A stretch of DNA of 64,000 nt from an uncultured Acidobacteriota bacterium (GCA_963713825.1 CAVQNG010000005.1:1-64000), one strand, 5' to 3'; shown: positions 1 through 64,000, counted from the stretch's first letter. Made by a program: numbers and translations. Notes: generated from the letters alone by a model not told the origin.

Positions 1-1
1 T

Positions 2-859
2 GTCGATCCGGGGGTCTGGCATCTGATGACCGGACTGCCTTACTTGGTGCGCATCCTGGGCTACGGGCTGCGGGCACCCAAGCATCGCGTTCCGGGCAAC
101 GATTTCTCCGGGCGCGTCGAGACGGTCGGCAAAGAGGTGACGCAGTTTCAGCCGGGCGATGAGGTGTTCGGCTTCTGCCAAGGCTGCTACGCCGAGTACG
201 CCTGTGCCCGAGCAGACAAGATTCTGGCCAAGCCGGCCAATCTCGACTTCGAGCAGGCAGCGGCCGTGCCCACCTCTGCGATCACGGCCCTCCAGGGTCT
301 GCGCGACAAGGGCGAAGTCGCGGCCGGGCAGAAGGTGCTGATCATCGGTGCCTCGGGAGGGGTGGGGACGTTCGCGGTGCAGCTCGCCAAGGTGTTCGGT
401 GCAGAAGTGACGGGCGTGTGCAGCACGCCGAAGATGGATCTGGTGCGCTCCATCGGCGCGGATGCCGTGGTGGACTACACATGCGAGGACATCGCGCAGA
501 CCGGTGAGCGCTACGACGTCATCCTCGACACCGCGGGGAACCGTTCGCTGGCCAACCTTCGAGGCGCTCTCACCCCCCGGGGGACTCTGGTGATCGTGGG
601 TGGGGAAGAGGGGGGAAAGTGGCTCGCCGGCACCGATCGCCAGCTTCGCGCCGCTGTGCTGTCACCGTTCGTGAGTCAAAGACTACGGTCGTTCGTCGCG
701 GCAGCCCGCCTGGAGGACCTGGAGTTTCTGAAGGGGCTCCTCGAGAGCGGCAAGGTGACGCCCGTCATCGACCGAACCTACCCGCTCGCCGAGGCTCCCG
801 AGGCCATTCGCTATCTCATGGGGGGGCACGCCCGAGGCAAGCTCGTCCTCACCGTTTGA
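2..859 (+). CDS. NAD(P)-dependent alcohol dehydrogenase / quinone oxidoreductase (MDR family), 5'-truncated by window edge
   Basis: GASGGVGTFAVQLAK nucleotide-binding motif, C-terminal GHARGKLV; frame open to left edge. Confidence 0.85.
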   Translation, partial: VDPGVWHLMTGLPYLVRILGYGLRAPKHRVPGNDFSGRVETVGKEVTQFQPGDEVFGFCQGCYAEYACARADKILAKPANLDFEQAAAVPTSAITALQGLRDKGEVAAGQKVLIIGASGGVGTFAVQLAKVFGAEVTGVCSTPKMDLVRSIGADAVVDYTCEDIAQTGERYDVILDTAGNRSLANLRGALTPRGTLVIVGGEEGGKWLAGTDRQLRAAVLSPFVSQRLRSFVAAARLEDLEFLKGLLESGKVTPVIDRTYPLAEAPEAIRYLMGGHARGKLVLTV

Positions 860-955
860 GGGCATCGGCGAGCCACCAACCCGTCACCGACGTTGCCTCG
901 ATTGCCAGTGCCATGGCGCGGCACACAGGATCGGTAAGAAACTGTCTCACTGCAC

Positions 956-1012
956 CGCGACCACCCCCGTTACCGCGAGATCGTCGAGAAGTACTTCTAG
1001 CCTGCTGGCAGG
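956..1012 (+). pseudogene. Remnant of the 3' end of a kinase-TPR gene (RDHPRYREIVEKYF*)
   Basis: 52/57 nt identical to 9043-9099, the end and flank of kinase 6319-9087. Confidence 0.75.
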
Positions 1013-1124
1013 TGACAGGCTTGTCGCCGCACCGATTGTGCTGGTCTCATGGGTGGCACAGTGCAGAGAAGCTCGAGTGCAGAGGGGCTCGAGGACGGAT
1101 GGGCGCTTTGCGTCGGACCTGGGC

Positions 1125-3314
1125 TCAGATGAAGCGGAAATGCTTGCGGAAGGGCAGCTCGCGGATCCTCTTGCCCGTGGCCGCGAAGATGGCGTTTCCC
1201 AGAGCCGGGGCGGCGGCAGGTGTGGCGACTTCACCGACGCCGCGGATCTTGCTGCCGCGTTCGTGAATGCGCACCTCGACCGGGGGCGCTTGATGCATCT
1301 GCAACAGGGGATAGGCGTCGAAATTGGTCTGCTCGACGGCGCCGTCGGCAAGGGTGATCTCACCGAAGATCGATGAGCTCAGTCCGAAGAGCAGAGCGCC
1401 CTGCACCTGGGCCTCGATGTTGCGCGGATCGAGCGCGATGCCGACATCCACCGCCGCCCAGGCCGCGAGAAGCTCGATTCCGGCCTCCGAGTGACGGATC
1501 TCGATGACCTCGGCGGAGGCCGCCCCGGTGGACATCGCGTAGGCGAGGCCCCGGGCATGGCCTACGGGAAGGGCGGAGCCCCAATTCGACATCTCGGCGA
1601 CACTTTCGAGCACCTGCCGACTGGGCGCGTCGTCGAGGATCGACAGTCTCATCTCGAGCGGATCTGTGCCGGCCGCATGGGCCAGCTCGTCGAGGATGCT
1701 CTCCTGGAAGAAGCAGTTCTGCGACTCGCCGACGGATCGCCACCAGCCGACAGGCATCAACTGTTTCGGGCGATAGGCCGTCACCCTGTAATTCTCGATC
1801 TGGTAGGGCTGGTTCCCCGCGCCCATGGTCATGGAAATGTCCCCCTTCGGCAGAGCCTTCTCGGGCTCGCCGGTGATGGCGCGGCGTCTCTGATCGCCGG
1901 AGACGAACAGGGAGGGCACCGAGAGGTCGAGATCGAGCGCCGTCGGCTTGCCGTCGGCGACCGCCGCACGAAACCGAGCAGTGGCCATCGGACGGTAGGC
2001 GTCGTGGGTGAAGTCCTCCTCTCGCGTGTAGGTCACCTGGACCGGTATTCCGGGAACCGCCTGCGCGGCGCGGACGGCCGCTTCGACGTCGTCCATCTCG
2101 AATCTGCGGCCGAGGCCGCAGCCCATGTAGGGCGTGTGGACTCGGACGGCCTCCTGGTCGAGCCCGGTCAGCCGCGCGCCGACCAGCACCGCCAGGGTCG
2201 GGAACTGGTTCCCTGCCCAGATATCCAGGCGACCCTCGTCGAGCAGCGCCGTCGCATTGACCGGCTCCATCGTGGCGTGGGCGAGATAGGGGACCCGATA
2301 CTCTTCCTGGATGACGTCCGCATCCCAGAGCGCCCGGTCGACATTGCCGCGATTTCGCGGCCGGTAGTAGGGCGTCTCGTCGAACTCGCGCTCGATGCGA
2401 TGCCGATGCCTCGTGGTCGTTGCAGGATAGGTTGCCTGACCCCACTCGAAGTCGATCTGCTCGGCAGCCTGGAAGGCATACCAGGTGTTCGTGGCCAGGA
2501 CGATGACGCCTGTCTCCATCGGGATGATGTGCTCGACGCCGGGCATCTTCGCAGCCCTGGAGGCGTCGAAGCCGAGCATCTTGCCGCCGAGCCGGGGATT
2601 GCGCCGGACCGTGCCGTAGAGGAGTCCGGGCAGCCTCACATCCATCCCGTACTGGGCTGTGCCCGTGCACTTGCTCTCCATGTCGACGCGGGGAAGTGAC
2701 CTCCCCAGCAGCTTCCATTCCGTCTGCGGTTTGAGGGGCGGATCCTCGGGTGGATCGATATCTGCTGCCGCCGTCGCCAGATCGACATAGGAGATCGCTT
2801 CGCCGTTGGCATCCACGACGGCGCCGGCGCGCGTCGTGAGGGTGCTGTGTTCGACGCCCAGACGGTCGGCGGCAGCCTGCAGCAGCATGAGCCGTGCGGC
2901 GGCACCGGACTTGCGCATCTTGACGAAGGCATCCCGGATGGAGGTCTGGCCGCCGGTGGCCTGGGTCGGTACGCCGTGGAGCTGACCAGGAGAGGGCCGT
3001 GGTCCGTAGAAGACCATGTTGGAGTAATGCTCCGAGGCCGGGCCGTGCTCGACACGGATGTCGTCGAAGGCCACGTCGAGCTCTTCGGCTACCAGGGCGG
3101 CCAACGTGGTGTGGATCCCCTGTCCCATCTCGGCGCGCGGCGCGATGATCGTGATCCCCTCGCTGTCGATGATGACGTAGGGCGTCACGGCCGTCTGCCC
3201 GGGCCCGACTTCGATCGAGTCCGGCAGACGATCGGATAGCTCGACCCGGCAGCCGACGACGAAGCCACCGGCGATGGCGGCCGAGCCGATGAGGAATTCT
3301 CGTCGCGTCGTCAT
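1125..3314 (-). CDS. iorB: Xanthine dehydrogenase-family molybdopterin-binding subunit (isoquinoline 1-oxidoreductase beta-like), Tat signal
   Basis: TRREFL twin-arginine motif, EMGQG, HATMEP, GVGE motifs; ATG overlaps upstream stop (ATGA). Confidence 0.85.
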
Positions 3315-3847
3315 CCGATGTCTCGATGGGAGGTCTCGAGTCGCTCGGCGGCCGATTTCACGGCCTGCCGGATCCGGACGTACGTGGCGCACCGGCAGAG
3401 GTTGTCCGAGAGGGCGTCGTCGATGTCGCCATCCGAAGGCGAGCTGTTCTGCGCTAGCAGGGCAACAGCATTGATGATCTGCCCCGACTGGCAATAGCCA
3501 CATTGCGCGACCTGATGCCGAATCCATTCCTCCTGAAGGACATGGAGGCTATCGGGTGTGCCGATGCCCTCGATCGTGGTCACTTCCGCCGCCAGCTCAC
3601 CGACAGAGATCGCACAGGACCGCTGGGCGATGCCGTCCACGAGGACGCTGCAGGCTCCGCAGACTCCGATGCCGCAGCCATATTTGGTTCCGGTCAGGCC
3701 GAGCGCGTCGCGCAGCACCCAGAGCAGCGGCATCGCGGGATCGACATCGACGCTATATTCGGTGCCGTTGACCTTGATCTGATGCAGTGTCAGTTTGTCC
3801 TCACCGTTTGATGGTGTGCCAGGCGGCGAGCGGCTTGATTCGTTCAA
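3311..3847 (-). CDS. iorA: (2Fe-2S)-binding small subunit (IorA/CoxS-like); exact start uncertain
   Basis: [23 protein letters not shown] motifs. Confidence 0.9.
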
Positions 3848-3865
3848 CTGGGGCCGATGAGCTCG

Positions 3866-4087
3866 CTAGCGGTGGGCCTCATAGATCGCAGCGCGGTAAC
3901 GGGGCTCGGGAATCGGCTTTCCGGAGGAGCGAGCAGCTTCCAGCCAGGCTGCTTTGGCCCTCTCGACCTCCCGAAGCGCTACCTCGGGCGATGAGCCGAA
4001 GGCCGAGCAACTGTCGAGGTCGGGGATATTGGCGATGTAGCCGCCGTCCTCTTCACTGTAGAAGATGTTGATGCTGTAACCGCTCAA
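3866..4087 (-). CDS. hicB: HicB-family antitoxin
   Basis: YSEEDGGYIANIPDL..CSAFG...EVALRE...WLE...GKPIPEP pattern; TTG overlaps stop of upstream hicA fragment. Confidence 0.8.
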   Translation of the reverse strand: MSGYSINIFYSEEDGGYIANIPDLDSCSAFGSSPEVALREVERAKAAWLEAARSSGKPIPEPRYRAAIYEAHR

Positions 4088-4224
4088 GATTCGTTCTCCA
4101 GCTTCAAATCGTACCACTCGACCAGCCGGAGAAACTGCCGCAGCTGGTACGGCGTGACCGCTCCGCGGACGTTTTGGAGATTCAGTAACTCTTGGACCTC
4201 GGGGTGCGAGAAGATTTGATGACG
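4084..4224 (-). pseudogene. hicA: 5'-truncated HicA toxin (C-terminal half only)
   Basis: Hand translation RHQIFSHPEVQELLNLQNVRGAVTPYQLRQFLRLVEWYDLKLENES*; N-terminal half absent, repeat at 4261 lies just upstream. Confidence 0.7.
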
Positions 4225-4260
4225 GGAGAACGGGCCCCGATCTCGCTGTGGTCGTGCTGG

Positions 4261-4324
4261 GCGGCCGGCAGGGGCGCCGGCCGCTTCAACTAGCGTCGAT
4301 GGCGGGCCCAGGTCCGGCCGCTTC
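4261..4324. repeat. GAAG-footed REP-like hairpin plus degenerate partner
   Basis: GCGGCCGGC-AGGGGC-GCCGGCCGC-TTCAA at 4261-4289; partial copy at 4301-4324. Confidence 0.8.
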
Positions 4325-4326
4325 CT

Positions 4327-4684
4327 TCAGGGTGCAAGGTCGAGAAGCTTGGCGGCCGCGGCGAGTTTGCGATCCAGGGACCAGAGAGGTGCGTCGCTGA
4401 GAAGGGCCGAGGCCAGGAGGTGGGCGTCGACCCAGCCAATACCCGAACCGGCGAAGTGTCGGCTGTCGATCATCGAGAGAACCTCGTCGTGGGTCGCAAC
4501 TTCGGCAGAGGGGAGGTGGCCGAGCAAGTCCAGGATCTCGCCTTCTTGGCTCGAGCGCCCGAGGGCGATCTCTCCAATGACGAAGGGGTGGGTCAGCACC
4601 TCCATGTCCTCGAGAAGTGTCACCAGCCGGGAGTTTCCCTCTCCGCAGGTGGTCGACCCAGACGGAAGTATCGACGAGGATCAC
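4327..4684 (-). pseudogene. vapC: VapC (PIN) toxin with +1 frameshift near 4635 (real or sequencing error)
   Basis: VILVDTSVWVDHLRRG in one frame, continuing LLEDMEVLTHPFVIGE...GWVDAHLL...LWSLD in another; one extra A in GGGAAAC. Confidence 0.8.
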
Positions 4685-4896
4685 GAGCTGTGCCGCTTGG
4701 ACGGACTGACGATTCGTCGGCGTCGGACGAGACGAAGGTCCTTCTCGGTGCCGCCCAGAGCCGCCAGGCGCCGGGCACTCTCTTGCGTCACGAGGGCATG
4801 GAGACCGGCGTGAACCAGGGCGGTCTTGCCATCGATTCCGCTCAACAGGGCAGCTTTGGCGAGGAGCTCGTCGTCGAGAATAAGTGTCGTTCTCAT
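4681..4896 (-). CDS. vapB: VapB-family antitoxin
   Basis: MRTTLILDDELL..A pattern; stop overlaps vapC GTG. Confidence 0.8.
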   Translation of the reverse strand: MRTTLILDDELLAKAALLSGIDGKTALVHAGLHALVTQESARRLAALGGTEKDLRLVRRRRIVSPSKRHSS

Positions 4897-5007
4897 ATGC
4901 ATGAGTATGGTTTGATTTATATGCCTTCGTCAAGTTTCTCGGGCCGGAGAGCCGAGTTTGGCGGTGAGCAGGGGCCCACTGGAGAAAGACGGAGTTGCGT
5001 ACGAGAA

Positions 5008-5124
5008 TCTTGCGTTACACCTACCGAACGGCCGGCAGGGGCGCCGGCCGCTTCAAACAGGGCCGATGGACGGTACAGGTCCGGGTCCCCACCCACCTCG
5101 GCCGGCAGGGGCGCCAGCCGCTTC
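5008..5124. repeat. BIME-like composite with two REP-like hairpins
   Basis: Hairpins at 5029-5056 and 5099-5124; flank TCTTGCGTT..ACCGAACGGCCGG shared with 6199-6288. Confidence 0.75.
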
Positions 5125-5145
5125 GTCGACGAGCGGATCACCGGC

Positions 5146-5361
5146 CTATTTCAAATCGCTTCTGTTGAGCTTGGTTTCTCTGAGGATCTTCAGAAGCAAG
5201 CCTGGGCCGATGGTCTCTTTGCCGTGAACCGGGACCACGGTGGTGCGGCCGTCTGGGTGTTTGAGGAGGTAGTGACTACCCCGTACTCGCACGACCTCGA
5301 AGCCTTGTCGTTTGAGCCTCGCGATCAGCTGCCTGCCTGTGATTCTTGGGAGGCGGGTCAT
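5146..5361 (-). CDS. hicA: HicA-family mRNA interferase
   Basis: GFEVVRVRGSH..LKHPDGRTTVVPVH...GPGLL.KIL signature. Confidence 0.9.
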   Translation of the reverse strand: MTRLPRITGRQLIARLKRQGFEVVRVRGSHYLLKHPDGRTTVVPVHGKETIGPGLLLKILRETKLNRSDLK

Positions 5362-5573
5362 TCACCCACGGTGACCGTCTGGACGCCGACAAAATCCAGG
5401 GGCTCCGGAGGCTCGCTCGTTGTCTCGAGGAACAACTCGATCGCTTCACGGATCCGGACCATCAACTCGTCGAGAGACCTCGCCTGGGTGTGACATCCAG
5501 GTAGGGCGGGAACCGAGGCGACGTAGTACCCCTCGGCATCTCGCTCGACAATGACGTTGAATTGTCGGGTCAC
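5358..5573 (-). CDS. hicB: Short HicB-family antitoxin (hicBA gene order), probably leaderless
   Basis: VERDAEGYYVASVPALPGCHTQARSLDEL...REAIEL; TAGAAT 7 nt before GTG. Confidence 0.85.
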   Translation of the reverse strand: MTRQFNVIVERDAEGYYVASVPALPGCHTQARSLDELMVRIREAIELFLETTSEPPEPLDFVGVQTVTVGE

Positions 5574-5739
5574 GAAGTTGATTCTAGCGTGTGTCATAGG
5601 CCTCGAAGAAGAAGACGGATGCGCAAGGGGATTTCTTGCGTCGGGCGCGCCTCGACACCGCTTCCCACCCTGGCCGCCACGGCTGCGGCCGCTTGAACCG
5701 AGCGGACTTTGGCTGGCAGGGGTGCTGGCCGATTCTCGT

Positions 5740-6036
5740 CTAGGCGGGAGTATGGGCCGGGATCTTGTCGAGCTCTTTTGCGAGGCGCCTCTCCGCATGC
5801 CACAGATCGAAGGCCTCTTGCATTCGCAGCCAGAGACCGGCCCCGTTGCCGCAAAACTTACCCAGGCGGACAGCCATTTCGGGGGTAACTCCAGAGGTGC
5901 CAGCGAGGATTCGATGCAGGGTCTGCCGCGAGACTCTGAGCTGCCGGGCCGCTTCACTCACAGAGAGCCCCAGTGAGGGCAGGACATCCTCGCGAAGAAT
6001 CACGCCGGGATGAGTTGGGGGTCGCTTTGCGGGCAT
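5740..6036 (-). CDS. higA: HigA-family antitoxin (HTH)
   Basis: PTHPG.IL.E...LSVSEAARQL.VSRQTLHRI...TPEMAVRL...WLRMQ. Confidence 0.9.
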   Translation of the reverse strand: MPAKRPPTHPGVILREDVLPSLGLSVSEAARQLRVSRQTLHRILAGTSGVTPEMAVRLGKFCGNGAGLWLRMQEAFDLWHAERRLAKELDKIPAHTPA

Positions 6037-6058
6037 CTTTTGAAGCTCCTGTCGATTC

Positions 6059-6091
6059 TCAATGGTATTGCTCGAGGTCTACTTGGTAGGC
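6059..6091 (-). pseudogene. higB: Last 10 codons of a deleted HigB toxin (AYQVDLEQYH*)
   Basis: Typical HigB C-terminus VD.E.YH* directly upstream of higA, preceded by an in-frame TAG. Confidence 0.65.
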
Positions 6092-6098
6092 CTAGAAG

Positions 6099-6129
6099 CG
6101 GTGTAAAGAGAGAGTTTACAGGTTTTCAA
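6099..6129 (-). promoter_or_regulatory. Putative higBA promoter with palindromic operator
   Basis: TGTAAA-N7-TTTACA at 6102-6120 overlapping TTGAAA and TACACC boxes on the minus strand. Confidence 0.55.
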
Positions 6130-6198
6130 GTCGGGCATTGCTAGGCGCTAATCGGGCGTTGCTCAGTCCACTAACGAAGACGGGATCGACTCACCCTT

Positions 6199-6288
6199 TC
6201 TTGCGTTGGACGGACCGAACGGCCGGGCAGGGGCAAGCCCCGCCGCTTCAACCCCCCACCCACCCCGCCGCAAGGCGCGGCCGCTTCA
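6199..6288. repeat. Degenerate BIME-like composite (hybrid of the two hairpin families)
   Basis: ACCGAACGGCCGGGCAGGGGCAAGCCCCGCCGCTTCAA ... CGCCGCAAGGCGCGGCCGCTTCA. Confidence 0.6.
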
Positions 6289-6318
6289 GACAATTGCTAG
6301 TAGAATGGCGCGGCATTG

Positions 6319-9087
<2,769 letters not shown>

Positions 9088-9103
9088 CCTGGCGGCAGGC
9101 AGG

Positions 9104-9229
9104 TCATTCACCCACGGTGACCGTCTGGACGCCGACAAAATCCAAGGGCTCCGGAGGCTCGCCAGCCGGTGCCAGGAACAGCTCGATGGCCTCGCGAGTC
9201 TGGATCATCAGATCGTCGAGATTTCTCGC
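9104..9229 (-). pseudogene. hicB: C-terminal fragment of a hicB paralogue
   Basis: Translates ARNLDDLMIQTREAIELFLAPAGEPPEPLDFVGVQTVTVGE*, matching the end of 5358-5573. Confidence 0.8.
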
Positions 9230-9277
9230 GAAGGGCGGCTATCCGGCAGCCGGGCAGGTCCGCTGTATGATCCTGGA

Positions 9278-9985
9278 ATGCCTCGCGAGGTGATGGCGCT
9301 ACCCCAGACAGTCGGCGCGGTAACGATGGGGCAGACGCCCCGCGACGACATCGTGCCCGAGCTTGCAGCTGCGCTGGGTGAGGACTGCCAGATCGAGCAG
9401 GTCGGCGTGCTGGATGGCCTGAGCGCTGCCGAGATCGAGTCGCAGGGTCACAGGCGCGGCAGAGGCCGGATCGTAACCCGGCTCCGCAACGGCGAGGAGA
9501 TCCGGGTCAAATCGAGCTTCCTGGTACGACGGTTCAGGGAGTGTGTCGAGGATCTCGATGGGCGCGTAGCCATGATCCTGGTTCTCTGCACGGGTGACCT
9601 TCCGCAGCTCAAGACACGGGTTCCGATCCTCTATCCGGGTCGCCTCCTGCAAAGCTTCACGCAGAGCCTGGTGGTCGACCGGCTCGGTGTGGTCACCCCG
9701 ACTCCCGGTCAGGTCAGGGCCCAGCGGCGAAGGTGGAGAAGCTCGGCGCGCTGGGCGTTCGTGGTCCCAGCCTCGCCATACGGACCGCCGGAGGACTTCG
9801 AGAAGGCCGCCGAGCAACTGCGACACCACCGCGTGGAGCTTGTCGCCATGGACTGCATCGGCTATACGCATTCAATGCAGCAGCGCTTTCGCGACAGCCT
9901 GGGGGTGCCGGTGCTCGCCGCCTTGTCGGTCCTGGGTCGGGTTGCCGCCGAGATGTTGGGTTCTCCAGAGCCCAGTCCTTACTGA
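9278..9985 (+). CDS. AroM-family protein
   Basis: TMGQTPRDD, GVLDG, LCTG, ASPY, MDCIGY motifs. Confidence 0.8.
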   Translation: MPREVMALPQTVGAVTMGQTPRDDIVPELAAALGEDCQIEQVGVLDGLSAAEIESQGHRRGRGRIVTRLRNGEEIRVKSSFLVRRFRECVEDLDGRVAMILVLCTGDLPQLKTRVPILYPGRLLQSFTQSLVVDRLGVVTPTPGQVRAQRRRWRSSARWAFVVPASPYGPPEDFEKAAEQLRHHRVELVAMDCIGYTHSMQQRFRDSLGVPVLAALSVLGRVAAEMLGSPEPSPY

Positions 9986-10003
9986 CACCGATCGAGTCCT
10001 CTC

Positions 10004-11152
10004 GTGCCAGCGCAACCGGTCATCGAGCTCCTGGAGGCGGAGGCCGCGAGGCAACTGCCACCGCAGCCGGAGGAGTGGGCCGAGCTGGCCAGGCGGTACG
10101 TGCTGGCGATGCAGCGGGGCGGAACCAGCCGCTACGTGGAGAACGTCGAGGCGGACATCGCCCTGCTCCGAGTCGACGAGCAGCTCCTGCCGATTGTCAG
10201 CACGTTGTGCAATACGCCTGGCGATGGCTCCAAACCCACTGCCGCGGTGGCGTCTCCACGCGCCCACTATGCTCGCTACTCGTGCGAGGAGCTGGCGAAG
10301 CGCCACTCGGAGATTCCCGAGTGGCTGTTGGGTCTCGCCTTCTGGCCGCTCGAAGTGGCGACGTGGCTCGGTGAGCTGGATCGGGTCGTCTACGTCAACA
10401 ACTGGCTGCTGACGACGAATCCCGTGGCCTGGTACACGCGAGATCAGCTCCGCGCTGTCGTCGACTGCCTCACAACGGAGCAACCCGAGGCGGCCATCGT
10501 CTTCGGAGGACTGTTGCCTCGGCTGTACCCGGAGCAGTTTCGGTTTTTCGAACAAGCGGGCTTCCGGATGGTGCGGCATCGCAGGGTCTGGATGGTGGAG
10601 GATTGCAGGCGCGCCATCCGGGAGTCGGAAGAGCTGCGGCGAGACCGGCATCTTTCGGAGCGTCATGGCTACGAAGTGGTCTCCGACCGGGACGTCATCG
10701 CCAGCGAAGCCGAGCGCCTCGCCGAGCTCTACCGCAGCCTCTACCTGGGCAAGCACTCGCTGCTCAACCCCCACTTCAATGCGGAGTTCTTGCGACTCAC
10801 CCAGGGGAAGGGACTGCTCACCTTTCGGGCTTTTCGGAAGGAGGGCTCGATCGACGCCTTCAAGGCCTGGTACGTGAGGGATGGAGTGATGACCGGGGCC
10901 TTCGTGGGCTACGACCGACAGAAGCCCCGCAAGCTCGGGCTCTATCGACAGGCGGTCGCTCTGCAGGCTTCGGAGGCGGCTCGCCTTGGCCTGATGCTGT
11001 CCTGGAGCGGTGGGGTGGGTGAGTTCAAGCGGCTGCGCGGCGCCACCCCGCACGAGGAATACGAGGCGGTCTGGGATCGGCACCTGTCACCGCGCAGGAG
11101 ATTCCCCTGGGCGCTGTTGGAGAGGGTGGGGCGTGCCGTCGTGGCCAGGTAG
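10004..11152 (+). CDS. GNAT-superfamily (FemAB-like) protein of unknown substrate
   Basis: VNNWLLTTN, LYLGKHSLLNPHF, GYD, GVGEFKRLRG motifs. Confidence 0.55.
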   Translation: MPAQPVIELLEAEAARQLPPQPEEWAELARRYVLAMQRGGTSRYVENVEADIALLRVDEQLLPIVSTLCNTPGDGSKPTAAVASPRAHYARYSCEELAKRHSEIPEWLLGLAFWPLEVATWLGELDRVVYVNNWLLTTNPVAWYTRDQLRAVVDCLTTEQPEAAIVFGGLLPRLYPEQFRFFEQAGFRMVRHRRVWMVEDCRRAIRESEELRRDRHLSERHGYEVVSDRDVIASEAERLAELYRSLYLGKHSLLNPHFNAEFLRLTQGKGLLTFRAFRKEGSIDAFKAWYVRDGVMTGAFVGYDRQKPRKLGLYRQAVALQASEAARLGLMLSWSGGVGEFKRLRGATPHEEYEAVWDRHLSPRRRFPWALLERVGRAVVAR

Positions 11153-11161
11153 GGCGGGAAC

Positions 11162-11422
11162 CTAGCGACGATAGACCTCGCGCCGGAGCCCGACGCGTAG
11201 TACTGCGATCAGGAGCTCGGCGCCGTCGAAGCCGTAGATCACCCGAACGTGTCCGACTCGCAGTCGGCGGAGACCCTTCCATTGTCCGCTCAGCTGCTGG
11301 CCCCGAAGTGGATCGAGGGGCAGGTTTTCGACCGAATCGACGACCAGTACCTGGATGTCCTTCGGCAACCGCCTGAGCTCTTTGACGGCTCGCCTTTCCC
11401 ACCTAATCGAGATCGAGCTCAC
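11162..11422 (-). CDS. relE: RelE/ParE-family toxin
   Basis: A.KELRRL...LRRLRVG..RVIY...VLRVG.RREVYR. Confidence 0.88.
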   Translation of the reverse strand: MSSISIRWERRAVKELRRLPKDIQVLVVDSVENLPLDPLRGQQLSGQWKGLRRLRVGHVRVIYGFDGAELLIAVLRVGLRREVYRR

Positions 11423-11621
11423 GCCGGACCTCGTCGTGGTCGACCCATTCCGCTTGTGGGTCGCGGAACCTGGCGAGAGCCGCCTCCAGGTCCTCGCGCT
11501 CTTCGAGATAGACCTCGAGCGCTTCCACGATGAAGGAGCTCTTGGAGCGGCGGGTGGCTCTGGCGAGGGCGTCCAGGCGCTCTGCGAGTGGATCGGGCAG
11601 GCGGACCGATTGGGTGATCAT
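11403..11621 (-). CDS. RHH (RelB/CopG-like) antitoxin, probably leaderless
   Basis: SVRLP..L.ERLD.LA..T.RSKS; TACAAT 7 nt before ATG. Confidence 0.82.
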   Translation of the reverse strand: MITQSVRLPDPLAERLDALARATRRSKSSFIVEALEVYLEEREDLEAALARFRDPQAEWVDHDEVRRELDLD

Positions 11622-11650
11622 GTGCACCATTGTAATACAAGTAGTACCAA

Positions 11651-11751
11651 CGGCCGGCAGGGGTGCCAGCCGCTTCGAGAATTGGATGGGTCGTGCCGAT
11701 CACGGTTCGGTGTCTCTTCGATCCGTCGAACAGAGAAGTGCGTGGCATTCT
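11651..11751 (-). other. Ghost kinase 5' end (leader + VIGTTH codons) fused to REP-like hairpin
   Basis: GTGATCGGCACGACCCAT-N9-GAAGCGGCTGG..GCCGGCCG; 11726-11751 is 20/26 identical to the kinase leader at 18607-18632. Confidence 0.7.
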
Positions 11752-11776
11752 GCCGGCATTGTTCGGGTCGAACAAG

Positions 11777-11808
11777 AAAAGGGGCACCCGACGAATGTCG
11801 AGTGCCCC
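11777..11808 (-). terminator. Rho-independent terminator
   Basis: GGGGCACTCGAC-ATTC-GTCGGGTGCCCC followed by T run on the minus strand. Confidence 0.75.
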
Positions 11809-11836
11809 ACATTTGAACCTTGAAGAAAGGCCGTCG

Positions 11837-12340
11837 TCAGTCGAGGGAATTCTGATTCGTACCCGAGCCCCCGGCGATGGGTGACCAGTGTGCGGCACTT
11901 ACCTTCCATTTGCCGCCCTCTTTCACATAGACCTGAGTTGCGCGGGTCAGGTAGTTGTTGACTGCTTCGCCGCCTTTGGCCTTGAATCTCCCCTCGGTGT
12001 AATACATCGCGACCGCCGCCTGGTCCTCGACCAGCGTGATGACCTCGATGTGTTTGGGAGTGAGAGTCTGGTACTCGTACTCCAGAAGCTCACCATCGGC
12101 CGGGACCCACTGCATCAGGCCGCCACTCGACCAGAACTCGGGTGCACCGTCCTTGGAGACCGTGTCGGGTGCGTCCTTCAGATTCTTGTTGGTATATTGC
12201 GCGTTTTCCATGATCGTTGCACGGACCTCTTCAGCCGTGTCCGCCGACGCTTGTCCAGGCACCAGGGCCAAGACCAATACCATCGATAGAGCGATTGAGA
12301 CCCCTCGACAGACTCCACCTAACGGGAACTGCTTCAGCAT
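11837..12340 (-). CDS. Secreted NTF2-like (DUF4440/SnoaL) protein
   Basis: Signal peptide ending ASA; RATQVYVKEGGKWKV..AHWS end. Confidence 0.7.
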   Translation of the reverse strand: MLKQFPLGGVCRGVSIALSMVLVLALVPGQASADTAEEVRATIMENAQYTNKNLKDAPDTVSKDGAPEFWSSGGLMQWVPADGELLEYEYQTLTPKHIEVITLVEDQAAVAMYYTEGRFKAKGGEAVNNYLTRATQVYVKEGGKWKVSAAHWSPIAGGSGTNQNSLD

Positions 12341-12427
12341 TCCTTACCCCTTCTTGTTTGCCACAGCGAGATCGCGTCTCGTGGGCGTGAATCGGATTGG
12401 TGCCCCGGAGTGTACAGCAAGTCGAGC

Positions 12428-15169
12428 TCAGGGGACGAGGTTCTCGAGCTCCTGGAACCAGTTGAGGACGACGTCGATCTCTCGAGGCCAGTCTTCGTCT
12501 GGCGTCTTGATCATGAGGAAACGGCCGTCGGCCGCGACATCGTAGCCCAGCTTGTTGGCTGTCGCCATGTAGGAGCCACTGAAGAGCTCACGTGGCCGAC
12601 TGGCTGTCATCCGGTCGCCGGCCGCGACCTCGACGGCCATCACTCTCGGGCCAGCCCGGAAATAGAGCTCTCGCCCATCGTGCGACCAGAGCGGTTCCGA
12701 TCCACCCTCGATCGAGACTTGCAGCTTGCGTCCACCGTCGGGGAAGCGGGTGACATAGACTTGATTCTTGCCGGTTTCGTCGGAGGCATAGGCCACCCAG
12801 TTGCCGTCGGGAGAGAACGCTGCGAGATCCTCGTTGAAGGGCGTTGCCAGCCAGGGCTCAGCCTGCCGATCGCCCTCGAGAGGCAGCAACCAGAGGTCGT
12901 ATCCGCCCTCGCTACCAGAAACGCTGAAGAGCAAGAACTTGCCGTCGGGTGAGATCGAGCGAGCTTCGTTATCGAGTGGGGATTCCACCAGCAGCTCGGG
13001 CTGACTGGTGCCATCCGTCGTCCGTCGATAGAGGTTATAGGGTGGGTCGTCCTGGCCGTAGACGATGCGCTCACCGTCCGGCATCCACTGTGCTCCAAAC
13101 TGGGTGGCGGGCTCGAAGCTCAGTCGGCTGAGCGTGCCGCGGTCGAGCTCGAGGGCCCACAGATCCCAGCTCTGGTCCCGGATCGTTACAGCGATTCTCG
13201 CCCCATCGGGCGAGATCCGGGGGTGTCCGTACCGTTGGGCCTCCCCGATGGGGGTCTCGTTGCCGTTCTGGTCCACCCAGGCGAGTTGGCGAGGAGGATG
13301 CATCTCCGCACCGGGGACATACGCCAGGGTGCCGTTCGCGGCGAAGCTCAAAGGGGCGTCGCCCTGACCGATGTCGGGGATGATGTCGGTCAAGATGGGC
13401 ACAGGGGCTCCCACGATCTCGACCTTCTGGAGATCGAGGCGGGTCGCCATCAACGTGTGATCCCGGATGAAGAGCAAATGGCCGGTTGGAGAGTAGCGGC
13501 CCCACACTCCATCCTCGACGAGGGTCTTCGCCGTCCCCGACTCGAGGTCGTAGGCGTCGATGCTGGAGCGGGTCAGCGGCACAGAGAATGCCGTGAAGAG
13601 AACGACGCTTCCGCCGGGAAGGTGTTGCGGCCAGAAGTGCCCCAGCTCTCCCGCTTCCAGGTCGGGTGCTGTCAGCTCTTCCGGATCGCCACCTGCGGCG
13701 GGGATGCGGTGTAGCCCGCTCGTGTAGTAGGGGGTGTAGACGATGGTGTTGTCCAAACCCCAGGAGCCGCCGCCCCAGGTCGCTTTGGCGATCGTGGTAG
13801 CCCTTCCCGTCTCCAGAGACATCGTCAGCATCTCATTGTCGCGGGTGAAGCCGATCGACGCGCCGTCGGGCGAGAAGAACGGGTTGTCCACACCTTCGGT
13901 CTCGGGGATCGGTTCGATTTCGCCACTGTCGAGACGCCGCAGCAGGAGCTTCCGTGCGCCGTTCTCGTAACCGACCATTACCAGCTTGCCGCCGTCCGGT
14001 GACAGCACGATCACTTCGTTCGCGGCTAGGCCTGTTGCCGCCGGCAGAGTGATCGAGAGGCGTTGAACGGCCCCGGGAGGAGCCTCCTGGCTTCTCGGCA
14101 GGATCGCGAGCCCTGCCGCGATGACGGCGAGGGCCGCAGCGACGCCCCAGGGCAGGAACCGGCGCCAGGTCTTGGCTTCTGCGACCGGACTGGTCTCGGT
14201 CGTCGGAGCTGCCGAGCTGGTCAACATCAGGCGCGAGTCGGCAATGTCGTGCACCCGTTGCCGCGGATCCTTGGCGAGGCAGAGGCGAAGAACCTCGGTG
14301 ACATGCCACGGAGTTTCTGGCGGCAGGGTGTTCCAGTCGGGTTCTTGCGTCACCACGGCGGCCATCACGTCGGTGACCGTGTCTCCAGGGAATGCTGTGC
14401 GCCCCGTGAGCATTTCGAATAGGACCACTCCATAGGCCCAGATATCGGCCTGCTTGTCGACTTCCTGTCCCCGGGCCTGTTCGGGAGACATGTAGGCGAC
14501 GGTGCCCATCAGCACACCCGCCTGGGTCATCTGCGCGGTGAGCGTCGGCGACAGGGAAAGGCTCTGGGGTCCTGGGGTCTTGAGGTCTTGGGGGTCCAGG
14601 GCTTTGGCGAGTCCGAAGTCCAGCACCTTCACCTGACCGTCTGGCGTCACCTTGATGTTGGCGGGTTTGAGATCGCGGTGGATGATGCCTTTTTCGTGGG
14701 CCGCCTCGAGGGCCTCGGCGATCTGCACAGCGATGGGTTGAGCCGCCTCGTAGGACAACGCGCCCCGCTCGAGTTGTTCCTTGAGATCCTCGCCCTCGAC
14801 CAGCTCCATCACAAGGAAATGGATAGAGGGGCTTAAGGGCTTAGGGGCGTAGGGGCTTGAAACCTGAGGGGCTTGGGGGCTTAGGGATTTCTCCTGCAGC
14901 TCGGCATCGTCCAATGTAGGGGAGGGGCTTGCCCCCTCCCGCTCGAAGGAGTAGATCGCCGCGATGTTGGCGTGATTGAGGCTGGCCAGGACCTTGGCTT
15001 CACGCTCGAAGCGGGCGAGGCGCTCGGGATCGGAGGCCACGGCCTCCGGCAGCACCTTGATGGCCACCTCGCGCCCGAGCTTGGTGTCCTCAGCGCGATA
15101 GACCTCACCCATGCCGCCTTCACCCAGCTTGGCGGTGATCTTGAAATGAGAGAGGGTCGTGCCGATCAT
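12428..15169 (-). CDS. Membrane Ser/Thr kinase with TolB/PD40 beta-propeller
   Basis: Kinase motifs intact, [21 protein letters not shown], repeated FSPDG, VVLNW end; ~35-aa repeat-derived loop insert. Confidence 0.92.
14826..14941. repeat. Intragenic 8-bp tandem repeats plus GTAG-type REP palindrome, in frame
   Basis: GGGGCTTA/GGGGCGTA/GGGGCTTG units and GTAGGGGAGGGGCTTGCCCCCTCCC at 14916-14940. Confidence 0.8.
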
Positions 15170-18100
15170 GACTCGGCCTCATCGGGCGCCGGCGGCACGT
15201 CGAGCCCCGCCTTGCGCAGACCTTTCATCAGGTGCTCCACGAGATCGGGCTGGATCCACCTGCCATGCAATTCCTGGGCGACCTCGGCGTAGTCGGGCTT
15301 GAGTGCGAGCAAGTCCCGTAGTGCCTTGCGTGCCGGCTCCATCTCACCGAGCTGGGCGTAGCACATGGCCAGCACCGCAGGGGTGTAGAAGTTCTTGGGA
15401 GCGTTGAGCTGCAGGGCTATGTCCAGCGCCTTGCGATAGTCCTCTTTGCGGTAGGCATCGTGCCAGGCGGCGTACCGGTACATCCCGGGATGATTGGGGT
15501 TGAGCTGCAGCCCCTGCTCAGATAGGGCGCAACCGCGCTCCCAGTCTCCGGCGTAGGCAATCAGCAAGCCCATCCACGCGGCGGTGGCTCCATCCATCGG
15601 GTTGAGCTCCACGGCGCGCTCCGCGGCGATGCGAAACGCCGGGATGTCCCGGAGAAAGAAGAGAGCCTGGGCCAGGGCGTAGTAGGGGAGGGAGCTCAAC
15701 GGCGCCACCTCGACCGCTGTCCGCGCCGCCTGAAGTGCCTTGTCCAGGCACTCCTGCCCCGGGTTGCCCCAGTGGCCATACTCGTTGGCGTACATCAAGG
15801 AAAGCATGGCCCAGCAGTCGGCGTTGCCGGGGGCCTGCTGCACGGCCCGTTCCAGACAGGCCAGCACTTCCGCGAAGTCCTCGGGAGTGAAGCGTTCGTT
15901 GTAGCCGAAGCTGCGTAGCAGCGCTTCGTACGGGCTGATCTCGTCGACAGACTTGAGGCGCACCGCTTCGCTCATGCTGTGAGGCAGGACGCCATGGATG
16001 TCGGCGACGGTGGAGACGATCCGTGGTACGAGGTCGTCCTGAAGCTCGAAGATCGCCTCCGGAGTGAAGGAGCGCTCGTAGGTCTCGGCCCACAGTTGGG
16101 CGCCGGTCTCGGCATCGACCAACTGCACCGCGATACGGAGCCGGGTGCCGACCTGGCGCAGACTTCCATTCATGACGTAGCGTGCCCCGAGCTCCGTGCC
16201 CACCACCCGCACATCGGGGGACTGGTCGGCGTAGCGTAGCGTCGAGCCGTGCGTGATCACACGCAGGTAGGAGAACCGCGACAAACCGGCGACGATCTCT
16301 TCGGACAGGCCGTCCGCCAGGGCCGAGAGCTCGGCGCCTGTGCCCGTCGATTTGAACGGCAGCACCGCGACCCAGAATCCTTCGTCGGCGCGTGTGGCGC
16401 CAGACTCCGACCCAGACGACCCCTCAGCTGTGGCTGTGGACGGCTCCGACCCGAGTGTCGCCGGAGCCTCGAGCCCGGCCTTTCGTAGGCCTTCCATCAT
16501 GTTCTCTGCGAACTCGTCATTCCACCACTTGGCGAATTCTTCCGGTGCAATCTCGGCGAAATCTGGCCGGAGGTCGAGCAGTTTCCGCAGGGCTTTCTCT
16601 GCCGCCTCGCGTTCGCCGAGCTGCCCGTAAGCGGCGGCAAGCGCGCAGTTCTCACCCCAGTGGCCCGGCAGGTTCACTTTCAGCGCGACATCGAGTGCGG
16701 CCTGGTAGTCGCGTTGGTTGTACCAGTGATAGAAGTCGGCAAACCAGTACCAGCCGGGATGATGGGGATTGAGCTGCTTGGCGCGCCCGGCCAGCTCGAG
16801 GCCGCGCTCCGGGTCGCCCGAATAGGTCAGCAGCTCACCGAGAAAGGCAATGGAGTTGCCGTCCATCGGATTGAGCGCAGCGGCCCGCTCCGCCGTGTTC
16901 TGGAAAGCCTGCAACTCCTTTTGGAAGAAGAGTACCTGGGCCAAACTGAAATGCGCCAGATGATTGGAAGGGCCGGCCTCGACGGCGCGCCGCGCCGCAG
17001 TTGCCCCGCTGGCGAGAGAGTCGGGCAGGAGATCGAACCCCTGGCCGTACTCCTGGGCACACAGCAACGCCAGCATGGCCCAGGCATCGGCGTAGGTCGG
17101 TGCCGTTGCCACGGCCAACTCCAGGGCAGACCGCGCCGCGGCAAGCTCTTCGGCGGTGACCCGCTGGAAGTAGGCGAAGCTGCGCAGGACCGCCTCGTAG
17201 GGGCTCAGCTGATCGGGATTGCGGCTGCGCAGCGCCTCGCCCATGCTCCGTGGCAGGACGCCGTGCATATCTGCGACGGTCGACACGATCGGCGGCACCA
17301 GGTCGTCCTGCAACTCGAACACTGCCTCGGGGCTGAAATCCCGTTCGTATTTCTCAGCCCATAGATGGGCGCCAGTTGCCGTGTCGACGAGCTGCACGGC
17401 GAGTCGGAGCCTTGTCCCTGCCTGCCGGAGGCTTCCCTCCACGAGGTACCGGGCCTCGACGCCGTCCTTGCCAGGACCCGCGGTCGAGTCGCGGGCTACA
17501 ACGCGGAGATACGAAAACCGGGATAGCCCGGTCACGAGCTCTTCGCACAAGCCGTCCGCCAGGGCTGTGAGCTCGGCGCTGGCGCCGGAGCACTTGAAGG
17601 GCAGCACCGCCACCCAGAATCCCTCGTCTTGGCGTGCCTCAACCGACTGGACATCAGACTGGACTTCCGCCATCGGACGCGACGTGGGAGGCGCAGCGGC
17701 TCGGGTCGGCGCCGCCTCCGCTGTCACGCCGCTCAAGGCGTCACTGACCTTCCGTGCCGACGGGAAGCGGTCCTCGACGTTCTTCTCGAGGCACCGCCCA
17801 ATCACGCTCTCCAGACCTTGCGGTACGTCGGTCCGCCTCTCGGCGAGCGGCCGCGGCGTGTCGCGCAGGATCGCTGAAGCGAGCTCGACCGACGAGCGCC
17901 CCTGGTAGGGTCGCTCGCCGCTGGCCATCTCGTAGAGGAGGACCCCGAGCGAGAAGATGTCGCTCCGGTGGTCGACCTGCTGCCCCGACAACTGCTCCGG
18001 TGACATGTAGGGCACGGTACCCATGACCACGCCCTCACTCGTGCGGAGCTCGGTCTGTAGCGTCGAATTCAGGACTTCTTCCGACTGCGGTCCGGTGAAT

Positions 18101-18561
18101 TTGGCGAGACCGAAGTCCAGGACTTTGACTCGACCCTCACCCGTCACCATGACGTTGGAGGGTTTGAGATCGCGGTGGACAATGCCTTTGTCGTGGGCCG
18201 CGGCCAACGCGTCGGTAAGCTCGGCGGCAATCGTCAGGATCCGCTCCACCGGGAGCCCACCCTCCGGGATCACGCGGTCCAACGGCTCGCCCTCGACGAG
18301 CTGCATGGTGAGGAAATGCAGCCCATCGGCCTCCTCGACCGAGTACACACCGACGACTCCCGGGTGGTCGAGGGAAGCGAGCGTCATCGCCTCTCTCCTG
18401 AATCGCTCCAGACGCTCGGCACTGGTCGCCATCTCGGCCGGCAGCACCTTGATGGCCACCTCGCGCCCGAGCTTGATGTCGGTGGCACGATACACCTCTC
18501 CCATGCCGCCTTCACCCAGCTTGGCGGTGATCTTGAAATGGGAGAGAGTCGTTCCAATCAT
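15166..18561 (-). CDS. Ser/Thr kinase with two tandem TolB_N+TPR modules, no clear TM
   Basis: Kinase motifs; two DEGFWVAVLPFK...GLSRFSYLRV...GLRKAGL modules. Confidence 0.9.
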   Translation of the reverse strand: MIGTTLSHFKITAKLGEGGMGEVYRATDIKLGREVAIKVLPAEMATSAERLERFRREAMTLASLDHPGVVGVYSVEEADGLHFLTMQLVEGEPLDRVIPEGGLPVERILTIAAELTDALAAAHDKGIVHRDLKPSNVMVTGEGRVKVLDFGLAKFTGPQSEEVLNSTLQTELRTSEGVVMGTVPYMSPEQLSGQQVDHRSDIFSLGVLLYEMASGERPYQGRSSVELASAILRDTPRPLAERRTDVPQGLESVIGRCLEKNVEDRFPSARKVSDALSGVTAEAAPTRAAAPPTSRPMAEVQSDVQSVEARQDEGFWVAVLPFKCSGASAELTALADGLCEELVTGLSRFSYLRVVARDSTAGPGKDGVEARYLVEGSLRQAGTRLRLAVQLVDTATGAHLWAEKYERDFSPEAVFELQDDLVPPIVSTVADMHGVLPRSMGEALRSRNPDQLSPYEAVLRSFAYFQRVTAEELAAARSALELAVATAPTYADAWAMLALLCAQEYGQGFDLLPDSLASGATAARRAVEAGPSNHLAHFSLAQVLFFQKELQAFQNTAERAAALNPMDGNSIAFLGELLTYSGDPERGLELAGRAKQLNPHHPGWYWFADFYHWYNQRDYQAALDVALKVNLPGHWGENCALAAAYGQLGEREAAEKALRKLLDLRPDFAEIAPEEFAKWWNDEFAENMMEGLRKAGLEAPATLGSEPSTATAEGSSGSESGATRADEGFWVAVLPFKSTGTGAELSALADGLSEEIVAGLSRFSYLRVITHGSTLRYADQSPDVRVVGTELGARYVMNGSLRQVGTRLRIAVQLVDAETGAQLWAETYERSFTPEAIFELQDDLVPRIVSTVADIHGVLPHSMSEAVRLKSVDEISPYEALLRSFGYNERFTPEDFAEVLACLERAVQQAPGNADCWAMLSLMYANEYGHWGNPGQECLDKALQAARTAVEVAPLSSLPYYALAQALFFLRDIPAFRIAAERAVELNPMDGATAAWMGLLIAYAGDWERGCALSEQGLQLNPNHPGMYRYAAWHDAYRKEDYRKALDIALQLNAPKNFYTPAVLAMCYAQLGEMEPARKALRDLLALKPDYAEVAQELHGRWIQPDLVEHLMKGLRKAGLDVPPAPDEAES

Positions 18562-18570
18562 GTCGGTGTC

Positions 18571-18598
18571 CGGCCGGCACGGGGTCCGGCCGCTTCAA
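18571..18598. repeat. REP-like hairpin 9 nt upstream of kinase ATG
   Basis: CGGCCGGCACGGGGTCCGGCCGCTTCAA. Confidence 0.8.
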
Positions 18599-18946
18599 AA
18601 CGCCACTCGATAGGAGAGGTGCAGGGCATTCTACAGCCTTTGAGCGCCAGCGGGATCTGAAGATGGAGTCCGGCGGCAGGAACCCTAGCTACTCTTCGAA
18701 GCGGCTGGCAGGGGCGTTTCTTTGCGGGGACACAATACATATTGCTGGGAGCGCACTCTCTGTTCGCGGCCTGTCACTGCCGGTAGGTGCTCCGTGAGGT
18801 GGCCCAAACGGGGGTCTGCCTGGTTCGGACCTTGTCGATCCCTACGTGGAGCTAGTAAAGTATCCCCAAGTACTGAAGAAATTCGGGATTGAGGGGCCAC
18901 ACGGCGGATGCTCCGTTGTGGGGAAGAACCAGAGAGGTGTTTAGTT

Positions 18947-19399
18947 TTGAAGAAGAGACTGTTTTTGTGTTTGATGTTGGTGGCACTGTTGGCGAGCTCG
19001 GCGGTCTTTGCGGGACACCACGAGGCGGAGTACGAGAAATTGGCTGACCACTGGGAGGCGGCATACAACAACGAAGGTGCGGCTGCGGTGGCTGCCCTGT
19101 ACCTCGAAGACGGGATGCGGATGCCTCCCGACATGCCCATCGCCAAGGGACGTGCGGCCATTGCTGCCCAGGTTCAAGGCGGCATGGACTTGGGGCTGGC
19201 CAAGGTCGATATCGAGCTGGCCGAGGCTATGGTCAGTGGAGAGACCGGAGTCTCGCGGGGCACCTTCAAGGGAATCGACGCCGATGGCAACACCATGACT
19301 GAAGGCAAGTGGATGAGTGTCTCCAAATGGGTGGATGGCAAATGGCAGGTCCACGCCGACATCTGGAACATGGACGCCCCGGCGCCAATGCCCGAGTAG
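18947..19399 (+). CDS. Secreted NTF2-like (DUF4440/YybH) protein
   Basis: Signal peptide; AVAALY.ED...MPP...GR.AI; GKW......DGKW...DIWN; TTG start after GAGGTG. Confidence 0.78.
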   Translation: MKKRLFLCLMLVALLASSAVFAGHHEAEYEKLADHWEAAYNNEGAAAVAALYLEDGMRMPPDMPIAKGRAAIAAQVQGGMDLGLAKVDIELAEAMVSGETGVSRGTFKGIDADGNTMTEGKWMSVSKWVDGKWQVHADIWNMDAPAPMPE

Positions 19400-19431
19400 G
19401 GCGAACCCGACAGCAGGACAGTAGGTAGTTT

Positions 19432-19461
19432 GCAAGGGCCGGCCTCTGTGCCGGCCCTTTG
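19432..19461. terminator. Probable terminator hairpin
   Basis: AAGGGCCGGC-CTCTGT-GCCGGCCCTTT. Confidence 0.55.
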
Positions 19462-19497
19462 TGCAGATAGGATGGGTCCGAAGGGAGGTCGATCGAC

Positions 19498-19968
19498 ATG
19501 ACCATCCAGGCCCAGGCTGAAAGCTTCCTGTCCCAGAAGCGAATCGCGGTTGTTGGTGTCTCCAGCAAACAGGGAACCGGCAATACAATCTTCAAGGCCC
19601 TGCGCAAGCGGGGCTACGAGGTTGTTCCGGTCAGCCTGAATGCCTCGGAAGTGGACGGCGAGACCTGCTATCCCGACCTGAGATCGATCCCCGAGGGTGT
19701 CGACGCGGCGGTGATCGTGACCCGCCCAGAGGTTGCGCAGGAGGTCATGCACGATTGCGTCGAGGCGGGGGTCTCCCACGTGTGGATGCACTACAACGCA
19801 CTCTTTGGCGCCAAGAGCAGTAGCGTTTCGGAAGCGGCGACGGTCTACGGCCGCGAGAACGGCATCGATGTAATTCCTGGAGGCTGCCCGCTGATGTTCG
19901 GTGAGGGGGCCGACGTCGTTCATCGATGTATGCGTTGGTTCCTGGGGCGTACCCATCGGTTGCCATAG
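19498..19968 (+). CDS. CoA-binding protein (YccU-like)
   Basis: IAVVGVS, GYEVVPV, CYPDL.SIP..VD, GGCP. Confidence 0.85.
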   Translation: MTIQAQAESFLSQKRIAVVGVSSKQGTGNTIFKALRKRGYEVVPVSLNASEVDGETCYPDLRSIPEGVDAAVIVTRPEVAQEVMHDCVEAGVSHVWMHYNALFGAKSSSVSEAATVYGRENGIDVIPGGCPLMFGEGADVVHRCMRWFLGRTHRLP

Positions 19969-19986
19969 CAAGATGGAGCCCAACTG

Positions 19987-21039
19987 ATGATCGAACTTTC
20001 CTTCGGCCGGCGGGCTGTGGCCCTTCTTGGCGGTCTGGCTCTCGTCGGCTTCGCCGGGGCCGCCCAGGCACAACTCGTGGTGGAGGACGACACCTTCGGA
20101 GTGCCAGTCTCTCGGGTGCTCGAGGTGGAAGCACCCGGGGTCCTCGACAACGACCTCTACGACAACGAGCCGGCAGTCGATTCGGGGGCCACGGCGGATT
20201 TGGTGCTCGGCCCCCTCCAAGGCACGCTGGTCTGTGACTCCGATGCGGGTCTCGAGCTTTGTCCTGACGGCTCCTTTATCTACGCCGCGAATGCAGGCTT
20301 CACCGGCTCTGACACCTTCACCTACGAGGCGATTGTCGGACTCGCCCGGGCAGAAGCAACCGTGACGCTGACGGCCTGCGAAGGCGGTCCGACGCAGTTC
20401 GTCTGCTGGAAGAAGACCGAGTTCGTGGCCAAGCTGAACGAGTTGGGCTACGGCCGCTTCTTCGAAGGATTCGAAAACGACGTGGCCTGGGGAGGGGCAC
20501 GTTCCCCAGTTACCGCCCCGTCCGTGGTCAGTCAGGGGATCGCGTGGCAGAGCAACCACCCGGATCCCCCGGCGGAGAACGAGATCACTACCGGCCCCGG
20601 CCCGGCGCGCTCGGGGCAGTGGGCGGTCTTCGATCCCGAGCACGGTTATGCGACAGGCACGACCACACAATGCGACGTCGACGTTCCACCGGAGCACTGT
20701 CTCCACAAGGACGGCTTCACGGGGATCCGGCAGCCGGGCGAGAGTAGGCTCCATGGGGTGGGGGGGTTCTTCACCGGCGCCGCGCAGCCGAAACTGGTGA
20801 TGATCCTGGATGGCGGCCCGCCGATCGGACTGGGCTCCGTGCCCCTTGGCTTTCAGTTCTACGGGCTGATCGACACCCTGGGATTCGAAACGTTCCGAAT
20901 CGAAGAGCGGGACGGCAAGATAGGCCAGGCCCGCTACGTCTTCGCCGACGACTTCACCTTCGGGACTTCGTCCTCGCCGATCTTCTCGGACGGCTTCGAA
21001 TCGGGCGACACCACCGCCTGGACGAGTACTCTGCAGTAG
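19987..21039 (+). CDS. Secreted protein with cadherin/Big_9-like Ig domain and C-terminal FESGD motif
   Basis: Signal peptide, GVLDND, DGSFIY...GF.G.DTFTY; ends IFSDGFESGDTTAWTSTLQ. Confidence 0.75.
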   Translation: MIELSFGRRAVALLGGLALVGFAGAAQAQLVVEDDTFGVPVSRVLEVEAPGVLDNDLYDNEPAVDSGATADLVLGPLQGTLVCDSDAGLELCPDGSFIYAANAGFTGSDTFTYEAIVGLARAEATVTLTACEGGPTQFVCWKKTEFVAKLNELGYGRFFEGFENDVAWGGARSPVTAPSVVSQGIAWQSNHPDPPAENEITTGPGPARSGQWAVFDPEHGYATGTTTQCDVDVPPEHCLHKDGFTGIRQPGESRLHGVGGFFTGAAQPKLVMILDGGPPIGLGSVPLGFQFYGLIDTLGFETFRIEERDGKIGQARYVFADDFTFGTSSSPIFSDGFESGDTTAWTSTLQ

Positions 21040-21257
21040 GGAGCACTTCCATTGGCCCGTCCTCGAGTGGCCGACGCGACAAACCACCCCTGGGGGTGGT
21101 GCTCCAGCGTGCCGGGTCCGCTACACTCGAATGCACTCGGCAGAGCGCACGCACCCACGTTGATTCCGAGCGATTGTGGGTTCCCTGGCCGCCGCCATGT
21201 GCTGGCCGTGGCGACCGCGTTTGGCCGCAACCTCAGGTGATGGAGGAGGACTTCATC

Positions 21258-21770
21258 ATGCGCCCGGCTGTCAGCACATCCAAGAAGGTTTTCTTGTTGC
21301 TCTGGATCAGCGCTGTCGGTATTGCAGAGTCGAGTCTTCACGCGGCCGAAGCTACGCACGACCTGGAGGCCGTCGGCGTCTTCTTTCGCGAGCTGTCGGG
21401 AAATAATGGGGACATCGTCGAGCACCCGGCCGTCGGGCAGGAGGTGTACCCCCACTTCGAGTTCGATGTCACTTCGACGTCGGGCTTCGCAGGCACGATC
21501 ACCGAGCTCTGGCTCGACGGTGTCAGCGCCTGCACCTTCGATGGCGGTGTGGGAGAGGGGACTTGGATCACCTGGTGCGACAACTCCTGGACGGCCGCGC
21601 TCGGCCCTCACCTGCTGAAAGGTGTGGTCGATCCCAATGATGAGTTTGTGGAAGCGGACGAAAGCAACAACGCCGTCGAGCGTGTCTTCCTCATCACCAC
21701 CGCCGATCAGATCTTCTACGACGGTTTGGTGTCTGGCGACACCTCGGCGTGGTCGACGACCACCGAGTAG
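21258..21770 (+). CDS. Secreted CARDB-like protein with FESGD-like tail
   Basis: GGAGG RBS; GPH.L..VVDP.....EADESNN; ends IFYDGLVSGDTSAWS. Confidence 0.72.
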   Translation: MRPAVSTSKKVFLLLWISAVGIAESSLHAAEATHDLEAVGVFFRELSGNNGDIVEHPAVGQEVYPHFEFDVTSTSGFAGTITELWLDGVSACTFDGGVGEGTWITWCDNSWTAALGPHLLKGVVDPNDEFVEADESNNAVERVFLITTADQIFYDGLVSGDTSAWSTTTE

Positions 21771-21845
21771 GGAAGGGCTCGAAGATGCTCGCGGGCGCCC
21801 TGGCGGCTGCAAGCTCCGCCTCACACCGAGAGGGGCGTGACGAGC

Positions 21846-22904
21846 TCAACCCGCTGGCTGCAACGCCTCCTGTGGCACCGTGCCAGTCAGGCTCTCCAGG
21901 AACGCTGCCAGGTTCTGGATCTCCTCGTCGGTGAGCTCGAGGCCGAGCTGGACCGTGACCATGATTCGGATCGCCTCCTCGAGGGACTCCACGCTGCCGT
22001 CATGGAAGTAGGGTCCGGTCTCGGCGACGTTGCGCAGAGAGGCCACACGGAAGACGAACTTGTCTGTTTCGTCTGCGGTCACGGCGAAGCGGCCTTCGTC
22101 GATGTTCTCGCTGCCGGTGTGCTCCCAGTAGTCGCCGATCAGGCCGAATTTCTGAAAGCTATGCGCGCCGACGTTGACGCCGTTGTGGCAGGAGGTGCAG
22201 TTGAGTTGGATGAACTTCTCCAGGCCGGCCAGCTCCTGCGGAGTGAGCGCTTCCTGGTCACCTTCGAGGTAGGCATCGAACCGAGTCGGCGTGATCAACG
22301 TACGCTCGAAGGCGCCGAGGGCCTTCTCGATGTTCCGGTAGGTCAGGGGCTCGTCGTCGTCCGGAAAGGCGGCCGCAAACATCGGCGGGTAGTCCTCGGT
22401 GCCGCTCAGACGGTCGACCAGGAACTCCTCGCTCGGGATGGCCATCTCCACCGGGTTGAGGATCGGCATGCCGGCCTGCTCTTCGACATCCTTGGCTCGT
22501 CCATCCCAAAACTGGGACTGATGAAAAGCGGCATTGAGCACCGTGGGTGAATTGCGATCGCCGATTTGGCCGCCGACGCCATCCGAGGTGGGCTCGTTGT
22601 CGACGCCGAACGTGGCGAGGTCGTGGCAGGAGTTGCAGCTGATCGTGCCATCCTCCGACAGGCGGGTGTCGTAGTAGAGAGCCTTGCCGAGCGCGACCTT
22701 GGCCTCGGTCAGTGGGTTGTCGGGATTCTCCGCCGCGGCCGGGATTGGATTGAACCGCAGATTCGCCTGCTCCCAGAGATTGTTGATCGATGGAGCAACT
22801 TGGGGTGTCGGTTGGGCTGTATCCGAGGCCTTATCAGCTGTGGGTGAACAAGCGACGGCTACCATGGCCACGACGACAAGCAGAATTGAAGTTCGGACTG
22901 GCAT
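21846..22904 (-). CDS. Di-haem cytochrome c peroxidase (Ccp/MauG family), lipoprotein
   Basis: CNSCH and CTSCH, RNSPTVLN, QFWDGRA, TGPYFHDG; lipobox AVAC. Confidence 0.92.
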   Translation of the reverse strand: MPVRTSILLVVVAMVAVACSPTADKASDTAQPTPQVAPSINNLWEQANLRFNPIPAAAENPDNPLTEAKVALGKALYYDTRLSEDGTISCNSCHDLATFGVDNEPTSDGVGGQIGDRNSPTVLNAAFHQSQFWDGRAKDVEEQAGMPILNPVEMAIPSEEFLVDRLSGTEDYPPMFAAAFPDDDEPLTYRNIEKALGAFERTLITPTRFDAYLEGDQEALTPQELAGLEKFIQLNCTSCHNGVNVGAHSFQKFGLIGDYWEHTGSENIDEGRFAVTADETDKFVFRVASLRNVAETGPYFHDGSVESLEEAIRIMVTVQLGLELTDEEIQNLAAFLESLTGTVPQEALQPAG

Positions 22905-23050
22905 GATGCTTCCTCCTCTCGATCGCCAACGAAACCCGCATGGGTGAGGCGATGCCCAGCCTCGATGCTATGGCTCTTCGCGCCCCGCTTCAACACCTTT
23001 CGGGGTAGGTGGCACCGTGTCGGTAAGAGGGGGCCCGCTATGATGGCAGC

Positions 23051-24301
23051 ATGAGAGCCGTCGTTGTCTTGATTGGACTGACGGGGGCTCTGTTGGCCGG
23101 GGCGTCCGGTGCCCAGGCGGCAGATGCCCCTGTGATGTTCGTCAGCTCCGCCTGGGGGTATCCGGATCTGAGTGCGTGGCCGCAAGCGGGCGGAGAGACC
23201 GGAGTAGCCGCGGCCGACGCGATCTGCCAGAGCTTGGCGTCGGATGCGGGCCTCGCCGACGCTGGGACTTTTCACGCCTGGATCTCGGACTCGGCGGGCG
23301 ATGCCTACTGTCGCGTCCTGGGGCTAGCGGGTAAAAAGGTAGACAACTGCGGGCAGGCAGCCCTACCCGATGGTGGCCCCTGGGTACGGACGGACGGATT
23401 TCCGTTCACAGTCAGCCTCCAAGAGCTTACCGACGAGTCGATGGTGCTGGTACCTGCGAACTGGGACGAGAATGGAATCCAGTACCAGTCCAGCGAGACA
23501 GCTGAAGAAACGCTCACCGGCACCGAGGAGGACGGCACCTGGGCGGTCGATCTCGACTGTGATGGCTGGACCCAGAGTGTCAGTGGTACCAAGATCCGCG
23601 GTCGGCGGAGCAAGACTGTGCGCGATTGGGCGTCACAAGGCGATACCTCCTGCTCGAGGCGCGGACGGCTGCTGTGTTTCGAAGCGCCCGTGGCGGTCGA
23701 TCCGCTGCCCGACTTCGAGGAGATCGGCGCTACGGTCTTCGTGACCTCGGTGCGACGTTCCGGCAACCTCGGTACCTGGCCTGAAGCCAACGGCAAGCAG
23801 GGCTTGGCGGCGGGCGATGAGATCTGTAGGACCTTGGCGGAGAATGCCGGGCTCTATGCTCCCGACTCCTACGTCGCCTGGCTGTCGACGACCACGGTCG
23901 ATGCCCGCGACCGTCTGAAGACCGCAGGTCCCTGGAAACGGCTCGACGGTGTTCCGATCGCGGCGGACATCGCAGAGCTCACGGACGGCGACACCTTCAC
24001 CTCGATCAGCCTGACAGAGAAGGGCGACTACGTTCAGGGCGCGGCCTGGACGGGGACCTACTTCACCGGTGTCGCCTTCGATGGCTGGACCTGCGATGAC
24101 TGGAGTGATGAGACCGCCCTCGGCTACCACGGACAGTCCAATGAGACGAGCGTGCATTGGACGACCTATGGGGGTAGCCCGTGTAACCTTAACGTCGGCC
24201 GCCTGTACTGCTTTTCACAGATCCAGGACACGCCCTTCTTCACCGACGGCTTCGAGTCCGGTGACACCTCGGGTTGGTCGGAGTCCGTGCAGTTTTTTTG
24301 A
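23051..24301 (+). CDS. Secreted protein with two DUF1554/endostatin-like domains and FESGD tail
   Basis: Two FVTS..G...G.AA.D.IC..LA...G...AW.S repeats; ends FFTDGFESGDTSGWS. Confidence 0.7.
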   Translation: MRAVVVLIGLTGALLAGASGAQAADAPVMFVSSAWGYPDLSAWPQAGGETGVAAADAICQSLASDAGLADAGTFHAWISDSAGDAYCRVLGLAGKKVDNCGQAALPDGGPWVRTDGFPFTVSLQELTDESMVLVPANWDENGIQYQSSETAEETLTGTEEDGTWAVDLDCDGWTQSVSGTKIRGRRSKTVRDWASQGDTSCSRRGRLLCFEAPVAVDPLPDFEEIGATVFVTSVRRSGNLGTWPEANGKQGLAAGDEICRTLAENAGLYAPDSYVAWLSTTTVDARDRLKTAGPWKRLDGVPIAADIAELTDGDTFTSISLTEKGDYVQGAAWTGTYFTGVAFDGWTCDDWSDETALGYHGQSNETSVHWTTYGGSPCNLNVGRLYCFSQIQDTPFFTDGFESGDTSGWSESVQFF

Positions 24302-24371
24302 ATCCGGCGTCGGGCGGGAGTAGGCTGGAAGGATCTCGACAAAGGCAACAATGCAGAAAGGAGCGTCGAAG

Positions 24372-24698
24372 ATGGCGGGAAGATTCCTCCAGGTGAATTT
24401 CAAGCTCGCTGTCGCCAGGGCCGACTACGAGGAGCTCGCGGCATCCCTCGCGCATGCATTTGCGGATGTGCCCGGTCTGGAGTGGAAGGTCTGGATCCTC
24501 AACGAAGCTGAGAAAGAGGCGGGTGGCTTCTACTATTTCGATGGTGAGGAGTCCCTGCAGCTATTCCTGGCCAGTGAGCTCGCCGCGAATGTCCAGGCCC
24601 ATCCGGCGGTGAGCGAGTTTTCGGCCAAGACCTTCGAAGTCATGGACTCGCCTACGGCTGTGACCCGCGGTCCGGTGGCACTGGCCGTTCCAACCTAG
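24372..24698 (+). CDS. YdhR-family putative monooxygenase
   Basis: VPGLEWKVW..NE...EAGGFYYF; TRGP. Confidence 0.78.
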   Translation: MAGRFLQVNFKLAVARADYEELAASLAHAFADVPGLEWKVWILNEAEKEAGGFYYFDGEESLQLFLASELAANVQAHPAVSEFSAKTFEVMDSPTAVTRGPVALAVPT

Positions 24699-24815
24699 GT
24701 TCACCTGGTGTTTCCCGCCTGCCGGGGTGGGGAGGGCCTACCCGATTTGCGGTTTCGGAGAGCCTCGAGGCCCTGATAAAGAGGAGCTGATCGCTTCAAT
24801 CGGGAGGGCCACGGG

Positions 24816-26411
24816 ATGCTCCACGCGAATCTGTCTGTTCACCGCACTGTGTACGCGACCTCGGTAGCTTTCTTCGTTCTCGCTGCCTGCTTGCTACCTC
24901 AGCAGCTCGATGCCACGCGGTACGTGGCGACCACCGGGTCGGACGCGGCGAATGATTGCTCGAACGGCGGAACGCCGTGCGCCACGATTCAGGTGGCCGT
25001 CGACAATGCAACCGCGGGCGAGGACATCCGTGTCGCAGAAGGCACCTACAGCGGCGCCGAGGTCGTCATCGTCAACCGCTCGGGCACGAACTACAGCTAC
25101 AAGCAGGTGGTGTTCATCGACAAAGCGTTGACGCTACGCGGTGGGTATCACGTCACGGACTGGACGACCTCGGATCCGGAGCTCTACATCACGGAGATCA
25201 ATGCCGAGTCGGATGGTCGTCCGGTGACGATCGTCGACACGTTCGATGAAGTGGTGGTGTTGGACGGTCTACTCTTGACGGATGGAGACTACACGGGCCT
25301 GGGCAATCCGACGGGGCTCGGTTACCACGTCTGTCACTCCGATCCGGAAGAAGACTGCGGTGGTGGGTTGTACGTCTCCAAGAGCGCTCTTCACATGCTC
25401 AATTGTGAGGTGCGAGGCAACGTGGCAAGCACGGTGGGCGGCTTTGGCGGTGGCATCTATCTGTGGCTGCCGAAGACAGTCATCATCGAGAGAAGCCGCG
25501 TGCAAGACAACGCCGCTGCCTACAGCGGCGGAGGTCTGTTCTTGACCGAGAACTCCTCCCCCTTGACGATCCGCGATACGACCTTCCTATCCAACACAGC
25601 GAGCCGAGGAGGTGGCGTGGATCTGGGCACCAGTATCAAGGCCCTGGTTCGCCTCGAAGACACCCAGCTGATCGAGAACATGGCGGCAAGCTCAGACGGT
25701 GGAGGCCTCTACGCCCGACTGGCCCTGGATGGGCTGCTTCTCGAGCTCGAGCGGGTCCTGGTCGACGACAACAAGGCCTGGGGACAGGGCAAAGGCGTGT
25801 ATCTGGATGCCGCCGGACCGGTGTCACCCGAGGCCAGCTTGATGAACGTCATGTTCAGTGCCAACAACGAGGTGGATGGAGCGCCGACGGCGACGGAGGA
25901 TGCCGTGCTGGCGATCGCGCCGCGCTTCACCAGCCTGACTGTGACGATGGCGCACATTACAGCAGCGCCCAATCAGGCGCCTACGTTTCTCTATGCGAAG
26001 CCGGACGACAATCCGGGCAGGACGCTGGATATCACAGCAGCGAACATCCTGCTTTCAGGGTTTCAGAACGGTTTTGCGGCCGAGGAGGTGGGTGACGGGC
26101 AACTCACGATCGAGCACACGAACACCCTGCTCTACAACGTTATGAATCAGCACTTGATTGTCGCCGGAGCGCCGACGCTCACCTCCGTCGATCCCGTGAT
26201 CGGGGATCCAATGCTGGATGTCAACAATTGTCTGCAAACCGGGTCGGCCGCGATCGATACCGGTGTCGACGTCGGAGTTACCCACGACATCGACCATGGC
26301 GGGCGGCCTTTCGGCACAGCCTACGATATCGGCGCCGACGAGTTCGGCGCGATCTTCGCCGACGGGTTCGAATCGAGCGACGCCACCGCCTGGTCGAGCA
26401 CCGTTCAGTAA
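24816..26411 (+). CDS. Secreted right-handed beta-helix protein with choice-of-anchor Q-like end and FESGD-like tail
   Basis: YVATTGSD..PCATIQ.A; repeated GGG(L/I)Y...N.A; GSAAID.G, DIGADE; IFADGFESSDATAWS. Confidence 0.75.
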   Translation: MLHANLSVHRTVYATSVAFFVLAACLLPQQLDATRYVATTGSDAANDCSNGGTPCATIQVAVDNATAGEDIRVAEGTYSGAEVVIVNRSGTNYSYKQVVFIDKALTLRGGYHVTDWTTSDPELYITEINAESDGRPVTIVDTFDEVVVLDGLLLTDGDYTGLGNPTGLGYHVCHSDPEEDCGGGLYVSKSALHMLNCEVRGNVASTVGGFGGGIYLWLPKTVIIERSRVQDNAAAYSGGGLFLTENSSPLTIRDTTFLSNTASRGGGVDLGTSIKALVRLEDTQLIENMAASSDGGGLYARLALDGLLLELERVLVDDNKAWGQGKGVYLDAAGPVSPEASLMNVMFSANNEVDGAPTATEDAVLAIAPRFTSLTVTMAHITAAPNQAPTFLYAKPDDNPGRTLDITAANILLSGFQNGFAAEEVGDGQLTIEHTNTLLYNVMNQHLIVAGAPTLTSVDPVIGDPMLDVNNCLQTGSAAIDTGVDVGVTHDIDHGGRPFGTAYDIGADEFGAIFADGFESSDATAWSSTVQ

Positions 26412-26441
26412 GAGGCAGGAAGAGGCCCACACCTGTTTCAA

Positions 26442-28058
26442 TCACGAGGCGGATCGGGCGGCTTCGGCACCCTTGGCAATGGTCTCTCGAAGGTCGCGTC
26501 GCAAGACGGCTGAGGCAGCGAACATGCCGCCGTAGAGGGCTCCTGCCACGCCGGCTGTAGAGGCGTCCGAGCCGGTGAGATAGAGCCCTGGTACTGAGGT
26601 TCTAGGCTTGAGGGAGCGCTCGGCAAACCGTTCCGGAGTCGCTGCCAAACCGTAGATCTCGCCCTCGGGGTACCCCGCGAAATGCCGCGTCGATAGGGGA
26701 GTCGAAAGCTCCGCATGGTCGATCTTGCCCTTGACCTGCGGGCAGTGCTCGTACAGCGGTTCGAGAAGCCTGTCGGTGAGCCTCGCCTTGAGCTCCTCGT
26801 ACTCCTCGCCGCGCTTTTTCCAAGGCAAGTCTTCCCAACGCTGGAACCATTCATACGGAGCCAGGGTCACGACCTCGATGGTGGCACGCCCTGGGCACCG
26901 CCTTTCGAAATCCGGATCCTTGGCCGACGGGAAGGAGATGTAGGCGACGGGTAGCGGTGCGTTTGGGTCGGCCAGGAAGAGCTCGACGTTGCGGTCGTGA
27001 TCGTGATGCGGGTAGATCCAGAGGTTGGTCTTGCCCAGACCCAGATCGGAGGCAGTCTCCTCGAGCCCGACATACAGGGACAGGTGGCTCGTCGAAGGCT
27101 CGCGGCGTTCCGCCACCTGTGCCAGGCCGAGTCTCGAGGCCAATTGCGCTGGCAGTAGCCGGCAAAAGGTGTTGGAGAATCCGGCGTTACTGATGATGGC
27201 CGGAGCGCGGAGCTCGGCGCCATCGGACAGCCTGATCCCGACCGCACGCCCCTCCTCGATGAGGATCTCGCTGACTTCGGCACTGGTGACGATGGCGCCG
27301 CCTGCAGCCTCGATAACGGGCTCGATCGTAGCGGCGATGCGTGAAGATCCGCCCACCGGATAGGCGGCACCCTTCAGGTAGTGCCCGGCGATCAGGGCGT
27401 GCATGAAGAAGCTGCTTTGCGAGGGCGGTAGTCCGTGGTCACCCCACTGCCCGGTGAGCACACCGATGAGCTGCTGGTTACGAGTGAGCTCCTCGAGGGT
27501 GTCGCGTGTAGTCCTCCGCGCCCGGCGCATCAGGGGGCGGCGCATCAGGCCTCCTGCCAAGTTTGCCACGAGGGGCGGCACGGTCTTCTCGGCGAAGAAG
27601 AGTCCAGCGCGGCGAAACGTCGAGCGGAGCAGGTCGAGGTAGCCGTCGATGGCCTCGCGCTCAGCGGGGAAGTACCCGTGCATGCGAGCGCGCCACTCCT
27701 CACGACCTTTGACGAAGTCGTAGGCGTCTTCGCCAATGATGATCCTGTCGTAGACCTCGCCCATGTCTGCCCATTCGAGCTGCGCGTCGGTCAGGTCGTC
27801 GAAGGCCTGCCGGATGGGCGAGTCGGGATCCATGACCTGACCGATGTAGTGGACCCCGACATCCCACTCGTATCCCGGCCGGCGAAACGTGTGAGTGAAG
27901 CCGCCGGCGGTGTAGTGCCGCTCCAGAACCAGGACGCGCTTGCCACCGTGTTTTGCGAGCAGGCCAGCTGTAGCCAGGCCGCCCATTCCCGATCCGATGA
28001 CAATGGCGTCATAGTCGGTGCCGATGTCGGCATGTTTACAGGACGTTCCGACCTTCAT
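26442..28058 (-). CDS. Phytoene desaturase / retinol saturase-like FAD oxidoreductase
   Basis: IGSGMGGL, ERH..AGG, DVGVHY, YPVGG, STPLS, GEIYGL; AGGAG RBS. Confidence 0.88.
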   Translation of the reverse strand: MKVGTSCKHADIGTDYDAIVIGSGMGGLATAGLLAKHGGKRVLVLERHYTAGGFTHTFRRPGYEWDVGVHYIGQVMDPDSPIRQAFDDLTDAQLEWADMGEVYDRIIIGEDAYDFVKGREEWRARMHGYFPAEREAIDGYLDLLRSTFRRAGLFFAEKTVPPLVANLAGGLMRRPLMRRARRTTRDTLEELTRNQQLIGVLTGQWGDHGLPPSQSSFFMHALIAGHYLKGAAYPVGGSSRIAATIEPVIEAAGGAIVTSAEVSEILIEEGRAVGIRLSDGAELRAPAIISNAGFSNTFCRLLPAQLASRLGLAQVAERREPSTSHLSLYVGLEETASDLGLGKTNLWIYPHHDHDRNVELFLADPNAPLPVAYISFPSAKDPDFERRCPGRATIEVVTLAPYEWFQRWEDLPWKKRGEEYEELKARLTDRLLEPLYEHCPQVKGKIDHAELSTPLSTRHFAGYPEGEIYGLAATPERFAERSLKPRTSVPGLYLTGSDASTAGVAGALYGGMFAASAVLRRDLRETIAKGAEAARSAS

Positions 28059-28254
28059 GATCTCGCTCCTTTTGCAGTCCTGGTTTGCTGACAGGGATGC
28101 TAGCAGTCCAAGGAGGCCTGAGCTCCTGCAACGATCGCGAATCTCGTGGTAACTTTCGGCCAGCACTCGGCATTGAGCAGCGCAGACTTCGTCGATCCTC
28201 GACTTGGATCACGAGGTGGAAGAGACGACGAAGGAGTGGCCTGGAGGAGACACC

Positions 28255-29328
28255 ATGAAGCGAAGCATGCCGATCAGCACCCTTGCGATGGGACTCATTC
28301 TTCTCGTTTGTGGGGTATCTCCGGGGGACGCCTACCTCCTCGAGAACTTCGAGTTCCTCAACGATCTCTCGACATGGACCCCCGGAAGCGGTGCCTGGAC
28401 TCACGAACCTGCGCAGGGCTTTCTTGGCCTCGGCGCCGCCAAAGTCACCTCCGTTGCGGGGGCCAATTCACTGAGCCAGTGCGCGGACTTGAAGGGGCTG
28501 GCCACAGGGGAGGCCCTTCGCTTGTTGGCCTTCGCGCTCACCGAAAACCACACCAATCCGGTACAGATCAGCCTGGAGGTCTTTACGACCACGGACTGCA
28601 CCGGTGGAGCCGTCGAGACCTATCACCGCCAGGTCGATGCCCCGGTGATGGGCAGTTGGACCCAATTGAACGTGGTCAACAGTCTGCCCGCCGGCAGTGT
28701 CTTTAGCGTGCGGGCCTGGGTGACAGCTCACGCCTCGAGCGCCGGTGAGATCACGTTATTCGACTTCGTCTCGGTTACCGACAATCTCGCCCCGAACCCT
28801 GACTTCACCGACAACCTGGACGGCTGGGCCGACAGCGGATTCACCTGGTCTCACGAGCCCACTGACGGAAATGGCACGCCTGCCGGGTCGGCGGAGGTCG
28901 TCGTGGACGTCGCGGATTGCGGCGCGGGCAACTCCTGCGCCTTTCTTTCACAGTGCGTGAATCGCGACACGGCGCCTCGAACACCCTACTATTTTGGCAG
29001 CGCAGAGTTCAAAGCACTGGATGTGGCAGAACCGTACGTGATCTCCTTCCTCCTTTACTCGGAGGCCGGTTGCGCGGGCACCCTCGTCTCTCAGGTAGAT
29101 GTGAACGCCGCTGTTCAGCAAGTCGGTGTGTGGCAACGCTTCTCGACTAGTATCACCGTTGCCGAGGAGGTCGAGAGTTTTGCCATCTTTGTCGGCACCA
29201 ACGACAGCACGCTCGGCAGTCGATTCAGAGTCGACACAGTATTCCTGGTGCCGTCGTCCCGCAACGAAGTGTTCTTCGATGGCCTCGAGCTCGGCGACAC
29301 CTCGGCCTGGTCGAGTACCGTGCCGTAG
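28255..29328 (+). CDS. Secreted protein with two carbohydrate-binding-like repeats and FESGD-like tail
   Basis: Two N.DF...L.GW...W.HEP repeats with LSQC and C.G; ends VFFDGLELGDTSAWS. Confidence 0.65.
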   Translation: MKRSMPISTLAMGLILLVCGVSPGDAYLLENFEFLNDLSTWTPGSGAWTHEPAQGFLGLGAAKVTSVAGANSLSQCADLKGLATGEALRLLAFALTENHTNPVQISLEVFTTTDCTGGAVETYHRQVDAPVMGSWTQLNVVNSLPAGSVFSVRAWVTAHASSAGEITLFDFVSVTDNLAPNPDFTDNLDGWADSGFTWSHEPTDGNGTPAGSAEVVVDVADCGAGNSCAFLSQCVNRDTAPRTPYYFGSAEFKALDVAEPYVISFLLYSEAGCAGTLVSQVDVNAAVQQVGVWQRFSTSITVAEEVESFAIFVGTNDSTLGSRFRVDTVFLVPSSRNEVFFDGLELGDTSAWSSTVP

Positions 29329-29352
29329 AGGTGGCCGCCGAACTGGCTCCGA

Positions 29353-29796
29353 CTAGGGTATTGAGAAGGCCTGCCTGGCAATGAGTGCCAAGGCAAAACA
29401 GGCGACGATGTAGGTGAAGTTGATCCCGGCTCGGGCGGGCCAGGGGAGGCCTGAGAAATCGAACCCCGCCCAACGCCCGACGAGCACTCCCACGCCGAAG
29501 AAGAAGAACATCGTCGTGCAGAAGAACCCCATCGATCCCCGGACGGCCATTGCGGCCAGGTCATGCAAGGTGCCGCAGATCACGAACGTCAGGACCAGCG
29601 CCACAGACCGGGGCACGATGCGTCGCAACGGCGAGTCGACATACTTTGCCAGGTAGTACCCGAAGATCGGATTCCAGTACTGCCAGAAGCCAGCGAAGGA
29701 ACCGGCTCCGAACGACCGGTGGAGCATGTTGCGGAGAGCTCCGGAAGCGCCGAGCGGAACTCCGTTGCGTCTCTCGATGTACTGGGCGAGAGTCAA
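29353..29796 (-). CDS. Short MBOAT-like membrane protein
   Basis: SFAGFW.YWN and G.LH motifs, hydrophobic helices. Confidence 0.65.
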   Translation of the reverse strand: MTLAQYIERRNGVPLGASGALRNMLHRSFGAGSFAGFWQYWNPIFGYYLAKYVDSPLRRIVPRSVALVLTFVICGTLHDLAAMAVRGSMGFFCTTMFFFFGVGVLVGRWAGFDFSGLPWPARAGINFTYIVACFALALIARQAFSIP

Positions 29797-29943
29797 TCGT
29801 TGCCGGTCTCGTGCTTCTCCGTGATCCTGTAGCGGCCCAACGTCTGGCCGATCATCTCTTCACTCAAGGTTTTTCGATCCTACGTCCGAGAAGGCTGCGA
29901 CGCAACTTCGGTGCTAGCATGAAACCAAAGAGGCAGACGGGGA

Positions 29944-32588
29944 ATGATAGACCTTGTAGGTCGCACGCTGGGTCACTACCGCATCGTCGAACAGATTGGT
30001 GCTGGCGGCATGGGCGTCGTCTATCGGGCTCACGACGAACGCCTCGACCGCGACGTCGCAGTCAAAGTTCTTCGCCGTAGGAGGTCGCTTCCGACCCAGA
30101 GCGCCTGTCCCGGTTCGAGCGTGAGGCAAAAGCCGTAGCCAAGCTCGAGCACCCGAACATTCTGGCCATCCATGACTTCGGTACGGAGGACGGAATTGCC
30201 TATGCAGTGATGGAACTGCTGGAAGGGGAATCGCTGCGTGAGGTGATCTCTCGAGAAGGGCTTTCGACCTCCAAGGCCGTGGAGTATGCGCGGGCCATTG
30301 CAGACGGCCTGTCCGCGGCCCACGAGAAGGGAATCGTCCACCGCGATCTGAAGCCAGAGAACGTCTTTTTGACTCGCGACGGCCGCATCAAGATTCTCGA
30401 CTTCGGCCTCGCCAAGCTGGCTCTTCCGGAACAGGATCTCGCCACTGCGACTCCGACGGCCACTCTCGAGACTCAGGCAGGAAGTCTCCTCGGAACGGTG
30501 GCCTACATGGCACCCGAACAGGTGCAGGGTCTGCCAGCCAACGAGCGCTCGGACATCTTCGCCTTCGGTGTCGTTCTGTACGAGATGCTCACCGGGCATC
30601 GCCCGTTCGGCGGCTCGAACTCGCTCGAGACCGCGGCTGCCATCCTCAAGGAGGATCCGGAGCCGATCTCCACGGTCAGCACGGGCGTGCCGCCGGCACT
30701 TGGAAGTGTGGTGGGTCAGTGCCTCGAAAAGCGACCCGAGGACCGGTTCTCATCGGCTCGCGACCTGTCACTGACGCTCGGTGCAGTCGGGTCGAAGGCC
30801 TCGGTACCAACGACCCCCCGGAGAGCATCGATGCGCTGGCACTGGCCGGTGATCGTGGTGGTGGCAGTTGCCGCTCTGATCGCCTTTCTGTTCGTGCCGT
30901 TTCCACGCGGTGAGCGATCGGTCGATCGGCCCGAAGAAGGCACACCGCCCCGCATCGTGATCCTGCCGTTCGAGAACCTCGGGGCGGCGGAGGACGAGTT
31001 CTTCGCAGATGGCATCACCGAGGAGATCACCGCCCGACTCGCTTCGATGGAGGGCCTTCGGGTTATCTCTCGGACGAGTGCCGTCAAGTACGCGGATACC
31101 AACAAGTCGATCCAGGAGATGGGCGACGAGTTGGGTGTCGGCTACGTTCTGGAGGGAACCGTGCAGTGGGCTCGCGGCGGTGATGTGGGCCGGATTCGAA
31201 TCACACCACAGCTCATTCGGGTGGAGGACGACACGAGTCTCTGGGCCGAGACCTACGATCGGGTCCTCGACGACGTCTTCGAGGTCCAGTCGGAGATCGC
31301 CAAGAGGGTCACCGATCAGCTCGGCGTGGCCCTTGGCGGATCGGAGCTCGCCGCCGTCGAGCTGCAGCCGACCGACAATGTCGACGCCTACCAGGCCTAT
31401 CTCCAGGGCCGCTACTACGCGACGCGACCCCACTTCACGTACGAGAACTGGAGTCATGCGATGGAGGCCTACCAACGGGCGGTGGAGCTCGACCCCGAAT
31501 TCGCGCTCGCGCACGCAAAGCTCGCCAAAGGCCATGCGCAGGCGCATTACTTTCGTCACGATTTGACGCCGGAGCGACTCGAGGCTGCAGACGCTGCCGC
31601 CGCCAAAGCCCTCGCGTTGGCACCCGATTCGCCCCGCGTGCGCCTCGATCTTGGGTACTACTACTTGTGGGCCTACCGCGACCGCGAGAGGGCCTTGGAG
31701 GAGTTCGAGCTGGCCGAGGCGGGCCTGCCCGACAACGCAGAGAACCTCGGTGCGAAGGCTGGCCTCTTCGAGGTCGAGGGACGTTGGAACGAAGCCCTGG
31801 ACGCCTACGAGAGGGCCTTCGAGCTGAGTCCGCGAGACGCGGGCATGATCGTCCAGGCCGCGGGCGCGCTGTGGATGCTGCGCCGTTATCCGGAAGCCGT
31901 CGTGGCTGCCGACCAGGCCATCAGCCTGGCGCCGGACGCCATGTGGCCGTATCTCTACAAAGCACTGATTCTCTGGAGCTGGAAAGGATCTGCCGAGCAG
32001 ACGCGTTCGGTTGTCGAGGCGTTGCCCGATACTTCCCGCGACTGGGGCCATTGGGCCTGGTACTGGCAGGACGTTTTCGAAGGAGAATACAGCGCCGCAC
32101 TCGTCGGTCTCGAGACAAGCACCGACGAATGGATCCGGATCAAGATGGTGGCCCGGCCCAATGCCCTGTTCATGGCCCAGGCCTACCACTGGCTCGGGGA
32201 GGTGGAGAAGGCGTCTTCAGCGTACGAGAAATCGAGGCGGCTCCTGGAGCCCGAGGTGGAGGCCTCACCCGGAGATCCACGGCTTCGTAGCTCTTTGGGG
32301 TTGGCCTACGCGGCGCTTGGACGCAAAGAGGACGCCATCCGCGAGGGACTCCGCGCAACCGAGTTGCTGACCCAGGAAGAAGACGGTTTCTACTACCTCC
32401 CGTACGCGATGGATCTAGCGCACATCTACACGATCCTCGGTGAGGACGACCTGGCCCTCGACCAGATCGAGAACCTGCTCACCAACCCTTCGTGGTTGTC
32501 CCCCGCGTGGCTGCAGATGGACCCGCGCTGGGCGCCCTTGAGGGACCTACCGCGCTACCAGGCGTTGATCGAAAAGCACGCGACCTAG
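29944..32588 (+). CDS. Membrane Ser/Thr kinase with TolB_N+TPR; frame disrupted at ~30074-30078 (pseudogene or read error)
   Basis: GAGGMG/VAVK in the first frame, [14 protein letters not shown] in the second; removing G30074 and T30078 restores [13 protein letters not shown]. Confidence 0.85.
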
Positions 32589-32626
32589 GCCTTGAGGGTC
32601 GAGGTGGGCCTGGGCGGATTCTCGAA

Positions 32627-32709
32627 GGAGGTCCGTCCTGGAGGACCCCAGGGGGCTTTCCTCCCTTCCGCTGCAAGAACCCCCTGGAGTCCTCCAGGAA
32701 CGAACCCCC
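32627..32709. repeat. Long intergenic inverted repeat (MITE-like or terminator)
   Basis: Arms TCCTGGAGGACCCCAGGGGG (32636-32655) and CCCCCTGGAGTCCTCCAGGA (32680-32699), one mismatch. Confidence 0.7.
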
Positions 32710-32785
32710 AAGACCTGTTGCTGCCGACAATCGCGAGGAACATCGGGTAGGGGCTGACCCAACTCACCCTGATATCTTGCAGCCG

Positions 32786-34021
32786 ATGCCTCACCGCGAG
32801 CCTGGGAGCAAGGCGCTGCTGTTCATCCTGGTCACCGTGTTGATCGACACGATGGGCATGGGCGTGATCATTCCGGTGATCCCAGAGCTGATCATGGAGC
32901 TCACTGGCGAGGGTCTGAGTCGGGCCGCGGTCTACGGTGGATGGCTCGGCTTCGTCTACGCCGGCTTGCAGTTCGTGTTCGCCCCGATTCTGGGCAATCT
33001 GAGTGATCGGTTCGGACGTCGCCCAGTCATTCTGTACGCGTTGGGCTCGCTCGGCATCGACTACATCGTCATGGGGTTGGCGCCAACGATCCGGTGGTTG
33101 TTCATCGGACGTGCCATCGCCGGCATCGCTGGGGCCTCGTTCACGCCGGCGCACGCCTACATCGCGGACGTGACTTCTCCGGAGAAGCGGGCCCAGAGTT
33201 TCGGCATGATGGGGGCGGCCTTCGGAGCCGGCTTCATCCTCGGCCCGGCGCTGGGTGGGTTGCTCGGTGAGCTCGGCCCCAGGGCGCCGTTCTTCGCTGC
33301 CGCAGCTCTGAGTCTGGTCAACGTCATCTACGGCTTCTTCGTTCTCCCCGAAAGCCTCGAGCCCGAGCGGCGCAGGCCCTTCGATTGGCGGCGCGCCAAT
33401 CCGGTCGGGGCACTGCTCCAAATTCGTCAGCACCCCCTGGTCTTGGGTCTCTTGGCGTCTTTGTTTCTCTGGCAGGTGGCGCACCAAGCCATGACGAGCA
33501 CCTGGTCGTTTTACACGATGTACAAGTTCGGCTGGACCGAAGCGATGGTGGGTGGCTCGCTCGCCTTCGTGGGGGCCATCATGGTGATGGGGCAGAGCAC
33601 GCTGCCGAGAGTCCTCATTCCGAGCCTGGGCGAGCGGCGTACGGCGCTGATCGGTTTCGTCGCGGGCGGCACCGGCTATCTCGGCTATGCCTTCGCCACT
33701 CGAGGCTGGATGATGTTCGCTTGGCTTCTCACCTGGCTACTGGGCGCCCTCGTGATGCCATCTATTCAGTCGCTGATGTCCCATCGTGTCGCTGCCGACG
33801 CCCAGGGCGAGCTGCAGGGCGCCGTTGGAAGCCTGTACGGTTTGAGCTCCTTCATTGCGCCACCGGTGATGACGCAGCTCTTCCGTCGCTTTTCGGCCGA
33901 CGATGCACCGATTCACTTTCCAGGCGCCGCCTTCGTCCTGGCAGCGATTCTCGTCGCGGCCAGCATGACCCTCCTCTTGAACGCCACTCGTCAGTCACCT
34001 GAATCGGCTGGCGCCCCCTGA
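32786..34021 (+). CDS. MFS drug:H+ antiporter, TCR/Tet (DHA1) family
   Basis: [10 protein letters not shown] motif A, GF.LGP.LGG motif C, QGELQG. Confidence 0.88.
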
Positions 34022-34097
34022 AAAGTGGCTGGCACCTGGTTTGAAGCGAGGTCGTCGGCTCGGAATGCGTCTGGTTGACTGGAGGCATTTCAATGTT

Positions 34098-34119
34098 TAG
34101 ACTAGTCGTAGACTAGTCG
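34098..34119. promoter_or_regulatory. Putative Phd operator: 2x TAGACTAGTCG containing palindrome GACTAGTC
   Basis: Exact tandem 11-mer ending 12 nt upstream of the antitoxin start. Confidence 0.6.
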
Positions 34120-34131
34120 GAGACGGGATTG

Positions 34132-34368
34132 ATGAGCGAAGTCGGCGCCTACGAAGCGAAGACGCACCTACCGAAGCTCTTGGAGCGGGTGAGGCAAGGG
34201 GAGCGGATCACAATTACGCGGCATGGAGTTCCTGTAGCGCACCTCGTGCCGGTTTCGGGCTCCCAGAGCGAGCCTGTCGCTCGGATCATCCAGGAGCTGC
34301 GCGAGTTTCGACGTGGTAGGCACCTTGGCGGCGCAGTCAAGGAGTTGATCGAGGAGGGCCGATCGTGA
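34132..34368 (+). CDS. Phd/YefM-family antitoxin
   Basis: VGAYEAKTHL..LL.RV..GE.ITITRHG.PVA.LVP. Confidence 0.9.
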   Translation: MSEVGAYEAKTHLPKLLERVRQGERITITRHGVPVAHLVPVSGSQSEPVARIIQELREFRRGRHLGGAVKELIEEGRS

Positions 34369-34772
34369 GCCTGGTGCTCGACTGTTCGGTGGCCATGGCG
34401 TGGTGTTTCGAGGAAGAGACTGGTGACTATGGCGATCGCGTGCTGGATGCCTTGGAGCTGGAAGAGGCTCTCGTGCCCTCGGTCTGGTCTCTGGAAGTGG
34501 CCAATGTTCTGGTGATTGCGGAGAGAAGGGGGCGCCTCAAAGTAGGAGAGTCGGCCCGGTTCCTCGAGCTGCTGCAATCGCTACCGATCTTCGTGGAGGA
34601 AGTCTCGCTACCCCGGGCCACCGGTGCTGTTCTGTCTCTCGCCCGCGAGCTCGATCTGTCCGCCTACGACGCTTCCTACCTGGAGCTGGCAATGAGATCG
34701 GGCGTCCCTCTGGCGACCCACGACCAGGCCCTGATCCAAGCCGCGGGCACCGTAGGCGTACCTCGATTCTGA
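34365..34772 (+). CDS. vapC: VapC (PIN) toxin
   Basis: LVLDCSV, EVAN, LSAYDASYLELA, LATHD. Confidence 0.9.
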   Translation: MSLVLDCSVAMAWCFEEETGDYGDRVLDALELEEALVPSVWSLEVANVLVIAERRGRLKVGESARFLELLQSLPIFVEEVSLPRATGAVLSLARELDLSAYDASYLELAMRSGVPLATHDQALIQAAGTVGVPRF

Positions 34773-34927
34773 AGGCCTCTGAGTCACCAGGGTCGTTGGC
34801 CCTCGTTGCAGATGCCGGGTTGCCCCTGCACCCATGCAGTAGAATCCAGATCGATCGATTCAACCAGCAGGATCGAGGTCGCAGGCTGAGCCGCGACCGC
34901 AAAGGGTGGCCTCGCTAGGGCACGTTC

Positions 34928-37666
34928 ATGATCGGCACGACCCTTTCCCACTATCGCATTCTCGCCAAGCTCGGTGAGGGCGGGATGGGTGAGGTGTACC
35001 GGGCCGAGGACCTCAATCTCAAGCGCCACGTTGCTCTCAAGGTGCTGCCGCCCGAAGTCGAAGGCAGCCAGGACAAGTTGGAGCGATTCCAGAGAGAGGC
35101 GGAGACGCTAGCGGCCCTCGACCATCCCAATATCGTCACGCTGTACAGCATCGAGGAGACTGATGGACAGCGCTTCCTCACGATGCAACTGGTCGAGGGC
35201 AAGCCGCTTGCCGACTTGATCACCGCCGAGGGCATGTCGGTCGCCAGGGTCCTCAAGATCGCCATCTCCCTGACTGAGGCCCTGAGGGTGGCGCATGACA
35301 AGGGTGTCGTCCACCGCGACCTCAAGCCGGCCAACGTGATGATCGATCAGGAGGGGCGTGTCAAGGTCCTGGACTTCGGCCTCGCCAAGCTGCGTCGGAC
35401 GGACTTCGACGCAGGAACCAGCTTGATGGCGACCGAAGCGATGACACAGGAAGGGGTCATCCTGGGGACGATTCCCTACATGTCGCCCGAGCAGATCCAA
35501 GGTGAGCAAGTGGATCACCGCACCGACATCTTCTCGCTGGGAATCATGCTCCACGAGATGCTCTGTGGAAGACGACCTTTCGAAGCGCCGAATACCGCCG
35601 CGCTGATGTCGAGCATACTGCGTGACCCCCCGACCCCGGTACGCGAGATCAAGCCCGAGCTGCCCGAGAAGATCGAAGAGATACTGCAGCGGTGTCTGGA
35701 GAAGGACCCGCTGCTGCGCTACCAATCAGCGGACCAGATCTGGCTCGAGCTGCGGGACGCCCAAAACAAGATCGGGGGCGCCGCCTCGGAGGAGATCGAA
35801 GCCGCTGTCGAGCGAGTCCTGGCCAAGGTCCCGACCGGGGCGTTGCCGACCTCGACCCCTGCGGCCGAAGTGACGCCAGAGGTAAGCGGTGCAGCTCCAG
35901 CGCGCCAGAGCCGGTGGTCCTACTGGTTGGCCGGGCTCGGGATGGTGTGGGGGATGGTCTTCGCCGTGTACTACGTGTTCTTCGACGGTGGAGAACCAGA
36001 CAGGCCCAGTGCTCCCCCGCCTACGAATCTGAGCCACAAGCAGCTGACGTCTCAGCCTGGTGTCGAGCAGATACCCAGCCTATCGCCCGATGGGGAATGG
36101 ATCGTCTATTCCGGCCAGGGCCCGGAGCATCAGGACATCTTTCTGCAAAGCGTCGGAGGCCAAACCCCATTCAACCTCACCGAGGACTCGGGTGCGGACA
36201 ACCTGCAGCCGGCGTTCTCTCCCGATGGTGAGAGGATCGCCTTCCGCTCGAGTCGCGACGGTGGTGGCCTCTTCGTCATGGGCCGTACGGGTGAGGCAGT
36301 CCGACGGGTGACTCGGGAGGGTTTCAATCCTTCGTGGTCTCCTGACGGCACCCAATTGGTCTACTCGACCGAGAGCGAGGGCCTCAATCCTCTCAATTGG
36401 GAAGGGCGAAGCTCGATCTGGGTGGCAGCGGTCGCGACCGGCGAGTCTCGCCAGTTGGTCGAAGAGGACGGTGTGGTTCCGAAATGGTCGCCGAACGGTG
36501 ACCGGATTGCGTTCGTGTCACGGATGGGCGACATGACCCAGATGGACATCGTGACGGTACCTGCCGACGGAGGAGAGAAGGTCGCTGTTACCCTCGACAA
36601 GGCCACGGACTGGGGGCCGGCCTGGTCACCGGATGGGCGGTACATCTACTTCGCCAGTGACCGCAGTGGAAGCATGAATCTCTGGCGAGTCGAAGTTGAC
36701 GAAAAGTCCGGCAAGGCCAGGGGTGAGCCCGAGCCGCTGACGACGCCCGCAACCTACCTGGCGCACCCGACCCTGTCCGGCAATGGGGACCGACTCGCGT
36801 ACACGTCGGTCCTGATGACGCAGAACGTCCAGAGGCTGGTCTTGGACCCAGAGACTGCGCAGCCGGAGGACCGGCCCGAATGGGTCACCAGTGGGTCTAT
36901 TCAGTTCTCGTCGGTCGATATCTCTGCAGATGGTGAATGGGTGGTCTTCTATACCCGCGCTCGCCCGGAGGGCGATCTCTATGTCGCTCGTGTCGATGGC
37001 TCGAGCCTGCGTCAGCTGACGAGCGACGAGGCGATGGATCGGGTGCCTCGGTGGTCGCCGGACGGTGAATGGGTGGCCTTCTTCTCGGACCGTAGCGGAT
37101 CGCTCCAGATCTGGAAGATTCGCCGGGACGGAAGCGACCTCCAGCAGCTCACGGATTCCACCCCCAATGTCGGTCTGCTTGCTTGGTCTCCTGATGGTGA
37201 GCGCATCGCGGCCATGAGGGGACTGAACGAGGACAATCGCACCGTCGTATTCGACCCGAATCGTGCCTGGACGGAGCAGGACGCCGAGTTCTTGCCGCAG
37301 ATCGAGGACGGTGGTCCTCAGATGGTCGTCACCTCCTGGTCACCGGACGGCACGATGTTGGCGGGCCAGGCCGGCTTCCCGGGAGTCGGCGTGATGGTGT
37401 ACTCGTTCGATTCGGGTTCCTACGAGCGGCTGACGGACTTCGGTGAGTGGCCGGTCTGGCTGCCCGACAGCCGTCGACTGATCTTCGTCTACGAGGGCAA
37501 GCGATTCTTCGTCGTCGACTCGGAAACGAAGGAGACTCAGGAGATCTTCTCCGTCCCCCGAGATGTCATCGGCCCGCCCCGCATCTCTGGTGACGGCACC
37601 CAGGTCGTCTTCAGCCGCCGGGTCACCGAAGCCGATATCTGGCTGCTGACCTTCAGCAGCGAGTAG
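34928..37666 (+). CDS. Membrane Ser/Thr kinase with TolB/PD40 repeats
   Basis: Kinase motifs, TM YWLAGLGMVWGMVFAVYYVFF, many P.WSPDG repeats. Confidence 0.92.
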   Translation: MIGTTLSHYRILAKLGEGGMGEVYRAEDLNLKRHVALKVLPPEVEGSQDKLERFQREAETLAALDHPNIVTLYSIEETDGQRFLTMQLVEGKPLADLITAEGMSVARVLKIAISLTEALRVAHDKGVVHRDLKPANVMIDQEGRVKVLDFGLAKLRRTDFDAGTSLMATEAMTQEGVILGTIPYMSPEQIQGEQVDHRTDIFSLGIMLHEMLCGRRPFEAPNTAALMSSILRDPPTPVREIKPELPEKIEEILQRCLEKDPLLRYQSADQIWLELRDAQNKIGGAASEEIEAAVERVLAKVPTGALPTSTPAAEVTPEVSGAAPARQSRWSYWLAGLGMVWGMVFAVYYVFFDGGEPDRPSAPPPTNLSHKQLTSQPGVEQIPSLSPDGEWIVYSGQGPEHQDIFLQSVGGQTPFNLTEDSGADNLQPAFSPDGERIAFRSSRDGGGLFVMGRTGEAVRRVTREGFNPSWSPDGTQLVYSTESEGLNPLNWEGRSSIWVAAVATGESRQLVEEDGVVPKWSPNGDRIAFVSRMGDMTQMDIVTVPADGGEKVAVTLDKATDWGPAWSPDGRYIYFASDRSGSMNLWRVEVDEKSGKARGEPEPLTTPATYLAHPTLSGNGDRLAYTSVLMTQNVQRLVLDPETAQPEDRPEWVTSGSIQFSSVDISADGEWVVFYTRARPEGDLYVARVDGSSLRQLTSDEAMDRVPRWSPDGEWVAFFSDRSGSLQIWKIRRDGSDLQQLTDSTPNVGLLAWSPDGERIAAMRGLNEDNRTVVFDPNRAWTEQDAEFLPQIEDGGPQMVVTSWSPDGTMLAGQAGFPGVGVMVYSFDSGSYERLTDFGEWPVWLPDSRRLIFVYEGKRFFVVDSETKETQEIFSVPRDVIGPPRISGDGTQVVFSRRVTEADIWLLTFSSE

Positions 37667-37815
37667 CCAAGGGGCGGGCTTGCCCCCGGCCCAGTAGCTT
37701 CTCCCCGGGGTCGCAAGAAAGTCTGCTTGGATTCCGACTCCATTGACGTGTACTAGGTCACCGCGCTGTGCTTGAAGCGCTTGCAAGAGATGCCTGCAAT
37801 GCCTACACTCGATGC

Positions 37816-38058
37816 ATGCAGTACACGATTCGAAACATCCCGGGGGCGCTGGATGCCATGCTGAGAGACCGAGCCAAGAGGGAAGGCAAGAGTCTCAACG
37901 AAGTGGTGATCGAGGCGTTGGCGCGAGCCATGGGCTTTTCCAGGGAGCCCGTCCGCCAAAGGGATCTGAGCCGTATCGCGGGGACCTGGATCGACGACCT
38001 CGAGTTCGATCGCGCAATCGAAGACCAGGATCAGATCGATGAGGATCTCTGGCGGTGA
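37816..38058 (+). CDS. RHH antitoxin (FitA/VapB-like), probably leaderless
   Basis: QYTIRNIP..LD..LR.RA..EGKSLNE; TACACT 6 nt before ATG. Confidence 0.78.
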   Translation: MQYTIRNIPGALDAMLRDRAKREGKSLNEVVIEALARAMGFSREPVRQRDLSRIAGTWIDDLEFDRAIEDQDQIDEDLWR

Positions 38059-38447
38059 GGATCGCCCTCGACACCAACAGCTACTCCGATCTGTGTCGGG
38101 GAGTGCCAGAGGTCCGCGAGCGGTGCGAGTCCGCAGACTCGATCTACCTACCTCTGGTTGTTGTGGGTGAGCTCCGCGCTGGCTTTGCCGTGGGGAAGCA
38201 CGGCTCGGAGAACGAGGGGGTTCTGCAGCAGTTCCTGATTCAGCCCGGTGTCGAGGTCCTACTAGCCGACGAAGCAACGACCTTCCACTACGCGGCCGTC
38301 TACCGGCAGCTGAGATCCCAGGGTTCCCCCATTCCGACCAACGACATGTGGATCGCCGCCCTTGTGATCCAACACGGTCTCGTCCTGCTGCACCGCGATC
38401 GGCACTTCGACCAGCTGCCTCAGTTGGCGACGATTCAATCGGCCTGA
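38055..38447 (+). CDS. vapC: VapC (PIN) toxin
   Basis: ALDTN, GEL, PTNDMWIAA, RDRHF. Confidence 0.9.
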   Translation: MRIALDTNSYSDLCRGVPEVRERCESADSIYLPLVVVGELRAGFAVGKHGSENEGVLQQFLIQPGVEVLLADEATTFHYAAVYRQLRSQGSPIPTNDMWIAALVIQHGLVLLHRDRHFDQLPQLATIQSA

Positions 38448-38460
38448 CGAAACTCGAGCG

Positions 38461-39267
38461 CTACTGCCCCACGATGGACGACCACCCGTCGAAAGCGCCG
38501 GTCTCGAAATCGCTGGCGAAGACGTTCGACGGGTCGTAGATGACCTTCAGGTCCACCCCCTGCGTAGGCGACTCGAAGAGACCGTTGAAGTAGCGGGTGT
38601 AGCCAGCTGAGCCCGTCGCGTCCTCAACCCCGACAGTCACCCCGAGGCCTAGGATCTCATCGAGACTGCCGTAGACTATCCAGACATTGTCGGTTCCCAG
38701 TTCGATCCAGATTTGGAACGTATATTTCTTTCCTGGTACGAACGCCGCTTCGACCGCATGCCACTCGATAACGCTGTAAATCGTCGATCCGCCGAGGAAG
38801 TTCCCCGTTCCCGCATAGATCTCGCCTGCGCCGGGGTCCCCTACGGCGGTGCCCTTCAAGTCCAGATCTCCCCAGAACGGTGCGATGACGTTGTTCGGCG
38901 GGGTCAAATCGGGAACCCACTGGTTGACACCAGATATCGATGTCGGGTCACCGGCATTGACGGGGATCGCGTAGCCGTTCGTGGTGACGTAGATACTGTC
39001 GTACTCGACGCCACCATAGAAGAAGGTATCGCCAGGAGGTGGACCGAATCCGATCGTCCAGGCCGCCTCGTTGCAATCGCTTGTACAGGTCAGGGGCGCC
39101 AGGATCGCCGACAGATCCACATAGCCTCCAGGTGAAGGTGAGGCTTTGAGTGTCCAGGTCGTCCATGGGCCGCTGGGCTCGAGGCCCGGGTCTTTAGCGA
39201 CGGCCATGACGGCGAACAGCGAGATGCAGCACGAGATGACTACAGCCGATCGAAACCGATTCCGCAT
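38461..39267 (-). CDS. Secreted protein (nidogen/NIDO-like IAPFW.DL region) with FESGD-like tail
   Basis: Signal peptide, YVTTNG, IAPFWGDL; ends VFASDFETGAFDGWS. Confidence 0.65.
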   Translation of the reverse strand: MRNRFRSAVVISCCISLFAVMAVAKDPGLEPSGPWTTWTLKASPSPGGYVDLSAILAPLTCTSDCNEAAWTIGFGPPPGDTFFYGGVEYDSIYVTTNGYAIPVNAGDPTSISGVNQWVPDLTPPNNVIAPFWGDLDLKGTAVGDPGAGEIYAGTGNFLGGSTIYSVIEWHAVEAAFVPGKKYTFQIWIELGTDNVWIVYGSLDEILGLGVTVGVEDATGSAGYTRYFNGLFESPTQGVDLKVIYDPSNVFASDFETGAFDGWSSIVGQ

Positions 39268-39495
39268 GGGGCTCCTCCCTTCGAGTTGGTTCCTCGAAGC
39301 TCAACCCACTTCGCCGTCAGGCGTTGCGCTGGCTGGTCAGTATCAAGTGGCGCGGAAAACCGCAGCACTCCACCTTCGGAAGGTGGGCCCTCGTCGAGAC
39401 AAACCCCACACTACTCCTCCGATGCAAGCCAGGCAAGGCTCGGAGAGGTGGGGAAGGGCGCCGAGCTACCACACAGGCAGCGGCCGGGGTCAGGT

Positions 39496-42198
<2,703 letters not shown>

Positions 42199-42427
42199 CG
42201 GTTCACCCAACCTAGCGGCCTCATCCAATGTCGGCCGAAGTCTGCTCGCGAAACGTGAGGGAATTGTATACGTGAATTGTCACGGGGGAGCCTTCGATCT
42301 GGGAGACCCATCGAGTGGCGTCAGCGGAGAAGGTAGCAGCTGTCCTGAGACTGGAGAACTAGGCGAGATCGGCCCTCCATTCTTCGTCTCTACGAATGGC
42401 GAGAGTAGGAAATAGGGAACTGGCCTC

Positions 42428-42467
42428 TTGTTGAATGATTATGAGGAGATTACAATGTAATTACACT
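42428..42467 (+). promoter_or_regulatory. mazEF promoter with overlapping (alternating) palindromes
   Basis: TTGTTG-17-TACAAT; ATTACA-A-TGTAAT overlapping TGTAATTACA. Confidence 0.6.
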
Positions 42468-42502
42468 GTGACCAGCGCATTGGCGCTGACTCGGGAAACG
42501 AG

Positions 42503-42757
42503 ATGAAAGCCAAAATCGTCAGGATCGGTAACTCGCAGGGTTTGCGCATCCCGAAACCACTGCTGGAGCAGACGGGTCTCGAGGGGGAGGTGGAGATCAG
42601 GGTCGAGGATCAGTCGATTGTCATCTCGCCCCTCCATGACCGACGGTCGAACTGGGAGCTGGCCTTCGAAGCAATGGCTGCAACGGGCGACGATCGGTTG
42701 CTCGACGAGGCATGGGTTCTCACCGAGTGGGATGAGGCGGACTGGGAATGGAAGTAG
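42503..42757 (+). CDS. mazE: MazE/AbrB-family antitoxin
   Basis: KIVRIGNSQGLRIPK. Confidence 0.9.
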   Translation: MKAKIVRIGNSQGLRIPKPLLEQTGLEGEVEIRVEDQSIVISPLHDRRSNWELAFEAMAATGDDRLLDEAWVLTEWDEADWEWK

Positions 42758-43071
42758 GTCGCTTCGACGTCTTCCTGGTGAGCCTCGATCCAACGCTCGG
42801 TAGCGAGATCCAGAAGACCCGGCCCTGCCTGGTGGTCTCACCAGATGAGATGAACCGGCACATCCGAACCGTGATCGTGGCACCGATGACCACCCGTGGT
42901 CGCGCCTATCCCACGCGCATCGAATGTCGATTCCAAAGGAAATCGGGCCAGGTCGTGCTCGATCAGATTCGGACGGTGGACAAACGCCGCCTCGTCCGTC
43001 GCCTGGGGAAGCTCGACCGCAGAGCTGCCGCCAAGGTACTCGACACTCTGGCGGAAATGTTCGCCCCCTGA
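42748..43071 (+). CDS. mazF: MazF/PemK toxin
   Basis: LDPTLGSEIQKTRPCLVVS, VAPMTT, LDQIRTVDK.RL. Confidence 0.93.
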   Translation: MEVGRFDVFLVSLDPTLGSEIQKTRPCLVVSPDEMNRHIRTVIVAPMTTRGRAYPTRIECRFQRKSGQVVLDQIRTVDKRRLVRRLGKLDRRAAAKVLDTLAEMFAP

Positions 43072-43209
43072 AGCGGCCGGCGCGGTAGCCAGCCGAAGTC
43101 GGCAATTGAAGCGACCGGCGCCTCTGCCGGCTTGAGACAGTGATTGAAGCGGCCGGCGCCTCTGCCGGCCGGGGCGAGTGGGGGATGTAGGAGCGGGCTT
43201 GCCCCGCCT
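43069..43209. repeat. Cluster of three GAAG-type hairpins plus one GTAG-type REP
   Basis: TGAAGCG.CCGGCGC..GCC.GC copies at 43069-43095, 43106-43131, 43144-43171; GTAGGAGCGGGCTTGCCCCGCCT at 43187-43209. Confidence 0.8.
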
Positions 43210-43212
43210 TCA

Positions 43213-43234
43213 AGACGTTTCCGCGGAAACGTCT
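43213..43234. repeat. Perfect 22-bp palindrome, copy 1 (6 nt past HNH stop)
   Basis: AGACGTTTCCGCGGAAACGTCT. Confidence 0.9.
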
Positions 43235-43240
43235 GACTCG

Positions 43241-44563
43241 CTACATCTGCCGGTAGCCCTGGACCGCCCAGTTGAGGTCGAGTCGCTCTCCCTGCCAGCG
43301 CGGAAACCCTGTGTGGGAGTCGATCGAGATGTCCTCCTCCTCGAGCAGGCTCTCGAGCTCCGCCAAGGGGTCCTCGACCAGGGGTGGTGGCGGCGGCACG
43401 GTCGGAATCTCCCAGCCTTGGGGCCGGAAGAAGCGCAGCTCACCATCTGTGGTGTGTTCGATGCGGTATCCCTCTTCGTGGACGGCCCGATGATGACGGC
43501 GACACAGTAGAACCAGGTTGTCGAGACTCGTTACCCCTCCGTTGGCCCAGTGTTTCAGGTGATGAGCCTCGCAATGCTTCAATCCGCAGCCCGGAAACTG
43601 GCAGCCTTCGTCCCTGGCGGTCAGAGCGCGGCGAATCGGGGTGGGAATCGTGCGAGTGCGGCGGCCGACATCGAGGACGTTGCCCTCGGAGTCGTGTTTC
43701 ATGATCACTTTGCCCGCATCACAGGCGAGCCGCCGAGACGTTTCCGCGGAAACGTCTGTGCCGTCCTCCAGCATGGACACTCCGGGCGCATCGGGGTCCT
43801 CGAGCACTTGGCTCTCGACATGCACCACCACCTGTAGACGCTCGGCCCGGGTGCCCTTGTCGATTCCACCGGCCAGCGCACTCTCCGCCACCAGGCCCAA
43901 GGCATCTGCTCGTCGCTGGCGGACCGGGACTCCATCGCCTCGCTCGTCCTTGGTCTCCCTCTCTCTGTCATAGAGCACCTGCTCGGCTGCCTCCAGAGCT
44001 TTCAGCAGAGCGGCTCCCACTTCCGGCTCCAATCGTGCCCGTAGCACGATCATGCCGTCGTAATCCGTGGTGGCCGCCAGGTAGCGGCTGGCGTGACGTA
44101 GATTCTCTCGGTGGACCTCGTCCTGCCGATCGACACGGCGCCAGGCCCGCACCAGCTTCTCCACATGGGCGGCCGTTCCAGCCCGAGCGAATTCGAGGAG
44201 CTCCGCCTCGTTCTCAGGGGTCGCCACTCGGGTCAGGGCCCTGACCTTGGAGTAGGAGAGCTCCCCACAACCCATCGCCTCGGAAAGAAGCGGCAACTCG
44301 CCCAGGGCCTTGGCCACTCGTACCTTCTCCCGGGCCGCGCCCAGGTCGAGCCCAGTGCGCCAGTTGAGCCAATGGGCACAGGAGCGAAAGCCGGTGTTCC
44401 AACCGCTCTTCTCGTCGAACTCCCGGATCAGGACCAGCAGGTGGTAAGTGGCAGCCTGGATCTGGGCCGAGAGCTCGGCGATTCGCTCACCGAGCTGGTC
44501 GACCTCCGAGGTTCTGGGACCAAGCTGAGAGTGAGAATTCGGGGAGGCAATAGGTTCGATCAT
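43241..44563 (-). CDS. DUF222 (13E12-repeat-like) HNH endonuclease
   Basis: RD.GC.FPGC...CEAHH..HW..GG.T.LDNL.LLCRRHH..VHE; N-terminal CAHWL.WR, LSYSKVRALTR; GGAGG RBS and TATAAT at 44591-44596. Confidence 0.88.
   Translation of the reverse strand: MIEPIASPNSHSQLGPRTSEVDQLGERIAELSAQIQAATYHLLVLIREFDEKSGWNTGFRSCAHWLNWRTGLDLGAAREKVRVAKALGELPLLSEAMGCGELSYSKVRALTRVATPENEAELLEFARAGTAAHVEKLVRAWRRVDRQDEVHRENLRHASRYLAATTDYDGMIVLRARLEPEVGAALLKALEAAEQVLYDRERETKDERGDGVPVRQRRADALGLVAESALAGGIDKGTRAERLQVVVHVESQVLEDPDAPGVSMLEDGTDVSAETSRRLACDAGKVIMKHDSEGNVLDVGRRTRTIPTPIRRALTARDEGCQFPGCGLKHCEAHHLKHWANGGVTSLDNLVLLCRRHHRAVHEEGYRIEHTTDGELRFFRPQGWEIPTVPPPPPLVEDPLAELESLLEEEDISIDSHTGFPRWQGERLDLNWAVQGYRQM
43736..43757. 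repeat. Perfect 22-bp palindrome, copy 2 (inside HNH gene, encodes DVSAETS)
   Basis: AGACGTTTCCGCGGAAACGTCT, identical to copy 1. Confidence 0.9.
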
Positions 44564-44857
44564 GGCGTTCCCTCCAGGAGTCACGCACCTATTATAAACC
44601 CCGTATTTTCAACGCTTTAGCTTGCCCACTGGCGCACGATCGAGGGGCCTAGAGGCATCTTCGTTACGCTTCTCGAGGTACGCCACGCAGGGAGCAACCC
44701 AGGGCCACACAGACCCTTTCAAAGGTCGATCTCAGAGGCTCCGAAAATTGACGCGAAAATCCTGTCAAGTCTTTTCTTCGATCTTTTCGATCAATCTGTG
44801 TGTTACTCGACCATCGACCGACTGGCTCCTCCTGAAGTCAGTGGAGTAGCTGAAGCC

Positions 44858-47626
44858 CTATCTGCCGTCGCCCGAGATCTGTTGCGACCAGTTGAGGAGG
44901 AACTCGATGCGGGCGCGGGCCGATTCGTCTCGATCGAGCTCGATGAAGAGGAATTGGCTGCCGGAAGATGCGGCGCCCCAGTTTCTCTGGGGTGCGGTCG
45001 TGGTCGTGAACCGGCTGGTGTCGGGAATGATCTCGATCGGTGGTCCAGTGCGAAATGCGCCGCCCGGCTCGATGTCGACTTTCATCAGAGACCGTCTGGC
45101 GTCTTGGATACGCAGGTAGAACAACTCCCGTCCGTTGCCCGACCAGAAGGGGTAGCCACCGGGACCGGGACTGACCTGCCACTTACCCTCTCCCTCGACG
45201 GGACGCACGAAGACGGAGGAGGTGCCGCTCCCGGGTGAGGCATAGGCGATCCAGCGACCATCGGGGGAGAAGCAGGGCGAGCTGGCATCTTTCTGGAAGA
45301 AAACCGGCTCTTCTCCGGGGCTCAAGAAATAGACATCGGGAGTGGCTCCGACGAAGGTATAGGCGAGAGTCTTGCCGTCCGGGCTCCAGGATTCCGGTAG
45401 CGCCACATCCAGGCCGGGGGGGCTGATGAGCTCTTCACTACCGCTGCCGTCGACCGGCTTGCGATAGATGCCCCGCTCTCCGGAGCCTCGCAGAAACGTG
45501 ACCCAGCGATTGTCGGGTGTGAACAGGGGATAGAGGTCATTGCCGCCGAAGGTGAACCGATTGAGCGCTTGCGTGTCGAGCGAATAGATCCAGACGTCAC
45601 CTGCCGTACCGGTAGCCCCCTCACCGATTGTGAAGGCAATCTGTTTGCCGTCCGGGGACATCCGAGGGTGGTGGAGTGGCTGAGGCGGCAATGGCAGTCC
45701 TGTCACTTCGCCGTCGCGATCCACGATGGCCAGGTGAGCCTTGCCCTGAGTAACGGCTCTCGGAACATAGGCCAGGCTGCCGTTGGGAGCCGCGGCAAAA
45801 AAGGAGACGCCGCTGGTGGTATCGCCACCCAGGTCTTCGATAACCGGAGTCGGGTCTCCGTCAACGCTCATGGTGTCGAGGTCGATGGCAACGCCGTAGA
45901 GCGTGCCGCGACGGGCGAAGAGTAGCCGATCGGGTGGTACGAATCGCGCCATGCTAGCGCCTTCGATAAGAACCCAGCGCTCACCCGTATCCAGAGAGTA
46001 CGCAACGATCTGAGCGTCGTCGTAGTTGTTCGGGCTGCGGGTGGTGCCGACTGTGAAGATCACCTTTCGGCCGCCGGGGAGCAGGTCGGGCCAACGATAG
46101 GTTCGCTCGCCTTGCTCGGCATCGGGCTCGACGATGGCCTCGGGCTCGCCTCCTAGAGCGGGGATGCGCTGAATTCCAGCTACATATCCGGGTGAATAGA
46201 GGATCGAGCCATCCGGACCCCAGACAAGTCCACGGGGATTGGAGGTCTCCGCCAGACCGATGGACTTGCCTCCAGCGACCGGAATTCGACGCACCTCGCC
46301 GTCGGCGAAGAAGGCCAGTTGCTGGCCATCGGGGGAGAAGGCCGGATTGGTGGCGCCCTCGGTTCCAGGAACAGGTCGCGCTTCGACTTGATCCAGAGCG
46401 CGAATGTAGATCTCCTGCTTGGAGGTTTCCGGATCGATGGCCGCGAAGGCGAGAGAGCGACCGTCAGGAGCAAAGGACAGCATGGGCTCGTCGCCATAGC
46501 CGAGTCGAAACCCCTCCGGCAGTGTGAGATCGAAGCGGATCGCGGGGTTCTCGGGTGGGGGATCGGCCGGCCGGAGGGCAAGGAAGAGCGCCGAACCTAT
46601 GCCGAGGATCGCCGCCGTCCAGGCGAGCAGCTCGCGCCAGCGTGATCGGGGTGGCGCAACCTGTTGCGTCTCCTCGTGGGTCGAAAGGGCCTCTTGAGAC
46701 TTGGCTTCCTCGAGCTCGATGCGGGCATCGCCGATGTCGCGCAGGCGATGCGCCGGGTCGCGCTGCAGGCAGCGGCGCAACAACCGGACTACCGACGGCG
46801 GCGTGTCTGCTGGCAGCAGTGCCAGATCGGGTTCGGTCTTCAGCACCTCGGCCAGGGTGTCGGAGACCGTGTCGCCGGCGAAGAGCTGCTTCTGGGTCAG
46901 CATCTCCCACAGCACGACGCCGAAGGCCCAGATGTCGGCCTGCTTGTCGGCCTCCTGTCCCCGTGCCTGCTCGGGACTCATGTAGGCGGCGGTGCCCATC
47001 AGCACTCCCGCCTGGGTCATCTGGGCGGTGAGCGTCGGCGACATCGACAGACCCTGACGGGTGGCTCCCGACTCCTGGGGATCGAGCGCCTTGGCAAGGC
47101 CGAAGTCGAGTACCTTGACCTTGCCGCCGGGGGTGACCTTGACGTTGGCGGGCTTGAGATCCCGGTGGACGATCCCCTGACCATGGGCCTCTTCGAGAGC
47201 ATCAGCCACCTGCGCCGCCATCTCGAGAGCATCGTCCATCGGCACACCTCGAGCAATGAGCTCTTGAAGAGTGTCGCCATCGACGAGCTCCATGACGAGG
47301 AAGTGGATAGAGGGTCCTGGGTCCTGGGGCTTGGGTCCTGGGGATTCCCCCGCCCCGTCTTTTTTGAAGCGGCCGGACCCTGTGCCGGCCGTCGCGCGTT
47401 CAAACGAGTAGATCGCAGCGATGTTCGGGTGATTGAGCGAAGCAAGGACCTTCGCTTCGCGCTCGAAGCGTGCGAGGCGTTCGGGATCGGAGGCTACGGC
47501 CTCGGGCAGGACCTTGATCGCCACCTCACGGCCGAGCTTCGTGTCCTCGGCCAGGTAAACCTCACCCATGCCGCCTTCGCCGAGCTTGGCGGTGATCTTG
47601 AAGTGGGAAAGCGAGGATCCAATCAT
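44858..47626 (-). CDS. Membrane Ser/Thr kinase with TolB/PD40 beta-propeller
   Basis: Kinase motifs, TM, SPDG repeats, LLNW end; in-frame REP + 7-mer insert at 47310-47398. Confidence 0.92.
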
Positions 47627-50374
47627 TTCGGGCCTGCGAATTCGGTGGTCCAGTTCTGGACCAGGATAAAGGGTTCCTCGGTGGGCTGCTCGGCGACGCG
47701 GTTGAGCAGGAACCGTTGACCGTCGAGGGAGGCATCGAATTCCAGTCCCCAGCTACCGATGTTGCGGAGACGCGCCTGGAAGAGCGCCTGCGGCTCGCCG
47801 ACCTCGGGATGCTCCGACAAGCGGATTGGAACCGCGGTTACATGACCATCGGCAGACCAGTAGTAGAGCTCCTGGCCGTCGGATCGCCAGAGCGGCATGG
47901 TGCCGCCGTTGTCGGTGATGGGGATCTTCTCGCGCCTCTCCGGAAAGCTCTGCAGGTAGATCTCGAACCTGCCGGATTCGTTGGAGGTGTAGGCCAACCA
48001 GCGGCCATCGGGCGAGAAGCGCCCGTCCCGCTCCGAAAAGGACGTTGCGAGCCAGGGCTGAGCGGTACCATCGTCCAGGTCGTGGATCCAGAGGTCATTG
48101 ACCATCTCCGACTCGAGCGTGCGATCCCGGCGAAAGAGCAGGTAGCTCCCGTCGGGGGATACGTCGCACGGTGAGCCGTCGCCTACGACCAGGCGCGGCT
48201 CCGCGCCGCCCGAGAGGCTCTTGACGTAGATGTCGTTGCGCTCCTCGACCCGCACGTAGTAGACCTCACTGTCGTCGCGTGACCAGACGGGAAGTGTCTC
48301 GTCGACCTCGCTGTAGGTGAACCGGTTGGGTACGGCACGCGCCAGGTCGAAGACCCACAGGTCGGCGAGAGGGAGGCTCTGGTCCACGACAACCCTCCGG
48401 CCGTCGTGCGAGATGCGGGGATAGTAGAACTCGCTAGGTGGGGCCACAGTCTCTTTGAAGATCCCAGCTCGGTCGACCCACACGAGATCGGTCGTCGCCA
48501 CGGCGGCGTCACCGGGCAGGTAGGCCAGCAACCCGCTGCCGGATATCGCGAAGAAGCCGTTGACAGGCCAGTTCGCGCGCACCCGGTCGGCCACTCGGAA
48601 GATCTCGTCTCCCAGAGTCATACTCTCGACATCGAAAGTGCGGGCACGCAGGGACCCACTCTCCCAGAAGATCAGGTAGCCCGGCGCGGCGTAGGCAGCA
48701 TGCAGTCCGTTGTCGGCCGTCAGAAGGCGAACCTCTGAGGAGTCCAGCGAACCCACATAGATTCCAGTGAGCGTCTCGCCCTGATCGAGTACCGAGAACA
48801 GAAAACGACGGCCGTCTGGAAGAAAGGACGGGCGCATGTGGTAGTCGCGGAGAACACCTGGTGCGACCTCGGCGGCCTCGGTCACGGCGCCACCCGTGGA
48901 GTCGACGCGCTTGATTCCCTGGCCCCAATCTCCGGGTGCGAAGACGATCACGCCGTCCTGGTTCCAACTGCCTCCCTCGGGGACAGGCGCGTCGGCTAGA
49001 ACTTCGGGCTCGCCACCCTCGAGGTCGACTCGTTTGAGCTTCCCATTGGCGAAGAAGCCGAGAGCGCTCCCATCGGGAGACCAGAACGGGGAAGTCGCTC
49101 CTTCGGTGCCTTGTAGGATCCTGACGGTCGAGCTGTCGAGCGATCGCACCGCGAGCAACGCCGTGCCGTCCGTATCGACGGCGACAAAGGCCAGGCGGCT
49201 ACCGTCGGCCGAGAAGGCCATGGGTCCCCGCGAGGTGCTGTAGGCGAGCTCCTCTGGGGCCGGGAGTGCCGACACCAGTCGCGAGGCCACCGAGGGGTCC
49301 TCGGCCGATGGGTTTCTGAGACCGACTACCAGCGCGAAGGTTACGGCCGCCGCCGCCAAGCCCCAGGGCAGCCATCGCTGCCAGGCTGGGATCGTCTGTC
49401 CTGGCTCTGCAGTCGATTCCTCGTTTTCCGGTTCCGCCTGCGATTGACGAATCTGGATGCGGGCTTCGCCGATGTCGCGCAAGCGGTTCATCGGGTCCCG
49501 ATCGACACAGCGCACCAGCAACCTGCGAATCGAGTCGGGGGTCTCGGGTGGTAGCGCATCGAAATCGATGTCCGCGCGGACCACCGCTGCGAGAACGTCG
49601 GTTACCGAGGGGCCGGCGAAGAGCTGGCGACCGGCCAGGAGCTCGAAGAGCAGGACTCCGAAGGCCCAGATATCGCACCGCTTGTCGACCTCCTGGCCTC
49701 GGGCCTGCTCGGGAGCCATGTAGGCCGCGGTACCGAGAAGCATCCCAGGCTGGGTCATCTGGGCGGTGAGCGTCGGTGACATCGACAGTGGGGACTGGAT
49801 CGGATCTCGATCCGTTCCTGTCCCCGTTTCGAGCGCCTTGGCAAGGCCGAAGTCGAGTACCTTGACCTTGCCGCCGGGGGTGACCTTGACGTTGGCGGGC
49901 TTGAGATCCCGGTGGACGATCCCCTGACCATGGGCCTCTTCGAGAGCATCAGCCACCTGCGCCGCCATCTCGAGAGCATCGTCCATCGGCACACCTCGAG
50001 CAATGAGCTCTTGAAGAGTGTCGCCATCGACGAGCTCCATGACGAGGAAGTGGATAGAGGGTCCTGGGTCCTGGGGCTTGGGTCCTGGGGTTTTCCCCCG
50101 CCCCGTCTTTTTTGAAGCGGCCGGACCCTGTGCCGGCCGTCGCGCGTTCGAACGAGTAGATCGCAGCGATGTTCGGGTGATTGAGCGAAGCAAGGACCTT
50201 CGCTTCGCGCTCGAAGCGGGCCAGGCGCTCGGGATCGGAGGCCACTGCATCGGGCAGGACCTTGATTGCGACCTCACGCCCCAGCTTGGTGTCCTCGGCC
50301 AGGTAAACCTCACCCATGCCGCCCTCGCCGAGCTTGGCGGTGATCTTGAAATGCGCGAGGGTGGATCCGATCAT
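47623..50374 (-). CDS. Membrane Ser/Thr kinase with TolB/PD40 propeller; +1 frameshift at ~50091 inside the repeat insert
   Basis: ORFs 49949-50374 and 47623-50313 join; GGGG-TTTT-CCCCC here versus GGGG-ATT-CCCCC in the paralogue at 47340. Confidence 0.85.
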
Positions 50375-50380
50375 GGTCTG

Positions 50381-50408
50381 GTCCTGGGGCTTGGGTCCTG
50401 GGTCCTGG
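50381..50408. repeat. Intergenic 7-bp tandem repeat of the same type as the kinase loop inserts
   Basis: GTCCTGGGGCTTGGGTCCTGGGTCCTGG. Confidence 0.75.
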
Positions 50409-50506
50409 AAACGACTTTCAGCCTACAAACCTCGGAGGTCCTCCGATTTACACCGACCCCTTGCCCTCAACTGGTTGAGCGGGGCAGATTCTACTGCAAG
50501 GCGCTC

Positions 50507-52876
50507 CTAGGGCAGCCCGAGCCTCTCCAAGGCTTCGCGAATGCGATCATCGGCGATGATGTCTTCCTGCTCGCAGAAGGCCCGCGTCCAGGCGAAGAGG
50601 GTGTCGTGCTCGGCGTGGGCGCGTTCGGCCCAGCGGATTGCTTCGTCGGTGTTACCGCGGGCGATCTCGATCACGGTTCGGCCCGTCGGCGTAACATAGG
50701 TCGTCTCCGAAAGCTTGTCGAGCTTGGCGATATATCGCTCGCCCATCTCCGATTCACCGAAGTGGAAGTGCATGGCCGCGAGGATGCAGTTGAACCAAGG
50801 CACCTCCCCCCCAGTGAGCTCGTTGCCCTTCTCCATGTTGGTGATCGCCGCCTCGCGGTCCCGCCGCTTCCAGTTGATGTAGGACAGCATGTAGAAGTTG
50901 AACCAGTAGTCTGGGAACAGCTCCTGAGCCTTGCGGGCAGCGATCTCGGCTTCATCGTTGCGTCCGGCATAGAAGAGCATCAGCGAGTCATGCGCCACGA
51001 CGATCGGGTTCAGGGGGTCGAGCTCGAGGGCGGGGAGAAACGCCGCGACCATCTCTTCGTCTCGCCGCATGGTCGCCAAAATGCCGGCATGGAAGAAGTG
51101 GGACCATGCGTACTGAGGGTTCTTCTGGATTCCGAGGCGAACCTCTGCCAAGGCGTTCTCCCAGTCGAAGTCGTGCCAGGCAAGGTAGATCGCGAGACTA
51201 GGATGTGCCTCTCCCAGCTGCGGGTCGAGCTCGAGAGCTCGCTCCGCAGAGGCGCGCATTCGGGGCATGGCCTCGGCTCCCGGAAGGCTTCCGAAGATTG
51301 AGCGGTAGAGGTAGTTCTCCGCCATGACCGCGTAGGCCTGGGCGTAGTTGGGATCGAGCTCGATCGCCTCCTCGAGACACTCGTGGGCGGCGACGAGTCC
51401 GGGCTCCCAGAAATCGGTCATGTGGTGACGGGCCTTGAGGAGCAGGTGGTAGGCCTCGAGGTTGCCGGTGCTGGGGCGGATGAGTGGCCCCTCGGACTCG
51501 GCTCGAAGCTCGACGTGAAGTTGCTCGACAATGGCCTGGGCGATCTCGTCCTGGGTGTCGAAGATGTCCTTCATCTCGCCATCGAAACGCTCGGCCCACA
51601 GCTTGTAGCCATCCGCGCAGTTGACGAGCTCGGTAGTGATGCGCAGACGGTTTCCGGCGATGCGTACACTGCCCTCCAGAACGACCTCCACGTCGAGCTT
51701 CTGACCGACCTCGCGCACATCGAGCTCCTGTCCGCGGAATTGGAAGGCAGAGCTCCGAGCCGTGACCCGGAGACCAGGGAGCTTGCTCAGCGCGTTGATC
51801 AGCTCCTCCGACAAGCCGTCGCAGAAGTAGTCGTCATCCTCCTTGCCACTACGGTTGACGAACGGTAGGACCGCGATCGACCTCTCACGCAAAGCTTCTG
51901 CAATCGTGGACACCCCGGAGACCGAAGTGTCCCGAGAGCCAGAACCGGAGCTTGGCACGGGGGAGGGTGCTGTGACCGGTGATGGTGCGGAGGCAGGAGC
52001 CTCTTGGACGGTGACGCTGGTGTCTGACTCGTACTCTTTGCGGAAGCTCTCCAGCTCGTAGGCCAGATCGCTCGCCGACGAGTAGCGGCGCTGCGGGTCC
52101 TTCTCCAGGCACCGAGTGAGAATCCGCCCCAGGTGCCTGGGTAGATCGGTCCGGATCTCGACCACAGGTTGGGGAACGTCCTTCAGGATGGAAGACATCA
52201 GTGCCGGAGAGGTGTCGCCTTGAAACGGACGGTCGCCGGTGACCATCTCGAAGAACAGCACACCGAGCGAGAAGATGTCCGTGCGGGCGTCGACCCGCTT
52301 CCCCTCGACCTGTTCGGGCGACATGTAGGGGATCGTTCCGATCACCAGACCTTCCTGCGTCAGCGCCTCGGTCGGCATCTGGGTCATCTCGGGCGCCACC
52401 GGTTCCTCGGTCAGCTTCGCGAGGCCGAAGTCGAGCACCTTGACCTGGCCTTCCCGGTTCACCATGACGTTGGCGGGCTTCAGGTCTCGATGAGCGATGC
52501 CCTTGGCGTGAGCCGACGCGAGAGCCTTGGTCATGGCGATGGCCAGCTCGAAGAAGCGGCCGAGCTCGAGCCCTCCGGGAGGGATCACCTGGTTGAGCGT
52601 GTGGCCTTCGACGAGCTCCATGGTGATGAAATGGGTAGCGTTGTCTTCCTCGACCGAGTAGATCGTGACGATGTTGGGGTGGTTCAGAGCCGCGACCGCT
52701 CGTGCTTCTCGCTGGAATCGCTCCAGGCGCGTTGGATCTCCCGCCATTTCCGCTGGGAGGACCTTGATCGCAACATCCCTTCCGAGCTTCGTGTCCTCGG
52801 CCAGGTAAACCTCACCCATGCCGCCCTCGCCGAGCTTGGCGGTGATCTTGAAGTGGGAAAGGGTGGTGCCAATCAT
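50507..52876 (-). CDS. Ser/Thr kinase with TolB_N+TPR, no clear TM (likely cytoplasmic)
   Basis: Kinase motifs, S/P-rich linker, SIAVLPFVN, ALELDP repeats. Confidence 0.9.
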   Translation of the reverse strand: MIGTTLSHFKITAKLGEGGMGEVYLAEDTKLGRDVAIKVLPAEMAGDPTRLERFQREARAVAALNHPNIVTIYSVEEDNATHFITMELVEGHTLNQVIPPGGLELGRFFELAIAMTKALASAHAKGIAHRDLKPANVMVNREGQVKVLDFGLAKLTEEPVAPEMTQMPTEALTQEGLVIGTIPYMSPEQVEGKRVDARTDIFSLGVLFFEMVTGDRPFQGDTSPALMSSILKDVPQPVVEIRTDLPRHLGRILTRCLEKDPQRRYSSASDLAYELESFRKEYESDTSVTVQEAPASAPSPVTAPSPVPSSGSGSRDTSVSGVSTIAEALRERSIAVLPFVNRSGKEDDDYFCDGLSEELINALSKLPGLRVTARSSAFQFRGQELDVREVGQKLDVEVVLEGSVRIAGNRLRITTELVNCADGYKLWAERFDGEMKDIFDTQDEIAQAIVEQLHVELRAESEGPLIRPSTGNLEAYHLLLKARHHMTDFWEPGLVAAHECLEEAIELDPNYAQAYAVMAENYLYRSIFGSLPGAEAMPRMRASAERALELDPQLGEAHPSLAIYLAWHDFDWENALAEVRLGIQKNPQYAWSHFFHAGILATMRRDEEMVAAFLPALELDPLNPIVVAHDSLMLFYAGRNDEAEIAARKAQELFPDYWFNFYMLSYINWKRRDREAAITNMEKGNELTGGEVPWFNCILAAMHFHFGESEMGERYIAKLDKLSETTYVTPTGRTVIEIARGNTDEAIRWAERAHAEHDTLFAWTRAFCEQEDIIADDRIREALERLGLP

Positions 52877-52987
52877 CTCAGTCTCCCGCCAGCAGAAGTG
52901 CCGGCCGCGTCACAAGATTCGTGGCTCGTGCCAATGACGGAATGCCGGTGATTCTACACGGCATTGAGGACTTCGGTTGTTGACGAC

Positions 52988-54592
52988 TCAGGGCTTGACG
53001 GCCGACCACTGAGAAAGGTCGCCTGATTCGAATCCGTCCTCGAATACCACAGGGGGACCATCCGAGACGAAGAGAATCGAGTCTGCCACCGTCACGTTGC
53101 GGTCTGAGTCCATGGCACCCATTCTTATGGTGAGCTGGTCCTCGAGGAGAATTCCGCCAGCAGGCTTCCCTTCGGTGGAGAACACCCCGTCGCCAGCGGC
53201 CGTATCAGGGTAGGCGCCGTCGTCATGAGCGGGGAGATTGAAGTACATGGGGAGGATGTTGGAGTTGTTCTCGAGCATGCCGTCGAGCAGCTCGTCCGTG
53301 GCGGTTTCCACAACGTCTCCCAAGCCCTGGGGATCGGAGACTTGCGAGGTCAGGATCACCCGTGCAGACGGATCGTCATCGACCATGTACGACGGGTCGA
53401 ACACCATGTTGTGAATGACCGGCGCAGGTGAAACCGGAGCGGCAGGGTTCAGATCACCCACGTAAAGGCTGAGGAAGTCGTGGCGAAAGCACACCCTCGA
53501 CCCATCGTCGCTGACGACCGGGTCCCAGGTCGATGCGATGGCAATATTGTTGACGTCCCACGCGGGGAAGAGATCGAGACCGCCGGTGCCGTCGGTTCGG
53601 GTCAGCCTGCCGCCTCCTGCTTCGGTGTCGTAGTAGAACATCCGGTCGCCCAACAGGGTCATGGTGTTGCCACCGACATTGAACCCACGGGGCTCGAGCT
53701 CGGTCAGGTCGCTGCCGTCGGGGTCAATCGAGAACCAGTTGGCTCCGTTGGAGAACGCAATCGTGCTGCCGTCGCCACTGATCGCAGGGTAGTCCTCGAT
53801 TTCGTTGTTCAGGGTCAACTGGCACTGGTCACCCATGCCGCAATCCTGGCCGTCCGCCTTGGCGAAAAGGTCGGCGATGGTCACCAGGCCTCCAGGGGGG
53901 GGCTCCCAATAGCCCATGAGGGTGAAGGTCAACTGACTGCCGTCGTCGGACACGTCGAACGTGGCCACGGCCCAGCCCTTGAGCCCACCGTTGCGCAGCA
54001 CGGCCTCGTCGTCCACGATCAGCGACGGTGCACCGCCGCTGTGGTGCACTCGCCAGATATCCTGGCGATCTTCCTTGAAGAAGACGTACTGACCGTCCCA
54101 TGTTGTGCGCACAAGAGGTATGGCAACGCTGGGAGTGATGTCCGCCCAGTCATCTGCGTCCAGGATCTCGGTGATCGTTCCGCTTTCGACCTTGTAGATG
54201 CGGTGTTGATACCAAGGAGTGACGAAGAAAGCTCTCGAACCATCACGACTGATAGCGAGGTCGGCCGGCGTGATTTGCTCCGCTGCGTTTTGCGGATCGA
54301 TCGGCAGCAGGATGCTGGTGAGATTCGAGCCATCGGCATCCACCAGGTAGATCTTCTTCTCGTTGGTATCCGACTGACGGCCGTAGAAGACGACGGTGGA
54401 TCCATCCCCGCTCATGGTCGCGTCCTCGATTACCAGGTCGCTTCCAGGACCGAAGAAATCGTCGCCATCGACGATCCGGATGTAGCTCGCTCTGAACTGG
54501 ATGCCAGCGGACAGGCTGGTGGGTTCACAAAGGACTGAGGCCAACGGCGTGACTACCCAGACGCACAACACAACAAGGCGACGTGTCAACAT
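52988..54592 (-). CDS. Secreted beta-propeller protein with choice-of-anchor X-like segment and FESGD tail
   Basis: Repeated S.DG motifs, HDDG..PD..AGDGVFS, ends VFEDGFESGDLSQWS. Confidence 0.72.
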   Translation of the reverse strand: MLTRRLVVLCVWVVTPLASVLCEPTSLSAGIQFRASYIRIVDGDDFFGPGSDLVIEDATMSGDGSTVVFYGRQSDTNEKKIYLVDADGSNLTSILLPIDPQNAAEQITPADLAISRDGSRAFFVTPWYQHRIYKVESGTITEILDADDWADITPSVAIPLVRTTWDGQYVFFKEDRQDIWRVHHSGGAPSLIVDDEAVLRNGGLKGWAVATFDVSDDGSQLTFTLMGYWEPPPGGLVTIADLFAKADGQDCGMGDQCQLTLNNEIEDYPAISGDGSTIAFSNGANWFSIDPDGSDLTELEPRGFNVGGNTMTLLGDRMFYYDTEAGGGRLTRTDGTGGLDLFPAWDVNNIAIASTWDPVVSDDGSRVCFRHDFLSLYVGDLNPAAPVSPAPVIHNMVFDPSYMVDDDPSARVILTSQVSDPQGLGDVVETATDELLDGMLENNSNILPMYFNLPAHDDGAYPDTAAGDGVFSTEGKPAGGILLEDQLTIRMGAMDSDRNVTVADSILFVSDGPPVVFEDGFESGDLSQWSAVKP

Positions 54593-54703
54593 GCCACCTC
54601 CTAGAGGGGAGCCGGGCCGATACTGAGATTATGAAGATCCCTTGCCCGCGATGCAATAGCAGGAAGGGTGGAAGGGGTTGTGCCGGTTATCGATTCTCAG
54701 AAC

Positions 54704-54729
54704 GAAGCGGCCGACGCCCCTGCAGGCCG
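54704..54729. repeat. REP-like hairpin downstream of kinase stop
   Basis: GAAGCGGCCGACGCCCCTGCAGGCCG. Confidence 0.65.
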
Positions 54730-54742
54730 ATGGGCGAGTGGG

Positions 54743-57478
54743 TCATCGATTCGGGAGCTCCGCTGGCCAATTGACGACGAGATTCACCACGGTCTCGGAG
54801 TTTCGCTGCTTGTTGGACCAGACGAGGAGCCTTTCGCCATCAGGGGCCAGGGCGAAGCTGGTTCCATCGGGTCTGGGAGGCTGAATCTGAAACAGCGGCT
54901 GAAGCTTGCCCGGTTGCAGGGATTCGGAACCGAAGGCGATCTCCGCCGCCACCAGCTGACCGTTCTGCTGCGTGAAGACGATCTCGCGGCCATCCGACCG
55001 CCACTGGGGGAAGAGCCCACCCTCTTGTGACACCTGCCAGCGGCGCCCTGCCTCCGGAAAAGGGGCCACGTAGATCTCATAGCGTCCCGACTCATTGGAG
55101 GAATACGCCACCCATCGGCCGTCGGGCGAGAAGGAGCCACAGCGTTCGTCGGCTTCCGTTTGCCGGAACGGTTTCGACTCGCCTCCTGCGCCTAGGTCCA
55201 ACACCATGAGGTCCCTGCTAGTGCCGGGCAGGGTCTGGTGGACCAACAGGGACCGCTCGTCTGGCGACACGCTGCACAGGATCATGTCTTCTTCTCGATC
55301 GACCAGGAGCTCTGTGTCACCGACTCCACCGACAGCCTTGCGATTGATTACGAAACGGTTGTTGTGCAACGCGCTGAAGATTACGCTGTCGCCATTCTCC
55401 GACCAGTCCAGGCCGAAGTTCGACATCGTTTCGAACGTGAAACGGCTGCGAAGACCGGTCTCGACATCGGTTAGCCAGAGATTACTGAGGCCCCCAGGGT
55501 CGAAGATGTCGGAGATCGCCTGCCTGCCATCCGGAGACAGTGCGATGGGCCCGAAGTTGGCCGGCTCGCCGACCGTATTCAGAACGTTGCCGGTGCGGTC
55601 TCTCCATTCGAGGGGCACCTCCGGATTGAGCACCCCAGTGTTGTAGGCGAGTAACCCGGAGTCGGAAGTGGAGAAGATCCCTAGTGCGGCGCCCGAAACG
55701 GTCAGGATCCCTTCCACCAGAGGAGTCGCCTCTCCCGTCAGCTCGAGTCGATCGGGGTCGAACCGCTGCGCCATCAGGGTACTGCCGCGGCTGAAGAGCA
55801 GCCAGCCCGCCGAATACTGTGCATTCGTGGGAGTTCTCAGGACCTCTCGACTGACGGGATCTTCGAGGGAGCCCAGCATCAGAGCGCTCTCCTCTTCCGT
55901 AGGACCGCGTGCCAGGTAGAGGAAGTGGCGTCCATCAGGGAGGAAGCGTGGGTGGCGGTGGGAGTTGTGAATCCCAGCCTCGATCTCTGTAACCACCACC
56001 GGCTCGCCACCCGCTGCTGCGACCTTGTGGATCGGCGAGTCAGCCCGGGGTGCGAAGAGGATCTCCCCGTCGCGATTCCACGTACCTCCCTTGCCATTCT
56101 CTGCGGCGCACACCGTAACGGGAGGTCCGCCCACGGTGTCGATCTTCTTCAGGGTCTGATCGACGTCGGTGAAGAAGCCGAGCCATCTCGAGTCTGGCGA
56201 CCAGAATGGATAGGCGGCACTCTCTGTTTCCGGCAGAGCCTCCGCAGCCCCGGTATCGAGAGCCTGGACGTAGAGGCGCACCGTGCCGCTTTCGTCCTGA
56301 ACCGAGAATGCGAGCTTCGTACCATCCGGTGACACCGCGACAGGGCCCGGGTTCCAGGCAGACAAATAGAAGACGCCCTCTTCCGGCGGGAGGATTGCGG
56401 CTCTCAGAACCGGAGTAGGGGAGGCCGGTTCGGAGCGAGACTGCACCCAGACCGCCAACAGTGCGACGGCTGTCAAGCCGAGGAGTGCCCAGGGCAGATT
56501 TTGCTTCCAGCCGGAAACCGGGGCTGGTGCGATTGTGGTCTTGGTGGTTTCGAAGCTGGTGGGATCTTCCAGGTAGTCCTGAATCAGGATCCTGGCGTCG
56601 CCGATGGCCTGCAGTCGTTGCGTCGGCTCTTTGCGAAGGCAGTGCTGCAGAAGGTCCAGGACCTGGGCTGGCGTGTTGGCCGGCAAAAGGTCCCAGTTGG
56701 GCTCCTCTTTGAGCACCGCCGCAAGGACGTGGGAGGCTGTCTTGCCGGCGAACTGCTGGCGTCCGGTCAACATCTCGGCCATGACAACTCCGAACGCCCA
56801 GATGTCTGCCCGCCGATCCGCTGGTTCGCCCGCAGCCTGTTCGGGGCTCATGTACGCTGCAGTGCCGAGCAGCACACCTGCCTGGGTCATCTGAGCGGTG
56901 AGCGTTGGTGACATCGACAGCGGGGACTGGCTCAGATCTCGATCCGTGCCTGTTCCCGGCTCGGGGTCCAGTGCCTTGGCCAGGCCGAAGTCCAGCACCT
57001 TGACCTGGCCACTCGGAGTCACCTTGATATTGGCCGGCTTGAGATCGCGGTGAATGACGCCGATCTCGTGAGCCGCTTCCAGCGCCTGGGAGATTTGCAG
57101 CCCGATCGGCATCGCTTCATCGAGCGGGACCGACCCTCGGTCGATACGCTCCTTGAGGTCTTCGCCCTCGACGAGCTCCATGACGAGAAAGTGGACGGAG
57201 GGGCGTAGGGGCGTAGGGGCTTGGGGGCTTGCCCCCTCCCGTTGCGCTGATTCAAACGAGTAGATGGCGGCGATGTTCGGGTGGTTAAGAGAGGCGAGGA
57301 CCTTGGCCTCACGCTCGAAACGCGCCAGGCGTTCTGGGTCTGCAGCTACGGCCTCGGGTAGCACCTTGATGGCCACTTCACGCCCCAGCTTCGTGTCCTC
57401 GGCGCGGTAGACCTCACCCATGCCGCCTTCGCCCAGCTTGGCGGTGACACGGAAGTGAGAGAGGGTAGTGCCGATCAT
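54743..57478 (-). CDS. Membrane Ser/Thr kinase with TolB/PD40 beta-propeller
   Basis: Kinase motifs, TM, SPDG repeats, VVNW end; repeat inserts at 56922-56957 and 57198-57250. Confidence 0.92.
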   Translation of the reverse strand: MIGTTLSHFRVTAKLGEGGMGEVYRAEDTKLGREVAIKVLPEAVAADPERLARFEREAKVLASLNHPNIAAIYSFESAQREGASPQAPTPLRPSVHFLVMELVEGEDLKERIDRGSVPLDEAMPIGLQISQALEAAHEIGVIHRDLKPANIKVTPSGQVKVLDFGLAKALDPEPGTGTDRDLSQSPLSMSPTLTAQMTQAGVLLGTAAYMSPEQAAGEPADRRADIWAFGVVMAEMLTGRQQFAGKTASHVLAAVLKEEPNWDLLPANTPAQVLDLLQHCLRKEPTQRLQAIGDARILIQDYLEDPTSFETTKTTIAPAPVSGWKQNLPWALLGLTAVALLAVWVQSRSEPASPTPVLRAAILPPEEGVFYLSAWNPGPVAVSPDGTKLAFSVQDESGTVRLYVQALDTGAAEALPETESAAYPFWSPDSRWLGFFTDVDQTLKKIDTVGGPPVTVCAAENGKGGTWNRDGEILFAPRADSPIHKVAAAGGEPVVVTEIEAGIHNSHRHPRFLPDGRHFLYLARGPTEEESALMLGSLEDPVSREVLRTPTNAQYSAGWLLFSRGSTLMAQRFDPDRLELTGEATPLVEGILTVSGAALGIFSTSDSGLLAYNTGVLNPEVPLEWRDRTGNVLNTVGEPANFGPIALSPDGRQAISDIFDPGGLSNLWLTDVETGLRSRFTFETMSNFGLDWSENGDSVIFSALHNNRFVINRKAVGGVGDTELLVDREEDMILCSVSPDERSLLVHQTLPGTSRDLMVLDLGAGGESKPFRQTEADERCGSFSPDGRWVAYSSNESGRYEIYVAPFPEAGRRWQVSQEGGLFPQWRSDGREIVFTQQNGQLVAAEIAFGSESLQPGKLQPLFQIQPPRPDGTSFALAPDGERLLVWSNKQRNSETVVNLVVNWPAELPNR

Positions 57479-57540
57479 CGGTCGTTGCGGCCGGCACGGG
57501 GTCCGGCCGCTTCCTGTTGCTTGTGGGTGGCGCCGATCAT
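57475..57540 (-). other. 21-aa junction mini-ORF MIGATHKQQEAAGPRAGRNDR spanning a REP hairpin
   Basis: ATG overlaps upstream kinase stop and TGA overlaps downstream kinase ATG; hairpin at 57487-57513. Confidence 0.6.
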
Positions 57541-60245
57541 CTGGAGGCGAGCTTCTCCGTCCAATTTAAGACCAGAGATGCTCTCGTCGAACCCAAGTTG
57601 TCTTCCGGTTGCAGGACCAGGAACCTGCTTCCATCTGCAGAGACGTCAAAGGTGAAGTCGCCTGTCAGGAAGGGGCGATACGAGAACAGCGTTGTCTCTT
57701 GCCCGCCTCGGAAACCGTCCTCGGAAGTTTCGACGGGTGCCGCTTTCATCTCTCCTGAAGGGGAGAGGTAGAAGATCTCTTTGCCGTCGCCACGCCACTG
57801 TGCGTAGTCACCGCCCGCGCTCGAGACCTGCCATTTCCCTTCGAGGTCGGGAAACGAGGTCACGAAGACCTCGCGGATTCCCGACTCGTCGGAGGTATAG
57901 GCGAGCCAGCGGTTGTCGGGTGAGAAGGCGCAAGGCCACTCATTGAAGTCGCCGCCACGCAGTTCGACCGGCTCGGTCGAGTTTCCCCTCATCCTCAGCC
58001 CCAAGAGCTGTTCTCCTTCGACCTCCGAGCGTCCGTAGCACAGCCACTCGCCGTCAGAGGACCAATCATAGACCCACAGATCCCTGGTGTCGGAGGCGAT
58101 CAGCTCTTCCGTAGCGGTGCCGCTGACCGCCTTCTTGTAGATATCAAAGGAACCAGTTCGATTGTCACTATAGGCGATGGTACGACCATCCGGAGACCAG
58201 GCTGCGTTGCCAGTGTCCAGGCCGTCATCTGTGCTGGAGCTGAAGGTGAAGCGCGTTTTGACTCCTCGGTCCAGATCGAGAAGCCAGAGGTCTGCGCCTC
58301 CGCTCTTGGTATCTGCGATGGATATGGAAGCCGTACCTCCATCCGGTGACAGTCGAATCGACTGATAGGTCGCGGGCTCGCCTACGACCTCGACCGTTTT
58401 TCCCTCCCGATCCATCCAAACGATCGAGGCCGCCATGTTGATCAAGCCTCCAGGGTGAAAGGCCAGGACGCCGTTCGACGAGGCCGAGAAGGTCCCCATG
58501 GTGAAGGCGGAGTCGAAGAGTACGTTCTCTAACAACGGGATGGGATCGCCAGTGGTTTCCAAGCGGTCGGTATCGAAAGGCTGCGCGATGAGAGTCGACT
58601 CACGCATGTAGAGCAGGTGACCGGAGGCATAGGCAGCATTGGAAGCCATGTCGAGAACCCGCTTTCGCTCGCCGGTATCGATATCGACAGCAAAAACGCC
58701 CGGGTCGATTCCGGCTCCTCCAGATGTCGAGCGGGCGAGAAAGAGAACATTCCGGCCATCGGGAAGAAAATGGGGATATCGGTGGGTCTGCTCACTGCGC
58801 TCGGCGTCGAGTTGTGTGACCTGCTTGGGCTCGCCGCCGCCCTCGGGAATGCCCATCAACGGGCCTGTGAGATTGGGGGCGTAGACGATCGTGCCGCCCG
58901 ATCCCCAGGTGCCGCCGCGAGTATCGTTGACTTCGGTCAGAGCGATGGGCGGTCCACCCAGAACCGAGATCCGTTTCAAACGGGAACCCGCGAAGAAGCC
59001 GAGGTGTTGGGAGTCTGGTGACCAGAAGGGTCTGATGGCACCCTCCGTACCTGGAAGAGGGCTACCCATCGATTGATCGAGAGATCGGTGCCACAGCTGC
59101 TGGTTGCCTGCCTCGTCGATAGCCGAAAACGCCAGACGGGTGCCGTCGGGAGATACGACTACAGGTCCGGCGGTGAAGCCCGCTGGAACAAGAAGCACTC
59201 CCTCCGGCATCACGACGCTGGCGTTGACAAGAGGCATCGGTGTAGGAGATCTCTTGAAATAGGCGAGTCCGAAACCTGTGGCAGCCAAGCCAGCCAGGGC
59301 GAATGCAATCCAGGGAACCGCTCGCTTCCAGGTAGGCGGTCCGGGATCGGCGGGAGATCCGGTCGCCGGAGCAAAGGCATCCTCGCCGTTGGTCAGGAAC
59401 GTGCGGATCGCGATTCGAGCCTCGCCGATATCGCGCAGTCGCTCTTGTGGGTCGCGAGTCAGGCAGCGGCGCAGCAGCCGGGTGACCGACACCGGTGTCG
59501 TTTCCGGCAGCAGCGCCAGGTCGGGCTCGGTCTTGAGGACCTCGGCCAGGGTGTCGGAGACGGTATCGCCGGCAAAAAGTTGTTTCCTTGTGAGCATCTC
59601 CCACAAGACCACACCGAAAGCCCAGATGTCGGCCCTCTTGTCGGCCTCCTGGCCACGTGCCTGCTCGGGCGACATGTAGGCTGCCGTTCCCATCAGGACA
59701 CCAACCTGGGTCATCTGTGCGGTGAGCGTGGGAGATAGGGATAGGCCCTGGGGTCCTGGGGTCTTGAGGTCTTGGGGGTCCAGTGCCTTGGCAAGGCCGA
59801 AGTCGAGGACCTTGACGGTGCCGTTTGGCGTGACCTTGACGTTGGCGGGCTTGAGATCCCGATGGACAACCCCTTGCTCATGGGCCTCCTCGAGGGCGCT
59901 CGCCACTTGCGCCGCCATCTCCAGGGCGTTCTCGGGTGAAACGCCCTGTTCGATGAGCTCCTGCAGGGTCTCGCCGTCAATGAGCTCGAGTACAAGGAAC
60001 CGTTTGTCGTCGGCTTCTTCGAGACCGTAGATGGCTCCGATGTTCGGGTGGTTGAGCGAGGCGAGAACTTTGGCCTCACGCTCAAAGCGGGCCAGACGCT
60101 CCGGATCGCTGGCAACGGCCTCGGGTAGCACCTTGATCGCCACCTCGCGACCGAGCTTTGTGTCCTCGGCTCGGTACACCTCACCCATGCCGCCTTCGCC
60201 GAGCTTGGCGGTGATTTTGAAGTGAGAAAGAGTGGTGCCGATCAC
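57537..60245 (-). CDS. Membrane Ser/Thr kinase with TolB/PD40 beta-propeller (GTG start)
   Basis: VIGTTLSHF start matches paralogues; kinase motifs, TM, VLNW end. Confidence 0.92.
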   Translation of the reverse strand: MIGTTLSHFKITAKLGEGGMGEVYRAEDTKLGREVAIKVLPEAVASDPERLARFEREAKVLASLNHPNIGAIYGLEEADDKRFLVLELIDGETLQELIEQGVSPENALEMAAQVASALEEAHEQGVVHRDLKPANVKVTPNGTVKVLDFGLAKALDPQDLKTPGPQGLSLSPTLTAQMTQVGVLMGTAAYMSPEQARGQEADKRADIWAFGVVLWEMLTRKQLFAGDTVSDTLAEVLKTEPDLALLPETTPVSVTRLLRRCLTRDPQERLRDIGEARIAIRTFLTNGEDAFAPATGSPADPGPPTWKRAVPWIAFALAGLAATGFGLAYFKRSPTPMPLVNASVVMPEGVLLVPAGFTAGPVVVSPDGTRLAFSAIDEAGNQQLWHRSLDQSMGSPLPGTEGAIRPFWSPDSQHLGFFAGSRLKRISVLGGPPIALTEVNDTRGGTWGSGGTIVYAPNLTGPLMGIPEGGGEPKQVTQLDAERSEQTHRYPHFLPDGRNVLFLARSTSGGAGIDPGVFAVDIDTGERKRVLDMASNAAYASGHLLYMRESTLIAQPFDTDRLETTGDPIPLLENVLFDSAFTMGTFSASSNGVLAFHPGGLINMAASIVWMDREGKTVEVVGEPATYQSIRLSPDGGTASISIADTKSGGADLWLLDLDRGVKTRFTFSSSTDDGLDTGNAAWSPDGRTIAYSDNRTGSFDIYKKAVSGTATEELIASDTRDLWVYDWSSDGEWLCYGRSEVEGEQLLGLRMRGNSTEPVELRGGDFNEWPCAFSPDNRWLAYTSDESGIREVFVTSFPDLEGKWQVSSAGGDYAQWRGDGKEIFYLSPSGEMKAAPVETSEDGFRGGQETTLFSYRPFLTGDFTFDVSADGSRFLVLQPEDNLGSTRASLVLNWTEKLASR

Positions 60246-60258
60246 GAAGATCCCTCGG

Positions 60259-62646
60259 CTATCCTCTGGCCGCCATGCGATCCACCAGTTCCTGAAATCG
60301 GGGATCGTCACGGATGTTGTCGAGATCGCTGTCCTGGCGTAACCACTCGACGTCGGTCTTGCCGGCCGCGACCGATTTCTCCATGGCGTCGATGGCCAGG
60401 TCGACCTCCCCGGCCAGCGAGTAGAAGCAGGCCACGTTGTAAAGCAGCAATCCGTCGTCGGCTGCACTGTCGAGCACCATCTCGACCGCAGCAAACGCTT
60501 TGTCGCGCTGACCTAGGGCCAGCAACCCGGTCGCAGCAGTGAGGCGAACATTCAGATCGTCGGGGTAGAGCTCCAGATGACGAGTCGCCCACTCGAACAT
60601 TCGTCCATAGGCTCTCAGTGCGTCCTCTTCACGGCCCAGACTCGTGTAGACCTGAGGCAAGATGTTGATCGCACTCCGAGTCTCGGGGTCCAACTCGATC
60701 GACTTCTCCCACAGCTCTGCCGCCCTCTCCAGATCACCTTGCCTGTAGAGGAGAGACCCGTAGGCGACGTAATTTGCGGAGCTAGTCGGATCGAGCCGGA
60801 TGGCCTGCTGCAGCTCGGCCTCTGCGCCGGTAAGTTCGTCAGCTCTTTGAAGGTAGAGTGCCCGAGCGCGGTGGGCCTCGGCAAGGTCGGGGGCCAGGGC
60901 CAAGGCCTCGGCACTGGCCTGGCCGGCTGCCTCGAGATTGGCCGGGTCGGCTCCGGCGAAGTGGTAGAGGCTCTCGTGGGCCTTGGTCAGGCCCACCCAG
61001 GCCAACGCATATCCGGGATCGACCTCCGCAGCCCGCTCGTACATCTGAAGGGCGAACTCCCTCGCCTCGGGGGTACCCTGTCTCCGATACTGCTCGCCAC
61101 GCAGATAGAAGTCGTAGGCTTGGGTGTTGTCGGTGCCGCCAAGCTCGACGACGGTTTGGGCGTCGGGTGCCAACTCCAGCCGGAGCGCATCCGCGATACT
61201 GCCAGCGATCTCGTCTTGAACCGCGAAGACATCCTCCAGCTCGCGGTCATAGGTCTCCGACCACAGCTTGAAACCGTCGCTGACCTGGACCAGCTGGGTC
61301 GAGATACGCAACCGATTGCCGGCCTTGCGAACGCTACCTTCGAGGACGGTTTCCACCCCGAGTCGGTCGCCCACCCTTTGAATATCGAGATCCTTGCCCT
61401 TGAGCGCAAAGATCGCCGTGCGCGATGGCACCTTGAGTCCCTCGATCGTACCCAGAGCCTGGAGGAGCTCCTCGGTCATGCCGTCAGTGAAATACTCCTG
61501 GTCCTTTTCTGGGCTGAGATCCGCGAAGGGCAGAACTGCCACCGAGGGGGCGGCGGAAACAGGCGTCCGGGGGGACTCCGTCTCGACAGTCTGTTCCTTT
61601 CTGCCACGTCCGATCCACCAAGTCGCTGCCGCGACCAGGAACAGGGCTGCCCCGATCAGGGCCCACTTGCCGAGCTGTCCTCTCGCAGGTACTGGCATCG
61701 CCGCGGAGGAAACCGCGGAGCTCGGTGCCGAGCTGGCAGCTGGCATGGATTGATCCGTTAGCTGGGAGGTGCTGGTCGCAACCACCGAATCGGACTGAAC
61801 TTCGTCGCGCAGGCCATCCAGCTCGTTGCGGATGTCCTTCGCCGATTGGTAGCGCCGTTCGGGATCCTTCTCGAGGCAGCGTTGGATGATGCGACCCAAA
61901 TGACGCGGCAGATCGGCTCGCACCTCGGTTACTACCGCGGGAGTCTCACGAAGGATTCTCGACGCCAGATCGATACCGCTCTCGCCCTGGAAGGGGCGCT
62001 GGCCGGTGGTCATCTCATAGAGCACAACACCGAGCGAGAAGATGTCGGTCCGGTCATCGACCACCTTGCCCTGAAGCTGCTCTGGAGACATGTAGGGAGC
62101 AGTGCCCATGACCGTACCTTCCTTGGTCAGGGTCGCGGCTTCGGTGGCAGCTTCCTCGGTCGGGGCCTGGGCCTCGGTCGCCAGCTTGGCCAGCCCGAAG
62201 TCCAACATCTTGACCCGGCCATCGGAGGTGACCATGACATTTGCGGGCTTCAGGTCCCGATGGACGATGCCCTTCTCGTGCGCTGCGGCGAGTGCATCGG
62301 CCATCGGGATGGCGATGTCGAAAACCTTCGCCAGCGGCATACCCTGGGGCGGCACGAGTTGGTCGAGGCTCTCGCCCTCGACGAGCTCCATGATCAGAAA
62401 GCGTTGCCCGCTGTCCTCTTCGATGCTGTAGATGGCGACGATGCTCGGATGATTGAGCGCGGCCACTGCCTTGGCCTCGCGGCGAAAGCGCTCCAGGCGC
62501 TCAGGGTGGTCGGCCATCGCCGCCGGCAGCACCTTGAGAGCGACCTTGCGGTCGAGCTCGGTGTCCTCGGCCAGATACACCTCACCCATTCCACCTGCGC
62601 CGAGCTTGGCGGTGACTCGGAAGTGAGAGAGGGTAGTGCCGATCAT
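60259..62646 (-). CDS. Membrane Ser/Thr kinase with TolB_N+TPR
   Basis: Kinase motifs, TM WALIGAALFLVAAATWWI, SVAVLPF, YNVACFYS...DSDLDNIRDDPRF end. Confidence 0.92.
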   Translation of the reverse strand: MIGTTLSHFRVTAKLGAGGMGEVYLAEDTELDRKVALKVLPAAMADHPERLERFRREAKAVAALNHPSIVAIYSIEEDSGQRFLIMELVEGESLDQLVPPQGMPLAKVFDIAIPMADALAAAHEKGIVHRDLKPANVMVTSDGRVKMLDFGLAKLATEAQAPTEEAATEAATLTKEGTVMGTAPYMSPEQLQGKVVDDRTDIFSLGVVLYEMTTGQRPFQGESGIDLASRILRETPAVVTEVRADLPRHLGRIIQRCLEKDPERRYQSAKDIRNELDGLRDEVQSDSVVATSTSQLTDQSMPAASSAPSSAVSSAAMPVPARGQLGKWALIGAALFLVAAATWWIGRGRKEQTVETESPRTPVSAAPSVAVLPFADLSPEKDQEYFTDGMTEELLQALGTIEGLKVPSRTAIFALKGKDLDIQRVGDRLGVETVLEGSVRKAGNRLRISTQLVQVSDGFKLWSETYDRELEDVFAVQDEIAGSIADALRLELAPDAQTVVELGGTDNTQAYDFYLRGEQYRRQGTPEAREFALQMYERAAEVDPGYALAWVGLTKAHESLYHFAGADPANLEAAGQASAEALALAPDLAEAHRARALYLQRADELTGAEAELQQAIRLDPTSSANYVAYGSLLYRQGDLERAAELWEKSIELDPETRSAINILPQVYTSLGREEDALRAYGRMFEWATRHLELYPDDLNVRLTAATGLLALGQRDKAFAAVEMVLDSAADDGLLLYNVACFYSLAGEVDLAIDAMEKSVAAGKTDVEWLRQDSDLDNIRDDPRFQELVDRMAARG

Positions 62647-62708
62647 CGGTCGTTGCGGCCGGCACGGGGTCCGGCCGCTTCAGGCTCCTTATGGGTAGTG
62701 CCGATCAT
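62643..62708 (-). other. 21-aa junction mini-ORF MIGTTHKEPEAAGPRAGRNDR spanning a REP hairpin
   Basis: ATGA overlaps at both ends; ATGATCGGCACTACCC duplicated exactly; hairpin at 62655-62682. Confidence 0.6.
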
Positions 62709-64000
62709 GGGGTGGCCGTGAACATCTGCTCGAGCTCGTCGAACCAGTTGGTGACCATGACGACGTGATCGATCGTATCCGCGCTGTTGGATCCCTGGAA
62801 CATCACCAGGTATTCGGCGCCAGGTGCGACATCGTAGTCCAGGCTCGGGAACAGATCGATAAACCGGGTCTCGAAGAGAGTCTCGGGCCGCTTGGCTCGA
62901 AAGGTGTCTCCCGCGGTCTCGACCGAGGCCGTCGAAATGCCCAAGGCCGTTCGATAGAAGATCTGCTTCTGATCCGACGACCACGTTGGGTAGGTGGCCC
63001 GTTCACCGCCGGCAGAGATCTGCCACTCGCCTCGCCCTGAAGGGAACGGCCGCACGTAAGCCTCGAATCCCCCTGACTCGTTGGAGCCGTAGGTGATCCA
63101 GTTGCCATCGGGGGAAATTCTGCCACCGTACTCGATGAACTTCGTGGTGAGGAACATCTCGGGTTCCCCTTCGCCTTCGAGCTCCATGGTCATGATGTCC
63201 CAGTTGCTCTCTGGGTTGATTTGACTGAAGACGAGTGTTTTGCCATCGGGGGTAAGAGAACTGGGAGCCTGATCAAGATCGGTTTCGGTCAGTCGAACGG
63301 GCTGCTCAGAGCCATCGGCTGCGACGCGGAAGATGTCGTAAGAGTTTCCCCGGTCGGACTGGAAGTAGATCCACTCGCCGTCTGGAGACCAGACAGGTCC
63401 GGTGTCGTCGCCTTCGTCGAAGGTCAATCGGGTGTGAATGCCCCGGTCGAGATCTTCGACCCAGATGTCACCGTTGCCGCTCTCCGAAGCGATGTCGAGG
63501 GCGAGCCGGCGACCATCGGGTGAGAAGGCCGGGGTCCAGAACGTGCCGGAATCTTCGAGAAGTGGAGACACGAGGCCGTCCAGATCGACCCGCACCGCAT
63601 CGTAGGCGGCCGCACTCGCGGCACCCTGCATATAGACCAACTTGCCGTTGTCAGAAACGGCGTAGTGAGCCGTGCCGTAGGCACCCTCGTTGGTCGTCAG
63701 GGACTCGATGACCGGACCGGGAGAGCCTTGGAGCTCCAGGGTGACGGGGTCCATCGGTACCGCGTAGAGCGTTCCCTCACGAGCGTAGAGTAGATGTCCC
63801 GAGTTGGCCCAACGCGGGTAGGTACCGCCCTGGATCAGCACCTTTCTTTCGCCCGACTCCAGATCGAGGACCTCGATCGTGGCCTCTGCAAAACGGGCAT
63901 TCTCGGTGTGGGACACGAAGAGGACGGCCTTGCCATTGGGCAGAACATGCGGCCAACGATGGGTGATCTCTCCCTTCTCCTCATCGAGTGTCGTCAGCTG
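62705..64000 (-). CDS. C-terminal TolB/PD40 propeller of another probable kinase (N-terminus outside window)
   Basis: Frame open to right edge (HRWPHVLPNG), SPDG repeats, VTNW end like the paralogues. Confidence 0.8.
   Translation of the reverse strand, partial: QLTTLDEEKGEITHRWPHVLPNGKAVLFVSHTENARFAEATIEVLDLESGERKVLIQGGTYPRWANSGHLLYAREGTLYAVPMDPVTLELQGSPGPVIESLTTNEGAYGTAHYAVSDNGKLVYMQGAASAAAYDAVRVDLDGLVSPLLEDSGTFWTPAFSPDGRRLALDIASESGNGDIWVEDLDRGIHTRLTFDEGDDTGPVWSPDGEWIYFQSDRGNSYDIFRVAADGSEQPVRLTETDLDQAPSSLTPDGKTLVFSQINPESNWDIMTMELEGEGEPEMFLTTKFIEYGGRISPDGNWITYGSNESGGFEAYVRPFPSGRGEWQISAGGERATYPTWSSDQKQIFYRTALGISTASVETAGDTFRAKRPETLFETRFIDLFPSLDYDVAPGAEYLVMFQGSNSADTIDHVVMVTNWFDELEQMFTATP

What the first reader, a model, noticed from the sequence alone, without database searches (positions are those of the whole stretch)
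57463..62708. Kinase-start/REP junction element: candidate cassette-insertion site and translational relay in a kinase array
Seen: two kinase-kinase spacers (57475-57540 and 62643-62708) have the same 66-nt layout, ATGATCGGC(A/G)CNACCCAY-N9-GAAGCGGCCGGACCCCGTGCCGGCCGC-AACGACCG-ATGA. The first 16 nt duplicate the start of the downstream kinase (exact at 62693-62708 vs 62631-62646). Each spacer is a 21-aa ORF (MIGxTHKxxEAAGPRAGRNDR) whose ATG overlaps the upstream stop and whose TGA overlaps the next ATG. At 15166-15169 and 47623-47626 the kinase ATGA supplies the upstream stop directly. Inference: the shared start sequence behaves like an att/target site, where REP-tagged units insert or excise while keeping the upstream stop and translational coupling intact. 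This would be an integrase-free, integron-like way of building a receptor-kinase array. I do not know a described system with this layout.
Basis: partly seen in the sequence, partly recalled or inferred. Interest (0 to 1): 0.85.

Follow-up and report, generated by a model that had tools for sequence, protein, structure and literature searches.

The report
Hairpin repeat bridging tandem kinase genes
Two short spacers between neighbouring protein-kinase genes are copies of a small repeat, made of a copied kinase gene start plus a common DNA hairpin, that sister species have lost, kept or multiplied; nothing shows that it shuffles whole genes.

Summary
Both spacers have the stated 66-nt layout. 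Each is a 21-codon ORF with an ATGA overlap at both ends.

They are not a unique pair. They belong to a composite repeat: an 18-nt copy of a Ser/Thr-kinase start, about 9 nt of filler, and one member of a REP-like GC hairpin family. That hairpin family has 99 hits in this genome and occurs across the taxonomic family.

The composite has 4 copies in this genome. Further copies lie in three other species of the genus (Thermoanaerobaculia) and on metagenome contigs.

At orthologous junctions, sister species are empty (direct ATGA coupling), filled, or expanded by tandem 54-nt units. The break always falls at the duplicated 16-mer. In this genome the two copies also exchanged a short tract by gene conversion.

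What varies is the 62-nt unit, not kinase genes. I found no integron integrase and no transposase gene flanked by the hairpin. Other hairpins of the family have no comparable flanking repeats.

Best reading (confidence about 0.55): a repeat that changes by recombination or replication slippage, and whose 3n+2 length preserves a bridging ORF and so translational coupling. That last point is inferred. The integron-like cassette idea is not supported. Interest is moderate.

The parts
57475..57540 (-). Spacer 1, a 21-codon bridging ORF. Left arm (kinase-start copy) 57540-57523, filler 57522-57514, GAAGC plus hairpin 57513-57487, 8-nt linker 57486-57479, ATGA 57478-57475.
   Evidence: The orthologous junction is filled on metagenome loci L042 and L047 and empty in G005.
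62643..62708 (-). Spacer 2, a 21-codon bridging ORF. Left arm 62708-62691, filler 62690-62682, GAAGC plus hairpin 62681-62655, linker 62654-62647, ATGA 62646-62643.
   Evidence: The orthologous junction is empty in G003 and G004, degenerate in G002, and expanded to 167 nt in G005.
11651..11703 (-). Third composite copy: GTG left arm 11703-11686, filler 11685-11677, hairpin 11676-11651. No kinase follows. The leader upstream resembles the promoter and leader region of the kinase that starts at 18561. An RHH/ParE toxin-antitoxin pair lies downstream.
   Evidence: Orthologous copies on L049 and L050.
18571..18596 (-). Hairpin with the same rare loop (ACCCCGTG), 9 nt before the ATG of the kinase at 15166-18561. 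It has no left arm. On metagenome locus L043 the same site carries an extra 62-nt composite unit.
54743..57478 (-). Ser/Thr kinase with PD40 beta-propeller repeats, downstream of spacer 1.
57537..60245 (-). Ser/Thr kinase with PD40 repeats, upstream of spacer 1. The likely start is GTG 60245; the listed ORF reaches 60494.
60259..62646 (-). Ser/Thr kinase with TPR repeats, downstream of spacer 2.
62705..64000 (-). 3' part (PD40 repeats) of the kinase upstream of spacer 2. Its start lies outside the window at C5:65692.
15166..15169 (-). Direct ATGA stop/start overlap between two kinase genes: the 'empty' form of the junction.
47623..47626 (-). Direct ATGA stop/start overlap between two kinase genes.

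Best explanation
The spacers are two copies of a composite repeat seen only in this genus. It has three parts:
- an 18-nt copy of a Ser/Thr-kinase 5' end (start codon plus five codons);
- about 9 nt of filler;
- one member of a family-wide REP-like GC hairpin, which in several paralogous kinases already sits 8-9 nt before the ATG as part of the 5' leader.

The copied 16-mer and the true kinase start form a direct repeat around the hairpin. I think the 62-nt unit is old. It is inherited with the kinase loci and changes by ordinary recombination:
- slippage or deletion between the two 16-mers, giving precise loss;
- tandem reiteration, as in the 54-nt units in G005;
- gene conversion among the many similar kinase 5' ends.

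I do not think it moves by a transposase or an integron-like cassette mechanism.

The unit is 62 nt (3n+2) and starts with the kinase's own ATGA. So the upstream gene still stops on TGA. A short ORF then runs through the hairpin and stops on the TGA that overlaps the kinase ATG. Ribosomes finishing the upstream gene could therefore melt the hairpin (-18.8 kcal/mol, ending 8 nt before the start) and re-initiate, keeping translational coupling.

Shown: the anatomy, the family, the filled/empty/expanded states and the conversion tract. Inferred: the direction of change, the recombination mechanism and the translational bridge.
For: 1. The hairpin is a dispersed family. G000 has 99 oriented hits, 74 of them preceded by T. 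All 6 genomes of the genus hold 15-56 exact copies, and other genera of the family hold up to 248.

2. Composite copies: 4 in G000, 2 in G003, 3 in G005, 1 degenerate in G002, 0 in G004, and in G001 one hit with no hairpin. Of 10 metagenome loci, 6 carry it, 1 is uncertain and 3 are coding-sequence chance hits.

3. Filled, empty and expanded states occur at orthologous junctions, with the break at the 16-mer. A further case is L043 against the 18561 site.

4. Left arm and filler are locus-specific and shared by orthologues. At the 57537 junction they are identical in G000, L042 and L047, whose flanks are 97.5-98.3% identical. At the 62705 junction the filler is AAGGAGCCT in G000 and AAGAACCCT in G002, whose flank is 81% identical. 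This implies old, vertically inherited units.

5. Gene conversion. G000 spacer 1 equals L042 except at 2 nt of the linker and 4 nt in codons 9-11. At 5 of those 6 positions it matches G000 spacer 2.

6. Apart from tandem arrays, whose neighbouring units repeat each other, the only long flanking direct repeats (score 13 or more) among 165 hairpin hits are at the two spacers. A mismatched-flank control has a similar background.

7. No hairpin-flanked transposase: 4 Y1-type ORFs score 51.5 and 58.7 bits (2 of 4 scanned) against a RAYT cut-off of 80, and 0 of 4 has the strict hairpin within 600 nt. No integron integrase scores over the cut-off.

8. Bridge ORF. In 10 of 10 kinase-adjacent rows the distance from arm start to kinase ATG is 2 mod 3 (62, 62, 86, 62, 167, 113, 86, 62, 62, 62). 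In 9 of 10 the ORF is open up to the overlapping TGA.

9. Published REP surveys describe clusters reiterated in tandem together with flanking DNA, and REPs inside ORFs (PMC3733652, passages read).
Against: - Polarity is unresolved. The rpoB tree of the genus is star-like (85.5-88.3% pairwise identity, supports 0.60-0.79) and G003 lacks the gene. 'Empty' could therefore be ancestral and 'filled' a gain.
- Random recombination does not explain why every copy, at five or more loci, joins ACCCAY plus about 9 nt to the hairpin at the same point. That needs either a single origin or a site-specific process.
- I could not reconstruct the founding event. A simple local tandem duplication does not fit: the 11 nt after the first 16-mer match neither the kinase nor the sequence upstream of the hairpin.
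- A 16-nt homology is short for RecA-type exchange.
- Against the bridge being selected: G002 has lost the ATG and the upstream frame reads on. L043 has an in-frame TAG. The filler-encoded residues are not conserved. A 20-codon GC-rich frame stays open by chance in roughly 60% of cases (my estimate from base composition).
Confidence: 0.55

Rival explanations
1. A true miniature mobile element. A 46-62-nt hairpin unit inserts specifically at the kinase start sequence and duplicates 16 nt of target (or carries its own mimic of the start). It would be mobilised in trans, for example by one of the RAYT-like Y1 transposases.
For: - Filled and empty orthologous sites are bounded exactly by the 16-mer at three different sites.
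- All loci share the same join and layout.
- G005 has tandem units.
- G000 has four Y1/RAYT-like ORFs.
- At the 62705 junction, G005 carries a different subtype of the unit from G000 and G002.
Against: - 0 of 4 Y1 ORFs has the strict hairpin within 600 nt, and both scanned score below the RAYT cut-off.
- Other hairpins of the family show no comparable flanking repeats.
- Copies without a kinase downstream have no clean second 16-mer.
- Left arms and fillers are locus-specific and shared by orthologues, so no recent burst is visible.
- The identity of the two G000 copies is explained by a conversion tract that runs into the kinase coding sequence.
- From recall, a 16-bp target duplication is longer than those of the usual bacterial transposon families.
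Confidence: 0.2
2. A selected regulatory leader or bridge ORF. The short ORF plus hairpin would be kept because it sets the translation ratio or the mRNA processing between neighbouring kinases, as an attenuator-like or coupling device. Its repeat nature would be secondary.
For: - The phase is kept in 10 of 10 rows and the ORF is open in 9 of 10, across unit lengths of 62, 86, 113 and 167 nt.
- The three length steps that I infer (24, 27 and 54 nt) are all multiples of three, roughly 0.04 by chance. This is my estimate and my own decomposition.
- The hairpin ends 8-9 nt before a start with no evident Shine-Dalgarno motif in each kinase leader examined.
- A small ORF translationally coupled to a kinase gene is known: cbrX-cbrA (PMC6591292, abstract read).
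Against: - Sister species do without it at the same junctions.
- G002 lost the ATG at about the neutral rate, with 5 of 18 arm positions changed against 81% flank identity.
- L043 has an in-frame TAG.
- There is no peptide conservation in the filler.
- All units descend from one 62-nt module, so the shared phase is not independent evidence.
- Overall folds of the spacers are not unusual: z -1.9 and -0.7.
Confidence: 0.15
3. One reading: an integrase-free, integron-like system in which REP-tagged kinase genes insert or excise as cassettes at the shared start sequence.
For: - Hairpins lie between genes of an array, and the 16-mer marks an indel boundary.
- Kinase content of the array differs between species: G003 and G004 lack the two kinases found between 57537 and 62646 in G000.
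Against: - The indel at the 16-mer is only the 62-nt unit.
- In G003 and G004 the break lies about 130 nt inside the TPR-kinase, not at the 16-mer or hairpin.
- No integron integrase scores over the cut-off: best 95 bits against 265, and that hit is on another contig.
- Most junctions of the array have no hairpin.
- The composite also stands where no kinase follows.
Confidence: 0.04
4. One segmental duplication of spacer plus kinase within this genome, with nothing more to it.
For: The two copies share 64 identical bases from the hairpin into the kinase.
Against: - Further copies lie at other loci and in other species.
- The two downstream kinases are of different types, PD40 and TPR.
- The identity is a short conversion tract, not a long duplication.
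Confidence: 0.01

Closest known systems
REP / BIME elements of Proteobacteria (repetitive extragenic palindromes; REPIN-RAYT systems)
   Same: - Short GC-rich stem-loop in tens to hundreds of copies, mostly between genes and also between cistrons of operons.
- Variants differ in the loop.
- Clusters are reiterated in tandem together with flanking DNA, and some copies lie inside ORFs (PMC3733652, passages read).
   Different: - The conserved tag is (T)GAAGC, not GTAG or CGTC.
- The spacers hold single hairpins, not inverted doublets.
- No RAYT gene flanked by the hairpin was found.
- The fusion to a copied gene start, giving a stop/start-overlapping bridge ORF, was not found in my searches.
Small upstream ORF translationally coupled to a kinase gene (cbrX-cbrA of Pseudomonas putida)
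   Same: A short ORF directly upstream of a sensor kinase gene, with translational coupling reported (PMC6591292, abstract read).
   Different: cbrX is described as a highly conserved ORF. Here the ORF is repeat-derived, variable in length (21-56 codons), absent in sister species, and its translation is untested.
Precise excision of insertions by replication slippage between short direct repeats flanking a palindrome (classical Tn5/Tn10 precise excision; recalled, no paper read)
   Same: Direct repeats bracket a hairpin-forming segment. Loss removes the segment plus one repeat and restores the uninterrupted junction, as in the empty sites of G003, G004 and G005.
   Different: No transposon is involved, the repeats are 16 nt, and the direction of change (loss or gain) is not established here.
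Integron attC sites and gene cassettes
   Same: Hairpin-forming sites between co-oriented genes of an array.
   Different: - No IntI scores over the cut-off.
- No cassette-sized presence/absence at the sites.
- The hairpin is a member of a genome-wide REP-like family.
Rickettsia palindromic elements and other in-frame intragenic REPs
   Same: Repeat-derived sequence read in frame inside proteins. This applies to the kinase loop inserts noticed in passing (PMC3733652 passages).
   Different: The spacers themselves are intercistronic, not inside a protein.

Membership tests
REP / REPIN-RAYT | Short GC-rich palindrome dispersed in many copies, mainly extragenic | tested here: met
   G000 has 99 oriented hits and 42 exact matches. 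There are 15-56 exact copies in each genome of the genus and up to 248 in another genus. Only 14 of 99 have their TGA closing an open frame of 80 or more codons. Extragenic location was not checked against a gene annotation.
REP / REPIN-RAYT | Conserved GTAG or CGTC tag at one end (the two super-families of PMC3733652) | tested here: not met
   The conserved flank is GAAGC, preceded by T in 74 of 99. The definition comes from passages read.
REP / REPIN-RAYT | Cognate RAYT gene flanked by the REPs | tested here: not met
   There are 4 Y1_Tnp ORFs of 313-363 aa. The two scanned score 51.5 and 58.7 bits against the NF047646 cut-off of 80. 0 of 4 has the strict hairpin within 600 nt; one has an unrelated GC palindrome downstream.
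REP / REPIN-RAYT | REPIN doublet (two inverted REPs) | tested here: not met
   Each spacer holds a single hairpin. Doublets were not surveyed genome-wide.
Integron / gene cassette array | Integron integrase IntI | tested here: not met
   With TIGR02249 the best hit is 95 bits against a cut-off of 265, covers 55 residues only, and lies on contig C3. None is on the window's contig.
Integron / gene cassette array | Gene-sized cassettes present or absent with both breakpoints at the recombination site | tested here: not met
   Only the 62-nt unit varies at the 16-mer. The gene-content break in G003 and G004 lies about 130 nt inside a kinase. Short contigs in G002 and G005 limit the test.
Integron / gene cassette array | attC architecture (paired R and L boxes with extrahelical bases) | not tested
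   No attC model was available. The hairpin is a perfect 8-bp stem with an 8-nt loop.
MITE or transposon with target-site duplication | Direct repeat of the target flanking every copy | tested here: inconclusive
   A repeat is present at the kinase-adjacent copies: 16 of 16 and 14 of 16 in G000. It is not clean at the 11703 copy and only 12 of 17 at G003:C130 (my count). Other hairpins of the family lack one.
MITE or transposon with target-site duplication | Filled and empty orthologous sites | tested here: met
   62705 junction: G003 and G004 empty. 57537 junction: G005 empty. 18561 site: G000 lacks the unit that L043 has. Polarity is unknown.
Translationally coupled upstream small ORF | Stop/start overlap with the downstream gene, kept in relatives | tested here: inconclusive
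   The ATGA overlap and phase hold in 10 of 10 rows and the ORF is open in 9 of 10. But G002 has lost the start, L043 has a TAG, and sister species lack the ORF.
Translationally coupled upstream small ORF | Downstream translation depends on upstream translation | not testable with these tools
   Needs reporter fusions or ribosome profiling. The one RNA run laid gave only contigs and does not cover the spacers.

The most novel reading that the evidence does not exclude
The unit is a 'self-bridging' miniature insertion. It would be a hairpin element that lands at the ATGA stop/start overlap of translationally coupled kinase genes. It brings, or regenerates, both an ATGA at its head and the kinase ATGA at its tail, in a 3n+2 length. 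The insertion would then be translationally transparent and could spread through operons without polar effects. That would be a way for selfish DNA to colonise the tightest intergenic junctions known.
Probability: 0.15. Interest if true: 0.7.

Novelty: new variant of a known kind. Interest (0 to 1): 0.4.

Why it matters
If the bridge ORF works as inferred, it shows how a stable repeat hairpin can sit between translationally coupled genes without uncoupling them. It would also show how repeat-mediated slippage and gene conversion remodel the 5' ends of a large paralogous kinase family in Acidobacteriota.

It is also a practical warning for annotation. The 21-56-codon ORFs and the repeat-derived inserts in kinase loops come from repeats, and MAG contigs tend to break at these hairpins.

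It does not provide evidence for a new gene-cassette mechanism.

Tried and rejected
- **Rfam.** A scan of the whole window at gathering thresholds gave 0 matches.
- **Public runs.** 24 runs were listed. I laid 4 of them: 3 DNA and 1 metatranscriptome, all Logan contigs.
  - Contigs stop at the hairpins; for example, pieces begin at 57514 or end at 57510.
  - None of the 15 joints shown lies at a spacer edge, and 75 more joints were not shown.
  - The RNA contigs do not cover the spacers.
  - So this gives no verdict on empty-site variants, circles or transcription.
- **Species tree.** The rpoB tree meant to polarise filled against empty is star-like, and G003 has no rpoB in its assembly. My first attempt used unoriented loci and was discarded.
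- **Local tandem duplication as the origin.** Rejected, because the 11 nt after the first 16-mer match neither the kinase nor the sequence upstream of the hairpin.
- **Stump of a deleted kinase arising independently at each locus.** Rejected, because the stump length and the join are the same everywhere. A single such event as the founder remains possible.
- **Shine-Dalgarno idea.** AAGGAG in the filler of spacer 2 could be brought near the ATG by the hairpin. Rejected, because no other filler has such a motif.
- **Circular permutation between the 11703 and 18561 loci and L043.** Looked at and dropped. The toxin-antitoxin pair simply sits in different contexts.
- **Chance hits.** Pattern hits in other orders and phyla lie in coding sequence and have no hairpin. 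They include a recurring protein-coding motif reading VIAATHxDLEAA.
- **Supplements.** Supplementary files of papers were not consulted. The REP family tables of PMC3733652 are in its additional files, so I cannot exclude that this hairpin family is listed there.
Full report
**1. Observation**

Spacer 1 (57540..57475) reads:
- ATGATCGGCGCCACCCAC
- AAGCAACAG
- GAAGC-GCGGCCGG-ACCCCGTG-CCGGCCGC
- AACGACCG
- ATGA

Spacer 2 (62708..62643) has the same layout with ATGATCGGCACTACCCAT and AAGGAGCCT.

The 16-mer is duplicated exactly at spacer 2 and with 2 mismatches at spacer 1. Each spacer is a 21-codon ORF. Its ATG overlaps the TGA of a long upstream frame, and its TGA overlaps the kinase ATG. Direct ATGA junctions exist at 15166-15169 and 47623-47626.

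The genes are Ser/Thr kinases fused to PD40 or TPR repeats. Of 8 ORFs scanned, 7 carry Pkinase. The eighth is cut by the window end, and its kinase-type start lies at C5:65692.

Chance is excluded:
- The hairpin core gives 6 matches against 0 in 100 shuffles.
- The start motif gives 9 matches against a mean of 0.04.
- The reversed composite pattern gives 0 hits in 61 genomes.

**2. The hairpin is a REP-like family**

In the whole genome (38 contigs, 5.42 Mb), a pattern for GAAGCGGCCGG-loop-CCGGCCG with one mismatch allowed per arm gives 99 oriented hits. Of these, 74 are preceded by T, and the loops fall into a few variants. The loop ACCCCGTG of the spacers occurs only three times: the two spacers and the leader of the kinase at 18561.

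Many copies sit in clusters with GGGCTTGGGGG-type repeats or in tandem arrays. Three hairpins follow what look like tRNA 3' ends.

Exact copies are found in all 6 genomes of the genus (15-56 each). Among the 27 other genomes of the taxonomic family, 11 hold 15 or more copies, up to 248. One of these, G006, is flagged unpublished; without it the count is 10 of 26. Outside the family, 3 of 18 genomes have 1-9 hits.

Record titles of contigs carrying the composite name the class Thermoanaerobaculia, phylum Acidobacteriota.

The family lacks the GTAG or CGTC tag of the published REP super-families (passages of PMC3733652).

The genome has four Y1-transposase ORFs. The two scanned score 51.5 and 58.7 bits against the RAYT model, whose cut-off is 80. 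None of the four has the strict hairpin within 600 nt.

**3. The spacers belong to a composite repeat**

The left arm plus 9 nt plus GAAGCGGC also occurs at two further places in G000:
- Window 11703-11651. It starts with GTG and no kinase follows. Its frame runs on for 94 codons into an RHH/ParE toxin-antitoxin pair.
- G000 C10:699-784. It starts with TTG, 8 nt after a TACAAT box. It holds one full and one partial hairpin, spans 86 nt, and ends on the ATGA of a kinase.

In the other five genomes of the genus, a looser pattern gave:

| Genome | Hits | Note |
|---|---|---|
| G003 | 2 | |
| G005 | 3 | at 2 loci |
| G002 | 1 | degenerate, at a contig end |
| G001 | 1 | no hairpin; I take it as chance |
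| G004 | 0 | 100% complete |

Hits in other families and orders (G026, G042, G050, G053) lie in coding sequence and have no hairpin.

Collection scans:
- Genome contigs: 9 loci. Four carry the composite, all on Thermoanaerobaculia MAG contigs. Five are chance coding hits.
- Metagenome contigs: 10 loci. Six carry it (L042, L043, L045, L047, L049, L050), one is uncertain (L046, which has a different small palindrome), and three are chance hits.

At 11703, the sequence upstream of the left arm resembles the promoter and leader region of the 18561 kinase (my reading). In G003:C130 a kinase fragment follows about 100 nt downstream. I therefore read the left arm as a genuine former kinase start.

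**4. Orthologous junctions differ exactly at the 16-mer**

Junction 62705, where the upstream gene ends ...NWFDELEQMF...:

| Genome | State |
|---|---|
| G000 | one unit |
| G002 | one unit; filler AAGAACCCT (7 of 9 as in G000); left arm decayed to TTTTTCGGCACGAATCAC, so the ATG and the upstream stop are lost; the contig ends in the hairpin |
| G005 | two tandem 54-nt units, a part-hairpin and another hairpin: 167 nt in all |
| G003, G004 | empty: ...ACCGA-ATGATCGGCAC[T/G]ACTC-TTTCTC..., a direct ATGA overlap |

In G003 and G004 the downstream TPR-kinase breaks off after about 130 nt. What follows matches contig C21 of G000.

Junction 57537:
- G000 and metagenome loci L042 and L047 are filled, with identical arm and filler.
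- G005 is empty.
- In G003 the orthologous kinase is first in its operon. It has the same hairpin 9 nt before its ATG but no left arm.

Site 18561: G000 has hairpin-9 nt-ATG. L043 has hairpin, 9 nt, GTG left arm, CGGAGATAG, a second hairpin, 9 nt, ATG. The kinase flank of L043 is 85% identical to G000.

**5. Direction and mechanism**

rpoB gives 85.5-88.3% pairwise identity among five species of the genus and an unresolved tree. G003 has no rpoB. Gain and loss therefore cannot be told apart by parsimony.

Several facts point to old, vertically inherited units that change by recombination:
- Arm and filler are locus-specific and shared by orthologues.
- G000 spacer 1 equals L042 except at 2 nt of the linker and 4 nt in kinase codons 9-11. 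At 5 of those 6 positions it matches G000 spacer 2, which marks a short gene-conversion tract.
- Among 165 hairpin hits, the only long flanking direct repeats (score 13 or more) outside tandem arrays are those of the two spacers.
- No hairpin-flanked transposase and no integron integrase over the cut-off was found.

Direct repeats around a hairpin are classical substrates for slippage. That would give both precise loss and tandem gain. This point is recalled knowledge; I read no paper for it.

Two things remain unexplained: the founding event, and why the join ACCCAY plus about 9 nt plus hairpin is constant across loci.

**6. The bridging ORF**

In all 10 rows where a kinase follows, the distance from the arm's first base to the kinase ATG is 2 mod 3 (62, 62, 86, 62, 167, 113, 86, 62, 62, 62). 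These rows cover five locus types. In 9 of 10 the frame is open up to the TGA that overlaps the ATG; L043 has an in-frame TAG.

I read the length differences as three events, of 24, 27 and 54 nt. All are multiples of three, about 0.04 by chance. Both the decomposition and the estimate are mine.

The hairpin folds at -18.8 kcal/mol and ends 8 nt before the AUG. The linker has no evident Shine-Dalgarno motif. Folds of the whole spacers are unremarkable, with z of -1.9 and -0.7.

My inference is that translation of the short ORF lets ribosomes from the upstream kinase gene pass the hairpin and re-initiate. Units that keep this arrangement would then be the ones tolerated.

Against a selected function:
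- Sister species have empty sites at the same junctions.
- The arm has decayed in G002.
- L043 carries the TAG.
- The filler-encoded residues are not conserved.

**7. Comparison with known systems and novelty**

The hairpin behaves like a REP family but fails two membership features, the end tag and a flanking RAYT gene. The unit behaves like a small indel-prone repeat. The bridge resembles known coupled upstream ORFs such as cbrX-cbrA (abstract).

Five full-text searches found no description of a REP-type hairpin fused to a copied gene start that forms a doubly overlapping bridge ORF. Only listings and abstracts were seen, apart from the passages of PMC3733652. Supplements were not consulted.

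I rate it a new variant of a known kind.

**8. Verdict**

| Item | Rating |
|---|---|
| Observation | confirmed |
| Best explanation | confidence about 0.55 |
| Mobile-element rival | 0.2 |
| Selected regulatory ORF | 0.15 |
| Integron-like cassettes | 0.04 |
| Interest | 0.4 |

Noticed in passing
window 47310-47395 and 50060-50143 (minus-strand kinases starting at 47626 and 50374); also inside the kinases starting at 15169 and 57478: Repeat-derived sequence sits in frame in the same N-lobe loop of four kinases, just before ...HFLVMELV. The insert is a reverse-oriented copy of the hairpin plus GGGTCCTGGGG or GGGGCTTGGGG repeats. In the kinase at 47626 it encodes about 30 extra residues (...[29 protein letters not shown]...). 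This resembles the in-frame palindromic elements of Rickettsia.
   Followed up: partly
window 47623-50374 (-): This kinase is frame-broken. Its true start is ATG 50374. One extra base inside the repeat-derived insert, relative to its paralogue at 47626, shifts the frame. The long ORF is therefore listed only from GTG 50313, and its Pkinase match begins at profile position 74.
   Followed up: partly
window 11162-11630 (-): An RHH antitoxin (75 aa) and a ParE-family toxin (86 aa) lie directly after the third composite copy, with overlapping stop and start. On metagenome locus L043 the same pair sits in a different context.
   Followed up: partly
G000 C5:65400-71000, C21 and C22: Near-identical kinase-start regions recur on C5 (65410 and 68373) and on the short contigs C21 and C22. 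This suggests either segmental duplication or strain mixture in the assembly.
   Followed up: no
G000 C25:945077-945239: A tandem array of four hairpin units with a 46-nt period. Related genome G016 has long arrays with periods of 87-91 nt.
   Followed up: no
G000 C3:488549, C3:491374, C3:1145462: Hairpins of the family follow directly after sequences that look like tRNA 3' ends (...TCGAATCC...). They may act as terminators without a T run.
   Followed up: no
G000 C3:1156518-1156682: A 55-residue stretch matches the C-terminal end of the integron-integrase model at 95 bits, inside an open frame of only 159 aa. It may be a fragment. It lies about 3.5 kb from one of the RAYT-like ORFs.
   Followed up: no
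G003:C143 and G004:C87 (loci L010, L009): In both species the orthologue of the TPR-kinase (window 60259-62646) is cut off after about 130 nt. It is followed by about 1.9 kb that matches G000 contig C21, so the kinase array differs in gene content between species.
   Followed up: partly
loci L006, L007 (G050, G042) and others: The composite DNA pattern also hits a recurring protein-coding motif, VIAATHxDLEAA. From recall this looks like sigma-54 activator AAA+ domains. It is a source of false positives for any motif search with this element.
   Followed up: no
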